Part shown: in pieces, positions 1 through 32,476 of the stretch
Numbering within the stretch: the stretch's first letter is position 1
Layout of the letters: every line of letters begins with the position of its first letter
DNA from: Candidatus Falkowbacteria bacterium
Lineage (GTDB): Bacteria > Patescibacteriota > Patescibacteriia > UBA11705 > JABHMO01
Length of the DNA: 32,476 bases
Direction of reading: 5' to 3'
NCBI GenBank assembly: GCA_016214755.1
Contig: JACRNX010000070.1
Coordinates: 1-32,476 of the forward strand
Notes under the pieces: generated by a model
What the model saw: the letters and a program-made list of their open reading frames with translations, nothing else
Told to the model about the DNA's origin: nothing
Database searches by the model: none
Program-made: the position numbers and the translations under genes

Positions 1-127
1 ATGGTAACAATAGATTATCAGCCTTATTTACGGGCGGTGGAAAGTATTATTAACATCTTGACTAAAATTGTAAAAACAAGCTCAGAATCAATTCAAAATT
101 TATAATCTAAAATTTCCAATTTCTATT

Positions 128-904
128 ATGCTTTCAAAATTTATCCAACAATTGCGGAAAAAGAACAATCTAACGCAGGAGTTTTTAGCATCCGCGCTTA
201 AAATTTCCCGCCCGACCTATATGCAAATTGAGCGGGGCGAGCGAGATTTAACTATTACCGAAGCAGAAAAACTCGCCTCTATTTTCGGTATTCCGTTTGA
301 AGATTTTAGGCGCGCCAAAGATTCTTCCATCACCGCTGAAATTAAGAAGGGAAAGATGAAGCCAAAAGCAGAAAAACAAGAAATCAGAATCAGCGTCCCG
401 CAAAAAAACCTTAAAAAATTTAAAGAGGTCTTGCTTTATGTTTTATCAAAAGTCGGCGGCAAGCCGAATGTCGGCGAAGCCGTGATTTACAAATTGCTTT
501 ATTTTATTGATTTTGATTTTTACGAAAAATTTGAGGAACAATTAGTCGGCGCGACTTACATTAAAAATCATTATGGTCCCACCCCCGTTGAATTTAAAGC
601 CGTTATTGACAATATGATTCAGGGTGGTGAAGTTGTAAAGGTTGAAGAAAAATATTTTAATTATCCGCAAAGAAAATATTTAGCGGTCAGGCGGCCAAAT
701 CTTGATGTTTTATCCGGCCGCGAAATAGAACATATTGATGATGTCTTAGCGCGGCTTTCGGACAAAAACGCCAAAGAGATGGAAAATTATTCCCACGAGG
801 ACATTCCTTGGAAAACGGCGGAAGACGGCAAACCGCTTTCTTACGAGAGTGTTTTTTATCGCGATGAGCGTTATTCTGTAAGAAATTATGACGATGAACT
901 TTGA
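128..904 (+). CDS. XRE-family HTH plus Panacea (DUF4065) domain protein; putative type II antitoxin
   Basis: N-terminal helix-turn-helix (LTQEFLASALKISRPTYMQIERGERDLTITEAEKLASIF). C-terminal region with the K.LYKLLYF.D....G.PL...F.A...GP motif typical of Panacea/SocA-like antitoxin domains. Overlaps the downstream small ORF by 17 nt. Confidence 0.65.
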   Translation: MLSKFIQQLRKKNNLTQEFLASALKISRPTYMQIERGERDLTITEAEKLASIFGIPFEDFRRAKDSSITAEIKKGKMKPKAEKQEIRISVPQKNLKKFKEVLLYVLSKVGGKPNVGEAVIYKLLYFIDFDFYEKFEEQLVGATYIKNHYGPTPVEFKAVIDNMIQGGEVVKVEEKYFNYPQRKYLAVRRPNLDVLSGREIEHIDDVLARLSDKNAKEMENYSHEDIPWKTAEDGKPLSYESVFYRDERYSVRNYDDEL

Positions 905-1268
905 TGAATTGCCTGAATTCCAAAAGGAATGTAAGCGGCTTAATAGAAAATACAAATCACTCCTAGATGATATTAAGGGATTTAAAAGCGATTTGCAAAA
1001 TTTCAAAGATATTATTTCTATAATGCCGCTTGGCAATAGTAAACATTTTAATGTTATTACAAAAAATGAGCAGTGTACGGTTGTAAAGGCTCGTTTATTT
1101 TGTCGTTATTTAAAAGGCTCGTCGCTCCGAGTTATTTATGCCTATCACATTGCCGCTTCAAAAGTTGATTTTATTGAGATATACTTCAAAGGCGAAAAAG
1201 AGAACGAAAATCGTGAGCGAATCAAGGGATATTTGATTAACCAAAATCCCACCCACCACCCAATTTGA
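888..1268 (+). CDS. Small protein, putative toxin partner (RelE/ParE-like fold suspected)
   Basis: 126-aa ORF translationally coupled (17-nt overlap) to the Panacea-domain gene. The C-terminal segment LRVIYAYHIAASKVDFIEIYFKGEKENE resembles RelE/ParE-superfamily toxin cores. No firm family assignment. Confidence 0.4.
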   Translation: MTMNFDELPEFQKECKRLNRKYKSLLDDIKGFKSDLQNFKDIISIMPLGNSKHFNVITKNEQCTVVKARLFCRYLKGSSLRVIYAYHIAASKVDFIEIYFKGEKENENRERIKGYLINQNPTHHPI

Positions 1269-1402
1269 GACCCCGCCGTCCTCCTTAGCTAAAGTTATGG
1301 ACGGGCAAGAAAAATCGCTGGGATTTCCCCATCTTCATCTTTCGGCTTCGGACGAGCAAGCAACAGTCAGATAAAAGTGAATCTTAATTTTTTTATAACC
1401 TT

Positions 1403-2041
1403 ATGATTGCCGACATATTATTTTTTCTAACAAACTTCGTGGTCAGTTCAATCAGCCATCTCGGATACGCCGGCGTGGCGGCGTTGATGGCGATTGAATC
1501 AGCCGCTATTCCTCTGCCGTCTGAAATAATTATGCCTTTTGCCGGTTCGCTTATTCCCAGCGGCCGTTTTTCGCTTTTGGGAATAGCGCTGGCTGGCGCG
1601 ATTGGTTCCACCATTGGTTCTTGGCTGACTTATTGGCTAGGCCGATACGGCGGCCGGCCGTTAATCGAAAAATACGGAAAATATATTTTGATTTCGCGCC
1701 GTGATTTGAATTTAGCTGATAAATTTTTTAGTCGCTATGGCGCGTGGTCAACGTTCATCGGCCGCATCTTGCCAATCGTCAGAACATATATCTCTATTCC
1801 CGCTGGCATTACTAAAGTGCCATTCGGACTTTTTACTGCCACGAGTTTGTTCGGTTCATTTGTTTGGTCATTATTTCTCGGCTGGTTAGGCCAAAAATTG
1901 GGAGCGAATTGGACGATGCTGGAACATTATTTCCGGAAATTCGATTATTTGATCGCGCTGGCGATAATTATTTTTTTAGCCCTTTGGATAAAACGGCATT
2001 TCAAAATCAAAAGCGGCGAGCCGCCGATTTATATTGGATAA
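1403..2041 (+). CDS. DedA/SNARE-associated family membrane protein
   Basis: Multi-TM protein with DedA signature stretches (…ESAAIPLPSE…GRYGGRPLIEKYGK…GRILPIVRTYISIPAG…). Confidence 0.8.
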   Translation: MIADILFFLTNFVVSSISHLGYAGVAALMAIESAAIPLPSEIIMPFAGSLIPSGRFSLLGIALAGAIGSTIGSWLTYWLGRYGGRPLIEKYGKYILISRRDLNLADKFFSRYGAWSTFIGRILPIVRTYISIPAGITKVPFGLFTATSLFGSFVWSLFLGWLGQKLGANWTMLEHYFRKFDYLIALAIIIFLALWIKRHFKIKSGEPPIYIG

Positions 2042-2141
2042 ATTGTAAGAAAAGCTTGCGAAATATAACTAAGGACACGGATTAGAGACAGGAGATAAAC
2101 ATTGAACGTGAATAACGCAGATTATCTTTACAAATAGATTT

Positions 2142-3413
2142 ATGTGTCTGGCCACTCCGGCGAAAATCGTCGGTTTTAATCAAGATAAAATTTTAATCGA
2201 AAAGGACGGCGCGACGATGGAAGTCAGCGCTTTTTTATTGCCAAAAGCGAAAATCGGCGATTGGATTTTGTATGTTAATGATTTGGCGATAAAAAAAATT
2301 GACGCGGAAGAGGCGCGAGAGATTTTGCGGCTTGTTGAATCGCCGCGGAATAAAGTCAAGACAGAATTATTAAGTGGTAAGTTTAAGAAGATAATTGAAA
2401 AAGCGCATCAGAACGATTTGAATAAGGGTGAAATAATTTATTTATTAAACAGTGAAGGCATGGAAAAGGACGCATTGCTGGCGGAGGCGGACATCACGCG
2501 CCGCGCGTTCATCAAGGATTTTATTTGCATTCACGGCATTATCGAATTTTCCAATTATTGCGAGAATGATTGCGCGTATTGCGGATTGCGCTCGGCGAAT
2601 GGCGCGATCGAACGTTATCGGATGAGCATTGATGAAATTAAGGAAACCGCGAAGCAGGCGGCCGTCGAAAAAGGATACAAGCTGTTGGTTTTGCAGTCCG
2701 GCGAAGATAATTTTTATACCGACGATATGCTAGTTGAACTGATAAAACAGATTAAGTCCGTCTGTCGAGTGTTTATTTTCATGAGTTGCGGTGAACGCGG
2801 TTTTGAATGTTATAAAAAAATGAAAAACGCGGGCGCGTCGGGCGCGCTCTTGCGTTTTGAAACGTCAAGTCAATCATTATTCACAAAAATTCATCCGCAA
2901 GGAAAAAATTTAGAAAATCGAATTGAGCATTTGCGTTTTTTAAAAGAGTTGGGCTATTTTATCACCACTGGTTCGCTGATTGGTTTGCCTGGACAGACGA
3001 TTGAGGACTTGGCAGATGATATTTTATTGATTGCGCCGCGCGCGCACATGGTTTCAATGGGCCCGTTTATTCCTTGCGATAACACGCCGATGGAGAATTG
3101 CCCGGCTGGCGATCCGGAAATGAATTTAAAGATGATTGCCGTCTTGCGCTTGCTCATGCCGACCGCGAGAATTCCTGTTACTACCGCTCTGGAAACATTG
3201 CTCGGCGAAGACGGCCGGAAACGCGCGCTGGCGGCCGGCGCTAACGCGCTGATGATGAATTTAACGCCGAAAAAATACCGTTCGCTTTATAAAATTTACC
3301 CGGGCCGTTTTTTTGACAATGATTCGCTTTGGCAAAAGTATGGCTTGTTTAAATATGAAGAAAGTTATAAAATGCTTGAAGAGAGAATGGCGAAAGAAAT
3401 TAAGAGAAAATGA
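2142..3413 (+). CDS. hydE: [FeFe]-hydrogenase maturase HydE (radical SAM) with N-terminal HypC/HupF-like domain fusion
   Basis: Residues 1-~70 start MCLATPAKIV… and end …IGDWILYVNDLAIKKIDAEEAREIL, matching the HypC signature (MCL[AG]xP… VGDYVLVHVGFAI..ID.EEA). The rest aligns to HydE: IIEFSNYCENDCAYCGL (CX3CX2C), YRMS..EI, LQSGED, LLRFETS, ENRIEHL..LKELGY, GLPGQTIEDL, MGPFIP, YPGRF. Confidence 0.8.
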   Translation: MCLATPAKIVGFNQDKILIEKDGATMEVSAFLLPKAKIGDWILYVNDLAIKKIDAEEAREILRLVESPRNKVKTELLSGKFKKIIEKAHQNDLNKGEIIYLLNSEGMEKDALLAEADITRRAFIKDFICIHGIIEFSNYCENDCAYCGLRSANGAIERYRMSIDEIKETAKQAAVEKGYKLLVLQSGEDNFYTDDMLVELIKQIKSVCRVFIFMSCGERGFECYKKMKNAGASGALLRFETSSQSLFTKIHPQGKNLENRIEHLRFLKELGYFITTGSLIGLPGQTIEDLADDILLIAPRAHMVSMGPFIPCDNTPMENCPAGDPEMNLKMIAVLRLLMPTARIPVTTALETLLGEDGRKRALAAGANALMMNLTPKKYRSLYKIYPGRFFDNDSLWQKYGLFKYEESYKMLEERMAKEIKRK

Positions 3414-3464
3414 TTATAGATAGATGGAATAATTTTTTTATTCAAAGGCGGTTTGCTTCGCAGA

Positions 3465-3490
3465 CCTACTTTTTGTAATCAAAAAGTAGG
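3465..3490 (+). terminator. Hairpin downstream of hydE (putative terminator/attenuator)
   Basis: Perfect 10-bp stem cctacttttt/aaaaagtagg with 6-nt loop, followed by a weak T-run (caaaaagtttt). Confidence 0.4.
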
Positions 3491-3652
3491 CAAAAAGTTT
3501 TGGGGTGGCAAATTCGCTATCTCGTTGGGTTTAATCTCTTGCTGTCTGCCGCGACGCTCAGTTGCCCACCCCAAACCCCATGGTGGCGCTGAACTGTTGG
3601 TATCGCTGTTATCATCTGAAAATACAAACGACACTAACCATTCTCACAAAAT

Positions 3653-5035
3653 ATGCTGTCAGTTAACGATATTGTAACTGAAGACTTAATTCAAGATATT
3701 TTAAATAGAACAAAAAATGCCAGCGATAAAATCGCGCTGGCGATTTTAGAGAAAGCGAGAAAGAAAAAAGGATTAACGCTTGAGGAAGTCGGTTGTTTGA
3801 TTAACGCGCGAGATGACGGATTGATTGCGGAAATATTTGACGCCGCGCGCCAAGTAAAATCAGAAATTTACGGCGAACGTTTAGTCCTTTTCGCGCCGCT
3901 TTACGTTTCCAGCCATTGCGTCAACAATTGCGCGTACTGCGGTTTTCGACAGGATAATGGCGCGGGGCGGAAAAAATTAAGTTTGGAAGAAGTGGCGGAG
4001 CAAGTTAAAATTTTAGAATCAATGGGGCATAAGCGCCTGTTGCTGGAATTTGGCGAGGATCCGAAAGAGTCGCCGATTGACTATGTCGTTGAAGTTATTA
4101 AAACAATTTATGCCACCAAATGCGGTTTAGGCGAAATCCGACGAGTGAACGTTAATATCGCTGCCGATACGGCTGAAAATTATCGACAGTTAAAGGATGC
4201 GGGCATTGGCACTTATCAATTGTTTCAGGAAACTTATGACCGAAAAACTTATAAACAATTGCATCAGGGGCCCAAAGCGGATTACGAGCGGCAACTGTTC
4301 GCCATGGATAGGGCGTTTGAAGCAGGGATTGATGACGTGGGTTTGGGCGTATTATTCGGTCTTTATGATTGGCGGTTTGAAGTGCTGGCAATAATTAGCC
4401 ACGCGCGATACTTGGAAAAAAAGTTTGGCGTTGGCCCGCACACGATTTCTGTCCCGCGCTGGCAAAAAGCAGACGGCGCTCTCTGGCAATCAGCGCCGTC
4501 AGCTGTTTCTGACGATGATTTTTTGAAAATTATCGCTATCCTCCGTTTAGCTGTTCCTTACACGGGCATGATTATTTCCACCCGCGAACGGCCGGAAATT
4601 CGCGCCAAAGCGTTCAGCGTCGGTATTTCGCAGACCTCGGCCGCTTCGAGGACTTCGCCTGGCGGCTATGGCCAAAAATCAGAAACAGCGAATCAGTTTT
4701 GCGTTGCTGACGAGCGAACGCTTGACGAAGTAATCGCGAGTATCCTCGCTCAAGGTTTATTACCGAGTTTTTGCACTGCTTGTTATCGTTTAAAACGCAC
4801 GGGTGAAAATTTTATGGAGTTGGCAAAGCCGGGAGAAATCCAAAAATATTGTCGTCCAAACGCGATTTTGACTTTTCAAGAATATCTCGCGGACTATGCG
4901 TCGCCGGCAGTCAAGGAAAGCGGCGCGCGGGCGATTCAAAAACATTTGAACGCGATTGAAGATTCCGCCGTCCGCGAAGAAACGAAAAAACGGCTGGCGC
5001 GCGTCGCGGCCGGCGAACGCGATATTTATTTTTAG
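3653..5035 (+). CDS. hydG: [FeFe]-hydrogenase maturase HydG (radical SAM tyrosine lyase, ThiH-like)
   Basis: LVLFAPLYVSSHCVNNCAYCGFRQDN radical-SAM motif of the ThiH/HydG family. C-terminal FCTAC-X22-C (CX2CX22C) auxiliary-cluster motif, which is diagnostic for HydG versus ThiH. Confidence 0.85.
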   Translation: MLSVNDIVTEDLIQDILNRTKNASDKIALAILEKARKKKGLTLEEVGCLINARDDGLIAEIFDAARQVKSEIYGERLVLFAPLYVSSHCVNNCAYCGFRQDNGAGRKKLSLEEVAEQVKILESMGHKRLLLEFGEDPKESPIDYVVEVIKTIYATKCGLGEIRRVNVNIAADTAENYRQLKDAGIGTYQLFQETYDRKTYKQLHQGPKADYERQLFAMDRAFEAGIDDVGLGVLFGLYDWRFEVLAIISHARYLEKKFGVGPHTISVPRWQKADGALWQSAPSAVSDDDFLKIIAILRLAVPYTGMIISTRERPEIRAKAFSVGISQTSAASRTSPGGYGQKSETANQFCVADERTLDEVIASILAQGLLPSFCTACYRLKRTGENFMELAKPGEIQKYCRPNAILTFQEYLADYASPAVKESGARAIQKHLNAIEDSAVREETKKRLARVAAGERDIYF

Positions 5036-5128
5036 GACTTGAAATTTTTGATATTTATTGATACGCTGTATTTTGTAATTTGGGATTTGTTTAGAATTTA
5101 GAAATTCGGATTTAGAATTTGTTAGAGG

Positions 5129-5213
5129 GGGCAGGTGGTGGAACTGGTAGACACGTACGGTTCAGAGCCGTATGCCGCGAGGCATGAGGGTTCAAATCCC
5201 TCTCTGCCCACCA
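5129..5213 (+). tRNA. tRNA-Leu (anticodon CAG)
   Basis: Hand-folded cloverleaf: acceptor GGGCAGG/TCTGCCC, 3-bp D stem, anticodon stem TACGG/CCGTA with loop TTCAGAG, long variable arm (tgccgcgaggca), T-loop TTCAAAT, encoded CCA. Confidence 0.85.
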
Positions 5214-5311
5214 ATTTAGAAGTTAGAAATTGGAAATTGGAAGTTAGAGAAATAGATAGTTCTCATTTTTATTTTCCAACTTCTTATCTCCCATCTCTCA
5301 CCTCCAAATTT

Positions 5312-5387
5312 GGGCTCGTAGCTCAGTTGGTAGAGCGCGGCAATCGCAATGCCGAGGCCAGGGGTTCGATTCCCCTCGAGTCCACCA
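5312..5387 (+). tRNA. tRNA-Ala (anticodon CGC)
   Basis: Cloverleaf with the G3·U70 identity pair (GGGCTCG/CGAGTCC), anticodon loop ATCGCAA, T-loop TTCGATT, encoded CCA. Confidence 0.9.
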
Positions 5388-5405
5388 CCCCGACGGACGT
5401 CGGGG
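5388..5405 (+). terminator. GC-rich trailer hairpin after tRNA-Ala (CCCCGACG-ga-CGTCGGGG)
   Basis: Inverted repeat immediately 3' of the CCA end. The same core recurs after tRNA-Pro and at two other sites. Confidence 0.4.
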
Positions 5406-5544
5406 AAACTCAAAATTCCAAGCTCAAAATCCAAAGTAAATTTAAATTTTATAAATTTGATATTTAATTTGAATTTTAGGTTTTGTGCTTGAATCTATAA
5501 GGGTTTGTATCCTAGTCGAAATTTGTTAAAAGATTATAATAATT

Positions 5545-6522
5545 ATGGAATATACGGATAGGGTGTATGGAAATTTTGAAATCGAAGAACCGGTTATTTT
5601 GGAATTGATAAATTCTCCGACGCTTCAGCGATTAAAAGAAATAGATCAAGCGTGATACGGCGAGTCCTATTTCCCGGGCACCGCGCACTCCCGTTTTGAA
5701 CATTCAGTCGGCGTCTATTTGCTTCTTAAAATGTATCAGGCGCCGCTTGAAGAACAAATCGCCGGACTAATTCACGATGCCTCGCATTCAGCTTTTTCCC
5801 ATTGCATAGATTATGTTTTAGACGCCGGCTCGGGGAAAGAACACAATCATCAAGATAATGTTTTTGATGAATTTGTCAGAAAGTCGAAAATTCCCGAAAT
5901 ATTTAAAAAATATAATTTTGATTTAGAATATATTTTGGATGATAAAAATTTTCCGTTAAAAGAAAAGGATTTGCCGGATTTGTGCGCGGACAGAATTGAT
6001 TATTCATTAAGAACCGCCGTTGTTTTTGGAGAAATTGAAAACGGTCAGTATTTTATTGACAATCTTTCGGCAGAAAACGGCCAATGGATTTTCAAGGATT
6101 TTGAAAGCGCGGAAAAATACGCTGAATTATTTTTAAAACTTAACGCCAACTACTACGCTGGTTTGCCTTCCGCGGTTATGTTCCGGACAGTCGGCGACTA
6201 TCTCCGCTACGCGCTTTCAAAACAATATATTTCTGAAACTGATTTATATACCACTGACAAAGTCGTGCTGGAAAAAATAGAGCCGCATATTGAAACTGAT
6301 CCAGAATTAAGTTTGCTGTTTGACAGAATGAATAATAAAATCGGTTTTAAAAACGACCCGAATAATTTTGATGCCAAGGTTTTTTGTAAATCGCGAATGG
6401 TAAATCCTCTTTGCCGGCATGATGGAAAAATCAAAAGAGTTTCAGAGGTAAAGCCAAGTTGGGATGATATAATAAAGCGGGAATCTAAGCCGAAAGAGTA
6501 TTTTTTGAAGTTTGATAAGTAG
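5545..6522 (+). pseudogene. HD-domain metal-dependent phosphohydrolase interrupted by in-frame TGA (5653..5655)
   Basis: The conserved HD N-terminus (…LQRLKEIDQA*YGESYFPGTAHSRFEHSVGVYLL…) is split by an opal codon exactly where HD proteins have a conserved Gly (QLG…YPGA.H.RFEHSLGV). The listed ORF 5719..6522 (TTG start) lacks the H..RFEHS metal-binding half of the HD motif. Confidence 0.55.
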
Positions 6523-6655
6523 TCGGACCGGATGCGGAGGAGAACCGCCCATCATCTTCAAAGGCCAGGCGAGCTTTTGAAGGAATAGCAAAAAACAGAT
6601 AAAGATAATTTATTTGTTTTTTTATTTCAGCTAATTTTAGAGAGGTTTAGGATAG

Positions 6656-6684
6656 TTGACAGAATCATTTTTTTGTGCTATACT
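6656..6684 (+). promoter_or_regulatory. Sigma70-like promoter TTGACA-17-TATACT upstream of GC-rich islet
   Basis: Consensus -35 TTGACA (6656-6661), 17-nt spacer, -10 TATACT (6679-6684), about 45 nt upstream of the SD/ATG at 6731. Confidence 0.5.
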
Positions 6685-6730
6685 TTTATGTTCAGTGACA
6701 TGAACATCAACAACCTAAAGGAGGTGCGTA

Positions 6731-7099
6731 ATGAGGTACGACCAGTTCGTAGGGCTCAACGAAAGAGCCCAGGAGCTCATCAAGGGCGAGCAGGAGCTCG
6801 CCTACACGGAAGAGGTGGTGCGTATTTACCCTGATGGCGGGCAGGAAAGGATGCCGGATCGTCCGGTGTTCGAGTCCACGGTCAAGAAAGAGGAGAGCGG
6901 CGAATCATACACGGGTATGTTCACCGTCGAATATCCGCTCCACAAGTACACTTTCCCCAACGGCCAAATATACTACGAGCGCCTGCAGACAGCGCCGTGG
7001 TCGTCCGGCCCAGTCCATTTCCTCGCCCTCCAAAACGAAGACGGAAAGTGGGTTCCTGAATCCCTCTGGACAGACGAGGAAATCAGGCAAAACACTTAA
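6731..7099 (+). CDS. Hypothetical protein (GC-rich islet gene 1)
   Basis: 122-aa ORF preceded by a strong SD (aaaggaggtgcgtaATG). GC3-rich codon usage unlike its neighbours. Confidence 0.5.
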   Translation: MRYDQFVGLNERAQELIKGEQELAYTEEVVRIYPDGGQERMPDRPVFESTVKKEESGESYTGMFTVEYPLHKYTFPNGQIYYERLQTAPWSSGPVHFLALQNEDGKWVPESLWTDEEIRQNT

Positions 7100-7215
7100 C
7101 CGTTTCTCCCATCTTTCAAGCAAATCAATGGAACGCCCACGCGCGTTCCAATCTCCCCAAGCGATGTGATCCTTCGGTAAGTTCAGGATGATATCGTTTG
7201 GGGAGGTGAACAACC

Positions 7216-7449
7216 ATGATCAACAATAACGCGAAGATTCTGGTGTTCTCGGGTCTGGTGTCCAGGGAATGCGAAGCAGCGGCAGTGCCCAAAGGGCGTC
7301 TGCCTGAGGCGAAGGTGCTGGCGGAGCGTCGGTTGCGCGAGCTCGTCGGGAGGACGCAGGCGGCGCGGCAGGCGGGCAACTTCGAGAGGTACTACACGCT
7401 TCGTCAGCAGGTTCGCGAGATATCTCCCTCCATCGGCCGTCACCTCTAG
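7216..7449 (+). CDS. Hypothetical small protein (GC-rich islet gene 2)
   Basis: 77-aa ORF with SD ggggaggtgaacaaccATG, in the GC-rich segment. Confidence 0.4.
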   Translation: MINNNAKILVFSGLVSRECEAAAVPKGRLPEAKVLAERRLRELVGRTQAARQAGNFERYYTLRQQVREISPSIGRHL

Positions 7450-7613
7450 AAATCCCCTTGGTTCTATCCTCACGAAAAATCCAACCATTTCTACGCCGTG
7501 GACTTCTCTAAGTTCACGGTCCTTCCTTAAAAAATGATTATCATCGTTTTATAAGGAAGTTTCACGAGCAACGTGTTCGTGAAAAGGAAAACCAAACAGA
7601 TAGGGGAGGAAAA

Positions 7614-7874
7614 ATGTTCTGGAAAGCAAAGTTTTACATTGGGATCAGTTTCTTCACTATCGGCGCACTCGCTTTTCTCCTTTCCATCATGTCGCCCACC
7701 TGCAACGGGAATGTACACTTCATCATGTGGTGTACGTATATTCCCCCCGAGAAGTTCAGGTTCTTCGGCTCTTTGATGCTCATTGGCGGTGGGGTATTTC
7801 TTTATGCCTCATTGTCGGGCTTCCTGCGACACTATAAGAGTCTTCAAAGTCACCTGCCATCATCCCGCCAGTAG
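7614..7874 (+). CDS. Hypothetical small membrane protein (GC-rich islet gene 3)
   Basis: 86-aa ORF with SD taggggaggaaaaATG and two predicted hydrophobic helices. Confidence 0.45.
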   Translation: MFWKAKFYIGISFFTIGALAFLLSIMSPTCNGNVHFIMWCTYIPPEKFRFFGSLMLIGGGVFLYASLSGFLRHYKSLQSHLPSSRQ

Positions 7875-8062
7875 CGCTCCGACGTACCCGTCGAAGCGTT
7901 TTCCATTTTAAATATCAGGTTTACAATTTTTTTTTGATTTGTTAAAATCAAATCAATATTATATGGATTTACCCCACCGTGGCGGGGTATACGGATTTTT
8001 TGAGAAAGGACTAAACGTTTTCTTGATTTATTATTTTTTTGATTTCTTAATTTTTTATTTAT

Positions 8063-8139
8063 GGACGACTAGCTCAGCTGGTTAGAGCGCTACACTCACA
8101 CTGTAGAGGTCACTGGTTCGATCCCAGTGTCGTCCACCA
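8063..8139 (+). tRNA. tRNA-Val (anticodon CAC)
   Basis: Cloverleaf: acceptor GGACGAC/GTCGTCC, anticodon loop CTCACAC, T-loop TTCGATC, encoded CCA. Confidence 0.9.
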
Positions 8140-8223
8140 ATTTGGAAGTTGGAGATTAGAGATTGGAGGTTAGAAAGATACTCACTTCTAACTTCTCATT
8201 TCCAATTTCCCGTCTCCAAATTA

Positions 8224-8300
8224 CGGGGTATGGCGCAGTTGGCTAGCGCGCATGCATGGGGTGCATGAGGTCGCCAGTTCAAATCTGGCTACCCCGACCA
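8224..8300 (+). tRNA. tRNA-Pro (anticodon GGG)
   Basis: Cloverleaf: C1-G72 acceptor CGGGGTA/TACCCCG, anticodon loop ATGGGGT with G37, T-loop TTCAAAT, encoded CCA. Confidence 0.9.
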
Positions 8301-8378
8301 TCCTTCGAGGTTCGTCCCGCCAGAAGCGGGACTCGCACCTCAGGATGACAAAAAAATACAGAAGTACTAGAACAAAAA

Positions 8379-16838: not shown

Positions 16839-18332
16839 TTATCTTCCACCGCAACCGCATTTTCCGTTTACGCCGCAGCTTCCACCGGATGTTTCCGCGC
16901 CGGAGGCAGTAAATGAATTGCCATTGCTTTCTGAAAAATCGTCTTCAATCGCTGATTTATCGCCGCTGACAACTTCGATAATTCCGGATATCATTCCCAT
17001 CCAGCAGCTAAATTTGTATTTGCCTGGTTTTTTAGGAGTAAACTCCTTGACGCTGATTTGGCCGGGAGTCAAGGAGATTTCTCCTTCAAATAAATTCTTT
17101 GAGATAATGGCATTGGTGCAGCCGCTGGTACCTTTGTCGGTAACAATCCAACGCACCGGCACATTGGTTCTGACTTTAAAATAGTTTGGTGAATATCCAG
17201 AAGACGAGGCATTCATTTTTATAGTTTGTTTTCCGTTTACAATCAGCGGCAATCCGTTAGAATTGGCGTTGTCTGTCGTCTCGGCCGTTGCTTTTATATT
17301 AAAATTGCTGAAGCTGGGCAGTCCCAAAACATTCATTTGGAAATTGATGTTATAAAGCGCGAAAAACAAAACTACCATTCCCGCCACTTTCAAAAATTTG
17401 TCAGCCAGATGCGGCTTCTGGGAAAATTTGACGCCGGAGAGCCCAATGGTTAAAAGCATCGGCAGAGTGCCTAAAGCGAAAAAGAGCATAATTAATCCGC
17501 CTTGAATCGCGCTGCCGGATATTAAAGCGAGCCCTTGGGCAGTGATCGTAAAACCGCAAGGAAGGAAAAAAGTAAACGCGCCCAGCAAGGACGGCATATA
17601 GCGGCCCTTGAAATTAGATTCGTCGGCGATATGTCTGGTAATAAATTTTGGCATGGTGAATTGGAATCTTTTAAACGCTTTAACGCCGAGCATTTGAAGA
17701 GCAAGAAAAATCATCAACGCGGAGACAGCGATGATAAAAATAGGGCCTAATTTCAAAGAAAGATTGAATATGCCGCCAATCGCGCCGAGGATTGTCCCGA
17801 AAATTCCGTATGAAATGATTCTGGCGGCATTAAATATCAAGTGTGGTTGAATTTTTTTTGAAGCTGACGCCGCACTGGGATATAAGTCATTCCATTGTTT
17901 TGACATTGAAAGGATAATGCCGCCAACTAAAGCCGCGCAACTAGAAATGCCGGCGATGAGTCCGAGGACGAAAAACATCGGAAGAGATGATTTTTCATTG
18001 ACGTTTACTAGTCCCGACACGCCCAATTTGTTTAATCCGATAAAGCCGGCGATAATTAATAATCCAATAAATATGGCGCCAAGGAAACGCAAAGGATTAA
18101 AGATGTCTGGTGTTTCAGGGGGGTTGTCGAAAAAAATGTATCCTTCATTTCTAAAGAGTTTGTTTAATTTCTCAAGGCTGGGTTTTTCGCCGAGATATTC
18201 AATCAGCGCGCAGCCCCTTGCTGTTGAGGCCTCGACTGATTTGATGTCGCCCAGTTCGAGCAATTTTTTTTCAATGATGATTTCGCAGGAAGCGCAATGC
18301 ATTCCTTTAATATAATAGATGTGTTCTTTCAT
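16839..18332 (-). CDS. HMA-domain membrane protein with permease core (DsbD_2/TauE-like), cupredoxin-like domain and Cys-rich C-terminus
   Basis: N-terminal [13 protein letters not shown] fold. About 8 TM helices with SSCAAL and FFLPCGFT motifs. Soluble domain ending GKYKFSCWMGMISGIIEV (cupredoxin-like C..M ligands). Tail SCGVNGKCGCGG. Lies between csoR and copA. Confidence 0.6.
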   Translation of the reverse strand: MKEHIYYIKGMHCASCEIIIEKKLLELGDIKSVEASTARGCALIEYLGEKPSLEKLNKLFRNEGYIFFDNPPETPDIFNPLRFLGAIFIGLLIIAGFIGLNKLGVSGLVNVNEKSSLPMFFVLGLIAGISSCAALVGGIILSMSKQWNDLYPSAASASKKIQPHLIFNAARIISYGIFGTILGAIGGIFNLSLKLGPIFIIAVSALMIFLALQMLGVKAFKRFQFTMPKFITRHIADESNFKGRYMPSLLGAFTFFLPCGFTITAQGLALISGSAIQGGLIMLFFALGTLPMLLTIGLSGVKFSQKPHLADKFLKVAGMVVLFFALYNINFQMNVLGLPSFSNFNIKATAETTDNANSNGLPLIVNGKQTIKMNASSSGYSPNYFKVRTNVPVRWIVTDKGTSGCTNAIISKNLFEGEISLTPGQISVKEFTPKKPGKYKFSCWMGMISGIIEVVSGDKSAIEDDFSESNGNSFTASGAETSGGSCGVNGKCGCGGR

Positions 18333-18358
18333 ATTTCGTGTTTTGTTAATTTTTTCAG

Positions 18359-18631
18359 TTACTTGTTAGATAGTTTCGTGACCCTTAGAATTTCTTGGGT
18401 CATCTCCTGTTTTCTTTTTTCATTTTTTGTCGCCATCGCTTTCTTGAAACAAGTATTGAGATGGTTTTCCATCAGCATTTGATGAGCGGATTTCAAGAGC
18501 CCGAGCGCGGCCAAATTTTGCTGCATTATTTCAATGCAGTATTGATTGGCTTCGACCATTTCGATAATTTTAGAAATTAGGCTTTGGGCTTTCTTAAAAT
18601 TGACAAGAGCTTTTTCTTTTTGGGTAGTCAT
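18359..18631 (-). CDS. csoR: CsoR/RcnR-family metal-sensing transcriptional repressor
   Basis: Family hallmark …MVEANQYCIEIMQQNLAALGLLKSAHQMLMENHLNTCF (Cys-His-Cys ligand pattern). Confidence 0.85.
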   Translation of the reverse strand: MTTQKEKALVNFKKAQSLISKIIEMVEANQYCIEIMQQNLAALGLLKSAHQMLMENHLNTCFKKAMATKNEKRKQEMTQEILRVTKLSNK

Positions 18632-18659
18632 ATTTTTAAGTTATTAATAAGCGTGCCCG

Positions 18660-18690
18660 ACCTATACCATAGGTACGGGTATATTGTAGC
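18660..18690 (-). promoter_or_regulatory. Putative CsoR operator/promoter region upstream of csoR
   Basis: Overlapping palindromes ATACCatagGTACgGGTAT and TACCataGGTA at 18664-18682. The minus strand has TATTAAT between this site and the start codon. Confidence 0.4.
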
Positions 18691-18844
18691 AAACGGAAAA
18701 TTCTTGTCAATAACAAGTTGGCCGTTAATTGAGGATAAGTCAGTCGGCAATCGCTGTCGGAATATGACAGAATAAGACAGAATAGGTGGCGATGTTTAAA
18801 ATAAAAAAGAAACGAGCTTAAGTTCGCCCTAAAAGCGCGTTGAT

Positions 18845-20545
18845 TTACATCTCTTCAATCGTTTCAATGCCTAAAAGATAAAGCGCGTTTTTGAGCGTTT
18901 GCCGGAAAGCGTTCGTCAGATTCAGCCGCAGGGACTCGTTATCCGAGCCGATGACAGGGCATTGGTGATAGAATGCGTTGAAAATTTGAGCCAAATCAAA
19001 AACATAATTGGCGATTGGCGCAGAATTGTATTCTCTGGCGCCGGCCAGAACGGTCTGCGGCAGTTCGCTGATTTTATTGATTAAATTCCGTTCTTCTTGA
19101 TTAACCGAGAAAATTTTCAGCACCGCGATTCGTCTATTACTTTTTTTTATTATCGAACCAGCGCGGGCATAGGCGTATAAAATGTAGGGGCCGGTATTGC
19201 CGTCAAAGCTGATTGATTCTTTCGGATTGAAAGTGATTGTTTTTCCAACATCAGGCCGCAGAAAATGATATTTAATGGCCGCCAGCGCGATTTTCAGGCC
19301 CCGAGATTTTAATTCTTTTGTCGGCAAGTGATAGCGTTTGGTCAATTCCTTTTCCGCCAACTGCCTCACTTCCTCGATTAAATCATCCGCGTCCACCACT
19401 GTTCCTTCGCGCGATTTCATTCTTCCTTCGGGCAACATGACCATGCCGTAAGAAAGATGTTTTAGGTTCTTGGCGAATTTAAAGCCGAGTTTTCGCAAAA
19501 TTAAAAATAGGACTTTGAAATGATATTCCTGCTCGCTGCCAACGACGTAAATTGAGCCGTCCAGATTGAATTTGTCGTTTTTTAATTTCGCCAGATAAAG
19601 GTCTTGGGTGATGTAAACCGCCGTGCCGTCCGCGCGAAGCAGGATTTTTTCGTCCAGTCCGTCTTTGGTTAAGTCAATAAGTATCGCGCCGTCCGCGCGT
19701 TTTTGGAATACGCCTTTTTTAAGTCCGTCATTAACGATATTTCTGCCTTTGTCGTATAAAGAGCTTTCAAAATAAGTGATGTCGTGTTTAATGCCAAACG
19801 TTTTGTATGTTTCTTTAAAGCCGTCAATCGCCCAAGCGGTCATTTTTTTCCACAAAGCGATTGTTTTTTTGTCGCCATTTTCCCATTTAACTAATAAGGC
19901 CTGTGTTTCGTCCTGCAGTTTTGAATTTTTTTCCAGTTCTTTCGCGAAACGTACGTAATAATCGCCGACAAAATGGTCGGTTTTTTTATCCGGTTTTTTG
20001 TTCCGGCCGAATTTTTGATAGGCGAGCATTGATTTGCAGATATGGACGCCGCGGTCGTTGTTCAAATTAGCGCGAATGACTTTGTTGTCAGTTGCTTCCA
20101 ATAAACGAGCGACTGATTCGCCGATGGCCATGTTCCGCAGATGGCCGAGGTGGAGAGGCTTATTGGTGTTCGGCGACGGGAATTCAATCATTACGCGGCC
20201 GATTTTATTTTGTCCGCGGCCGTATTTTTGTTTTTCTTTGAGCACCTGTTTTATTGTTTCCGCGGCTAAGCGCGTTTTTTCAATAAAAAAATTCAGATAA
20301 GGGCCGCTGGCGTCAATTTTGTCGAAGTTTTTCGTTTTTCGTATCGCGTCCCGCAGTAATTTCGCGATGTCCGTCGGATTCTTTTTGAATGATTTTGCCA
20401 ATGAAAAACAGGGGAACGCGAAATCGCCGAGTGCTGGCGCCGGCGGCGGTTTGAGTTCCGCCTCTATTTTTGTTTTGTCGGTTTTGACTTTAAATTGCTT
20501 CAACGTTTCTTTAATCGCTTCGGCAATTTCTTTTTTGAATTGCAT
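18845..20545 (-). CDS. argS: Arginine--tRNA ligase
   Basis: Class I HIGH motif (PNTNKPLHLGHLRN), Arg-tRNA synthetase N-domain and DALR anticodon-binding C-terminus. 566 aa. Confidence 0.9.
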   Translation of the reverse strand: MQFKKEIAEAIKETLKQFKVKTDKTKIEAELKPPPAPALGDFAFPCFSLAKSFKKNPTDIAKLLRDAIRKTKNFDKIDASGPYLNFFIEKTRLAAETIKQVLKEKQKYGRGQNKIGRVMIEFPSPNTNKPLHLGHLRNMAIGESVARLLEATDNKVIRANLNNDRGVHICKSMLAYQKFGRNKKPDKKTDHFVGDYYVRFAKELEKNSKLQDETQALLVKWENGDKKTIALWKKMTAWAIDGFKETYKTFGIKHDITYFESSLYDKGRNIVNDGLKKGVFQKRADGAILIDLTKDGLDEKILLRADGTAVYITQDLYLAKLKNDKFNLDGSIYVVGSEQEYHFKVLFLILRKLGFKFAKNLKHLSYGMVMLPEGRMKSREGTVVDADDLIEEVRQLAEKELTKRYHLPTKELKSRGLKIALAAIKYHFLRPDVGKTITFNPKESISFDGNTGPYILYAYARAGSIIKKSNRRIAVLKIFSVNQEERNLINKISELPQTVLAGAREYNSAPIANYVFDLAQIFNAFYHQCPVIGSDNESLRLNLTNAFRQTLKNALYLLGIETIEEM

Positions 20546-20553
20546 ATTAAAAA

Positions 20554-20686
20554 GGTTGTAGGTGGTAGGGGGTAGTGAGTAGTTTTATAGAGACGACAAA
20601 AAGTGGAACTGTGAAGTGAGCTGGCTTGGAAGGGTTACTTTTTACGTCAAAAAATCTCTACAACCTACTCACTACAACCTACAACC
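20554..20686. repeat. Long imperfect inverted repeat (about 30-nt arms around a 73-nt spacer) between the ABC permease gene and argS
   Basis: Arm 20554-20582 ggttgtaggtggtagggggtagtgagtag versus arm 20656-20686 ctctacaacctactcactacaacctacaacc. T-runs follow on both strands. Confidence 0.5.
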
Positions 20687-20779
20687 TGTTTCGTTTTTTC
20701 GTATGTTGTTAATCCGTATATCCGAACATAATCCGTAATCCGTACCTTTATTTTATCATTCTTCCATTTATTTTTAAAC

Positions 20780-22024
20780 TCATTCATACCTCAACGCTTC
20801 GATCGGGCTTTTTTTCGCCGCTTGATTGGCGGGATACAAACCGAAGACGAGGCCGATCAAACCGGAGACAACAATGCCGAGAACAGCGGCGAGAATTGGA
20901 AATTGGAACGCCCAGTTGAGTTCATACGCTCTGCTTAACGCGAATGAAAACAGAAGTGATAAACCGCTGCCGAGGATGATGCTGATTATTCCGCCGGCGA
21001 CAGTAAGCAATGTCGCTTCGGTTAAAAATTGCAATTGAATGTCGCGATTGGTGGCGCCGATCGCTTTGCGCAGTCCGATTTCCCGCGTGCGTTCGGTGAC
21101 AGAAACGAGCATGATGTTCATCACGCCGATGCCGCCGACCACGAGCGAGATGGCGACGACAAAAGAAAGGAAAGCGGTAAAAACATTGATGATGACGCGG
21201 ACTTGCTGAACTAATCCCTGCTGGGTTTGCACGTTGAAATCGTCTTTCTCCGGGTCAGTGATATTATGCAATTCGCGGAGAGTTCGTTTGATGTCCTCCA
21301 CTGTTTGATTGACGACCGCCGGGCTTTTGGCGCGCGCGGTTAATTGATGAAAATAATCTTTGCCGGATAAGTACGTTTGGGCGGTGGTGTGCGGCAGAAG
21401 AATCAAATCATCAACATTGAAAAAAACAACTTGGCCGCGCGGCGCGTAAACGCCGATGACGCGGAATTTTATATTTTTGATTTGGATATTTTTTCCGAGA
21501 GGAGACTCGTCGCCGAATAATTCGTCTTTTACCTTTGAGCCAATGATTGCCACTTTGGCTTTGCTTTTTAAATCATTTTCATCAAAAAGCGTTCCGTCGG
21601 CCAATTTTAATTTCAGGGCGTCGGTCATGAAGTCAGCCTCAAAGCCGATGATCGTCGGCTTGTACGTTTCATCGCCGTAAGAGACGCTGCCCGGAACGTA
21701 AACCTCGGGCGCGGCGTCAATAAGATCAGGAACATTTGATTTTTTTAGGATTGCTTCGAGCTCTCGCTGTTTTAAAGAATCGGAAAACAGCGTTTCCGCG
21801 AAATCAGTCGGTCCTTTCGGTTCTTTGCCCGGCCGAATGACAATGGTTTCCGCGCCCAGTCCGCCGAGTTCTCCCACGATTAAACCTTCCGCGCCGCTGC
21901 CGATAGCCATAATTAAAATGATGGCCGTAATACCGATGACAATGCCAAGAATCGTCAAAAATGAGCGGCGTTTATTGGCGCGCAGTCCGGTTAAGGCGAT
22001 ATTAAAAGTGTGTTTGAGTTTCAT
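20780..22024 (-). CDS. ABC transporter permease, FtsX/MacB-like
   Basis: MacB periplasmic domain plus C-terminal FtsX 4-TM bundle (…TREIGLRKAIGAT…). Start set to the internal Met (MKLKHTFNIAL…) because the longer track ORF reads through the palindromic element. Confidence 0.75.
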   Translation of the reverse strand: MKLKHTFNIALTGLRANKRRSFLTILGIVIGITAIILIMAIGSGAEGLIVGELGGLGAETIVIRPGKEPKGPTDFAETLFSDSLKQRELEAILKKSNVPDLIDAAPEVYVPGSVSYGDETYKPTIIGFEADFMTDALKLKLADGTLFDENDLKSKAKVAIIGSKVKDELFGDESPLGKNIQIKNIKFRVIGVYAPRGQVVFFNVDDLILLPHTTAQTYLSGKDYFHQLTARAKSPAVVNQTVEDIKRTLRELHNITDPEKDDFNVQTQQGLVQQVRVIINVFTAFLSFVVAISLVVGGIGVMNIMLVSVTERTREIGLRKAIGATNRDIQLQFLTEATLLTVAGGIISIILGSGLSLLFSFALSRAYELNWAFQFPILAAVLGIVVSGLIGLVFGLYPANQAAKKSPIEALRYE

Positions 22025-22094
22025 AGACTGTCTTGATGTTTTTAAGGCGATTTTCTCCGAAGGGTGACTTTCAATTTGGCAGTTGGAGGGCGAA

Positions 22095-22205
22095 GCAGCA
22101 CCGTCATTGCGAGGAGTCAGACGACGAAGCAATCTCGAGACTATAGGCGCTGGGATTGCTTCGTCGCCCCGACGTACGTCGGAGCTCCTCGCAATGACAA
22201 AGGAG
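22095..22205. repeat. Compound nested palindromic element (REP/MITE-like) at ATPase-permease junction
   Basis: Outer stem gtcattgcgaggag/ctcctcgcaatgac. Inner stem gacgaagcaatc/gattgcttcgtc. Innermost ccgacg-ta-cgtcgg. Overlaps the last about 20 codons of the ATPase ORF. Confidence 0.65.
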
Positions 22206-22896
22206 CAGGCGGTTCTGTTTTTTTGTCTTCAATTAGCTCCCCGTCGCGTAAAAATAAAACGCGGCGCGCGTGTTCGGCCATCTGGCGGTCGTGGGTGATT
22301 AAAATTATCGTGTGCCCATGCTTTTCGTTCAGTTCCCGCAAAATGTTCATGATTTGTCCGCCTGATTTTGAATCAAGATTGCCGGTCGGCTCGTCAGCGA
22401 AGATTACCTCTGGATTGTTGACTAGGGCGCGGGCGATCGCCACCCGTTGTTTTTCGCCGCCAGAGAGTTGGGACGATTCGTGCCCCGCGCGGTGTTCCAG
22501 TCCGACGTTTTTAATCGCGTTTCGCGTTATTTCATCAACCGAAGAATCGTCAATGTTTGAATAGATGAGCGGCAGTTTCACGTTGTCGAAAACCGTTGTC
22601 CGCGCCAGCAAATTAAACGCTTGAAAAACAAAGCCCATTTTTTTGTTGCGTAGATGAGCCAATTCATCCTCCGCGTAATCGCCGTAAGTTTTTCCTTGAA
22701 ATTTGTAAACGCCGGCGGTCTGTTTTTCCAAAAATCCGAGGATATGCAAAAGCGTTGATTTGCCGGAGCCAGACGGCCCCATAATGGCCACAAATTCTCC
22801 TTTCTCGATGTTAAACGAAACGCCAGCGAGCGCTCGCGTTTCACTGCTGTCGAGCTGATAAATTTTTGTCAGATTAGAGACCTCAATCAGCGCCAT
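22141..22896 (-). CDS. ABC transporter ATP-binding protein (MacB/LolD-like)
   Basis: Walker A GPSGSGKST, Q-loop, signature LSGGEKQR, Walker B IIFADEPTGNLD, H-loop. The C-terminal tail is encoded by the palindromic element. Confidence 0.9.
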   Translation of the reverse strand: MALIEVSNLTKIYQLDSSETRALAGVSFNIEKGEFVAIMGPSGSGKSTLLHILGFLEKQTAGVYKFQGKTYGDYAEDELAHLRNKKMGFVFQAFNLLARTTVFDNVKLPLIYSNIDDSSVDEITRNAIKNVGLEHRAGHESSQLSGGEKQRVAIARALVNNPEVIFADEPTGNLDSKSGGQIMNILRELNEKHGHTIILITHDRQMAEHARRVLFLRDGELIEDKKTEPPAPLSLRGAPTYVGATKQSQRL

Positions 22897-22917
22897 ATTG
22901 CGTCATTTAATATTGTG

Positions 22918-24654
22918 TCATTTATTGATGACGACTACTTGATCGCCTTCTATCAGCCCTTCTGTTATTTCAACATTGCCATTGCCGTCGCGCTCGCCGG
23001 TTTTAATTTTGACCTTTTCTCCCGTTCCATCTTTTTGAATGACAAGCGCGTATTTATCGCCGTTCGTTGAATGAACCGCGCGCGACGGCAGAGATAAAAT
23101 ATTTTCTTTTCGTCCGGTGATTATCGTGATGTTGGCGCTCATCCCGCTTTTAACGCCGGGCGCGTCTTTTTGCAGTTCGAGCGTGACTTTATAGGTCGGC
23201 ACACCCTCGATGATTTTTTCCGCTGGATCGATTTTTATCACTACGGCGCTGAATTTTGTTTCATCGCCAAAAGCGTCCAGTGTAATTTCCGCTTCATCGT
23301 TAACTTTAATTTTCGCGATGTCAATTTCCGGCACATTGGTTTCAATTTGAAATTTAGCCGCGGAAATAATTTTCATGGCCGGCTTGTCGAGCGAAGAAAT
23401 TTCTCCGACTTTAACATTAACTTCAGCGATGGTGCCGTTTATCGGCGAACGGATAACTGTTTTTCCCAATTGGGCCAGAATATTAGCGACGTTCGCTTCC
23501 GCGTATTTGATTTGAGCTTGTTGTCCGGCAAGATTGGCTTCCGCTTGTTTGACTTGCGCCGCCTGGCCGGCAATCTGCTCCGCGGTATAGCCGGACTTTT
23601 TAATCGCCAGCTGGTCTTTCGCGGTCAACAGATTGTTTTTCGCGGTGGTCACGCTGATTTTCGCGGCCGTCGCGTTGTTTTCGTTCGTCAATTTTTGAAT
23701 GGCAATCGCCTGTTCCTTGCTGTTGATTGTCGTTGCCGCTGAATCAATGTTCGTTTTTTCGATATTGAGCAAAGTGATGTCCGCGGCTGAAACATTGGCA
23801 ATCGGAATCGCGGTTAAAGTGTTTCTAATGATTTGCAATCTTGATTTTAATTGGAACAAAGCATTGGCGATGTCCGCGCCTTTCTGCGTCAATTGCGCCT
23901 GCGCTACTATTGCTTTCGTCCCGCCGCTCAGTTTGTTTAAATCATCTTTATTATAACGGCCGGCGTTCGGCTCGCCCAATAAACTTAAAACCACGCTGGC
24001 TTTTTTGTTGGCGACGAGATTGGAGTCTGTATCCGTGCCATTGTAGTATTTTGTTTGAATATCCGTGATTGTAAGCAAGCTGGTTTCGGCCGTGGTTTCA
24101 GCGGAAAGAGCGCTGGTGAGCGCGCTGGAATAATCGTCATCCAAATCAGCGAGCGCTTTTTGTTCAACTTCGTTCAAATTTTTTTCCGCGTCCGCCAATG
24201 ACTTCTCCGCGTTCGCTACCCCAGTTTGCGCTAGTTGGACTTCCTCTAACTTGGTGCCTTTTTGGTATTCGATTAACTTGGCGTTTTCCTTGTCGAGGCC
24301 GGCTTGATATTGAAGCAGTCCGGACTTGGCGCTTTCAACGCTCGCTTGCGCTTGTTTCAGTTGCGCCGCCAAATCCGCGTTTGACAAAATAACCAGTATT
24401 TCGTGCGCTTTGATTTGTTGGCCGACGACGCCAGAAACAACCGCGACTTTGCCGGCTTTTTCAAAAGACAGCGACACTTCTTCGGCTGGTTTAATGTTGC
24501 CGGTAACATTCACTTCTTGGATTAAGTCCATTTTTGTCACGGTGACAATTTCCCGCTGGTTTTTCGCGTCATTTGTCGAACTGAAAATAGCGATGATAAT
24601 GATAATCGCGGCCAGACCGAGAGTCAGATAAATTATTCTTTTTTTTGTGAGCAT
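22918..24654 (-). CDS. HlyD-family membrane fusion/periplasmic adaptor protein with long coiled-coil
   Basis: N-terminal TM anchor, lipoyl/beta-barrel segments and about 300 aa of coiled coil. Precedes the ABC ATPase and permease (MacA-like). Alternative TTG start at 24678. Confidence 0.75.
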   Translation of the reverse strand: MLTKKRIIYLTLGLAAIIIIIAIFSSTNDAKNQREIVTVTKMDLIQEVNVTGNIKPAEEVSLSFEKAGKVAVVSGVVGQQIKAHEILVILSNADLAAQLKQAQASVESAKSGLLQYQAGLDKENAKLIEYQKGTKLEEVQLAQTGVANAEKSLADAEKNLNEVEQKALADLDDDYSSALTSALSAETTAETSLLTITDIQTKYYNGTDTDSNLVANKKASVVLSLLGEPNAGRYNKDDLNKLSGGTKAIVAQAQLTQKGADIANALFQLKSRLQIIRNTLTAIPIANVSAADITLLNIEKTNIDSAATTINSKEQAIAIQKLTNENNATAAKISVTTAKNNLLTAKDQLAIKKSGYTAEQIAGQAAQVKQAEANLAGQQAQIKYAEANVANILAQLGKTVIRSPINGTIAEVNVKVGEISSLDKPAMKIISAAKFQIETNVPEIDIAKIKVNDEAEITLDAFGDETKFSAVVIKIDPAEKIIEGVPTYKVTLELQKDAPGVKSGMSANITIITGRKENILSLPSRAVHSTNGDKYALVIQKDGTGEKVKIKTGERDGNGNVEITEGLIEGDQVVVINK

Positions 24655-24680
24655 AGGGTTAGTCAAATTGAAAAACAAAG

Positions 24681-24696
24681 GATGCCGTTAGGCATC
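24681..24696 (-). terminator. Hairpin terminator after rpmB (minus strand)
   Basis: gatgcc-gtta-ggcatc stem-loop followed on the minus strand by ctttgttttt. Confidence 0.45.
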
Positions 24697-24701
24697 TTTG
24701 T

Positions 24702-24872
24702 TTACGCCTTAGTTAGGGTTTTAAGGCATTTGGTGCAGATTAATGTTCGCTTGCCATTGATTTTTCTGCCTTGCAGATTCGGGCGTTGCCGCCTTTTTAC
24801 CGCAATGTTGGAATGACTTCGGAAGATTTTAATCGTCGGCCCGCGGCCGCACTTTTCGCAAATTTTTGACAT
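24702..24872 (-). CDS. rpmB: 50S ribosomal protein L28 (bL28)
   Basis: 56-aa ORF missed by the 60-aa cutoff: MSKICEKCGRGPTIKIFRSHSNIAVKRRQRPNLQGRKINGKRTLICTKCLKTLTKA. Pattern M.K.C..CGK…SHS…KR…PNLQ… typical of L28. Confidence 0.7.
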   Translation of the reverse strand: MSKICEKCGRGPTIKIFRSHSNIAVKRRQRPNLQGRKINGKRTLICTKCLKTLTKA

Positions 24873-24904
24873 AGTAAATAGATAATAAATAAAAAATTGC
24901 TACA

Positions 24905-25180
24905 AATTACCCTTCGACCCTTCGACAAGCTCAGGGCTCAGGGCAAGCTTATCACTACGAATGTTACAAATAAAAACTCTAACTATCTATCTCGAAAAAT
25001 CCGTACCAGAGTGTCATGGTGAGGCATGTGCTGAGTTTATCGAAGCGCTCTCAAACCACGACACTGGCACCCTTCGAGGGCCTCAGGGTGACAGAAAGAA
25101 CGCAATTGTCATCCTGAGGAATGTCACCCTGAGCTTGTCGAAGAGTGCGAGTCCCCGACGTAAAGTCGGGACGAGCCGCG
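24905..25180. repeat. Complex repeat region: tandem 8-mers, nested palindromes and long-range inverted repeats
   Basis: cccttcga x2 and gctcaggg x2. cttcgacaagctcaggg (about 24921) pairs with ccctgagcttgtcgaag (about 25122). cctcagggtgaca…tgtcatcctgagg palindrome. gtccccgacgtaaagtcgggac hairpin (25151-25172). Confidence 0.6.
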
Positions 25181-25325
25181 AAGGACGTAATCCGTATTTT
25201 CACATTGGATTTATTCTACCACGCGTGATATAATATTTCAAGTGTCCGTTGCCTCAACCGCATATTTGCGAAAACATTTTGTAATGACGAGTTAGGCGCC
25301 GCAGCCTCTATGGTAAAATACAACT

Positions 25326-25610
25326 ATGAAACTTAATGATGAACAGCAAAAAAAACTTATAGAAAAACTCAATGAAGTTTGGCAACAGCCAAAGATTTGT
25401 TCAGTTTGTGGACATAATCAGTGGGATGTTTCTGATAGAATCTTTGAGTTACGCGAATTTCATGGAGGGGGCATGGTAATTGGCGGGCAGTCGAGTATTA
25501 CTCCAATTGTCCATGCAACCTGCAAAAATTGCAGTCACACATTATTTTTCAATGCCCTTAAAATAGGCTTAATTGATAAAGATGTCAATTCCACCAGCAA
25601 AACAGAGTGA
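25326..25610 (+). CDS. Hypothetical zinc-ribbon protein (CxxC…CxxC)
   Basis: 94-aa ORF with CSVCGH…CKNCSH. AT-rich island. Confidence 0.5.
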   Translation: MKLNDEQQKKLIEKLNEVWQQPKICSVCGHNQWDVSDRIFELREFHGGGMVIGGQSSITPIVHATCKNCSHTLFFNALKIGLIDKDVNSTSKTE

Positions 25611-25995
25611 GAGTGAAATCGAGATATCTCAATCATGCCAATTACCAGTCCCAGAAAAATGGAAGGGCTTTCCTGTGTATGGAAAAGATTGGGATAGAAT
25701 AAAGAAAATGGTTGATAGAATTATTTCCCCCACAAGTTTTTGGCAAATCGTATGGCCAGCTTCTTTTGGTATATCCATTTCTGCTCTACTGAGTGCACTG
25801 ACTATACTCGAGAAAGGTCATCCAAATAAAACCTCTTGCTACTGGCTTTTCTTGCTATTCATGATCATTGGTATTCTAACCTTAATAATAGATAAAACTC
25901 GTAAAGCAGCATCTATATCTACTAAGGAGCAGTTGAAGGAAGAAATGGAAAAAATGGAAGAACCCTACAAAACAGATAGGGGCTATGGCGGCTAA
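25582..25995 (+). CDS. Hypothetical small membrane protein (2 TM)
   Basis: Overlaps the preceding gene in another frame. Two hydrophobic helices. Start uncertain (TTG 25573 or ATG 25582). Confidence 0.45.
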   Translation: MSIPPAKQSESEIEISQSCQLPVPEKWKGFPVYGKDWDRIKKMVDRIISPTSFWQIVWPASFGISISALLSALTILEKGHPNKTSCYWLFLLFMIIGILTLIIDKTRKAASISTKEQLKEEMEKMEEPYKTDRGYGG

Positions 25996-26145
25996 TAGGG
26001 GATAGCTGGTTCGCTTGCTAAATAATTTTTCATTTAATAATTGTTTTGCGTGTAGGCCTTTTTTGAAAAAAGGAATAGAAATTTTGTTTTTCCTTATTTA
26101 TTCAGTGTATTATTCAACAGACTTATTAAGCATACTTAAAACATT

Positions 26146-27009
26146 ATGAGCAGCTACGAAGATTTTAAAAATCGGTTCAAATTACTAGCTGGCAAAAATC
26201 GTCATTTGGTAGTTAATACCTTATCAAACATTTTTACAATGAGATTAATTGGGAATAAAACGCACGGCGATTTAGCTGAAATTGGAATTGTCGAGTTTAT
26301 CAATCAATTCATGTATGATTTTAAAAGTATTCATGTTGGCAAAGACCTTTTTCGGGCGAAAGAACACGAAGAAGATATAATGATAATGAGCGAGATAAGC
26401 AAAACGAAATTTCCCGTCAGCTTAAAAGCTTATGGGGATGGTCTTTTGCAATTATCCACTGACAGCAAACAGAAGATGTTCCCATTTCTTGAAAAGCAAG
26501 GTAAAGAAATCCGGGATAATAGAAAGATAGAAGCAATTTTTAACGCTTCTGAATTTTTCGATTTTGGGGCAATAAATGTAATGCCTCTAATTTATGATGA
26601 AAAAAATCAACGCTGCAACATCATGATTTTTGACCATAAAAAGGCAAGAGACAACATAAATAAAATTATATTTATTGATAAGGGACAAAGATTTGATTTT
26701 ATGACAGGCAGAGTGGTGCCAGGAAAGGGGAGATCCCATCCGATTTATATGTTTGTAGATCCTAAAAATGAATATATATGTGAAGTAAGATATGGCGGTG
26801 CTTCGGCAAATGCTTTACAGCGCGGCCTTTGGACACACACAAAAAACGCTATTGATTATTTTGACTCTCTCACAAATGGCTGGATAGATTATTCACACAA
26901 TCATACACTTGTAAAACTTTTTGGCCTTGCTTTAAATAGTTCCGAAGAAGGTCATAAAGTTGCTAATGAAATCTTACAGAAAGACATTGATAGGCTTAAA
27001 AAATTATGA
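26146..27009 (+). CDS. Putative Type II restriction endonuclease
   Basis: 287-aa ORF whose stop overlaps the methyltransferase start (ATGA), the classic R-M gene arrangement. Distant resemblance (…YICEVRYGGASANA…) to DpnII/MboI-family catalytic region. Unconfirmed. Confidence 0.5.
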   Translation: MSSYEDFKNRFKLLAGKNRHLVVNTLSNIFTMRLIGNKTHGDLAEIGIVEFINQFMYDFKSIHVGKDLFRAKEHEEDIMIMSEISKTKFPVSLKAYGDGLLQLSTDSKQKMFPFLEKQGKEIRDNRKIEAIFNASEFFDFGAINVMPLIYDEKNQRCNIMIFDHKKARDNINKIIFIDKGQRFDFMTGRVVPGKGRSHPIYMFVDPKNEYICEVRYGGASANALQRGLWTHTKNAIDYFDSLTNGWIDYSHNHTLVKLFGLALNSSEEGHKVANEILQKDIDRLKKL

Positions 27010-28133
27010 ACGATCAACAATTAGACATTTTCGGCAGAAAAACATTGGTTGTTCCGACAACAGAAGGCATCAAATACGCAGGGTCAAAATTAAAAATACT
27101 ACCTTACATCGTTCAAATTCTAGGCGAACTTGACGGAGTAAAAAAGGTACTTGATGGGTTTAGCGGAACAACCAGAGTTTCTCAAGCTTTTGCTCAGCTT
27201 GGATATAAAACGACAGCCAACGATATTTCAGCTTGGTCTGAAGTTTTTGGTACGTGCTATCTAAAGTCAAAAAAAGAAGATAAATTTTATCAGCAAATTT
27301 TAGATCGCTTGAATGGCTTAAAAGGATATGATGGCTGGTACACAAAACACTACGGGGCGGAAATAGACGAGGGCAAAAAACCCTTTCAAACAAAGAATAC
27401 TAGAAAACTCGATGCAATAAGGGATGAGATAGAGAAATTGGATTTATCGTGGGAAGATAAATGTGTTATTTTAACAAGCTTAATCTATGCCCTTGATTCT
27501 GTTGATAGTACCCTTGGGCACTATGTTTCTTACTTGGCAAAATGGTCTCCAAGATCGCATAATGGTTTATTTTTGAAATTGCCAAAAAGATTTAAAACCA
27601 AAGGAAAACACGAAGTAATTCGTGGAGATATTTTTGATACGATACAAAAAAAAGAATTTGATTTTGTATATTTCGACCCTCCTTATGGCTCAAACAATGA
27701 AAAAATGCCTCCGAGCCGTGTCAGGTATGCTTCTTATTATCACATATGGACTACTATTATCAATCACGACAAGCCTGAATTATTTGGAAAGGTTAATCGA
27801 AGAGTGGACACAAGAGATATTGTTGCTAGTTCTGTTTTTGAGGAATTTAGAAAAAATGAAAAAGGAAGTTTTATCGCTATGGAGGCGTTAAGAAAACTAA
27901 TCCAAGAAACTAAATCTCATTATATTCTTCTTTCGTATAGTTCTGGAGGTAGGGCGACGAAGCAAGAATTAAATGACATAATACACGAATCGGGAAAATT
28001 ACTAAAAGCAGTTGAAATTAACTATAAAATAAATGTTATGGGTGGTATGCGTTGGACAAACAAATGGATTAACAGCGATAATCAACACCATGAGTATTTA
28101 TTCTTAATGGAAAAGACAAGGAATGTGTTTTGA
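27006..28133 (+). CDS. DNA N6-adenine methyltransferase, D12 (Dam-like) class
   Basis: Motif I-like KYAGSKLKILPYI and catalytic FDFVYFDPPYGS (DPPY). Confidence 0.85.
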   Translation: MNDQQLDIFGRKTLVVPTTEGIKYAGSKLKILPYIVQILGELDGVKKVLDGFSGTTRVSQAFAQLGYKTTANDISAWSEVFGTCYLKSKKEDKFYQQILDRLNGLKGYDGWYTKHYGAEIDEGKKPFQTKNTRKLDAIRDEIEKLDLSWEDKCVILTSLIYALDSVDSTLGHYVSYLAKWSPRSHNGLFLKLPKRFKTKGKHEVIRGDIFDTIQKKEFDFVYFDPPYGSNNEKMPPSRVRYASYYHIWTTIINHDKPELFGKVNRRVDTRDIVASSVFEEFRKNEKGSFIAMEALRKLIQETKSHYILLSYSSGGRATKQELNDIIHESGKLLKAVEINYKINVMGGMRWTNKWINSDNQHHEYLFLMEKTRNVF

Positions 28134-28283
28134 CTAAGGAGCAGGAGGGTCGGAGGTGAACGCCTCGAAGCCAAAACGAAAATAAAATTTGTTAATTGCT
28201 GAGAAGTATCCGACTGTTGTCGAGAAAAAAAGTATACGCCATATAATCCGAAATATCTCGTTTAAGAATTTTTCACGTTAATT

Positions 28284-28407
28284 AATTTTTTAAATGATTT
28301 TAAATTATGATGCTGATGTCGTTAATAAGCGAACCGTTATTTTTCATTGTTTGGCTATTCGCCATTGTCGTGGTTTTGACTATCCACGAATTTTCGCACG
28401 CGCTCGC
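28284..28407 (+). repeat. Direct repeat copy A (about 89% identical to 29522..29646), 5' end of M50 protease gene
   Basis: 124-nt segment including the upstream AT-rich leader and the first about 33 codons (MMLMSLISEPLFF.VWLFAIVVVLTIHEFSHALA). 44 nt are identical at the distal end. Confidence 0.85.
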
Positions 28408-28438
28408 AAATAACGGCCGAAATAGAAAAAGAAGATAA
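28307..28438 (+). pseudogene. Truncated remnant of M50/S2P metalloprotease N-terminus (44 aa)
   Basis: Encodes MMLMSLISEPLFFIVWLFAIVVVLTIHEFSHALANNGRNRKRR*. Identical or near-identical to the first TM/HExxH segment of the intact gene at 29546, then diverges. Confidence 0.6.
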
Positions 28439-28536
28439 AACTCTTGCGCGAAGTGTTGCGGATAGGACTTTACCCTTCGCCAAAAGCTATCATAATCGTG
28501 AAACGCGTCATTTTTTAGCAGGTTTTCACGTTTTAT

Positions 28537-28565
28537 TTGACAAAAAGGTGAAAAGGGTATAAAAT
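28537..28565 (+). promoter_or_regulatory. Consensus sigma70 promoter TTGACA-17-TAAAAT driving the Fic gene
   Basis: -35 TTGACA (28537-28542), 17-nt spacer, -10 TAAAAT (28560-28565), 37 nt upstream of the ATG at 28602. Confidence 0.55.
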
Positions 28566-28601
28566 AGAGTTAAAGCGCTTAATTCTTTTAATTTTATAGC
28601 T

Positions 28602-29507
28602 ATGCCAAAAACATTACATATTATTAACATAATTTCTCACCTGCGAGAACGTTATTATGCCGCGGCTGTTGGCAAACAGGCGCTTTTGAAATTGTTGAGC
28701 GAAGCGGAAGTGGCCGAACAGGTATATAACTCCAATGCCATTGAAAACAGCACGCTCACTCTTGAAGAAACAGAGAAAATACTTTTGCAAATAGATTTGG
28801 ATAGATATATTACTGAACGAGAAATTTTTGAAGCGAAAAATCTGGCGCGGGTTGTGTCATATATTGACAAAAGAGCCAAGGAGCAAGAATTAACTCTCGA
28901 AGTAATTTTATCACTTCATAAAATGTTAATTTCAAATATCCGCGACGATATTGCCGGTAGATTCAGAAAGGAAAATGAATTTGTGCGTGTCGGCAGCCAC
29001 ATCGCCCCTAACCCCAAAGAGATAGTGAATCGTCTGGAAAAAATATTGTCCGAATATAATGCTTCGAGTCATGAAAATATAATCAGAAGAATAGCAAAAT
29101 TGCATCTTGCCTTTGAATACACTCATCCATTTTGTGACGGCAATGGCCGCATTGGCCGCGTTATCAATAATTACCTGTTAATACGAGAAGGGTTTGTCCC
29201 TATAAATATAAAATTTATTGACAGAAAAAAATATTATGAAGCGTTTATAGAATTTGATGCCAAGGGCGCGACCGCTATTATGGAAGAAATAGTCGGCAAG
29301 GCGCTGACCAATAGTTATTATAAACGACTTGCTTATCTTGAGGGCGCGCAGATTCTAACCCTTGCTGAATATGCAAAAATGAATAAAATATCCCACTCTA
29401 ATTTAATTAATAAAGCCAGCCGTCAAACAATTGAGGCCTTCTTAGAAAAAGGGGTGTGGAAAATAGGCGTCGCGCAAAAAGACAGTATGAACAAATCAGA
29501 ACCCTAA
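28602..29507 (+). CDS. Fic-domain protein (class II, AMPylase-type) with C-terminal winged-helix-like region
   Basis: FIC motif HPFCDGNGRIGR (HxFx[DE]GNGRxxR). N-terminal inhibitory-helix motif SNAIEN ([ST]xxxE[GN]) upstream of the core. Confidence 0.85.
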   Translation: MPKTLHIINIISHLRERYYAAAVGKQALLKLLSEAEVAEQVYNSNAIENSTLTLEETEKILLQIDLDRYITEREIFEAKNLARVVSYIDKRAKEQELTLEVILSLHKMLISNIRDDIAGRFRKENEFVRVGSHIAPNPKEIVNRLEKILSEYNASSHENIIRRIAKLHLAFEYTHPFCDGNGRIGRVINNYLLIREGFVPINIKFIDRKKYYEAFIEFDAKGATAIMEEIVGKALTNSYYKRLAYLEGAQILTLAEYAKMNKISHSNLINKASRQTIEAFLEKGVWKIGVAQKDSMNKSEP

Positions 29508-29521
29508 TAAAAGCAATGAGT

Positions 29522-29646
29522 AATTTTTTAAAATGATTTTAAATTATGATGCTGATGTCATTAATAAGCGAACCGCTGTTTTTTGTCGTCTGGCTGTTCG
29601 CCATTGTCGTGGTTTTGACTATCCACGAATTTTCGCACGCGCTCGC
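29522..29646 (+). repeat. Direct repeat copy B (start of intact M50 protease gene)
   Basis: See copy A. Together the repeats bracket the Fic gene. Confidence 0.85.
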
Positions 29647-30223
29647 GGCCACACTCCTCGGCGATCCGACGGCGAAAGCGGCCGGCCGATTAACATTGAA
29701 TCCGCTATCCCACATCAGTTGGCTGGGATTTTTTATGCTGTTGCTGGTCGGTTTTGGTTGGGGAAATCCCGTGCCTTTTAATCCGTACAATCTCCGTTTT
29801 CCGCGGTTCGGCCCGGCCATCGTCGCTCTGGCTGGCCCGCTTTCCAATCTTATTTTGGCGGCAATTTTTATTTTTTCCTTCCGCTGGATCTTTCCTGATT
29901 TGCACCCGCTTTTTCTCATCAACGCTGGAAGCGCCAACCTGCCGGCGGAGTTGAATTTGCTCGCAATTTTTTTATCGTTGGCGACTTTTTTAAATTTGAC
30001 TTTGGCGATTTTCAACTTGATTCCCATCCCGCCGCTCGACGGTTCGAAGATATTGTTCAGCGTTTTGTCAGACGCGCGTTTTTTTTCAATTAAAGAAATA
30101 CTGGAGCGGCAGGGCTCGATGATTTTAATTGGCATTATTATTTTGGATAACTTTTTGAACACCAATATCTTTGGCCGGCTGATTTTCGCTGTCATCGGCG
30201 CTGTTTACAAACTGGTCGGATAA
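29546..30223 (+). CDS. Site-2 protease family (peptidase M50) zinc metalloprotease, short form
   Basis: HEFSHALAA (HExxH) in TM1 and NLIPIPPLDGS (LDG motif). Multi-TM, 225 aa. Confidence 0.8.
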   Translation: MMLMSLISEPLFFVVWLFAIVVVLTIHEFSHALAATLLGDPTAKAAGRLTLNPLSHISWLGFFMLLLVGFGWGNPVPFNPYNLRFPRFGPAIVALAGPLSNLILAAIFIFSFRWIFPDLHPLFLINAGSANLPAELNLLAIFLSLATFLNLTLAIFNLIPIPPLDGSKILFSVLSDARFFSIKEILERQGSMILIGIIILDNFLNTNIFGRLIFAVIGAVYKLVG

Positions 30224-30387
30224 TAGTTGGATAAAATTATTTAACACCCGCGCCATCAGAGCAAAGATTGAAATAGGACATTTCTAATTTCCGTTGTCAG
30301 GGCAGTGCATTTGATTAAAATCAACAATTCATTATAATAAGAATAAATATAATCGTAAAACTTCATTCTGAACTAATTATCAAATAT

Positions 30388-30807
30388 ATGCCTTCTCTAC
30401 CAGAGTTTCTCAAATTTTTAACAGTCAGTCCGCCGTCCGGATTAATTATCGCCAAAAAGAAGCTAATGACAAAAAAAGCGCGGATGGAGCTTTCTCAAAT
30501 GAAAAGAGTGTCTGAAATTTTTGAAGTTACAAAAAACAGCGATGTTGTGGATTTTTTTAAGGCGGTTGATAAAGTTCTAAAACAAAACGCTTGGCTTGTT
30601 TTGGATATTAAAACAGCAGACATTCCCGGTTGGCTTTACGAGCAGATGCGGACTCTTGGCGAAAACGGCCATCTTTATAACAAAGACCAAGATAAAGATA
30701 TTAGGATGGGCGACAGCCGCGTTTTAGCAATAATATCTGAAGAAAATCTTGAAGAATGTCCCTTTGAAACGTTTCAGGCGGATTTTGGAATAGTTTTCAG
30801 AACATAA
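30388..30807 (+). CDS. Hypothetical protein (139 aa)
   Basis: ORF immediately upstream of, and co-oriented with, the AAA ATPase gene. No domain recognised. Start uncertain (internal Met at MTKKARMEL…). Confidence 0.45.
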   Translation: MPSLPEFLKFLTVSPPSGLIIAKKKLMTKKARMELSQMKRVSEIFEVTKNSDVVDFFKAVDKVLKQNAWLVLDIKTADIPGWLYEQMRTLGENGHLYNKDQDKDIRMGDSRVLAIISEENLEECPFETFQADFGIVFRT

Positions 30808-30821
30808 ATATTTTCAAACAT

Positions 30822-32258
30822 ATGCCTAAATCAGAAAGGGCGTCGGGAGGAGGAATCTTTGAAAGTCGGACCGAACGCGCCAAGCGCGAGCCGATTTTTT
30901 ATTTTACCACCCGCGAAACCGATCGAAGAACCAGCGAGGCCTATGAAAAGAAATGGGTCTCGGTGCTCGGTATTGAGTTAGAGGTTTATGACGCGGAGCG
31001 CGAAGGAGGAGAAGGAACGAATTTTCGCCAAGAAGAATTTGACGATTTTCTGCATGATGACAAAGCAAAAGCAATTTTAAAACATTTTGCCATCGGCGTC
31101 AAACTAAACCACGCCCCTTTAATTGAAGGCGAGACCGACATTGGCAAAACTAAAGCCCTTGAATATTTGGCTTATCTTACTAATCACAAGTTAGTGCGCG
31201 TTTCTGTTCGCGGCACGACCGACCCATCAGAATTTTTTGGCAAGCATGTGCCCGAGTCGGCCACCGCTCAGCAGAAGATTTTGGACGCCATCAAAAGAAA
31301 GGCGGGGCTGACAAAAGAAGTCCGCGAACGAGTGGAGAAAGCGCAAAAAGCCGGCCAGTCATTTTCCCTTGAAGATTATAAGGCGCTCGCTGATTGGCAA
31401 ACAAAATCATTGTCAGGGTTGCAAAAAGAAGCGCTTTCATTTTTTCAAAAGGCGGTAAAAGAGGGCAGAGGATTGACCCGGGAAGAATGGGAACAGTTCG
31501 CGGCCATAGAGGGCATTGATCTTGAAAGTAAGATGTTTCATTGGCAAGACGGCGAAGTGGTTAAGGCCATGACGCGAAACAATGGCCATGGCTATTGGAT
31601 TTATATTGATGAAATCGGCGCGGCCGAGCCGCAAATTTTGGTCGCTTTAAATCGTATCCTTGAACAGCAAAGGCGCATTGAACTATCGGAAGACGGCGGT
31701 CGTTCTGTGGAAGCGGGCAAACATTTTCGTCTTTTTGCTTCAACTAATCCTCCTGAATACGCCGGCCGCCTGCCTTTGGCGCCTGATTTTTTGCGCCGCT
31801 GGGCTTACAAAAAAGAAAGCCCGCTCTCCGAGAAAGACATCAAAGAACGTTTTGCCCATATCGCGCGCGTGATTCCTCTTGAGCAAGAAATCAGAGAATT
31901 GTTTTGCGATGTATTAACCGTTTTTCATCTTTCTCTTCGCAGTTCAATTAAGGATATTTTGAAAAAGCAAAAACAAAAGTTTAATTATGAATTTTCCGAT
32001 TTGATTAGAGTGCGCGATTATTTTGTCGGTCTCGGCAATCAAGATCCGCTCGCCGCTCTGCGCGAAGGGATGGAATACGCTGTTTTTGCAAAAATCGGCG
32101 ATGAAGAACAGAGAAAAGCGCAGAGAGAGGCCTTTGAAACTTTATTGAAAAGTAAAACAATTCCGGAAAAAGTGAAAAAGATAATTGAAAAAAGAAGAAT
32201 ATCTGGCGCGGTCGGCCAAGCAGTGAGCAAGATGGGGCAGGATATTGCTGGTTTTTAA
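30822..32258 (+). CDS. AAA+ ATPase, AAA_5/MoxR-like, with about 90-aa insertion between Walker A and B
   Basis: Walker A GETDIGKT, VRVSVRGTTDPSEFFGKHVP (MoxR-like box), Walker B WIYIDEIGAA, sensor/Arg-finger region FASTNPPEYAGRLPLAPDFLRRW. Confidence 0.7.
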   Translation: MPKSERASGGGIFESRTERAKREPIFYFTTRETDRRTSEAYEKKWVSVLGIELEVYDAEREGGEGTNFRQEEFDDFLHDDKAKAILKHFAIGVKLNHAPLIEGETDIGKTKALEYLAYLTNHKLVRVSVRGTTDPSEFFGKHVPESATAQQKILDAIKRKAGLTKEVRERVEKAQKAGQSFSLEDYKALADWQTKSLSGLQKEALSFFQKAVKEGRGLTREEWEQFAAIEGIDLESKMFHWQDGEVVKAMTRNNGHGYWIYIDEIGAAEPQILVALNRILEQQRRIELSEDGGRSVEAGKHFRLFASTNPPEYAGRLPLAPDFLRRWAYKKESPLSEKDIKERFAHIARVIPLEQEIRELFCDVLTVFHLSLRSSIKDILKKQKQKFNYEFSDLIRVRDYFVGLGNQDPLAALREGMEYAVFAKIGDEEQRKAQREAFETLLKSKTIPEKVKKIIEKRRISGAVGQAVSKMGQDIAGF

Positions 32259-32273
32259 TTTCGTATAAATAAT

Positions 32274-32319
32274 GAGATGGTTACAAAATTTCGCAACGAA
32301 ATAGTTTTGTAACCATCTC
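32274..32319 (+). terminator. Long hairpin after AAA ATPase gene
   Basis: gagatggttacaaaa…ttttgtaaccatctc, a 15-bp perfect outer stem plus inner tttcg/cgaaa. No strong T-run. Confidence 0.4.
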
Positions 32320-32329
32320 AATCTAAATT

Positions 32330-32476
32330 ATGCCCATCCGGCGCGAACAATCAAATAATCCATCAGCGGAAATTAGAGGACGAGAATCCGGCGCATTCAT
32401 CATTGCGCCAGAAACCATTGTTCAAAAAGAAGCAAAATGGCGAGAAGAAGGATACAATCAAGAAGAAATCAAGGAA
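32330..32476 (+). CDS. Partial ORF (5' end, continues beyond window), hypothetical
   Basis: ATG at 32330 gives an open frame to the window end (MPIRREQSNNPSAEIRGRESGAFIIAPETIVQKEAKWREEGYNQEEIKE…). Confidence 0.3.
   Translation, partial: MPIRREQSNNPSAEIRGRESGAFIIAPETIVQKEAKWREEGYNQEEIKE

Follow-up and report, generated by a model that had tools for sequence, protein, structure and literature searches.

[NiFe] and [FeFe] hydrogenases are unrelated enzymes that are assembled by unrelated maturation machineries, and in green algae HydE is found fused to HydF, its downstream scaffold. In the [NiFe] pathway, Cys2 of the small chaperone HypC carries the Fe(CN)2CO unit, His51 of E. coli HypC is a proposed iron ligand that is needed there, and the anaerobic source of the CO ligand is unresolved (PMC12134894). 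For [FeFe] hydrogenases, both the synthon chemistry of HydG and the chemistry of HydE have been described, and HydF also carries out assembly of the dithiomethylamine bridge (PMC12501116). A ‘hypC-like’ family adjoins the group-3b [NiFe] hydrogenases of CPR bacteria, where this neighbouring family, fam002, is reported as homologous to hypC (Jaffe et al. 2020, PMC7304191).

The stretch of DNA analysed here, in the following referred to as the window, is 32,476 nucleotides long and comes from a Candidatus Falkowbacteria bacterium. It contains two adjacent genes on the plus strand (Table 1). The upstream gene joins a HypC/HupF-like domain to a HydE-type radical-SAM core, and the downstream gene encodes HydG.

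Table 1. Features of the hypC-hydE and hydG genes and of the spacer between them, in positions of the window.
Feature	Position	Strand	Remarks
HypC-HydE fusion gene	2142..3413	+	423 aa, single open frame
HypC/HupF-like domain, residues 1-64	2142..2333	+	PF01455, 58.9 bits
Cys2 codon of the HypC domain	2145-2147	+	
Interdomain linker and N-terminal helix region, residues 65-88	2334..2405	+	conserved in alignments
HydE-type radical-SAM core, residues 89-389	2406..3308	+	TIGR03956
CX3CX2C (Cys140/144/147) of the HydE core	2559-2582	+	cysteine positions
C-terminal tail of the fused subfamily, consensus ...WEKYGLFKYEESYKMLEERM...	3309..3413	+	
hydE-hydG spacer, 239 bp	3414..3652		sequence
Perfect 11-bp hairpin inside the spacer	3465-3490		sequence
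HydG, radical-SAM tyrosine lyase / Fe(CO)2(CN) synthon synthase	3653..5035	+	460 aa, TIGR03955
CX3CX2C of HydG (Cys89/93/96)	3917-3940	+	
CX2CX22C of HydG (Cys374/377/400)	4772-4852	+	

Domain organization of the HypC-HydE protein

An earlier reading of the DNA, referred to here as the original prediction, placed HypC and HydE in one open reading frame, and this is borne out: the frame runs unbroken through the entire gene, and neither the ORF listing nor the sequence itself contains a stop or frameshift at the junction between the two parts. The N-terminal residues agree with HypC models. Pfam HupF_HypC (PF01455) matches above its gathering cutoff of 28.5 bits, and TIGR00074 HypC (cutoff 48) gives 47.4 bits for the full protein and 51.8 bits when the N-terminal 73 residues are taken alone. 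The remainder of the protein matches the HydE profile of NCBIfam, with a small margin (TIGR03956, 274.5 bits against a cutoff of 254.6), and Pfam places Radical_SAM (PF04055) at residues 134-295 and BATS (PF06968) at 309-394.

The protein begins with MCLATPAKIV, and the essential N-terminal cysteine that had been pointed out in the MCLATP start is kept; residues 38-58 include IGDWILYVNDLAIKKIDAEEA. As for the HypC, HybG and HupF chaperones (E. coli HypC; 2Z1C), the fused domain has an MCxxxP motif with Cys2 and a GDW/Y-hL core, and it matches T. kodakarensis HypC (2Z1C) with E=3.4e-8. Met1, Cys2, Leu3 and Pro6 are invariant across 25 aligned fusions, and Cys2 and Pro6 are likewise invariant in a larger comparison of fused domains (72/72) and standalone HypC proteins (9/9). 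Unlike these chaperones, the fused domain is bound covalently to a radical-SAM enzyme, and it differs in the column that corresponds to E. coli His51. This position is His in all nine neighbouring standalone HypCs, whereas His is absent from 70 of the 72 fused domains, where Ile, Ala, Thr, Val or Leu occurs instead; in the fusion from the window it is Val.

The HydE core is about 40-45% identical to T. maritima HydE (TmHydE; 3IIZ, 7O1O), whose structures it matches with 254 bits, and it shares with HydE the CX3CX2C motif, the TIM-barrel fold and a HydG gene next door. The fusion differs from HydE by the added N-terminal HypC domain, by a subfamily-specific C-terminal tail that lies outside the TIGR03956 match and is conserved in A1 and A2, and by the lack of a complete auxiliary-cluster cysteine triad. 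AlphaFold2 models the fusion as a single chain with a pLDDT of 89.1 and a pTM of 0.89, and the closest PDB fold for this model is T. maritima HydE (TM 0.84-0.90). The HypC domain is predicted to adopt an OB-fold, in which a five-stranded β-barrel (strands 5-13, 16-21, 24-29, 41-45 and 48-53) is followed by a C-terminal helix (55-65), with pLDDT values of 75-87. The pLDDT dips to about 66 at residues 61-70 and is back to 84 at residues 71-80, and helices are predicted in the tail at 396-400 and 406-421.

HydG and the intergenic spacer

That the adjacent gene encodes a HydG with the CX2CX22C motif had also been anticipated, and the protein scores 567 bits against TIGR03955 (cutoff 312) and 568 bits against the structure of Thermoanaerobacter italicus HydG (4WCX). 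The histidine near the dangler-iron site, close to residue 265 of 4WCX, is aligned and conserved. Judged by its sequence, HydG is fully canonical and has every feature required for the production of CO and CN.

The spacer between the two genes is unusually long compared with the hydE-hydG gaps of relatives, which measure about 0-25 bp. Its RNA folding is only mildly better than that of shuffled sequences (z = -2.25), and the 11-bp hairpin has a single occurrence in the window. Rfam at the gathering threshold returned four tRNAs only for the window and no family match for the spacer, and promoter and terminator scans were uninformative.

Distribution and relationships of the fusion

Among the best homologue clusters at 90% identity, 116 of 120 have the fusion architecture, and a second, divergent family has it in 120 of the 120 best clusters. 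The clusters derive from independent NCBI, JGI, ENA and Logan assemblies, and across these four data sources the fusion is seen in hundreds of independent assemblies. Patescibacteria, DPANN archaea and Margulisbacteria are among the hosts, as are some Gram-negative bacteria, and HypC, HydE and HydG are also found joined as triple fusions in single proteins of 881 and 906 aa.

A sequencing or assembly error by which separate hypC and hydE genes became joined, the weakness that the original prediction had acknowledged, is rejected because the architecture recurs in these hundreds of assemblies, and we regard such an artefact as virtually excluded. No support for it was found, and it is further contradicted by the unbroken frame, by a linker sequence that is common to the homologues and conserved between assemblies, and by the confidently predicted single-chain model. 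The sole broken example, L078, goes in the opposite direction, with a frameshift that splits a fused gene.

In a crude neighbour-joining tree, rooted at its midpoint, 31 fused HydE tips form one clade, apart from 111 unfused HydEs. Fused status in this tree was assigned by phmmer detection of HypC and, for the divergent second family, by protein length and precomputed Pfam annotation. At the level of sequence, the fused proteins are a distinct and monophyletic HydE subfamily with a permanent N-terminal HypC-type domain. The architecture might have been both common and already annotated; it is very common, but database labels of the fused proteins read “HydE”, “radical SAM” or “biotin synthase” only. 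A full-text literature search gave no description of a HypC-HydE fusion, nor of HydE or HydG acting on [NiFe] enzymes. The fusion is real and widely conserved, and it appears to be undescribed.

Gene neighbourhoods

Neighbourhoods were compared at 94 related loci (about 1.1 Mb) with flanks of up to 10 kb. Subunits of [NiFe] hydrogenases are the commonest neighbours and occur at 31 of these loci, which cover 15 of the 44 clusters at 70% identity. When the neighbours at 90 loci were clustered without bias, the [NiFe] small subunit (SSU; 21 loci) and large subunit (LSU; 20 loci) ranked first, followed by the group-3b beta and gamma subunits (10 loci each) and standalone HypC (7 loci), and Pfam agrees with these [NiFe] and group-3b identities (L008, L009, L010). 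Of the 26 loci with HydG next to the fusion and 5 kb or more of flanking sequence, 16 carry [NiFe] subunits. About 40% of the informative loci with fusion and HydG have no [NiFe] hydrogenase within 10 kb, and at many loci the fusion has no HydG nearby.

The maturase genes often reside within group-3b [NiFe] operons, between the structural genes in several independent lineages; the group-3b label is taken from PMC7304191. The gene order is beta>gamma>HypC~HydE>HydG>SSU>LSU at L010, L037 and L051, and at L009 and L092-L094 a HypC>HypC~HydE>HydG segment adjoins LSU<SSU<gamma<beta. Four-subunit operons, in which the large and small subunits are accompanied by gamma (FAD/NAD) and beta (4Fe-4S) subunits, are present at L009, L010, L038, L051 and L092-L094, the last three being seven-gene modules in larger Gram-negative genomes. 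These loci are of the same kinds as the CPR group-3b ‘hyd1/hyd2’ loci (PMC7304191), either four-subunit and hyd1-like or with an LSU and a truncated SSU and hyd2-like. Neither the fusion nor its pairing with HydG is described in that study, whose main text and searched supplements mention neither radical-SAM proteins nor HydE or HydG. The divergent family is also linked to [NiFe] genes, namely to a large and small subunit pair in Nanoarchaeota and to a group-4 hydrogenase in Margulisbacteria.

All linked large subunits keep the Ni-Fe ligand motifs RxCGxC and DPCxxC (DPCxxCxxH) of the standard four-Cys site. Standalone HypC genes of the His51 type accompany the module at many loci, a weak HycI-like gene is found at some, and behind some large-subunit genes there are truncated HypA-like ORFs that miss the cutoff of 28.9 with scores of 27 and 22.9 bits. 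Fusion-only loci adjoin unrelated genes, for example RecO/RuvX or DJ-1/PfpI. In Altiarchaeota (L096), the pair is located amid the sulfur-transfer genes ThiF, ThiS, ThiI, a class-V aminotransferase and a rhodanese. The linkage to [NiFe] genes seen in these neighbourhoods is a correlation only.

Maturation components absent from the loci

HydF and HydA had been noted as absent from the window, in agreement with Pfam searches of its other large ORFs, which gave no HydF, HydA or [NiFe] subunit; there is no hydrogenase in the 2 kb upstream and 27 kb downstream of the pair. At the 94 related loci, tblastn with Firmicute HydF taken from control loci found no HydF, and a six-frame regular-expression search for the three H-cluster motifs found no HydA, although a very divergent ‘minimal’ HydA may escape such a search. 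In the Firmicute control loci (L013, L015), HydE, HydG and HydF occur together. When E. coli HypA, B, C, D, E, F and HycI were used as tblastn queries at the loci, the HypC part alone was matched. HypA, B, D, E and F gave no match in about 1.09 Mb of flanks, a screen in which very divergent homologues can be missed, and the 10-kb flanks of about 100 loci yielded no HypD.

At the locus level, neither canonical set is present: the three HydEFG maturases do not occur together with HydA, and the HypABCDEF set is represented by HypC-type domains and weak, truncated HypA-like ORFs only. The loci resemble the HydE-HydF-HydG system in both radical-SAM enzymes and in the gene order hydE-hydG, but the HydF GTPase scaffold and HydA are missing, the fused partner is a chaperone of the [NiFe] pathway, and [NiFe] hydrogenase genes are found instead. 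With the HypABCDEF system they share a HypC-type carrier and targets with a standard four-Cys site, whereas the HypD scaffold, the HypE/HypF proteins that derive cyanide from carbamoyl phosphate, and HypB are undetected in the flanks, and radical-SAM enzymes for CO and CN from tyrosine are in their place. As for standalone HypC, HybG and HupF, there is linkage to [NiFe] large-subunit genes, but no HypD partner was detected within 10 kb of the fusion.

Possible function of the HypC-HydE and HydG pair

The fusion and its HydG context suggest a hybrid route to the [NiFe] site, because the pair, where it recurs in related genomes, lies in or beside [NiFe] operons and never beside [FeFe] ones. On the genomic evidence, we give roughly even chances to a mechanism in which HydG and HydE make an Fe-CO/CN unit that the HypC domain delivers to the [NiFe] large subunit. 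HydG, the chemistry of which is established, would cleave tyrosine and build a cysteine-bound Fe(CO)2(CN) synthon, and this would be taken by the HydE core for radical-SAM processing, for which the chemistry is established as well. In the [FeFe] pathway the product would dimerize and be handed to HydF, but here the thiolate of the invariant Cys2 of the fused HypC domain would capture a mononuclear Fe-CO/CN unit instead. HypC proteins are known carriers that dock on apo-[NiFe] large subunits, and the fused domain would therefore hand the iron unit to the large subunit of the hydrogenase, either directly or via the standalone, His51-containing HypC present at many loci. The pair would then assemble the Fe(CO)(CN)x part of the [NiFe] site by radical-SAM chemistry that depends on tyrosine, mostly for group-3b and sometimes for group-4 hydrogenases of Patescibacteria, DPANN archaea, Margulisbacteria and some Gram-negative lineages. 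In the Falkowbacteria contig, which has the maturase pair only, the target hydrogenase would be encoded elsewhere in the genome. We propose tentatively that HypC-HydE and HydG may even suffice to make the whole iron-carbonyl-cyanide half of the site from tyrosine, with no need for HypD, HypE or HypF, in Patescibacteria, DPANN archaea, Margulisbacteria and others. Delivery by the HypC domain also meets difficulties. HydG gives Fe(CO)2(CN) but the [NiFe] site is built on Fe(CO)(CN)2, and ligands would have to be exchanged. The known product of HydE is a di-iron precursor, so the need for HydE in making a mononuclear site is not obvious, and the His51 that E. coli HypC needs is missing from the fused domain.

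The scaffold or iron-delivery role of the original prediction was placed within [FeFe] cluster assembly; a carrier or delivery role still seems the most sensible for the HypC domain, but the [FeFe] setting does not agree with the [NiFe] neighbours and the missing HydA and HydF. We thus consider it unlikely that the client of the pair is an [FeFe] hydrogenase from another part of the genome, with the fused HypC as a 2Fe-precursor scaffold or carrier in place of the missing HydF. The algal HydE-HydF fusion follows a similar logic, with HydE fused to the next carrier in the pathway, so a HydE-to-carrier fusion has a precedent. Both HydE and HydG score above their curated equivalog cutoffs, HydG is about equally close to the [FeFe]-system HydG 4WCX and to its own orthologues, and the minimal [FeFe] hydrogenases of some DPANN archaea are accompanied by few known maturases or by none (PMC11216029). 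However, neither a HydA H-cluster motif nor HydF occurs at the 94 loci, the strongest neighbours are [NiFe] subunits, with the genes often inside [NiFe] operons, and a 64-residue OB-fold domain is not obviously able to replace HydF in bridge assembly. Furthermore, we know of no role for the HypC family beyond partnering the maturation of [NiFe] large subunits. The same point weighs against a non-hydrogenase target, for which the pair would make an organometallic or sulfur cofactor, with the gene linkage due to co-regulation, as well as against a separate function of the HydG-less fusion loci. The many fusion-only loci beside unrelated genes, the sulfur-transfer surroundings in Altiarchaeota and a HydE score barely over the family cutoff would fit such a role, but it is quite improbable considering that the genes are inserted among hydrogenase structural genes in several independent lineages and that HydG is fully canonical.

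A further arrangement would keep the [NiFe] target and have the pair act as an auxiliary supplier of CO or extra CN- to a canonical Hyp pathway with HypD, HypE and HypF encoded elsewhere, the HypC domain being a tether to the HypC/HypD scaffold. The standalone His51-type HypC genes beside the module and the weak, truncated HypA-like genes are consistent with this, the larger Gram-negative genomes of L092-L094 may well have hyp genes elsewhere, and the anaerobic CO source is an acknowledged gap in the canonical pathway (PMC12134894). We nevertheless find it unlikely, since hyp genes are commonly clustered with those for hydrogenases and yet HypD, HypE and HypF are undetected in the flanks, and since HydG makes CO and CN jointly on Cys-bound iron, which renders its use for CO only unparsimonious. 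The genomes of Patescibacteria and DPANN archaea are, moreover, small and generally without carbamoyl-phosphate-dependent biosynthesis.

The fusion of HypC to HydE, together with a canonical HydG and the repeated embedding in [NiFe] operons, offers a concrete and directly testable case in which the two maturation systems may cross over. For the annotation of metagenomes it calls for caution, as the presence of HydE and HydG does not equal evidence for [FeFe] hydrogenase metabolism. If the pair does suffice without HypD, HypE and HypF, fusion to a HypC carrier would have turned radical-SAM maturases of the [FeFe] type to the construction of a [NiFe] site from tyrosine. The CO ligand of [NiFe] enzymes would then have its first defined anaerobic source, and their cyanides a second source that is independent of carbamoyl phosphate. 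A crossover between the systems could also explain how the widespread group-3b hydrogenases are matured in CPR and DPANN organisms with tiny genomes.

A HypC domain fused to HydE beside HydG

The window protein begins MCLATPAKIV in the ORF listing and carries IGDWILYVNDLAIKKIDAEEA at residues 38-58. As the original prediction had it, a HypC domain and HydE share one intact frame; the N-terminus aligns with HypC and the remainder with HydE profiles, both above their cutoffs, and no stop occurs at the junction. The runner-up family for the HydE core is PylB, with 165 bits (NCBIfam), and the HypC profile TIGR00074 (cutoff 48) scores 51.8 for the N-terminus alone and 47.4 within the full protein. 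Compared with known structures, the fusion core matches Thermotoga maritima HydE with 254 bits, and the N-terminus matches T. kodakarensis HypC with E = 3e-8. The AlphaFold2 model (pLDDT 89.1, pTM 0.89; input of 114 homologues) predicts a small five-strand barrel and a helix, followed by the HydE barrel, and in the PDB its fold is best matched by HydE (TM 0.84-0.90).

From its sequence, the downstream ORF can be assigned unambiguously as HydG: it matches 4WCX, the structure of T. italicus HydG, with 568 bits, and it has the radical-SAM cysteines Cys89/93/96 and C-terminal Cys374-X2-Cys377-X22-Cys400. This CX2CX22C terminus beside the fusion had been noted earlier, together with the lack of HydF and HydA in the window, and Pfam bears this out, as it found neither HydF, HydA nor hydrogenase subunits among the other large ORFs. 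The spacer between hydE and hydG is long compared with ~0-25 bp in relatives, has an RNA fold z of -2.25, and gave no Rfam match.

Coordinates of features in the window and in related loci (L numbers; fusion gene with flanks)
Sequence	Feature	Position	Strand	Remarks
Window	HypC-HydE ORF	2142-3413	+	423 codons, single unbroken frame
Window HypC-HydE	HupF_HypC PF01455	residues 1-64		Pfam 58.9 bits, cutoff 28.5
Window HypC-HydE	HydE equivalog TIGR03956	residues 89-389		NCBIfam 274.5 bits, cutoff 254.6 (small margin)
Window HypC-HydE	Radical_SAM	residues 134-295		Pfam
Window HypC-HydE	BATS	residues 309-394		Pfam
Window	hydE-hydG spacer	3414-3652		239 bp
Window	Spacer hairpin	3465-3490		Perfect, 11-bp, sole copy in window
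Window	HydG	3653-5035	+	TIGR03955 567 bits, cutoff 312
Window	HTH-SocA/Panacea gene and 126-aa ORF	128-1268
Window	Vault-domain protein	10514-12181	-	555 aa
Window	Copper ATPase and fusion protein	14636-18332	-
Window	Putative defence or mobile island	26000-32258
L026	HypA-like ORF	18095-18370
L051	HypA-like ORF	10607-10900
L068	HypA-like ORF	15082-15336
L070	HypA-like ORF	14365-14619
L096	HypC-HydE, HydG and sulfur-mobilisation genes	7086-14610		Altiarchaeota, GCA_043800255.1
L097	HypC-HydE and group-4 [NiFe] operon	536-8911		Margulisiibacteriota, divergent family

Elsewhere on this Patescibacteria contig, one protein has eukaryote-type major vault protein domains, namely MVP shoulder (99.6 bits), Vault_3, Vault_2 and SPFH/Band 7, with a Vault repeat scoring under the Pfam cutoff. 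A copper P-type ATPase adjoins an HMA-DsbD_2-cupredoxin fusion protein, and an HTH-SocA/Panacea antitoxin-like gene and a 126-aa ORF overlap and may form a toxin-antitoxin pair. Towards the end of the window, an unknown ORF lies upstream of a D12 adenine methyltransferase, after which come genes for a Fic/DOC protein and a McrB-like AAA_5 ATPase; these genes and the low GC content (33-36% at 26-29 kb) suggest a defence or mobile island.

Distribution of the fusion

The HypC-HydE fusion is neither an artefact nor a rarity. Among the best 120 clusters at 90% identity, drawn from NCBI, JGI, ENA and Logan assemblies and 55-79% identical to the window protein, 116 contain both PF01455 and PF04055, and about 14 of the best 150 matches from 1.84 billion 50%-identity representatives are fused. 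A merging of two ORFs by sequencing or assembly error is refuted by the same architecture in independent assemblies and by the conserved inter-domain linker. Met1, Cys2, Leu3, Pro6, Asp40, Trp41 and the radical-SAM triad are invariant in a 25-sequence alignment. The architecture is thus common, as the original prediction had allowed, but it is not annotated as a fusion, the source labels being HydE, radical SAM protein or biotin synthase only.

A second, divergent fused family, with N-terminus MCYAIPG and 43% identity to the window protein, is fused in 120/120 top clusters. By source names its hosts are Aenigmarchaeota, Woesearchaeota, Altiarchaeota, Nanoarchaeota, Margulisiibacteriota, Saganbacteria, Nitrospirota and Patescibacteria. 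In a crude neighbour-joining tree of the HydE core, tagged as fused or unfused from Pfam data, both families fall in a single 31-tip clade with 111 unfused HydEs outside. Two of the fused representatives, P0121 (881 aa) and P0127 (906 aa), are HypC-HydE-HydG triple fusions, which occur in both families; such natural fusions argue for the three modules working as a single unit. Contigs of four loci with the Patescibacteria-type fusion (L008, L010, L011 and L016) were assigned to MAGs of Gammaproteobacteria, Methylomirabilis or Nanoarchaeota, either through mis-binning or because the module was transferred laterally.

Fused and standalone HypC domains

HypC Cys2 is essential and thought to coordinate Fe(CN)2CO, and His51 is a proposed extra ligand on the HypC-HypD scaffold (PMC12134894). 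Cys2 and Pro6 are kept in 72/72 fused domains, while the position of Escherichia coli His51 is Ile, Ala, Thr, Val or Leu in 70 of the 72. Since the cysteine is kept and the histidine lost, the fused domain looks, at the level of sequence, like a sub-functionalised paralogue and not a generic HypC. A standalone HypC of ~70 aa lies beside the fusion in L005, L009, L038, L039, L042, L052, L078, L085 and L092-L094, and His occupies the position in 9/9 standalone HypCs adjoining the module, so that such modules have two HypC types.

Linkage to [NiFe] hydrogenase genes

Loci were taken from species-representative genomes (11), metagenomes (74) and exact-protein look-up (14), and the neighbouring ORFs of 90 loci were clustered with no labels assigned beforehand, their identities being confirmed by Pfam. 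The commonest neighbours are the [NiFe] small (SSU, 21) and large (LSU, 20) subunits, followed by the 4Fe-4S beta subunit (10), the FAD/NAD gamma subunit (10) and standalone HypC (7). The linked four-subunit set corresponds to the group-3b architecture of CPR bacteria described by Jaffe et al. (PMC7304191). The maturase genes are frequently within the [NiFe] operon, as in beta>gamma>HypC~HydE>HydG>SSU>LSU (L010, L037, L051; ~, fusion; > and <, gene direction) and SSU>LSU>HypC~HydE>HydG (L038, L039). In L009 and L092-L094, HypC>HypC~HydE>HydG lies opposite LSU<SSU<gamma<beta, and in L042 and L043 opposite LSU<SSU only; the contigs of L092-L094, which bear RND/OEP or AsmA genes, are Gram-negative.

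Of the 26 loci in which HydG adjoins the fusion and the flank is 5 kb or longer, 16 contain [NiFe] subunits. Overall, 31/94 loci are linked, and as these fall in 15/44 clusters at 70% identity, the linkage is not one lineage counted repeatedly. In the divergent family, a Nanoarchaeota locus has a large subunit and a truncated small subunit near the fusion, and in L097 the fusion, with no HydG adjoining it, lies ~1 kb from a membrane-bound group-4 [NiFe] operon whose large subunit has both CxxC pairs. No hydrogenase is encoded in the 32 kb of the window, whose own [NiFe] link therefore rests on homology to other loci.

Both Ni-Fe cysteine pairs are kept in all linked large subunits. Many of these, including group-3b L005, L009, L010, L092 and L094, terminate exactly at the DPCxxCxxH histidine and thus have no C-terminal peptide for cleavage. 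A tblastn search of ~1.09 Mb of loci, queried with HypA, B, D, E, F and HycI from E. coli, gave no matches, and the sole related finds are one weak HycI-like ORF and weak, truncated HypA-like ORFs of 84-97 aa. The latter lie directly 3' of the large subunit, score below the Pfam cutoff and align with HypA solely over its N-terminal nickel-binding half, so the zinc domain is apparently absent. The HycI-like gene belongs to L008; its homologue from the same cluster, in L021, has no Pfam match.

Possible role in hydrogenase maturation

Delivery of the iron unit to the [NiFe] large subunit is the known job of HypC. HydG converts tyrosine to CO and CN-, building [Fe(Cys)(CO)2(CN)]- on its dangler iron; HydE adenosylates this synthon and reduces it to Fe(I), and in [FeFe] systems the product dimerises before passing to HydF (PMC12501116). 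Given the observed domain identities, fusion conservation and gene linkage, we put at even chances a route in which an iron unit made by HydG and HydE is carried by the fused HypC to the [NiFe] large subunit. Cys2 of the tethered domain would take up the mononuclear iron-carbonyl-cyanide unit, and the domain would then hand it over directly or through a His-type standalone HypC. We infer a ligand change from (CO)2(CN) to (CO)(CN)2, as we do every transfer step.

The module might instead supply accessory CO or CN to a canonical Hyp system whose genes lie elsewhere, which seems rather unlikely. Maturation of an [FeFe] enzyme with the fused HypC in place of HydF, the [FeFe] H-cluster setting originally proposed with HypC as scaffold or iron carrier, is plausible from the identity of the enzymes, but must be considered unlikely and is supported by no locus. 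HydF and the three HydA H-cluster motifs were found at none of the related loci, and Firmicute control loci do contain HydE-HydG-HydF. A non-hydrogenase target would fit the fusion-only loci adjoining RecO/RuvX or DJ-1/PfpI genes and the Altiarchaeota locus among sulfur-transfer genes, yet we regard it as improbable.

Regarding these loci, the fusion and HydG of L096 neighbour ThiF, ThiS, ThiI, a class-V aminotransferase, a DsbA-like gene and a rhodanese, with no hydrogenase within 10 kb. A fusion clade without adjacent HydG (L058, L060, L062, L064-L067, L071-L074 and L077; 41-49% identity to the window protein) has a DJ-1/PfpI gene, a response regulator and a large unknown protein as conserved neighbours.

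We take the protein to be a new HydE/HypC variant. Neither a HypC-HydE fusion nor HydE/HydG acting in [NiFe] maturation turned up in the full-text literature searched, which covers few subscription journals. Greening et al. (2024) treated archaeal HydE/F/G solely as [FeFe] maturases (PMC11216029), and all that Jaffe et al. (2020) noted beside CPR group-3b hydrogenases was a 'hypC-like' family (PMC7304191). A 2025 review of [NiFe] maturation, which makes no mention of HydG or radical SAM, names the anaerobic CO source as the most pressing open question (PMC12134894). If the [NiFe] delivery route is true, it would represent a notable crossover of two maturation systems that are regarded as separate.

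Follow-up and report, generated by a model that had tools for sequence, protein, structure and literature searches.

Two pairs of tRNA genes for unrelated isoacceptors in a Candidatus Falkowbacteria contig are separated by spacers that begin and end alike, which raises the question of what is repeated here and what it does between tRNAs. A sequence-only reading of the window (the whole 32,476-nt stretch that was analysed) had taken the spacer, not the tRNAs, to be the repeated unit, and had read it either as a module for processing or as a mobile element. The first point was upheld, and both alternatives of the second remain live explanations. The answer that we prefer, at about an even chance, is that the two spacers are ORF-less palindromes, similar to the intervening sequences (IVS) of rRNA genes, which place a stem cleavable by RNase III between tRNAs transcribed together.

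Anatomy and folding of the two tRNA spacers

The limits first given for the spacer between tRNA-Leu and tRNA-Ala (S1, 5214-5311, 98 nt) and for that between tRNA-Val and tRNA-Pro (S2, 8140-8223, 84 nt) agree with the ARAGORN and Rfam tRNA calls. The 5′ arm of each consists of ATTT plus 4.5 tandem RGARRTT heptamers. Their order in S1 is ATTT, AGAAGTT, AGAAATT, GGAAATT, GGAAGTT, AGAG (heptamer run 5218-5249), followed by degenerate units, and in S2 it is ATTT, GGAAGTT, GGAGATT, AGAGATT, GGAGGTT, AGAA (heptamer run 8144-8175). Both spacers end in ...CTCCAAATT(T/A), and in the arm alignment both palindromes are offset by 0 nt from the upstream CCA and by 2 nt from the downstream tRNA. The heptamer run is found in both of the only two tRNA-tRNA spacers of the window and at no other site in it. 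The features are listed in Table 1.

Table 1. Coordinates of the tRNA genes, spacer arms and heptamer hairpins in the window.
Feature	Position	Strand	Evidence	Remarks
tRNA-Leu(CAG)	5129..5213	+	ARAGORN; Rfam RF00005, 51.4 bits	encoded CCA; upstream partner of S1
S1 5′ (purine) arm	5214..5255	+	sequence, pattern scan, folds, arm alignment	
S1 loop / degenerate centre	5256..5267	+	- strand fold, arm alignment	
S1 3′ (pyrimidine) arm	5268..5309	+		degenerate AAYYTCY run, terminus ...CACCTCCAAAT, 2 nt short of tRNA-Ala
tRNA-Ala(CGC)	5312..5387	+	ARAGORN, Rfam	encoded CCA; downstream partner of S1
tRNA-Val(CAC)	8063..8139	+	ARAGORN, Rfam	encoded CCA; upstream partner of S2
S2 5′ (purine) arm	8140..8175	+	sequence, fold, pattern scan	
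S2 loop	8176..8185	+	MFE and centroid fold	AGAUACUCAC
S2 3′ (pyrimidine) arm	8186..8221	+	fold, arm alignment	TTCTAACTTCTCATTTCCAATTTCCCGTCTCCAAAT; 2 nt short of tRNA-Pro
tRNA-Pro(GGG)	8224..8300	+	ARAGORN, Rfam	encoded CCA; downstream partner of S2
Third hairpin, same architecture, different heptamer	20549..20698	.	inverted-repeat scan, sequence, folds	

The spacer termini had been described as inverted repeats able to pair and to join the tRNA ends. The repeats are real, and their extent was understated: in our folds each whole spacer is a single long imperfect hairpin, beginning directly after the CCA and stopping 2 nt short of the following tRNA. S2 folds on the + strand at -30.2 kcal/mol (z -4.75). 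S1 reaches only -19.0 kcal/mol (z -1.5) on the + strand; on the - strand five of its A.C mismatches turn into G.U pairs, which brings the fold to -33.3 kcal/mol (z -5.4). The arm alignment of S1 has 33 Watson-Crick, 3 G.U and 5 A.C pairs over 45 positions, and that of S2 has 28, 6 and 3, respectively, over 39 positions. Judged as a long stem of the IVS type (at least about 25 bp), S2 convinces on the + strand, while S1 is weak on + and strong on -; the poor fold of S1 on the tRNA strand counts against cleavage of this spacer by RNase III.

A scan of both spacers gave no promoter-like or terminator-like site. Neither resembles an intrinsic terminator, the stems being AT-rich and followed by AAATTT or AAATTA and then by a tRNA. 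Rfam 15 at gathering score detected only the four tRNAs in the window, and no rRNA; at E values up to 1, the spacers returned only chance matches far below threshold. The MFE folds also suggested a leader-trailer stem enclosing each tRNA operon. This candidate was dropped because the run in the "leader" of tRNA-Leu overlaps promoter-like hexamers that end 11 nt upstream of the tRNA, and because leaders of first tRNAs generally carry neither arm (62 of 64 cases).

The apparent homology of the first 36 nt of S1 and S2 comes down to the common heptamer rule. The degenerate 35-mer derived from it matches the window exactly at the starts of S1 and S2 only (0 matches in 100 shuffles), and each of the six differences within it is an A/G exchange at one of the heptamer's three free positions. 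At these free positions S1 and S2 are identical in 7 of 14 cases, which is the chance level and counts the next base too, also free and also different. Their arms are identical at 25 of 32 positions; unrelated metagenome arms have a mean of 22-25, and 27-59% of their pairs reach at least 25. S1 and S2 are no more alike than any two low-complexity members of the heptamer class, and within the window they are not near-identical copies of the kind that MITEs leave in a genome.

The heptamer-palindrome class and the 3′ ends of tRNAs

A metagenome search with the pattern tRNA T-arm, CCA, 0-10 nt and then 2.5 heptamers revealed at least 120 contigs with the purine run directly after a tRNA CCA. Among the matches listed, 111 of 125 lie at 3′ ends of ARAGORN tRNAs of many identities, 58 have a further tRNA 28-316 nt downstream, and 40 of the 54 distinct tRNA-tRNA spacers are an RGARRTT/AAYYTCY hairpin. 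Among the same matches, the hairpin starts no more than 5 nt from the CCA in 26 of the 40 class spacers, the unforced 3′ arm ends no more than 5 nt from the next tRNA in 29 of 40, and the arms are 3-5 units long (mode 4) in 47 of 54 spacers. The purine arm comes first in all hairpins scored (34/34), with the reservation that orientation statistics near tRNAs are biased, the search pattern having demanded a sense-strand purine run after CCA.

Both S1 and S2 follow the rule of this class (3-5 RGARRTT units, then AAYYTCY units, purine arm first) and are copies of a widespread heptamer-repeat palindrome. A literature search did not find heptamer hairpins described in tRNA spacers, and the class is apparently undescribed so far. 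The sequence-only reading had stated what would speak against it, namely a similarity within low-complexity expectation, no further copies and no covariation. Specific homology and covariation do fail, but the expectation that copies might be missing was overturned, since members of the class are plentiful, are linked to the 3′ ends of tRNAs and are shared with rRNA intervening sequences.

No arm-to-arm covariation beyond the consensus was seen when 26 hairpins were compared with 650 chimeras; chimeric hairpins built from the arms of unrelated spacers pair like real ones (Watson-Crick fraction 0.72 vs 0.745). G.U is not preferred over A.C on the sense strand of class hairpins (170 vs 175). In addition, the element is optional: among the other tRNA-tRNA spacers of the same contigs it is found in 5/49 and absent from 44/49, and of 128 heptamer runs in genomes sampled without bias, only 3 are close to a tRNA. 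All these observations count against a stem made for RNase III. The hairpins of named genomes show no clear gene-orientation pattern and occupy all intergenic configurations. Cultivable carriers of such hairpins include strains of Chryseobacterium or Flavobacterium.

Terminal tRNAs have the purine run without the complementary arm in 37 of 46 cases, usually followed by a GC-rich terminator hairpin, which is a further difficulty for the stem. Arg-His, Ile-Phe and some Met-Val spacers also contain the purine run alone, and a contig of a related Falkowbacteria (L242) has a 6-unit run after tRNA-Ala. Together with the arm-free leaders of first tRNAs and the run being essentially devoid of C, this favours the single-stranded run (RGARRUU)n as the working part, a tRNA 3′ trailer to which the pyrimidine arm would be secondary and present only where a tRNA follows. 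Such a trailer might offer endonucleases a series of entry sites, as each unit resembles the RNase E-type motif RN/WUU; it might also be a C-free substrate digestible by 3′ exonucleases, or a protein-binding array. We consider this decidedly unlikely, as the orientation statistics carry the bias of the search pattern, the run is always paired in IVS and at rRNA helix tips, and hairpin formation would sequester it in a stem.

Heptamer hairpins are not restricted to RGARRTT. The third hairpin of the window, directly upstream of the ArgRS start, has about 5 GGTTGTA-like units per arm and a centre of about 60 nt, and folds at -47.8 kcal/mol (z -7.2) on the - strand and -53.9 kcal/mol (z -5.5) on the + strand. 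It has its style in common with S1 and S2 and belongs to a different sequence family. Similar hairpins are built from GTAAACA in contig L156 and from GAAATTC in contig L170. These other families, the strand symmetry of the transition mismatches and the fast change of repeat number between relatives fit a role in DNA or none at all: cruciform-forming or slippage-prone DNA that arose by independent microsatellite expansion, or sites for DNA-binding proteins, with no RNA function. That is most improbable, since independent slippage does not explain the cross-phylum consensus, the fixed arms of 4-5 units and the strict polarity, nor why the element sits at rRNA helix tips, positions at which folding of the RNA is required.

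rRNA intervening sequences and related contigs

RNase III cuts out intervening sequences whose stems are inverted repeats (PMC4990558). The Coxiella IVS contains heptameric repeats in variable number and has been described as a selfish element (PMC4990558). In the rRNA operons of four contigs (L132, L149, L154 and L211), we found insertions in 23S helix 45 whose stem is 4.5-5 RGARRTT units and whose loop encodes a PF05635 23S_rRNA_IVP. At 23S helix 25 and 16S helices 6 and 44, the tip of the helix has given way to an ORF-less hairpin with these same arms. Moreover, the hairpin in the tRNA-Ile-Ala spacer of L154 is about 85% identical to an IVS hairpin over 108 nt, including an inner hairpin not made of heptamers; the two are paralogues. 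A cross-phylum heptamer consensus for IVS stems was not found in the searchable literature. Heptamers do not make up the canonical 16S and 23S processing stems of L132 and L149, again a point against the RNase III-cleavable stem. Heptamer arms thought to flank the 5S rRNA of L132 proved wrong, both flanks being of the purine type. CTGATAA-like runs adjoin the RGARRTT runs in L132 and L057.

Among the contigs compared through the neighbouring HD gene, only L242 is syntenic with the window. Its ArgRS is 76% identical, and between its tRNA-Val(CAC) and tRNA-Pro(GGG) lies a heptamer hairpin of 95 nt (-38.9 kcal/mol, z -5.5). The hairpin is thus retained in the orthologous Val-Pro spacer, with a different number of repeats and one double change from G-C to U-A at the base of the stem. 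The Asp-Phe, Thr-Tyr-Thr and Ser-Ser hairpins are likewise retained across related contigs despite sequence turnover. The HD gene was dropped as a guide to orthologous loci; many contigs of CPR and even of archaeal type, whose surroundings are unrelated, have it at 76-87% identity.

These data bear on the main rival of RNase III cleavage, in which S1 and S2 derive from a selfish IVP cassette (purine arm, IVP ORF, pyrimidine arm), reduced to a miniature form that has lost the ORF, and play no role in tRNA maturation. The hairpins would be lodged where they do no harm, i.e. in tRNA spacers, at rRNA helix tips and in intergenic DNA, and any cut by RNase III would be incidental. IVP cassettes bracketed by the same arms do occur within rRNA and also outside it (L012, L075 and L107), and the copy common to a tRNA spacer and an IVS in L154, the many runs away from tRNAs, the varied intergenic settings and the selfish character ascribed to the Coxiella IVS all suit such passengers. 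The purine-first polarity would be natural if the purine arm were the GGAGG-bearing 5′ UTR of the IVP ORF. This rival stays strong because there is neither covariation nor a sense-strand G.U bias and because most other tRNA spacers are without the element. Against it, no presence/absence polymorphism was seen among relatives, with the Val-Pro hairpin in both Falkowbacteria, and the other hairpins named above are kept while their sequences turn over. S1 and S2 do not closely copy one another, the length of the arms is kept within narrow limits, and neither the window nor L242 contains an IVP-like ORF (PF05635). No target-site duplication is visible; a MITE-type direct repeat could not be distinguished, the palindrome reaching the tRNA borders (CCA/ATTT...AAATT). 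On balance, we regard mere lodging of the hairpins as somewhat unlikely.

A bolder version, which seems to us quite unlikely, would make the palindromes a pan-bacterial mobile or self-copying family whose autonomous form is the purine arm, IVP ORF and pyrimidine arm, S1 and S2 being non-autonomous. IVP, which forms a basic pentameric barrel of four-helix bundles and is a relative of Avd, the RNA-binding protein of diversity-generating retroelements, would recognise the array of about five heptamers with one unit per subunit. The family would have settled in stable-RNA genes, at tRNA spacers and the tips of rRNA helices, because excision by RNase III makes an insertion there harmless. No match for the heptamer element was found in viral contigs that would suggest a viral origin.

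A proposed cleavable stem and its relation to known systems

In the preferred reading, an RNase III-cleavable stem, the element has 4-5 tandem RGARRTT heptamers, a short loop and 4-5 complementary AAYYTCY heptamers, and is related, without an ORF, to those from which IVS are made. Both tRNAs of each pair would be on one transcript, and the precursor spacer would fold into an imperfect stem of about 30-35 bp that begins at the first base after the CCA and stops 2 nt ahead of the second tRNA. Most likely this stem is cleaved by RNase III, which removes IVS stems of like kind, since the class found in tRNA spacers also forms IVS stems. The cut would separate the two tRNAs, leaving a short C-free purine 3′ trailer that exonucleases could trim back to the CCA and a short leader that RNase P could remove, with whatever benefit this may bring to the cell. 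A plain RNase III stem requires neither a conserved heptamer consensus nor the strict purine-first polarity, and the conserved heptamer, the fixed unit number and the lack of covariation, which fit it badly, hint at a sequence-specific partner.

If this is true, the tRNA operons of Patescibacteria, Armatimonadota and other little-studied phyla use, or at any rate tolerate, the modular dsRNA element by which their own rRNAs are fragmented, and one system would join tRNA-precursor processing, rRNA IVS and the long-unexplained 23S-IVS protein family. The rule for annotation is (RGARRTT)4-5, loop, (AAYYTCY)4-5, purine arm first; it may help to predict, for bacteria not in culture, how rRNAs are fragmented and spacers processed, and it makes the origin of IVS testable.

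Among known systems, the IVS of Salmonella, Leptospira and Coxiella (23S helices 25/45 and 16S, including those that encode S23p/IVP) resemble S1 and S2 in their terminal inverted repeats and stem of about 28-35 bp, and in Patescibacteria-like rRNA operons the IVS stems have the same RGARRTT/AAYYTCY arms. Unlike IVS, S1 and S2 separate tRNA genes instead of interrupting an rRNA helix, and they have no ORF. RNase III stems of stable-RNA operons flank 16S and 23S rRNA, and a hairpin of this type follows the tRNA gene metY in the E. coli metY-nusA-infB operon. The heptamer hairpins would similarly form a long precursor duplex that delimits a stable RNA, their cutting being predicted; the known stems have unique, co-varying sequences, whereas covariation was not seen in the hairpins made of heptamers.

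Correia/NEMIS elements of Neisseria and similar MITEs are transcribed as hairpins that are RNase III substrates and affect the processing of neighbouring genes, and Correia/NEMIS, like S1 and S2, are short palindromic intergenic elements. MITEs have defined unique TIRs, target-site duplications and many near-identical copies, but the heptamer hairpins have degenerate low-complexity arms, no TSD that could be seen, and copies alike only at the class background. Finally, the cyanobacterial STRR are a family of heptanucleotide repeats. Intergenic TAACTGA direct repeats are found in Beggiatoaceae, Cyanobacteria and Bacteroidetes (PMC4679880). Both are, like RGARRTT, intergenic tandem repeats of period 7 with a patchy cross-phylum distribution and overlapping host phyla. 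They are direct repeats of other sequences, mostly located just upstream of start codons, whereas the RGARRTT elements are inverted pairs that abut tRNA or rRNA ends.

Anatomy of the two tRNA spacers

All four tRNA genes of the window lie on the + strand and encode CCA (ARAGORN, Rfam), and the spacer limits proposed in the sequence-only reading agree with theirs. Each spacer is a single long imperfect hairpin whose arms align from the first base past CCA to 2 nt short of the next tRNA. The 5′ arm consists of ATTT and 4.5 tandem RGARRTT heptamers (AGAAGTT AGAAATT GGAAATT GGAAGTT AGAG in S1, the Leu-Ala spacer; GGAAGTT GGAGATT AGAGATT GGAGGTT AGAA in S2, the Val-Pro spacer). In the 3′ arm the complementary heptamer AAYYTCY recurs in more degenerate form, and both spacers have the terminus ...CTCCAAATT(T/A). 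The terminal inverted repeats noticed earlier are real; these 8 bp are only part of a pairing that spans the entire spacer in the folds and the arm alignment. In computed folds, S2 pairs well on the tRNA strand (-30.2 kcal/mol, z -4.75), whereas S1 is weak there (-19.0 kcal/mol, z -1.5) and strong on the opposite strand (-33.3 kcal/mol, z -5.4), because five A.C mismatches of the + strand become G.U on the - strand. Neither spacer matched an Rfam family, and a scan of both found no promoter-like or terminator-like sites within them.

Features of the window
Feature	Position	Strand	Remarks
HydE-like radical-SAM maturase	2142-3413		N-terminal HupF/HypC domain (residues 1-64)
HydG	3653-5035		after the HydE-like gene
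Purine-type heptamer-like run	5090-5124		TTTAGAA TTTAGAA ATTCGGA TTTAGAA, just 5′ of tRNA-Leu
tRNA-Leu(CAG)	5129-5213	+	ARAGORN, Rfam
Spacer S1	5214-5311		98 nt, between tRNA-Leu and tRNA-Ala
tRNA-Ala(CGC)	5312-5387	+	ARAGORN, Rfam
Palindrome CCCCGACG..CGTCGGGG	5388-5405		immediately 3′ of tRNA-Ala
CT-rich run	~5406-5445		after tRNA-Ala
HD-domain ORF	5545-6522		325 codons; one in-frame TGA at 5653-5655 (..IDQA*YGES..)
Small-ORF block	6520-7900		between the tRNA pairs; GC about 0.49 vs about 0.40
tRNA-Val(CAC)	8063-8139	+	ARAGORN, Rfam
Spacer S2	8140-8223		84 nt, between tRNA-Val and tRNA-Pro
tRNA-Pro(GGG)	8224-8300	+	ARAGORN, Rfam
Hairpin	8301-8346		from the first base past tRNA-Pro CCA; -23 kcal/mol, z -3.4
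Palindrome CCCCGACG..CGTCGGGG	8377-8408		~80 nt past tRNA-Pro; bidirectional terminator-like site
Major-vault-protein domains	10514-12181	-	555 aa; MVP shoulder, Vault repeats, SPFH/Band 7
Hairpin 5′ of ArgRS	20549-20698		-47.8/-53.9 kcal/mol, z -7.2/-5.5
Palindrome CCCCGACG..CGTCGGGG	about 22165-22185		close to macB-type ABC genes
Intergenic hairpin	25063-25152		90 nt, -43 kcal/mol, z -3.7
Unannotated ORF	26146-27009		partner of the D12 methyltransferase
D12 adenine methyltransferase	27006-28133		just upstream of the repeat/Fic/DOC region
122-nt direct repeat	28286-28407, 29525-29646		93% identical, around the Fic/DOC-family gene
Fic/DOC-family gene	28602-29507		

Within the window, only S1 and S2 match the 35-nt degenerate motif (chance expectation: none), and a homologous 36-nt element had been claimed for them. 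Their 5′ arms differ only where the heptamer leaves A or G free (three positions per unit), and at those positions identity is 7/14. Set against 93 distinct arrays from unrelated metagenome contigs, the 25/32 identity of the two 32-nt arrays is ordinary (means 22-25; 27-59% of pairs at 25 or more), so the specific homology could not be upheld. S1 and S2 have a rule in common and not a specific ancestral 36-mer; that rule is the heptamer consensus, the unit number and the register relative to CCA.

An orthologue of S2 was found in L242, a JGI contig of a Falkowbacteria relative whose ArgRS is 76% identical to that of the window. There, tRNA-Val(CAC), 75/77 identical to its counterpart, is followed by a 95-nt spacer and tRNA-Pro(GGG). 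This spacer also forms a hairpin of heptamers (-38.9 kcal/mol, z -5.5); its 5′ arm has 7 units against 4.5 in S2, and one G-C pair at the stem base has become U-A by a double change. The L242 spacer 5′ of tRNA-Ala ends ...AACCTCCAACCTCCAAATTA, as S1 does, and a 6-unit purine run follows tRNA-Ala.

Several other features of the window were recorded. The run before tRNA-Leu coincides in part with the best promoter-like hexamers (TTTAGA-17-TAGAAT), which stop 11 nt short of that tRNA, and the CT-rich run after tRNA-Ala looks complementary to the purine-type run. The very stable hairpin directly 5′ of the ArgRS start has the tRNA-spacer architecture with a different repeat (~5 units of a GGTTGTA-like heptamer per arm); it is not conserved upstream of the L242 ArgRS, where a 120-nt direct duplication is found instead. 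The recurrent GC-rich palindrome appears to be a REP-like or terminator motif of the Falkowbacteria genome, and the hairpins at tRNA-Pro and in the later intergenic region have the motif CCTTCGAGG...CCTCAGGRTGACA in common. Intact 325-aa homologues of the HD protein, 76-87% identical, are spread over many Patescibacteria lineages and also occur on contigs whose neighbouring genes are of archaeal type (MC1, TFIIB); most adjoin tRNA genes, amid unrelated gene neighbourhoods. The gene looks horizontally mobile; in the window it has either become a pseudogene or owes its TGA to a sequencing error or to recoding. The small-ORF block, without a Pfam match, is conserved beside the HD gene in L242 (2600-3300) and is possibly an island integrated next to tRNAs. 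The nearest homologues (about 70%) of the HydE-like/HydG entry mix Patescibacteria and DPANN archaea, and the vault-domain protein is that of a CPR bacterium.

Distribution and polarity of the heptamer palindromes

Further copies exist in many metagenome contigs and named genomes. Scanning species-representative genomes for 3.5 heptamers gave at least 120 matches, those listed coming from Chloroflexota, Bacteroidota, Patescibacteria, Acidobacteriota, Cyanobacteria, Armatimonadota and others. A downstream complementary arm pairs most of the run in 48/128 genome runs listed, and only 3/128 have a tRNA within 150 nt (~1.5 expected by chance); therefore, the heptamer hairpin is generally not tRNA-specific.

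The metagenome contig scan, which required a tRNA T-arm, CCA, 0-10 nt and 2.5 heptamers, also gave at least 120 matches. ARAGORN placed a tRNA 3′ end, of many identities, at 111 of the 125 listed, and a second same-strand tRNA lies 28-316 nt downstream in 58 of those listed. Among them, an RGARRTT-type hairpin occupies 40 of 54 distinct tRNA-tRNA spacers (S1 and S2 counted), and in 29/40 its 3′ arm, left free by the search pattern, stops no more than 5 nt short of the next tRNA. Arms measure 3-5 units in 47/54 listed spacers, most commonly 4. Orthologous spacers of related contigs retain the hairpin or run while repeat number and A/G pattern vary (Val-Asp-Phe-Thr, Thr-Tyr-Thr-tuf, Ser-Ser, Arg-His); one such lineage was judged to be Armatimonadota from its EF-Tu cluster. 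Other heptamer families also make tRNA-flanking runs or hairpins, namely CTGATAA/CTGACAG (close to published TAACTGA repeats), GTAAACA/TGTTTAC and GAAATTC, at the tRNA-Lys leader and Lys/Glu spacer of L132, at L057 7170-7200 and in the Arg/Ser and Arg/Lys spacers of L156 and L170, all retrieved loci. The period-7 architecture is broader than the RGARRTT sequence.

The purine arm is 5′ in 18/18 named-genome hairpins and 16/16 unforced metagenome-locus hairpins; six seeming exceptions are arms of neighbouring hairpins on either side of a tRNA or rRNA piece. Neither arm is found in the leaders of first tRNAs (62/64). Terminal tRNAs usually carry the purine run alone, with a GC-rich terminator hairpin after it (37/46). 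The single-stranded purine run, acting as a 3′ trailer, might be the working part of the element, which we consider unlikely.

Relation to rRNA intervening sequences

Many further heptamer runs of metagenome loci sit within rRNA genes. In L132, L149, L154 and L211, a 23S insertion of ~500 nt lies between ACCGAAGCT... and ...GGGTAGGGGAGCG, a site that we take, from the E. coli sequence, to be helix 45. In its stem, 4.5-5 RGARRTT units face their complement, and its loop encodes a 118-aa 23S_rRNA_IVP protein (PF05635, E about 1e-34). At three other rRNA helices the tip is replaced by an ORF-less hairpin with these arms, namely 23S helix 25 (L168, L123, L222, L201), 16S helix 6 (L201, L208) and 16S helix 44 (L201). 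A purely DNA-level or slippage origin of the palindromes is very improbable because of this placement at rRNA helix tips, the shared consensus, the fixed arm length and the purine-first polarity. IVP cassettes with the same flanking arms occur outside rRNA too (L012, L075, L107), and in such cassettes the GGAGG just 5′ of the IVP start codon comes from the purine arm.

The four contigs with helix-45 insertions carry Patescibacteria-like single operons (16S-Ala-Ile-23S-Lys-Glu-5S-Asn-...) with long rRNA insertions. In L132, the 16S is 1764 nt and the 23S 3925 nt; the latter gene contains two IVP-like ORFs, and a Gut-1 RNA match lies downstream of the tRNA cluster.

In L154, the hairpin with which the helix-45 intervening sequence (IVS) begins at its 5′ end is ~85% identical over 108 nt to that of the tRNA-Ile/Ala spacer, including the non-heptamer inner hairpin GGAATTCGC...GCGAATTCC; the alignment scores 137, well over the 66-99 reached with tRNA-spacer hairpins of other contigs. 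By this paralogy, tRNA-spacer and IVS hairpins form a single element family, whose copies move or convert between sites inside one genome. The IVP relatives 2gsc and 2rld are pentamers in crystals (five chains each), and they are similar to Avd, the RNA-binding protein of diversity-generating retroelements (10.1101/2023.10.23.563531); it is conceivable for these reasons that the array of about five heptamers has a sequence-specific partner.

A proposed processing stem or a possible passenger

IVSs with inverted-repeat stems at such rRNA helices are excised by RNase III (PMC4990558). In the most likely reading, to which we give an about even chance, S1 and S2 are ORF-less IVS-like heptamer palindromes in dicistronic tRNA precursors, with a stem that RNase III would cut. 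Co-transcribed and folded in vivo, a stem of ~30-35 bp would be the type of substrate that this enzyme excises from rRNA. Its cleavage would part the two tRNAs, and the short tails left by the cut would pass to RNase P and 3′ exonucleases. The sequence comparisons establish the anatomy, the class membership, the match of the arms to IVS stems, the paralogy between sites and the persistence in an orthologue; co-transcription, in vivo folding, cleavage and any benefit are inferred.

Several features do not suit a plain processing stem; they include the strict polarity, the lone purine run of terminal tRNAs, the leaders of first tRNAs without arms and three further results. Covariation between arms was absent: chimeras joining the 5′ arm of one spacer to the 3′ arm of another pair like real hairpins (Watson-Crick fraction 0.72, n=650, vs 0.745). 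There is also no sense-strand pairing bias (170 G.U vs 175 A.C). Moreover, the element is present in only 5/49 other tRNA-tRNA spacers of the same contigs, so tRNA maturation does not require it. The main rival to the RNase III-stem reading, possible but rather doubtful in our judgement, treats the hairpins as passengers. They would be miniature forms derived from a selfish IVP cassette and tolerated at sites where a hairpin causes no damage. Descent of ORF-less hairpins from cassettes with a GGAGG-bearing purine arm would explain the polarity.

In the searchable literature, we found no description of a heptamer consensus shared between phyla, with unit number and polarity fixed, of tRNA-tRNA spacers occupied by heptamer hairpins, or of direct paralogy between a tRNA-spacer hairpin and an IVS stem. 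Short non-intron insertions at known IVS sites have been described in CPR (PMC11270868), and the Coxiella IVS is reported to carry a variable number of heptameric repeats beside its S23p ORF (PMC4990558). The RNase III-stem reading of S1 and S2 is of an already known kind, that of IVSs, RNase III stems and the heptameric repeats of one IVS.

Follow-up and report, generated by a model that had tools for sequence, protein, structure and literature searches.

The dNTP triphosphohydrolases of the SAMHD1, EF1143 and 2hek type (COG1078-like) have in common an N-terminal signature, QRL..I.Q.G..(F)PG..H.RFEHS.GV. The same signature is found in a putative HD phosphohydrolase gene of a Candidatus Falkowbacteria contig, of which a stretch of 32,476 nucleotides was analyzed here (the window), and the HD pair (H77-D78) and the D.R.DY motif of SAMHD1 and 2hek likewise align with the frame of this gene. 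The family to which it belongs is 325 aa in length, compared to 370–630 aa for the characterized enzymes of the SAMHD1/EF1143/2hek type; it lacks roughly 100 residues or more that are found in the characterized dNTP triphosphohydrolases, and is only 16–21% identical to them. Unlike in those enzymes, the frame of the copy in the window is interrupted by a stop (codon 37). In this respect it resembles the genes of Gracilibacteria and Absconditabacteria that are read with translation table 25, since the in-frame UGA lies exactly where relatives have Gly.

The frame of 325 codons extended from an ATG (5545–5547) to a TAG (6520–6522), and its sole interruption was the TGA at codon 37 (Table 1). Residues 1–325 of the family consensus aligned to positions 5545–6519 in a single frame across the stop, with 88% identity (tblastn). 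Because this alignment crosses the stop in one frame, the 36 upstream codons are part of the gene rather than a chance ORF, as had been proposed in a sequence-only reading of this DNA, in which the gene was extended upstream in the same frame. Comparison with the 325-aa orthologs, with which the 36 codons align, also placed these N-terminal amino acids within the protein. When the frame was shifted by +1 or −1 at the TGA, as read from the sequence, all homology was lost, and the zero frame alone continued the protein.

TABLE 1. Coordinates of the interrupted frame and its parts in the window.
Feature	Positions	Strand	Remarks
First 36 codons of the putative HD phosphohydrolase gene (MEYTDRVYGNFEIEEPVILELINSPTLQRLKEIDQA)	5545..5652	+	Residue-for-residue alignment with the 325-aa orthologs; unannotated
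In-frame TGA at codon 37, in place of an invariant Gly	5653..5655	+	Mostly GGA in orthologs
Other 288 codons of the frame and TAG	5656..6522	+	HD motif residues; no second stop or frameshift
GenBank ORF HZB94_04975 (MBI5077700.1, "hypothetical protein", 267 aa)	5719..6522	+	TTG start at 5719

The read-through translation matched the Pfam HD domain (PF01966) over residues 50–153, with a score of 26.4 bits (gathering cut-off 22; E = 8.9e-6). Among solved structures, phmmer matched the read-through frame to Aquifex O67745 (2hek; E = 9e-14, residues 2–173) and to SAMHD1 (E of 4e-13 to about 1e-12, residues 4–90), and the matches also included E. faecalis EF1143 and BT4208. The structure matches begin at residue 2–4, which makes the N-terminal part a conserved element of the enzyme class. 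The Pfam score and the alignments with 2hek and SAMHD1 confirmed the assignment to the HD family that had been made from the letters alone. In these alignments, Gly37 paired with the Gly of "KQLG" in SAMHD1, and the motif residues fell on "RFEHS" (His53, at its His), "HD" (H77-D78) and "D.K.DY" (D149, at its aspartate). Residues H53 (5701–5703), H77-D78 (5773–5778) and D149 (5989–5991) were all present and aligned with their SAMHD1 and 2hek equivalents, so that the H...HD...D metal-binding set is complete in the frame. We take the SAMHD1 counterparts to be H167 for H53, H206-D207 for H77-D78, and D311 for D149.

Neither PADLOC nor NCBIfam gave a match by which the HD protein could be assigned to a named family or a defence system, and its sole PHROG match was weak, to a family of unknown function. 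An AF2 model of an 86%-identical ortholog (P0001), not of the window protein itself, had a pLDDT of 80 overall; residues 1–32 formed a confident beta-hairpin and two helices, and the N-terminal stretch had a pLDDT of 91–96. With this model, the best Foldseek match was EF1143 (4lrl; TMq 0.78, probability 1.00), followed by 2hek, BT4208 and SAMHD1. Based on sequence comparison, the gene is a stand-alone, compact, SAMHD1/EF1143-like HD phosphohydrolase gene of 325 codons, encoding a putative enzyme.

A search of 5.8 billion proteins returned 2445 matches, of which the best 120 were inspected. Nearly all of these 120 were exactly 325 aa in length and 75–86% identical over the whole frame, and they came from many Patescibacteria lineages. 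Position 37 was Gly in 117 of the best 120 matches, the remaining three being two regex non-matches and a shortened self match. Gly37 was also kept in every copy having an N-terminus among 56 genomic loci, and Gly stood at the aligned position in Aquifex 2hek and human SAMHD1; the stop thus falls on a conserved Gly, as first noticed in the sequence-only reading. Codon 37 was GGN in all intact standard-code orthologs; of the 18 closest, 14 had GGA. Because the ortholog codon is mostly GGA, a single G-to-T change suffices for TGA. A stop at codon 37 was found in none of the approximately 170 standard-code orthologs inspected, two protein searches (with the full frame and with the post-stop part) yielded no relative closer than 86% identity, and a scan of JGI metagenome contigs for the exact pattern, with N at the mutated base, gave no match. 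One match of 267 aa (P0123) was considered as a second truncated copy and was rejected, as it is cut off by the end of its contig.

The single base that separates the TGA from the majority ortholog codon GGA could also have arisen as an error of sequencing or of the consensus, or be a variant of a sub-population, in an organism that really has GGA, and G-to-T is a known error type of oxidative damage. However, Logan contig L001 (SRR12113407, 3014 nt) was 100% identical to window positions 5086–8099, including the TGA. Since two different assemblers gave the same base, the TGA is not an artefact of one assembler, although the MAG and Logan contigs may rest on the same reads and, hence, share a consensus error. 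Furthermore, an intact allele (325 aa, >86% identical) was absent among about 15 billion catalogued proteins, and real pseudogenes are presumably far more common than substitution errors in the consensus of Illumina assemblies. Taken together, an artefact or sub-population variant is unlikely.

The TGA is best explained, with a probability of roughly 0.8, as an ordinary and very recent nonsense mutation that knocks out the HD gene, and not as a change of the genetic code. A G-to-T transversion would have turned the ancestral GGA of the invariant Gly37 into TGA. A dispensable accessory gene would thereby have become a very young pseudogene, or would exist as a null allele that dominates the sampled population. 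Three options had been offered from the sequence alone: that GGA was mutated to TGA and the gene pseudogenized, that the base is a sequencing error, or that the stop is read through at this site. The first is favored, with GGA as the majority ortholog codon, two assemblies in agreement and no relative carrying the stop, while the other two are less likely, with no readthrough or SECIS signal found.

The remainder of the gene showed no further decay. No second stop or frameshift occurred in the frame after codon 37. With codon 37 set aside, the window copy deviated at 4 of 159 columns that are ≥95% conserved; for the other 112 family members, the median number of such deviations was 2 and the highest was 11. 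Because the gene is otherwise undecayed, the lesion is young, and we infer that the mutation was recent. Stop-creating changes account for 5.6% of single substitutions, and the probability of observing no further stop would be 0.065 at a neutral divergence of 5%. Pairwise dN/dS against orthologs was about 0.05, a measure that is blind to recent relaxation because synonymous sites were saturated (dS from 1.2 to over 2.5). Continued selection on the gene is, as an alternative to a young lesion, much less likely.

Translation from the ATG at 5545 would end after 36 residues. Read from the sequence, there was no in-frame ATG, GTG or TTG between positions 5656 and 5718, and the possible restarts after the stop, a TTG at 5719 (codon 59) or an ATG at 5731, both lie after His53, with no SD-like motif ahead of either. 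A restart at one of these codons would lose the conserved QRL..IDQ.G element of the N-terminus as well as His53, which in this enzyme class is a metal ligand (the first residue of H..HD..D), as the alignment with SAMHD1 and 2hek supports. Because every restart lies after His53 and the N-terminal element, no active enzyme is expected. The truncated product should, judging from the residues lost, be inactive, and the HD gene has presumably lost its function. As the TGA breaks the frame, there is no uninterrupted ORF that could yield all of the HD motif residues. HZB94_04975, listed as a 267-aa "hypothetical protein", is the tail of the disrupted HD gene and merits a pseudogene flag. The program-made list of ORFs likewise contains no more of the gene than this downstream piece.

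A frame that is fully intact after the stop, with all motif residues kept, would also be seen if the UGA were leaky or read through at this site by a near-cognate tRNA-Trp, tRNA-Cys or tRNA-Arg, or by an unknown suppressor, giving full-length protein at a low level and a partly functional gene. Of the bacterial stops, UGA is the leakiest, and a preserved gene with a long-term dN/dS of about 0.05 is equally expected of a functional gene that has been rescued. However, an intact frame is expected of a very young pseudogene as well, and near-cognate decoding would not supply Gly, which is invariant out to human SAMHD1. Moreover, the features of programmed readthrough were lacking. The stop was not conserved in the standard-code orthologs, where none of about 170 had it. 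The 60 nt 3′ of the UGA folded with an MFE of −12.5 kcal/mol, compared to a mean of −14.3 for shuffled sequences (z = +0.69), and the fold of a 91-nt stretch had z = −0.01; by this comparison, there was no SECIS-like or unusually stable structure downstream of the codon-37 UGA. The stop context, TGA-T (+4 U), was ordinary, being shared with 3 of the 11 natural TGA stops of the window. In E. coli, termination is efficient when U follows the stop at +4. Readthrough that leaves some function is, therefore, about as improbable as an artefact.

Selenocysteine at codon 37 is the least probable of the explanations considered. The one point in its favor is that the codon is UGA, whereas homologs have Gly at this position and never Cys or Sec. 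Beyond the absence of a SECIS-like hairpin, Rfam searches over positions 5000–8500 at E ≤ 1 matched tRNAs only (four) and no recoding element. The four tRNAs of the window were Leu(CAG), Ala(CGC), Val(CAC) and Pro(GGG), and neither a suppressor tRNA with a UCA anticodon nor a tRNA-Sec, sel genes or prfB were found within the 32-kb window. Both selenocysteine and structure-driven readthrough were rejected on the lack of structure and of an Rfam match.

The window uses the standard code. In the 24 other ORFs, which include ArgRS, a P-type ATPase, MacB, an ABC ATPase, radical-SAM proteins and a restriction–modification (R-M) pair, 7945 sense codons contained no in-frame TGA, and Gly was encoded by GGN in each of 521 cases. 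TGA terminated 11 of these 24 ORFs, including one in an ATGA stop/start overlap at 27006–27009. These counts agree with the earlier observation that the other genes of the window are intact and that several end in TGA, and they support its corollary that global recoding of UGA is unlikely. The coverage by long ORFs pointed in the same direction: when TGA was read as a sense codon, it rose from 0.76 to 0.84 in the window, a gain as small as in two standard-code controls (0.73 to 0.86 in L009 and 0.69 to 0.80 in L018), unlike the code-25 locus L049, in which it rose from 0.57 to 0.90. Codes 25 and 4 were, therefore, both rejected for the window.

Locus L049 (6001–6975), from a MAG labelled as Peribacteria/Gracilibacteria, carried an HD ortholog with five in-frame TGAs, all of them at conserved Gly and one of them at Gly37, and its flanks also required TGA as a sense codon. 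The stop in the window thus lies exactly at a Gly that is encoded by TGA in a code-25 ortholog, as would be expected if UGA meant Gly, either with the host on code 25 or with the gene recently acquired from a code-25 donor among the Gracilibacteria or Absconditabacteria. Such an explanation is nevertheless extremely improbable. Code-25 genomes have TGA at many Gly in every gene and never as a stop, whereas here there is one TGA, at 1 of the 15 Gly positions of the gene, compared to the five in L049, and TGA is otherwise a stop. A code-25 donor is further opposed by the identity to L049 of only about 50%, while the nearest relatives (86%) use the standard code and have GGA. In bacteria, UGA as Gly is known only from Absconditabacteria and Gracilibacteria (PMC8629427). 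The decoding of UGA as Gly within the window is effectively refuted.

Very improbable, too, is a weaker form in which a standard-code CPR bacterium of the Parcubacteria type (Falkowbacteria) decodes its lone UGA usefully, ideally as Gly, as an "ambiguous intermediate" toward the UGA = Gly assignment of Gracilibacteria and Absconditabacteria. If true, the preserved remainder of the gene would reflect continued function and not a young lesion, and the readthrough would bear on how UGA reassignment begins.

Two other frames of the window that resembled genes with in-frame TGA were also considered and rejected. The frame at 8371–9252 (+), taken as a second in-frame-TGA gene, was serine-rich junk antisense to 8421–9167 (−), and the translation of the long frame at 6589–7449, broken by TGA only, was not protein-like. 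The minus-strand ORF at 8421–9167 is itself a plausible 248-aa orphan, and the plus frame opposite to it, being broken by TGAs alone, mimics a recoded gene.

The HD gene stands alone in the window, with a tRNA-Leu/tRNA-Ala pair on one side and a GC-rich patch of orphan ORFs on the other. This patch (6750–7500), directly downstream of the HD gene, had a GC content of 55–59%, compared to 43% for the window, and gave no match to Pfam, PHROG, PADLOC or Rfam. Its orphan ORFs at 6731–7099 and 7216–7449 had strong GGAGG ribosome-binding sites, and a near-consensus sigma-70-type promoter was located nearby at 6656–6684. The patch may be foreign DNA.

Several other genes of the window deserve mention. 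The ORF at 10514–12181 (−) encodes 555 aa with a Pfam MVP_shoulder domain (E = 1.6e-28), Vault repeat domains and Band_7/SPFH, so that this CPR bacterium has a major-vault-protein-like gene. Two adjacent genes, at 2142–3413 (+) and 3653–5035 (+), encode radical-SAM + BATS proteins, which may be HydE/HydG-like maturases; the former has an unusual architecture, with an N-terminal HypC/HupF domain fused to radical-SAM + BATS. The type II R-M pair at 26146–28133 (+) consists of a restriction endonuclease (PADLOC REase_II, E = 1.6e-111) and a D12 N6-adenine methyltransferase, overlapping by ATGA, and a Fic/DOC gene and an AAA_5 ATPase lie downstream of it; together they resemble an island of defence or accessory genes. 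At 128–904 (+), an antitoxin-like gene with HTH and SocA/Panacea domains overlaps an orphan ORF of 126 aa (888–1268), and the two overlapping genes (128–1268, +) may be a toxin–antitoxin pair.

Beyond the window, the 325-aa family occurred in many CPR classes (Roizman-, Portnoy-, Uhr-, Zambryski-, Kaiser-, Ryan-, Magasanik- and Blackburnbacteria) at 75–86% identity, with a fixed length, saturated synonymous sites, a dN/dS of about 0.05 and no conserved neighbors. Such a pattern amounts to constraint of unusual strength, or to spread by gene transfer. Decayed copies were seen in two Paceibacterota MAGs, one in which the HD copy was disrupted by two frameshifts (L053, 6001–6973), and one in which only a remnant of residues 187–325 was left, with a frameshift (L056, 6001–6416). 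No conserved neighbors or flanks of the HD gene were found across the 56 loci. These decayed copies, together with the lack of conserved neighbors, fit an expendable, patchily distributed accessory gene.

The nonsense mutation in the window provides a clean contrast for the screening of CPR MAGs for code 25, with a lone nonsense codon at a Gly position in a standard-code CPR genome set against the five TGAs of the HD ortholog in L049. The disrupted HD gene is of use in annotation and can serve as a control in such screens, and is not novel biology. Indeed, it has the properties of ordinary bacterial nonsense pseudogenes, which show the same single premature stop, one substitution away from the ortholog codon, in a frame that is otherwise intact, and which are likewise annotated automatically as a shortened "hypothetical protein" from a downstream start. 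Compared to these pseudogenes there is no difference in kind, and what is unusual is only the very strong purifying selection on the family, with a dN/dS of about 0.05.

Follow-up and report, generated by a model that had tools for sequence, protein, structure and literature searches.

Within the window, by which we mean the whole 32,476-nucleotide stretch of contig JACRNX010000070.1 (Candidatus Falkowbacteria bacterium) analysed here, positions 6656-7909 probably constitute one mini-operon transcribed on its own, in which ORF1 would be a moron-like mobile cassette of phage-like derivation that was fixed anciently and extended by a second gene, ORF2. As we read the sequence comparisons, ORF1 would be the payload of a unit of ~0.6 kb comprising a promoter, a 5' UTR hairpin, a strong ribosome-binding site, a gene of ~120 aa and an intrinsic terminator. 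The wider home of its family would lie in gene arrays that are phage-like or mobile and richer in GC, an origin that could account for the GC3-rich codon usage of ORF1, and the unit would have spread horizontally among CPR bacteria (Patescibacteria), usually into intergenic DNA beside tRNA genes. The Falkowbacteria lineage of the window would have gained it before diverging from that of L010, with vertical inheritance since; the terminator after ORF1 would have lost its U-run, with a second GC-rich gene, ORF2, lying on the same transcript.

The composition of this locus stands out from the rest of the contig. Positions 6725-7465 have 56.8% GC, as compared to 43.1% contig-wide; only 2 of 3174 sliding windows of 740 nt reach at least 56.8%, both of which overlap the patch, and the contig maximum outside it is 52.4%. 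In 150-nt windows the patch peaks at 69% GC. The original prediction placed a GC jump at 6700-7900, which holds for 6725-7470, the GC-richest stretch of the contig, whilst the right edge lies at ~7470 rather than 7900; from 7475 onward GC is 39-49%. The changes at ~6700 and ~7470 are abrupt, these steps match ORF boundaries, and the gain in GC is concentrated at third codon positions. Set against its contig, the unit contrasts at 56-62% versus 43% GC, and a similar contrast is found in most CPR loci. The three proposed small ORFs of 122, 77 and 86 aa do exist on the plus strand, at 6731-7099, 7216-7449 and 7614-7874, each with a GGAGG-type Shine-Dalgarno sequence 6-8 nt upstream. GC3-rich codons were confirmed for ORF1 and ORF2 (72-78%, as compared to 44.5±8% for other contig genes), whilst ORF3 has 48% GC and a GC3 of 64%. 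Antisense ORFs, as well as ORFs in shifted frames, are indeed present and can be regarded as spurious, because they are no longer than shuffling of synonymous codons predicts; overlapping or antisense genes were rejected on the same grounds as a source of the high GC3.

The operon promoter, its terminators and the hairpin gate described below are predictions made from sequence. A sigma-70-type promoter, TTGACA-17-TATACT with an extended -10 element (TGTGCTATACT), lies at 6656-6684 on the plus strand, where a consensus promoter had been foreseen; it agrees with 11 of 12 consensus positions, carries the TG and is the best promoter match within 4.5 kb. This promoter is kept in L010 (TTGACA...ATTTTTTTGTGCTATAAT), a TTGAC-17-CTATnAT motif is found in L002, L008 and L009, and, as judged at the level of sequence, -35 and -10 elements occupy the equivalent place in L010, L002, L008, L009, L029 and L044. 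Being near-consensus with an extended -10, it would drive strong constitutive transcription. Near the predicted transcript start, a small 5' UTR stem-loop is predicted at 6690-6705 (plus strand), which might conceivably stabilise the mRNA; core cassettes of the family carry a stronger 5' UTR hairpin at the equivalent position, with compensatory changes. The Shine-Dalgarno sequence of ORF1, AAAGGAGGTG (6717-6726, plus strand), contains an AAGGAGG that is invariant in five lineages, and translation of ORF1 would be unhindered.

ORF1 itself (HZB94_04980, 122 aa, 6731-7099, plus strand; GC3 72%) represents the unit's mobile core. Its product is acidic (pI 4.6) and predicted to be all-beta and cytoplasmic, with an AlphaFold2 model at a pLDDT of 88.9. 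The family comprises 812 unannotated representatives of ~120 aa, with conserved length, and ORF1 has no match in Pfam, NCBIfam, PHROG, PADLOC or PDB. Coding status is supported by dN/dS values of 0.16-0.33 for ORF1, by the size of the family and the confident AlphaFold2 model, and by alternative frames that are open no longer than expected, with no Rfam match. An all-against-all BLAST of neighbouring genes revealed no conserved partner of ORF1 beyond ORF2 in L010; a 74-aa gene that follows the L035 homologue was considered as an ORF2 relative and found to be unrelated to it. By analogy with accessory genes of phages, our guess is that a role in host-phage conflict (exclusion, defence or anti-defence) would be the likeliest class for ORF1.

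Between ORF1 and ORF2, a hairpin (GGAACGC...GCGUUCC, 7129-7150, plus strand) sits at the position of the terminator in core cassettes. Core copies carry AGCGCGUAG...CUACGCGCUUUUUU directly after the stop codon, whilst the equivalent hairpin of the window has no U-run and a terminator is found at 7873-7909; in L010 the counterpart reads GGAAUAUUC...GAAUAUUCC, with a compensatory change. Because the hairpin lacks a U-run, transcription should continue into ORF2. A long hairpin is predicted to follow at 7151-7207 (plus strand), in which CUCCCCAAGC pairs with the Shine-Dalgarno sequence of ORF2 (GGGGAGG, 7200-7206). The ORF1-ORF2 spacer folds with an MFE of -48.2 kcal/mol (z -6.1), and pairing of anti-SD and SD before ORF2 is also found in L010 (z -3.7). 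This hairpin is a predicted gate on ORF2 translation, which would be limited by it, or coupled through it to translation of ORF1. Shine-Dalgarno sequestration and translational coupling are known from MS2 coat and replicase, ribosomal protein operons and the folding of hok mRNA. The likeness to these systems lies in a ribosome-binding site predicted to pair with an anti-SD upstream of it, in a hairpin that is stable and conserved between lineages; the ORF2 gate differs in being a prediction, with no evident trigger such as a ligand, temperature, an upstream ribosome or a small RNA. ORF2 (HZB94_04985, 77 aa, 7216-7449, plus strand; GC3 78%, dN/dS 0.27) encodes a basic product (pI 10.8), predicted to form three helices, with 64% identity to P0014, and is known only from the window lineage and L010. 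Its coding sequence shows no excess folding relative to shuffles, and neither ORF2 nor ORF3 has a significant profile or structural match in Pfam, NCBIfam, PHROGs, PADLOC or solved folds.

Downstream of ORF2, three tandem stem-loops (7495-7520, 7522-7559 and 7560-7584, plus strand; MFE -60 kcal/mol, z -7.2) recur in L010 with stems that are altered yet paired (z -5.7), and may shield the transcript. ORF3 (86 aa, 7614-7874, plus strand; Shine-Dalgarno GGGGAGG at 7603-7609) is a candidate gene encoding two hydrophobic segments. It lies on an insert of ~288 nt between the third hairpin and the terminator, which is absent from L010; it has no homologue, is missing from the protein collection, and is called neither in public annotations nor in the Logan contig, whilst its Shine-Dalgarno sequence is predicted to pair with 7453-7463. 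ORF3 thus appears to be a later, lineage-specific insertion of ~288 nt, and its status as a real gene is uncertain. The operon ends with a predicted intrinsic terminator (AGCGCU-CGACG...CGUCG-AGCGUUUUCCAUUUU, 7873-7909, plus strand; z -5.0), the stem of which is overlapped by the ORF3 stop codon and which has a homologue in L010 at 6590-6625. This conserved terminator would stop the transcript just upstream of the tRNA-Val promoter, a promoter-like site of the downstream tRNA pair (TTTACA-17-TAAAAT, 7920-7948, plus strand) that is conserved in L010 and marks the right boundary of the operon.

Two tRNA pairs flank the region on the plus strand, as recognised by ARAGORN and Rfam: tRNA-Leu(cag) (5129-5213) and tRNA-Ala(cgc) (5312-5387) upstream, and tRNA-Val(cac) (8063-8139) and tRNA-Pro(ggg) (8224-8300) downstream, the latter pair being present at the same position in L010. 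The islet does not lie directly between these pairs, since an HD-domain gene (5545-6522, plus strand), a syntenic left neighbour outside the GC-rich unit, separates tRNA-Ala from the promoter. The idea of a tRNA landing zone for foreign DNA gains statistical support across the ORF1 family: of 14 independent contexts, 9 include a tRNA gene at a distance of at most 1 kb, as compared to a chance expectation of ~9% derived from a rough estimate of CPR tRNA density (~45 genes per Mb). Machinery for such landing was not found: the window ORFs that were scanned with Pfam showed no integrase or recombinase domain, and there was no att-type direct repeat duplicating a tRNA end in the window, L002, L008, L009, L010 or L023, and no miniature transposon ends, att-type or terminal repeats around the cassette or ORF3. 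Nearby window ORFs have no convincing match to phage proteins, the operon being neighboured by tRNAs and the HD gene with no prophage around.

Evidence that the unit moves comes from its other contexts. In all five contexts of distant members that were fetched, the ORF1 homologue is part of an array of small ORFs, unknown in function and all running in one direction, with a phage-type primase-helicase in the L035 array and a NinI-like phosphatase in that of L036, and gene and surroundings have GC values of 59 versus 59.5% in L035 and 57 versus 53% in L036. We label these contexts phage-like on the appearance of the gene arrays and a few PHROG hits; pattern scans of IMG/VR and tblastn against INPHARED detected no family member in these viral and phage collections. 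Amongst CPR, the copies in L009, L026, L020, L023 and L029 differ by a pS of only 0.32-0.50 (dS ~0.4-0.8), whilst their flanks have no genes in common and host GC spans 35-50%. Similarity between core copies starts at the -35 box and ends after the terminator U-run. Copies this close at synonymous sites, in hosts 15 GC points apart and with unrelated flanks, require transfer. Copies in L028, L002, L032 and L022 are synonymously saturated versus all others and have a GC3 near the host value, a pattern of amelioration. The suggestion of laterally acquired cargo thus stands for the ORF1 family, in view of the phage-like arrays and unrelated CPR contexts, and does not stand as a recent arrival in the window, for the reasons that follow.

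The GC-rich patch is real DNA and not a misassembly. That a fragment of a GC-richer organism had been joined into a Falkowbacteria contig, as the original prediction allowed and as the abrupt composition changes could suggest, is extremely improbable: an independent assembly (the Logan assembly of run SRR12113407) is identical base for base over 5086-8099, spanning both junctions, an AT-rich, host-typical promoter and spacers are contiguous with the GC-rich ORFs, and the arrangement was likewise assembled from other samples (L010-L015, L027). Gene order in L010 matches that of the window (tRNA-Ala(cgc), HD, ORF1, ORF2, tRNA-Val(cac), tRNA-Pro(ggg)), and the two also share the promoter, the hairpins, the terminator and the excess of GC. 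The presence of the operon in L010, the one relative lineage examined, partly agrees with an islet ancestral in relatives, the outcome that the original prediction had named as counting against it. It also speaks against recent acquisition, in which GC-rich DNA would have newly entered a tRNA hotspot and remained unameliorated. This reading draws on the outlying GC3, the tRNA flanks and the demonstrable mobility of the family, and on the window ORF1 being synonymously nearer to non-syntenic core copies (pS 0.53-0.56) than to L010 (0.66). We nevertheless consider it unlikely, given that the entire unit, with ORF2 and the non-coding elements, occupies the same slot in L010, and that neither integrase nor att repeats were found. 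Moreover, ORF1 and ORF2 differ between window and L010 by a pS of 0.66 and 0.58, respectively, equal to that of the housekeeping flanks (0.74 for HD, 0.67 for ArgRS), which implies that the pair predates the split of the two lineages. A purely vertical history is complicated by the window ORF1 appearing mosaic, with its 5' two-thirds core-like; together with its synonymous closeness to core copies, this leads us to suggest that partial allele replacement could be comparatively recent.

What then keeps the pair GC-rich bears on a further alternative, namely that ORF1 and ORF2 are an ancient native pair that never underwent transfer, with G/C-ending codons selected for very high expression, for mRNA stability or structure, or in relation to the neighbouring C34/G34 tRNAs. 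GC3 of ORF1, and above all of ORF2, stays at 64-81% in the window and L010 despite near-saturating synonymous divergence. Simple amelioration should have eroded such values further, and either selection at synonymous positions or replacement of alleles may therefore act too. Expression signals are near-consensus, the adjoining tRNAs mainly read G- or C-ending codons, and ORF1 coding sequences are more stably folded than synonymous shuffles in 8/8 homologues tested (z -1.5 to -3.4), which hints at selection at the RNA level. We still judge a native origin rather unlikely. ORF1 homologues in L028, L002 and L032 have a GC3 as low as 25-46%, showing that high GC3 is unnecessary for function, and expression-linked codon bias was rejected since ribosomal protein S6, EF-P and SSB of L009 have a GC3 of 0.55-0.58, as compared to 0.79 for its ORF1 homologue. 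A conserved RNA element within ORF1 was likewise rejected, the RNAalifold consensus across the family being negligible (-5.3 kcal/mol). The low-dS copies between unrelated flanks, and the GC-matched members in mobile-looking arrays, are at odds with a pair that was never transferred.

A toxin-antitoxin-like or addiction module is very unlikely, whether formed by ORF1 and ORF2 or by ORF3 as a small membrane toxin, the translation of which the folded mRNA would hold back in the manner of type I systems. Two small co-transcribed genes with acidic and basic products, predicted Shine-Dalgarno sequestration for both ORF2 and ORF3, the hydrophobic segments of ORF3 and a MazE-like gene adjoining the L002 homologue would fit such a module. 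However, Pfam, NCBIfam and PADLOC gave no match to a toxin or antitoxin family. ORF1 stands alone in almost every genome that has it, and just one other lineage combines it with ORF2; ORF3 lacks conservation, and its 86 aa make it long for a toxin of type I; and there is no outstanding promoter for an antisense RNA. That the patch is a structured non-coding RNA with incidental ORFs is hardly credible, even though GC-rich islands within AT-rich genomes are often RNA genes and the intergenic parts have strong folding z-scores: only tRNAs pass the Rfam threshold, with no family match over the patch even at E<5, the GC gain sits at third codon positions, dN/dS is well below 1, ORF length is kept across hundreds of representatives, and consensus structure is negligible over ORF1 (~-5 kcal/mol), with no excess folding in ORF2.

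An anciently fixed moron-like cassette thus remains the reading we favour. Phage morons, of which HK97 gene 15 is an example, are accessory units that are transcribed independently (PMC3594210). Like these, the ORF1 unit is a single small gene of deviating GC with its own promoter and, in core copies, an intrinsic terminator, which spread horizontally as a whole and has relatives in phage-like gene arrays. Unlike them, it lies in a bacterial chromosome with no surrounding prophage and recurs beside tRNA genes in CPR, and in the window its terminator hairpin no longer has a U-run and a second gene has joined it. The unit resembles tRNA-linked genomic islands and integrative elements in being DNA of foreign composition recurrently associated with tRNA loci across genomes, but it has neither an integrase nor direct att repeats of the tRNA 3' end, and measures merely ~0.6-1.2 kb. 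With integron gene cassettes it shares the form of a small, single-gene mobile unit of foreign composition, the proteins of which are often of unknown fold; such cassettes, however, are promoterless and carry attC, whereas the ORF1 unit has a promoter and terminator and no attC-like repeat or nearby integrase. More speculatively, and with only a small chance of being right, the ~0.6-kb unit could be a free-living moron, moving by itself among genomes of CPR, and perhaps of DPANN, and favouring intergenic DNA near tRNA genes, with no recombinase of its own and a protein of a previously unseen all-beta fold. Under that proposal, there might be a functional link between the G/C-ending codons and the nearby C34/G34 "auxiliary" tRNAs, and ORF1 synthesis could possibly report on or depend on these tRNAs, or ORF1 could serve in phage conflict.

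CPR bacteria have tiny genomes and their mobile DNA is little known. Here, a minimal transcription unit, the boundaries of which are exactly its promoter and terminator, appears traceable from GC-rich phage-like arrays to many AT-rich CPR chromosomes. The protein family of ORF1 is large (hundreds of clusters), lacks annotation as well as any fold relative, and is thereby a candidate for structural and phage-interaction study. A composition anomaly beside tRNAs need not mean recent transfer, and its survival here past the near-saturation of synonymous sites prompts the question of what keeps GC so high. For annotation, the suspicion of misassembly is lifted from this contig.

Further features were noted around the operon. 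The HD gene (GC 38%, GC3 38%) encodes a protein with 68% aa identity to that of L010 and contains an in-frame TGA at 5653-5655, where L010 has GGA. An alternative genetic code (code 25) was rejected, TGA being the stop of 11 of the 26 window genes; together with the GGA codon of L010, this identifies the TGA as a point nonsense change. The spacer between tRNA-Leu(cag) and tRNA-Ala(cgc) forms a hairpin, and its segment 5208-5291 is 75% identical to 8134-8217, the sole long repeat found, whilst tRNA-Ala(cgc) has 97% identity to its L010 counterpart. A larger segment that varies between the contig and L010, of ~10.5 kb, lies downstream of tRNA-Pro(ggg).

The stretch from 6725 to 7465 reaches 56.8% GC against 43.1% for the contig, ranking first among all 740-nt windows (highest elsewhere, 52.4%), with a local peak of 69%. 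This excess lies chiefly at third codon positions, with a GC3 of 0.72 in ORF1 (6731-7099, plus strand, 122 aa; HZB94_04980) and 0.78 in ORF2 (7216-7449, plus strand, 77 aa; HZB94_04985), both annotated as hypothetical proteins, compared with 0.445±0.081 (maximum 0.58) in 28 other ORFs. Every codon class is affected (C-ending NNY, 0.84-0.90 vs 0.43; G-ending NNR, 0.60-0.79 vs 0.22). The islet of the original prediction is therefore real; however, it was said to extend to 7900, whilst the GC-rich patch stops at around 7470 and ORF3 (7614-7874, plus strand, 86 aa) has a GC content of only 48%. All three ORFs expected there are present, each with a GGAGG-type ribosome-binding site, as is the TTGACA-17-TATACT promoter, which carries a TG extension. 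The four flanking tRNAs were also confirmed, although an HD-domain gene (5545-6522) intervenes between tRNA-Ala and the promoter. Antisense and shifted-frame ORFs, already suspected to be spurious, were no longer than in synonymous-codon shuffles across 16 homologues and are therefore by-products of GC3 richness. A chimeric assembly had been offered as one explanation for the islet, however a 3,014-bp Logan contig (run SRR12113407) is identical to window 5086-8099 and crosses both composition boundaries, and contigs from other samples (L010-L015 and L027, loci carrying ORF1 homologues) share the arrangement. Both the observation and the assembly hold up. The window is a whole contig (32,476 bp) from the MAG of a 'Candidatus Falkowbacteria bacterium', which belongs to the candidate phyla radiation (CPR, Patescibacteria); the remaining genes of the window are ordinary chromosomal ones, among them radical-SAM maturases, ArgRS, an ABC/MacB exporter and copper resistance genes.

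A profile search of 1.84 billion cluster representatives returned 812 ORF1-family proteins at E≤0.001, of which 346 pass E≤1e-10; the majority have a length of about 120 aa. Neither ORF1 nor any of 75 sampled members matched Pfam, NCBIfam, PHROGs, PADLOC or PDB sequences. ORF1 is acidic (pI 4.6) and hydrophilic, and its confident AlphaFold2 model (pLDDT 88.9) shows six long beta-strands, flanked at either end by short helices. Close relatives come from Parcubacteria, Saccharimonadia and other Patescibacteria MAGs. Distant members (five of five contexts fetched) sit within long co-directional runs of small ORFs that lack annotation, an arrangement that resembles phage or other mobile DNA: the L035 array holds a phage-type primase-helicase and the L036 array a NinI-like phosphatase, and gene GC equals that of the surroundings (59 vs 59.5% and 57 vs 53%, respectively). 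A role for the family in phage conflict would be a guess by analogy. On CPR chromosomes no neighbouring gene recurs beside ORF1 homologues, making the gene a loner, and it usually lies far above its flanks in GC (0.59 vs 0.35 in L029, 0.61 vs 0.40 in L020, 0.57 vs 0.38 in L023 and 0.56 vs 0.37 in L044). Nine of 14 independent contexts include a tRNA gene no more than 1 kb away, against about 9% expected by chance from our rough estimate of CPR tRNA density; no integrase or att-type repeats were found.

Five close, non-syntenic copies (L009, L026, L020, L023 and L029, hereafter core copies) show a pS, or synonymous differences per site, of only 0.32-0.50 among themselves (dS about 0.4-0.8, dN/dS about 0.3), yet have unrelated flanks and host GC ranging from 35 to 50%, a combination that vertical descent cannot explain. 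Their nucleotide similarity sets in at the -35 box, takes in a 5' UTR hairpin bearing compensatory changes, an AAGGAGG site and the ORF, and stops just past an intrinsic terminator (AGCGCGUAG...CUACGCGCUUUUUU); the mobile unit thus coincides exactly with a single transcription unit of about 0.6 kb. Four further copies (L028, L002, L032 and L022) are synonymously saturated against all others and have GC3 close to that of their hosts, as amelioration of older arrivals predicts. Phage 'morons' are promoter-gene-terminator units of GC unlike their neighbours' that spread horizontally (PMC3594210). The ORF1 unit, as carried by the core copies, resembles them in all these respects and in its kinship to phage genes; the window copy, however, lies outside any prophage, and we therefore call it moron-like rather than a moron. 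The region at 6656-7909 is, judging by comparative sequence analysis, a conserved mini-operon built around such a moron-like mobile cassette. It reveals a large, new, unannotated protein family whose mobile unit can be delimited in CPR genomes, and requires no new category of system.

The operon is shared with a syntenic 9-kb relative, L010, ordered tRNA-Pro(cgg), tRNA-Ala(cgc), HD, ORF1, ORF2, tRNA-Val(cac), tRNA-Pro(ggg), ArgRS. Amino acid identity to the window is 68% for the HD gene, 53-55% for ORF1 and 64% for ORF2, a basic protein (pI 10.8) predicted to form three helices (pLDDT 74.6) and found only in these two lineages. The small genes of L010 are also GC-rich (54.5% and 60.7%; GC3 0.64 and 0.81), against 39.7% GC for its HD gene. 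Common to both loci are the promoter (TTGACA...ATTTTTTTGTGCTATAAT) and Shine-Dalgarno, a hairpin 3' of ORF1 with compensatory changes, a long predicted hairpin in which CUUCCCCAAG pairs with the Shine-Dalgarno of ORF2, three stem-loops in tandem 3' of ORF2 (folding z-scores -7.2 in the window and -5.7 in L010), a predicted operon terminator, and a separate predicted TTTACA-17-TAAAAT promoter serving the tRNA-Val/Pro pair. ORF3 and its ribosome-binding site form a segment of about 288 nt present in the window only, inserted exactly between the third stem-loop and the terminator; no homologue was found, and ORF3 is absent from public annotation calls. A conserved GCAA[AC]ATCAA precedes the core-terminator position in the window and core copies; the hairpin at this position in the window and L010 lacks a U-run, so transcription would be predicted to read past it into ORF2. 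With its ribosome-binding site sequestered in the predicted fold, ORF2 translation would be restricted, or coupled to ribosomes completing ORF1.

Using Nei-Gojobori synonymous differences for four genes, pS between the window and L010 was 0.74 for HD, 0.67 for ArgRS, 0.66 for ORF1 and 0.58 for ORF2, with dN/dS of 0.07, 0.10, 0.22 and 0.27, respectively. The similar pS indicates that ORF1 and ORF2 diverged together with their housekeeping neighbours. Both are protein-coding genes under purifying, if relaxed, selection, and their acquisition probably predates the split of the two lineages. The proposed foreign origin therefore holds for the ORF1 gene family but not as a recent event: pS is like that of the flanks, and the islet is present in L010, the single relative lineage examined; presence in all relatives was the result that the original prediction had itself named as refuting it.

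GC3 of 0.64-0.81 has been kept in both lineages despite near-saturating synonymous divergence, above the 0.55-0.6 that we roughly estimate, with no fitted model, for amelioration, so selection acting at synonymous sites, or allele replacement, may play a part. ORF1 coding sequences are more stably folded than synonymous permutations in 8/8 homologues (z -1.5 to -3.4; few sites), and no shared consensus RNA structure was found over them. Window ORF1 is nearer in pS to core copies (0.53-0.56) than to L010 (0.66), again over few sites. Third positions of its first ~40 codons are nearer core alleles (L009, L026, L020, L023; 0.63 vs 0.46), whilst those of its last ~30 codons are nearer the L010 allele (0.68 vs 0.41); this mosaic suggests, from few sites, partial allele replacement by recombination.

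The HD gene carries an in-frame TGA at codon 37 (5653-5655), where L010 has GGA (Gly). Recoding was rejected, since 11 of 26 window genes end normally in TGA; the codon here is either a read error or a nonsense mutation, the latter implying a pseudogene or a restart further downstream. Spacers inside the two tRNA pairs (5208-5291 and 8134-8217) are 75% identical to each other and consist of repeats resembling GGAAGTT/GGAGATT with their complement after them, so that a long inter-tRNA hairpin would form; L010 has the same design (4415-4523 and 6721-6829), and the element may act in tRNA-precursor processing. Cassette-adjacent tRNAs (window 5129-5387 and 8063-8300; L002, L008, L009, L010, L020, L022, L023, L044) are mostly C34/G34 isoacceptors (Leu-CAG/CAA, Ala-CGC/GGC, Val-CAC, Pro-CGG/GGG, Glu-CUC, Lys-CUU) reading the G-/C-ending codons abundant in the cassette; this match may be coincidental or reflect a clustering of auxiliary tRNAs. 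Archaeal-binned contigs also hold family members (L018, Nanoarchaeota MAG; P0120/L042, 'archaeon' MAG), the L018 protein being 98% identical to that on L029, an unbinned metagenome contig; mis-binning or CPR-DPANN transfer could account for them. At L044 2681-3903, genes for a NUDIX hydrolase and for a metallo-beta-lactamase-fold protein matching the Anti-Pycsar Apyc1 family come after the cassette, a single occurrence of a possible anti-defence neighbourhood.

Elsewhere in the window, 128-904, where the contig starts, encodes a protein with HTH and SocA/Panacea antitoxin domains, which may form a toxin-antitoxin pair with the overlapping 126-aa ORF that follows. Two radical-SAM/BATS proteins at 2142-5035 resemble HydE and HydG, the maturases of [FeFe]-hydrogenase, and the first of the two has a fused N-terminal HypC/HupF domain. 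About 10.5 kb (8300-18800) separates tRNA-Pro(ggg) from ArgRS, which follow each other directly in L010; compared with L010, this is the larger variable tRNA-adjacent segment, and it encodes unknown proteins of 248 and 283 aa, a 555-aa protein resembling major vault protein (minus strand, 10514-12181) that has MVP shoulder and Vault repeat domains, a CDP-alcohol phosphatidyltransferase, CopA, a DsbD-cupredoxin protein and CsoR. A low-GC block (31-38%) at about 25200-29500 and 30822-32258 looks like a defence or mobile island; besides small unknown ORFs it holds a Dam-type N6-adenine methyltransferase (27006-28133) and, at 28602-29507, a Fic protein matching the PADLOC candidate-defence models PDC-S04 and SoFic, followed by an AAA_5 ATPase.

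Follow-up and report, generated by a model that had tools for sequence, protein, structure and literature searches.

How does a complete Fic gene come to lie within the start of an M50 (site-2) protease gene, framed by two copies of that start, with the protease gene itself still whole? The question reaches beyond a single locus: the candidate phyla radiation (CPR, or Patescibacteria), to which the ultra-small bacterium at hand belongs, accounts for a large share of bacterial diversity, and gene exchange amongst its members is poorly understood. The features on which our analysis of this 32,476-nt stretch of DNA (‘the window’) draws are as follows.

24705..24872, minus strand: rpmB (ribosomal protein L28); TIGR00009 match of 5.3e-10 and 39.6 bits, under the NCBI cut-off of 48.3 bits
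25207..25236, plus strand: probable ancestral M50 promoter, TTGGAT-18-TATAAT, read from the sequences; conserved with positions 4171-4200 of locus L174
26146..28133, plus strand: type II restriction-modification (R-M) pair, by profile match, of low GC; REase at 26146-27009, D12-class MTase at 27006-28133
28284..28407, plus strand: upstream (remnant) copy of the duplicated target; M50 leader and codons 1-34
28307..28438, plus strand: dead-end remnant ORF of 43 aa, MMLMSLISEPLFFIVWLFAIVVVLTIHEFSHALANNGRNRKRR*; M50 TM1 and HEFSHALA, then nine unrelated residues and a stop; weak Pfam M50 matches
28408..28487, plus strand: filler of 80 nt that separates the remnant from the conserved Fic unit; unmatched in the window and in 93 other Fic loci
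28488..28601, plus strand: control region on the 5' side of the Fic unit, conserved by the consensus of 62 loci
28497-28503, plus strand: CGTGAAA box in the control region
28523-28530, plus strand: inverted box TTTTCACG in the control region
28537-28542, plus strand: predicted -35 element TTGACA, with a 17-nt spacer to the -10
28548-28553, plus strand: GTGAAA box in the control region, inside the promoter spacer
28560-28565, plus strand: predicted -10 element TAAAAT, after the 17-nt spacer
28602..29507, plus strand: Fic gene, 301 aa; Pfam Fic PF02661, 1.8e-22
28731-28748, plus strand: predicted inhibitory motif SNAIEN (S44-NAI-E48-N49), N-terminal to the Fic core in the same polypeptide
29124-29159, plus strand: predicted catalytic motif HPFCDGNGRIGR (H175-R186), fitting HxFx(D/E)GNGRxxR
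29522..29646, plus strand: downstream copy of the duplicated target; starts 15-18 nt past the Fic stop codon and is continuous with intact M50
29546..30223, plus strand: intact M50/site-2-protease gene, 225 aa from the first ATG; PF02163; NCBI protein P0121 has 222 aa

A blastn comparison of the window with itself recovers one pair of long repeats (E = 6e-47) and no other within its 32 kb, a search for a third copy also finding none. The first-pass annotation had placed these direct repeats at 28284-28407 and 29522-29646, which our comparison confirms, and had judged them 89% identical with a perfectly identical core of 44 nt; the similarity stands, but both figures fall short. Positions 28286-28407 match 29525-29646 at an offset of 1239 nt with 113 of 122 positions equal (92.6%), or 114 of 124 (91.9%) when 28284-28407 is taken as the upstream copy, and the perfect block is 50 nt long (28358-28407 = 29597-29646), forming the 3' end of both copies. 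All nine mismatches (9/9) sit within 72 nt of the 5' end (p ~0.007 by a rough post hoc estimate); they are mostly transitions, in both directions. Each copy holds 21-23 nt of M50 leader followed by codons 1-34—the content first described, with one codon more than the 33 or so then counted—and within these codons eight of the nine differences are synonymous, the sole amino-acid change being I/V. At seven of nine codon differences the upstream copy is the AT-richer, as in the adjacent low-GC islet. When aligned with relatives, the upstream copy departs from M50 homology exactly after codon 34, whereas the downstream copy runs on into M50; the remnant is the dead end it had been taken for, at 43 rather than 44 aa. 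Polarising the differences by eye with a 75%-identical outgroup was uninformative (three sites vs two), and neither the 80-nt filler (28408-28487) nor the leader found a match in any fetched locus.

Relatives show what the locus looked like before. Seven related loci (L001-L005, L012 and L041) carry one M50 gene ~130 bp from a divergent rpmB, with MacB/ABC/HlyD genes lying beyond rpmB in L001-L004 and L012. Because rpmB is the direct divergent neighbour of M50 in these relatives, its counterpart in the window delimits the ancestral locus on the left; a tblastx signal at 24700-24880, considered as a ‘conserved non-coding element’, proved to be rpmB instead. The closest relative found, L174 (M50 75% identical at the amino-acid level), has the same neighbours and one M50, without R-M and without Fic, its rpmB being placed by sequence reading only. 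This arrangement, in which the other relatives likewise show neither R-M nor Fic, is the empty site, the comparison that the first-pass annotation had proposed as a check on insertion. That annotation had also named two full M50 paralogs as the sign of gene duplication, and a second M50 copy was seen at no locus: all 80 of the 80 related loci, together with L174, have one M50 within 10 kb either side.

The islet separating rpmB from M50 in the window is of low GC from 25.5 to 29.4 kb. Both genes of its R-M pair match their PADLOC profiles (REase_II 1.6e-111, MTase_II 4.4e-138), by which measure the islet labelled R-M at first pass is a true R-M system, and one of type II. It entered the M50 leader as an insertion in its own right, on the downstream side of the probable ancestral promoter, and a search for long repeats flanking it found none. 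Rfam and tRNA scans gave only four distant tRNAs, so the insertion site lacks an RNA gene or tRNA target. In L174 the matching promoter stands ~130 nt ahead of M50, and its counterpart in the window precedes the whole islet. Fic and M50 are 38 nt apart with no predicted terminator in the gap, and terminator prediction from the MTase as far as M50 returned none. M50 is left without an adjacent promoter of its own and would most likely be transcribed from the Fic promoter, by read-through from 25207-25236, or by both. The locus also suggests a present dependence of M50 on foreign promoters.

The Fic unit is compact, comprising within ~1.0 kb an operator-like inverted repeat, a promoter and the Fic ORF. 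The TTGACA-17-TAAAAT promoter first noted ahead of Fic holds up as the top promoter-like site between 24.6 and 31 kb, with a score of 11/12, and promoter and boxes alike are kept in 62 Fic loci. One more TTTTCACG box precedes the remnant, at 28270, and was discounted, such boxes being no commoner than chance would give (3 copies vs 3.7 expected).

The predicted protein resembles the class II Fic AMPylases, represented by human FICD/HYPE, Clostridioides difficile CdFic and Bacteroides thetaiotaomicron BtFic, in its Fic core, its HxFx(D/E)GNGRxxR motif and its N-terminal helix of the form [S/T]xxxE[G/N]. Residues 16-215 align to human FICD (E = 9e-21), inhibitory helix included: S44-N-A-I-E48-N49 aligns with TVAIEG and is invariant in homologues, as are the catalytic consensus residues (H, F, D, GNGR and R) in 30 homologues. 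The class II assignment made at first pass is therefore supported by alignment, and we predict an AMPylase auto-inhibited intramolecularly. Unlike FICD, the window protein is without TPR or transmembrane parts and carries a C-terminal wHTH-like domain; the likeness comes from the last ~50 aa of an AlphaFold2 model (local pLDDT 71-89 there; shallow alignment and a poor overall pLDDT of 48), sequence searches of the C-terminal 81 aa against Pfam and PDB yielding no match. This domain probably represses the unit's own promoter via the three (C)GTGAAA boxes. The antitoxin or partner sought at the suggestion of the first-pass annotation is neither expected nor found, no conserved small partner gene adjoining the Fic loci. 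Exact look-up of the window Fic and M50 proteins gave no record.

Turning to function, residues 33-288 match the PADLOC profiles for PDC-S04 (3.7e-33) and SoFic (3.5e-26), the NCBIfam SoFic equivalog scoring 39 bits against a cut-off of 550, so that the likeness is at family level only. Both are single-gene anti-phage systems, of which SoFic works by abortive infection through AMPylation (PMC12249575). The window gene is likewise a single Fic gene with family HMM matches, here beside a type II R-M system, and by analogy with SoFic and PDC-S04, together with this position, its role would likely be abortive-infection or toxin-type defence. A literature search found nothing pairing ‘Fic domain’ with ‘Candidate Phyla Radiation’, and the Hainich Patescibacteria paper on horizontal gene transfer does not mention Fic.

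The Fic unit is mobile. Its protein is 84-93% identical across Magasanik-, Uhr-, Roizman-, Moran- and Falkowbacteria, amongst others, against at most 75% for M50, and the unit occurs in at least 52 unrelated contexts with different neighbours in every genome; M50 was missing from the other Fic loci altogether, and lies next to Fic in none of them (0/93). Pairs of units that are 95-96% identical in nucleotide sequence sit in unrelated flanks, homology beginning -81 to -190 nt from the ATG and ending -16 to +138 nt from the stop. Fic GC3 trails host GC with a slope of 0.59. We found no recombinase accompanying the unit; between the window repeats Fic is the only plus-strand ORF of at least 60 aa, the minus-strand ORFs inside it being spurious. 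The unit is often assembled as contigs of ~1-1.5 kb, none of the short ones circular by terminal overlap, and neither a donor sequence nor a circular form was seen. IMG/VR, the INPHARED phages and the PLSDB plasmids hold no close relative of the unit, and no vector was identified; the Fic subfamily, of roughly 8000 or more members, is CPR-specific, with at most ~36% identity to anything in the plasmid and phage collections.

The window is not alone in its geometry. Of 52 independent Fic contexts, 13 have flanks that match each other across the unit, where 0.6 would be expected by chance, and five contexts have repeats of 115-213 nt (0.08 expected), always of local target DNA; 1.285 Mb of control CPR DNA contained no comparable repeats. 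Repeat length varies from ~25 to 213 nt between Fic loci. What is duplicated differs from site to site: in the window and L150 it is the 5' end of the gene that follows, in L135 the 3' end of a convergent one, and in L088 and L151 it seems to be DNA between genes. The short repeats of 25-43 nt (L117, L121, L123, L136 and L156), which contribute to the statistical count only, are partly AT-rich or include another gene. Saying this, about 75% of Fic loci are without a recognisable flanking repeat, so duplication may happen only now and then, or else older scars may have decayed. Two strains, L148 and L150, with aligned DNA 91-95% identical, have one already diverged scar in common, which makes in situ ageing plausible and, with it, the initial suggestion that the event in the window was ‘not recent’.

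With the repeat and the empty site shown, together with a mobile Fic unit and duplications that recur beside it, we read this locus as the scar of an insertion that went along with a long duplication of its target. These findings, and the clean break at codon 34, also uphold the gene insertion with target duplication put forward at first pass. As to the route, we consider it somewhat probable that a horizontally acquired Fic unit entered the M50 start by recombinase-independent, illegitimate insertion with a target duplication of ~124 nt. A self-sufficient unit of ~1.0 kb—operator-like boxes, a strong sigma-70-type promoter and the ORF—would have entered within the first 34 M50 codons at junctions staggered by ~124 nt in target coordinates, and the leader and 34 codons would therefore have been duplicated. 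A long staggered break that was filled in, or a replicative template switch, are candidate routes to such junctions. The downstream copy would restore an intact M50, the upstream copy being left as the 43-aa stump; the repeats would since have diverged to ~92-93% identity, and gene conversion may have kept their 3' 50 nt identical.

Could the two copies instead be alleles of two genomes? Recombination with a related strain would have delivered donor DNA some 7-10% diverged, carrying its own M50 5' allele beside Fic or R-M, through a Campbell-type single crossover or through homology-facilitated illegitimate recombination in natural transformation, one of its junctions being homologous and the other illegitimate. 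The synonymous bias (8/9, the remaining change I/V) and the clustering of mismatches fit two functional strain alleles better than neutral decay of a stump (an estimated p of ~0.03 for in situ neutral divergence), and the abrupt stop of the upstream copy at 28407, after a 50-nt block that is possibly a heteroduplex or crossover tract, is consistent with such an exchange, as are its islet-like AT-richness at 7/9 codon differences and the competence and pilus genes commonly encoded by Patescibacteria (PMC12455944). However, a donor with Fic or R-M at the same locus is needed and none was found, the closest M50 being only 75% identical and no other Fic locus adjoining M50. Nor does strain recombination explain the recurring long duplications at unrelated Fic targets. 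The strong synonymous bias is seen in the window and not in L135 or L150, where copy differences are largely non-synonymous, as expected under in situ decay, and as a general discriminator this comparison was set aside; the diverged scar common to L148 and L150 also speaks against strain recombination. We therefore hold this explanation to be unlikely, albeit far from negligible. Homology-facilitated illegitimate recombination and merodiploidy in natural transformation do resemble our favoured insertion in offering recombinase-independent entry, one illegitimate junction and possible partial duplications; in two reports they are experimental findings in model bacteria only (PMC3240628, PMC3784515), and such a route needs a homologous anchor, which unrelated Fic targets would lack.

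Three further explanations fare worse. A chimeric contig, in which two co-occurring strains were joined through a common Fic unit, would suit a multi-context unit so often found on contigs of ~1-1.5 kb, and the two repeat copies do differ as alleles do; it demands, though, that Fic entered one gene twice independently in sister strains, at points 124 nt apart, and comparable structures are present in assemblies made separately by other studies (L088 on a 150-kb MAG contig, L150 on an 88-kb contig, L135 and L151), the left half of L150 being reproduced independently by L148. We rate an assembly artefact as very improbable. A tandem or paralogous duplication of M50, with one copy decayed and Fic landing between the two independently, would account for a gene start present twice, but the single M50 at all 80 related loci and L174 argues against it, as does a remnant cut off at codon 34, beyond which nothing of the gene is left; that this geometry recurs around Fic elsewhere would then be coincidence. 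This duplication-and-decay reading is disfavoured, with scarcely any likelihood left to it. Elements such as e14 and phage 21 in icd typically leave long direct repeats that are imperfect outside a perfect core and differ mostly by synonymous changes, and the window looks much the same: with an attachment site in the M50 5' end, the 50-nt block as its core and a replacement 5' end carried in, a site-specific integrative element would explain it. As with these elements, and with islands in tRNA 3' ends, the repeats derive from a gene end, one copy belonging to the intact gene and the other to a stump. Yet the window insert is 1.1 kb and has neither an integrase nor any ORF other than Fic between the repeats; the target differs per genome, with repeats of ~25-213 nt; the repeats at L088, L135, L150 and L151 each consist of unrelated DNA of local origin, which leaves no shared attachment site; unit edges differ between pairs; and phage, virus and plasmid collections yielded no close relatives. 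This reading is largely refuted and, to our minds, barely tenable.

Other classes of mobile DNA were also tried and rejected. The insertion shares with transposon target-site duplications and target-primed insertions a target duplicated on both sides, its variable length recalling staggered nicks. The duplications made by bacterial transposases are short and fixed, at 2-15 bp; a DDE/IS-type transposon is rejected on the lack of a transposase and of inverted repeats at the unit edges, and on a duplication of 124 nt whose length varies between loci. Against target-primed insertion, a gene scan of 22.9 to 32.3 kb showed no reverse transcriptase. A diversity-generating retroelement would have a reverse transcriptase nearby, mismatches confined to template adenines and a variable repeat at the 3' end of its target gene; here, the same 22.9 to 32.3 kb offers no such enzyme, the mismatches are mostly two-way transitions and M50 carries the repeat at its 5' end. 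Integron cassettes consist of an ORF that lacks a promoter and leads into an attC palindrome, IntI and attI being close by, whereas the Fic unit has its own promoter, only 15-18 nt from its stop codon to target DNA and homology that ends at the stop codon.

All this suggests an insertion route not yet described. With its empty site, its exact scar and a ~1-kb unit spread over CPR classes without a recombinase of its own, the locus is a clean example. More speculatively—and we think this rather doubtful as a general rule—the Fic unit may be a recombinase-less, self-regulated and autonomous ‘minimal mobile gene’ of the CPR, whose insertion regularly makes duplications of ~25-210 nt by a mechanism not described for bacterial mobile DNA. 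[quoted passage not shown] If this were true, the duplication would spare essential genes any harm from the insertion, which recombination of one repeat with the other could undo. Were long, variable duplications regular, they would provide a searchable footprint of a recombination route missed by standard mobile-element finders, and would explain how a housekeeping gene can stay intact although another gene has landed in its start. The Fic protein, as a very strongly conserved predicted AMPylase, is of interest for its target in reduced cells and for a possible anti-phage role. On a practical note, the 43-aa M50 stump is best flagged in annotation as a pseudogene fragment.

The start of the M50/site-2 protease gene is present twice, on either side of a Fic gene. 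Positions 28286-28407 and 29525-29646, offset by 1239 nt, agree at 113 of 122 positions (93%), each copy carrying a leader of 21-23 nt and codons 1-34 of the protease gene; a blastn comparison of the window with itself returns this pair as the sole long repeat across 32.5 kb (E = 6e-47), confirming the direct repeat described in the first-pass annotation. That description stands, but its figures do not: identity is 92-93% rather than 89% (114 of 124 positions over the coordinates it used), the identical core is 50 nt rather than 44 nt, and the remnant 43 aa rather than 44 aa. All nine mismatches lie within the first 72 nt (p ~0.007 for this split; a rough, post hoc estimate of our own), the 3' 50 nt being without any mismatch (28358-28407 = 29597-29646). 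In the upstream copy the open reading frame (28307-28438) passes into unrelated DNA and terminates at 43 aa; alignment with relatives places the loss of M50 homology exactly after HEFSHALA, whereas the downstream copy carries on.

Features of the M50 region
24705-24872: rpmB (ribosomal protein L28), 4.67 kb from M50
25207-25236: promoter TTGGAT-18-TATAAT, conserved with 4171-4200 of locus L174
within the islet, + strand: type II restriction enzyme (REase_II, 1.6e-111)
within the islet, + strand: D12-class methyltransferase (MTase_II, 4.4e-138)
28408-28487, + strand: filler, 80 nt, between remnant and control region
28488-28601, + strand: Fic control region, 114 nt
28537-28565, + strand: Fic promoter TTGACA-17-TAAAAT, sigma-70-like, 11/12 positions
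28602-29507, + strand: Fic gene, 301 aa (Pfam Fic, 1.8e-22)
29546-30223, + strand: intact M50 gene (PF02163), beginning with the downstream repeat copy

The source organism belongs to the CPR/Patescibacteria (NCBI label Candidatus Falkowbacteria). In five related loci (L001-L004, L012), MacB-type permeases, an ABC ATPase, an HlyD-type protein and rpmB, all on the - strand, are followed after ~130 bp by a single M50 gene; L005 and L041 share at least the rpmB-M50 adjacency. The nearest M50 found (L174, 75% aa) has the same upstream genes, rpmB being read from sequence only, with rpsL-rpsG-fusA-tuf-rpsJ directly 3'. In L174 the conserved TTGGAT-18-TATAAT promoter (4171-4200) precedes M50 by ~130 nt; in the window it is followed, all on the + strand, by a 94-aa ORF, a 140-aa ORF, the restriction enzyme, the methyltransferase, the M50 stump, Fic and M50. 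The 5' region of M50 has therefore been struck by two insertions, the restriction-modification islet in its leader and Fic in its first codons. GC content is 32-37% over 25.5-29.4 kb versus 44-50% around it; no long repeat flanks the islet, and terminator prediction returned none between methyltransferase and M50. No related locus holds a second M50 copy, let alone two full genes, in keeping with the earlier proposal of insertion rather than paralogue decay.

Two overlapping ORFs without family match (25326-25995) open the islet upstream of the restriction-modification genes: the 94-aa product has two CxxC pairs (zinc-ribbon-like, weak matches at most) and the 140-aa product is, by eye, a putative membrane protein. 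The interval separating rpmB from the probable ancestral M50 promoter (25207-25236) contains a GC-rich, inverted-repeat-rich element of MITE-like appearance (24900-25160), in which ACCCTTCGACAAGCTCAGGG at 24917-24936 is mirrored by a 95% complementary sequence at 25127-25146, and a 31-nt inverted repeat occupies 25063-25093/25122-25152; the equivalent L174 spacer has AT-rich GATAAAA-type repeats instead. Downstream of M50 (30388-32258) come a 139-aa ORF that matches no family, then a 478-aa AAA_5 ATPase (weak PADLOC mad8 match, 3.4e-5) and the contig end, unlike L174, where rpsL-rpsG-fusA-tuf-rpsJ-rplC and further genes follow (5159-13001); accessory DNA thus lies on both sides of M50.

The Fic catalytic motif is the canonical HPFCDGNGRIGR (residues 175-186), and an inhibitory [S/T]xxxE[G/N] motif (S44...E48-N49) is located N-terminal to the Fic core. 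Since the alignment with human FICD (residues 16-215, E = 9e-21) also spans the inhibitory helix, the protein is a predicted class II, self-inhibited Fic, as first annotated, for which a separate antitoxin is not expected; by sequence criteria it is an ordinary member of that class. It appears to resemble the single-gene defence candidates PDC-S04 and SoFic (PADLOC profiles, 3.7e-33 and 3.5e-26), although it scores below the cut-off of NCBIfam's curated SoFic equivalog; for SoFic itself, abortive infection via AMPylation has been reported as the mode of action (PMC12249575). The structure model, built from a shallow alignment, is poor overall (pLDDT 48); residues ~250-290 (pLDDT 71-89) are modelled as strand-helix-helix-strand-strand, and look like a winged helix-turn-helix.

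The gene's own TTGACA-17-TAAAAT promoter is borne out, this being the top sigma-70-like site in 24.6-31 kb. Across 62 loci the control region follows the consensus A.AA.CGTGAAA - N8 - TTTT - N7 - TTTTCACG.TTAT.TTGACAAAA..GTGAAA.....TAtAaT, with an inverted pair of CGTGAAA boxes immediately upstream of the -35 and a third within the spacer; because their sequences are conserved, the boxes suggest a putative protein operator, through which we infer that Fic may regulate itself via its C-terminal wHTH-like domain. The TTTTCACG box of this operator (28523-28530) recurs at 28270-28277, 30 nt ahead of the start codon of the remnant and in surroundings loosely similar to the control region; the window contains 3 such boxes, no more than chance predicts (3.7 expected).

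This Fic is 80-93% identical to more than 120 cluster representatives, found in Magasanik-, Uhr-, Roizman-, Moran- and Falkowbacteria, Paceibacterota and others; the best identity of the M50 protein to anything is 75%. Fic neighbours are different in each genome examined, giving at least 52 independent contexts among 93 loci, and nucleotide homology runs from ~80-115 nt upstream of the ATG through the stop codon. Pairs of units with 95-96% nucleotide identity (L120/L170, L120/L139, L088/L101, L134/L149) have unrelated flanks, and their homology limits vary (start -81 to -190, end -16 to +138); the unit therefore lacks fixed ends. Fic GC is 32-45% and that of host flanks 33 to 56%; GC3 follows flank GC with a slope of 0.59, indicating partial amelioration to the host. 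Searches of IMG/VR, INPHARED and PLSDB gave no close Fic relative (36% aa at best), and the filler matches nothing in the window or in 93 other Fic loci. The Fic unit is mobile.

The window's scar also recurs. We compared 1 kb upstream with 1 kb downstream of each Fic unit for same-strand matches, taking cross-locus pairs as baseline and leaving out L140, whose apparent match was a slicing artefact: matches of at least 30 bits occur in 13 of 52 independent contexts (0.6 expected), and of at least 120 bits in 5 (0.08 expected).

Direct repeats flanking Fic units
Window: 124 nt, 92-93%; leader and 34 codons of M50
L088: 213 nt, 87% (blocks 94-98%); apparently intergenic DNA
L135: 195 nt, 94%; 3' end of a convergent 454-aa gene
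L150: 115 nt, 90%; leader and ~21 codons of the downstream gene
L151: 139 nt, 93% (first ~88 nt identical); apparently intergenic DNA

Shorter repeats flank the units of L152 and L169. The duplicated DNA is always local and different at each Fic locus, the downstream copy beginning 14-87 nt beyond the stop codon of Fic. As a control, 1.285 Mb of CPR loci were searched for direct repeats with a length of at least 80 nt, an identity of at least 85% and a spacing of 0.9-2.6 kb, and none was present. One scar is common to L148 and L150, assemblies of two related strains that are 91-95% identical over their aligned DNA; a flanking duplication can thus persist and diverge in place.

The repeat geometry puts the insert's left junction ~124 nt downstream of its right junction in target coordinates. 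Most likely, and favoured by the lack of a recombinase in the insert, of a common att and of fixed ends as well as by the variable duplication length, is an illegitimate event coupling insertion with target duplication, which could have proceeded by a long staggered break that was filled in or by replicative template switching. The outcome leaves M50 intact, 38 nt behind Fic, and presumably co-transcribed from the Fic promoter and by read-through from upstream. As the chief alternative, DNA of a related strain may have recombined with the locus, through a Campbell-type crossover or, during transformation, through homology-facilitated illegitimate recombination, which would make the two copies alleles of two genomes. 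In favour of this, 8 of 9 differences in the first 34 M50 codons of the window are synonymous (p ~0.03 under in situ neutral divergence, by our own estimate), and the upstream copy ends abruptly after the perfect 50-nt block. This bias is absent in L135 and L150, however, no donor-type genome was found, and recurrence at unrelated targets is left unexplained. Specific tests contradicted an e14/icd-type site-specific element, a decayed M50 paralogue and an assembly chimera.

An insertion scar or a mobile defence-type gene is of an already-known kind; what is unusual is a strongly conserved, recombinase-less, promoter-carrying Fic unit spread across CPR classes, and its recurrent flanking by long, variable target duplications. 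No paper pairing 'Fic domain' with 'Candidate Phyla Radiation' turned up in the literature searched. The scar would be of greater significance if a distinct insertion mechanism regularly gave rise to the duplication.

Other observations concern the surroundings of Fic genes. Comparison of L103 1300-1454 with L107 2249-4741 shows two loci that share 99% identity as far as the Fic stop and then differ by ~2.5 kb, comprising a 230-aa ORF and a 299-aa ORF (cysteine synthase-like by eye), between Fic and a large convergent ORF, RNA-polymerase-subunit-like by eye; a recombination hot spot seems to lie immediately 3' of the Fic stop. In L090-L093, one strand carries two different Fic-family genes (303 aa, 315 aa) (~5001-7664; Magasanikbacteria), with a 93-aa minus-strand ORF between them, and in L090 an IS110-family transposase and a RhuM-like gene lie nearby. 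Right after the stop of the second, positions 7672-7709 match, on the opposite strand, 38 nt that directly follow the window's methyltransferase stop (28137-28174; 82%, E = 0.001), which may reflect chance or a small shared element. Elsewhere in the window, a near-perfect 32-nt palindrome (8377-8408, 94%) adjoins a tRNA-Val/tRNA-Pro pair (8063-8300).
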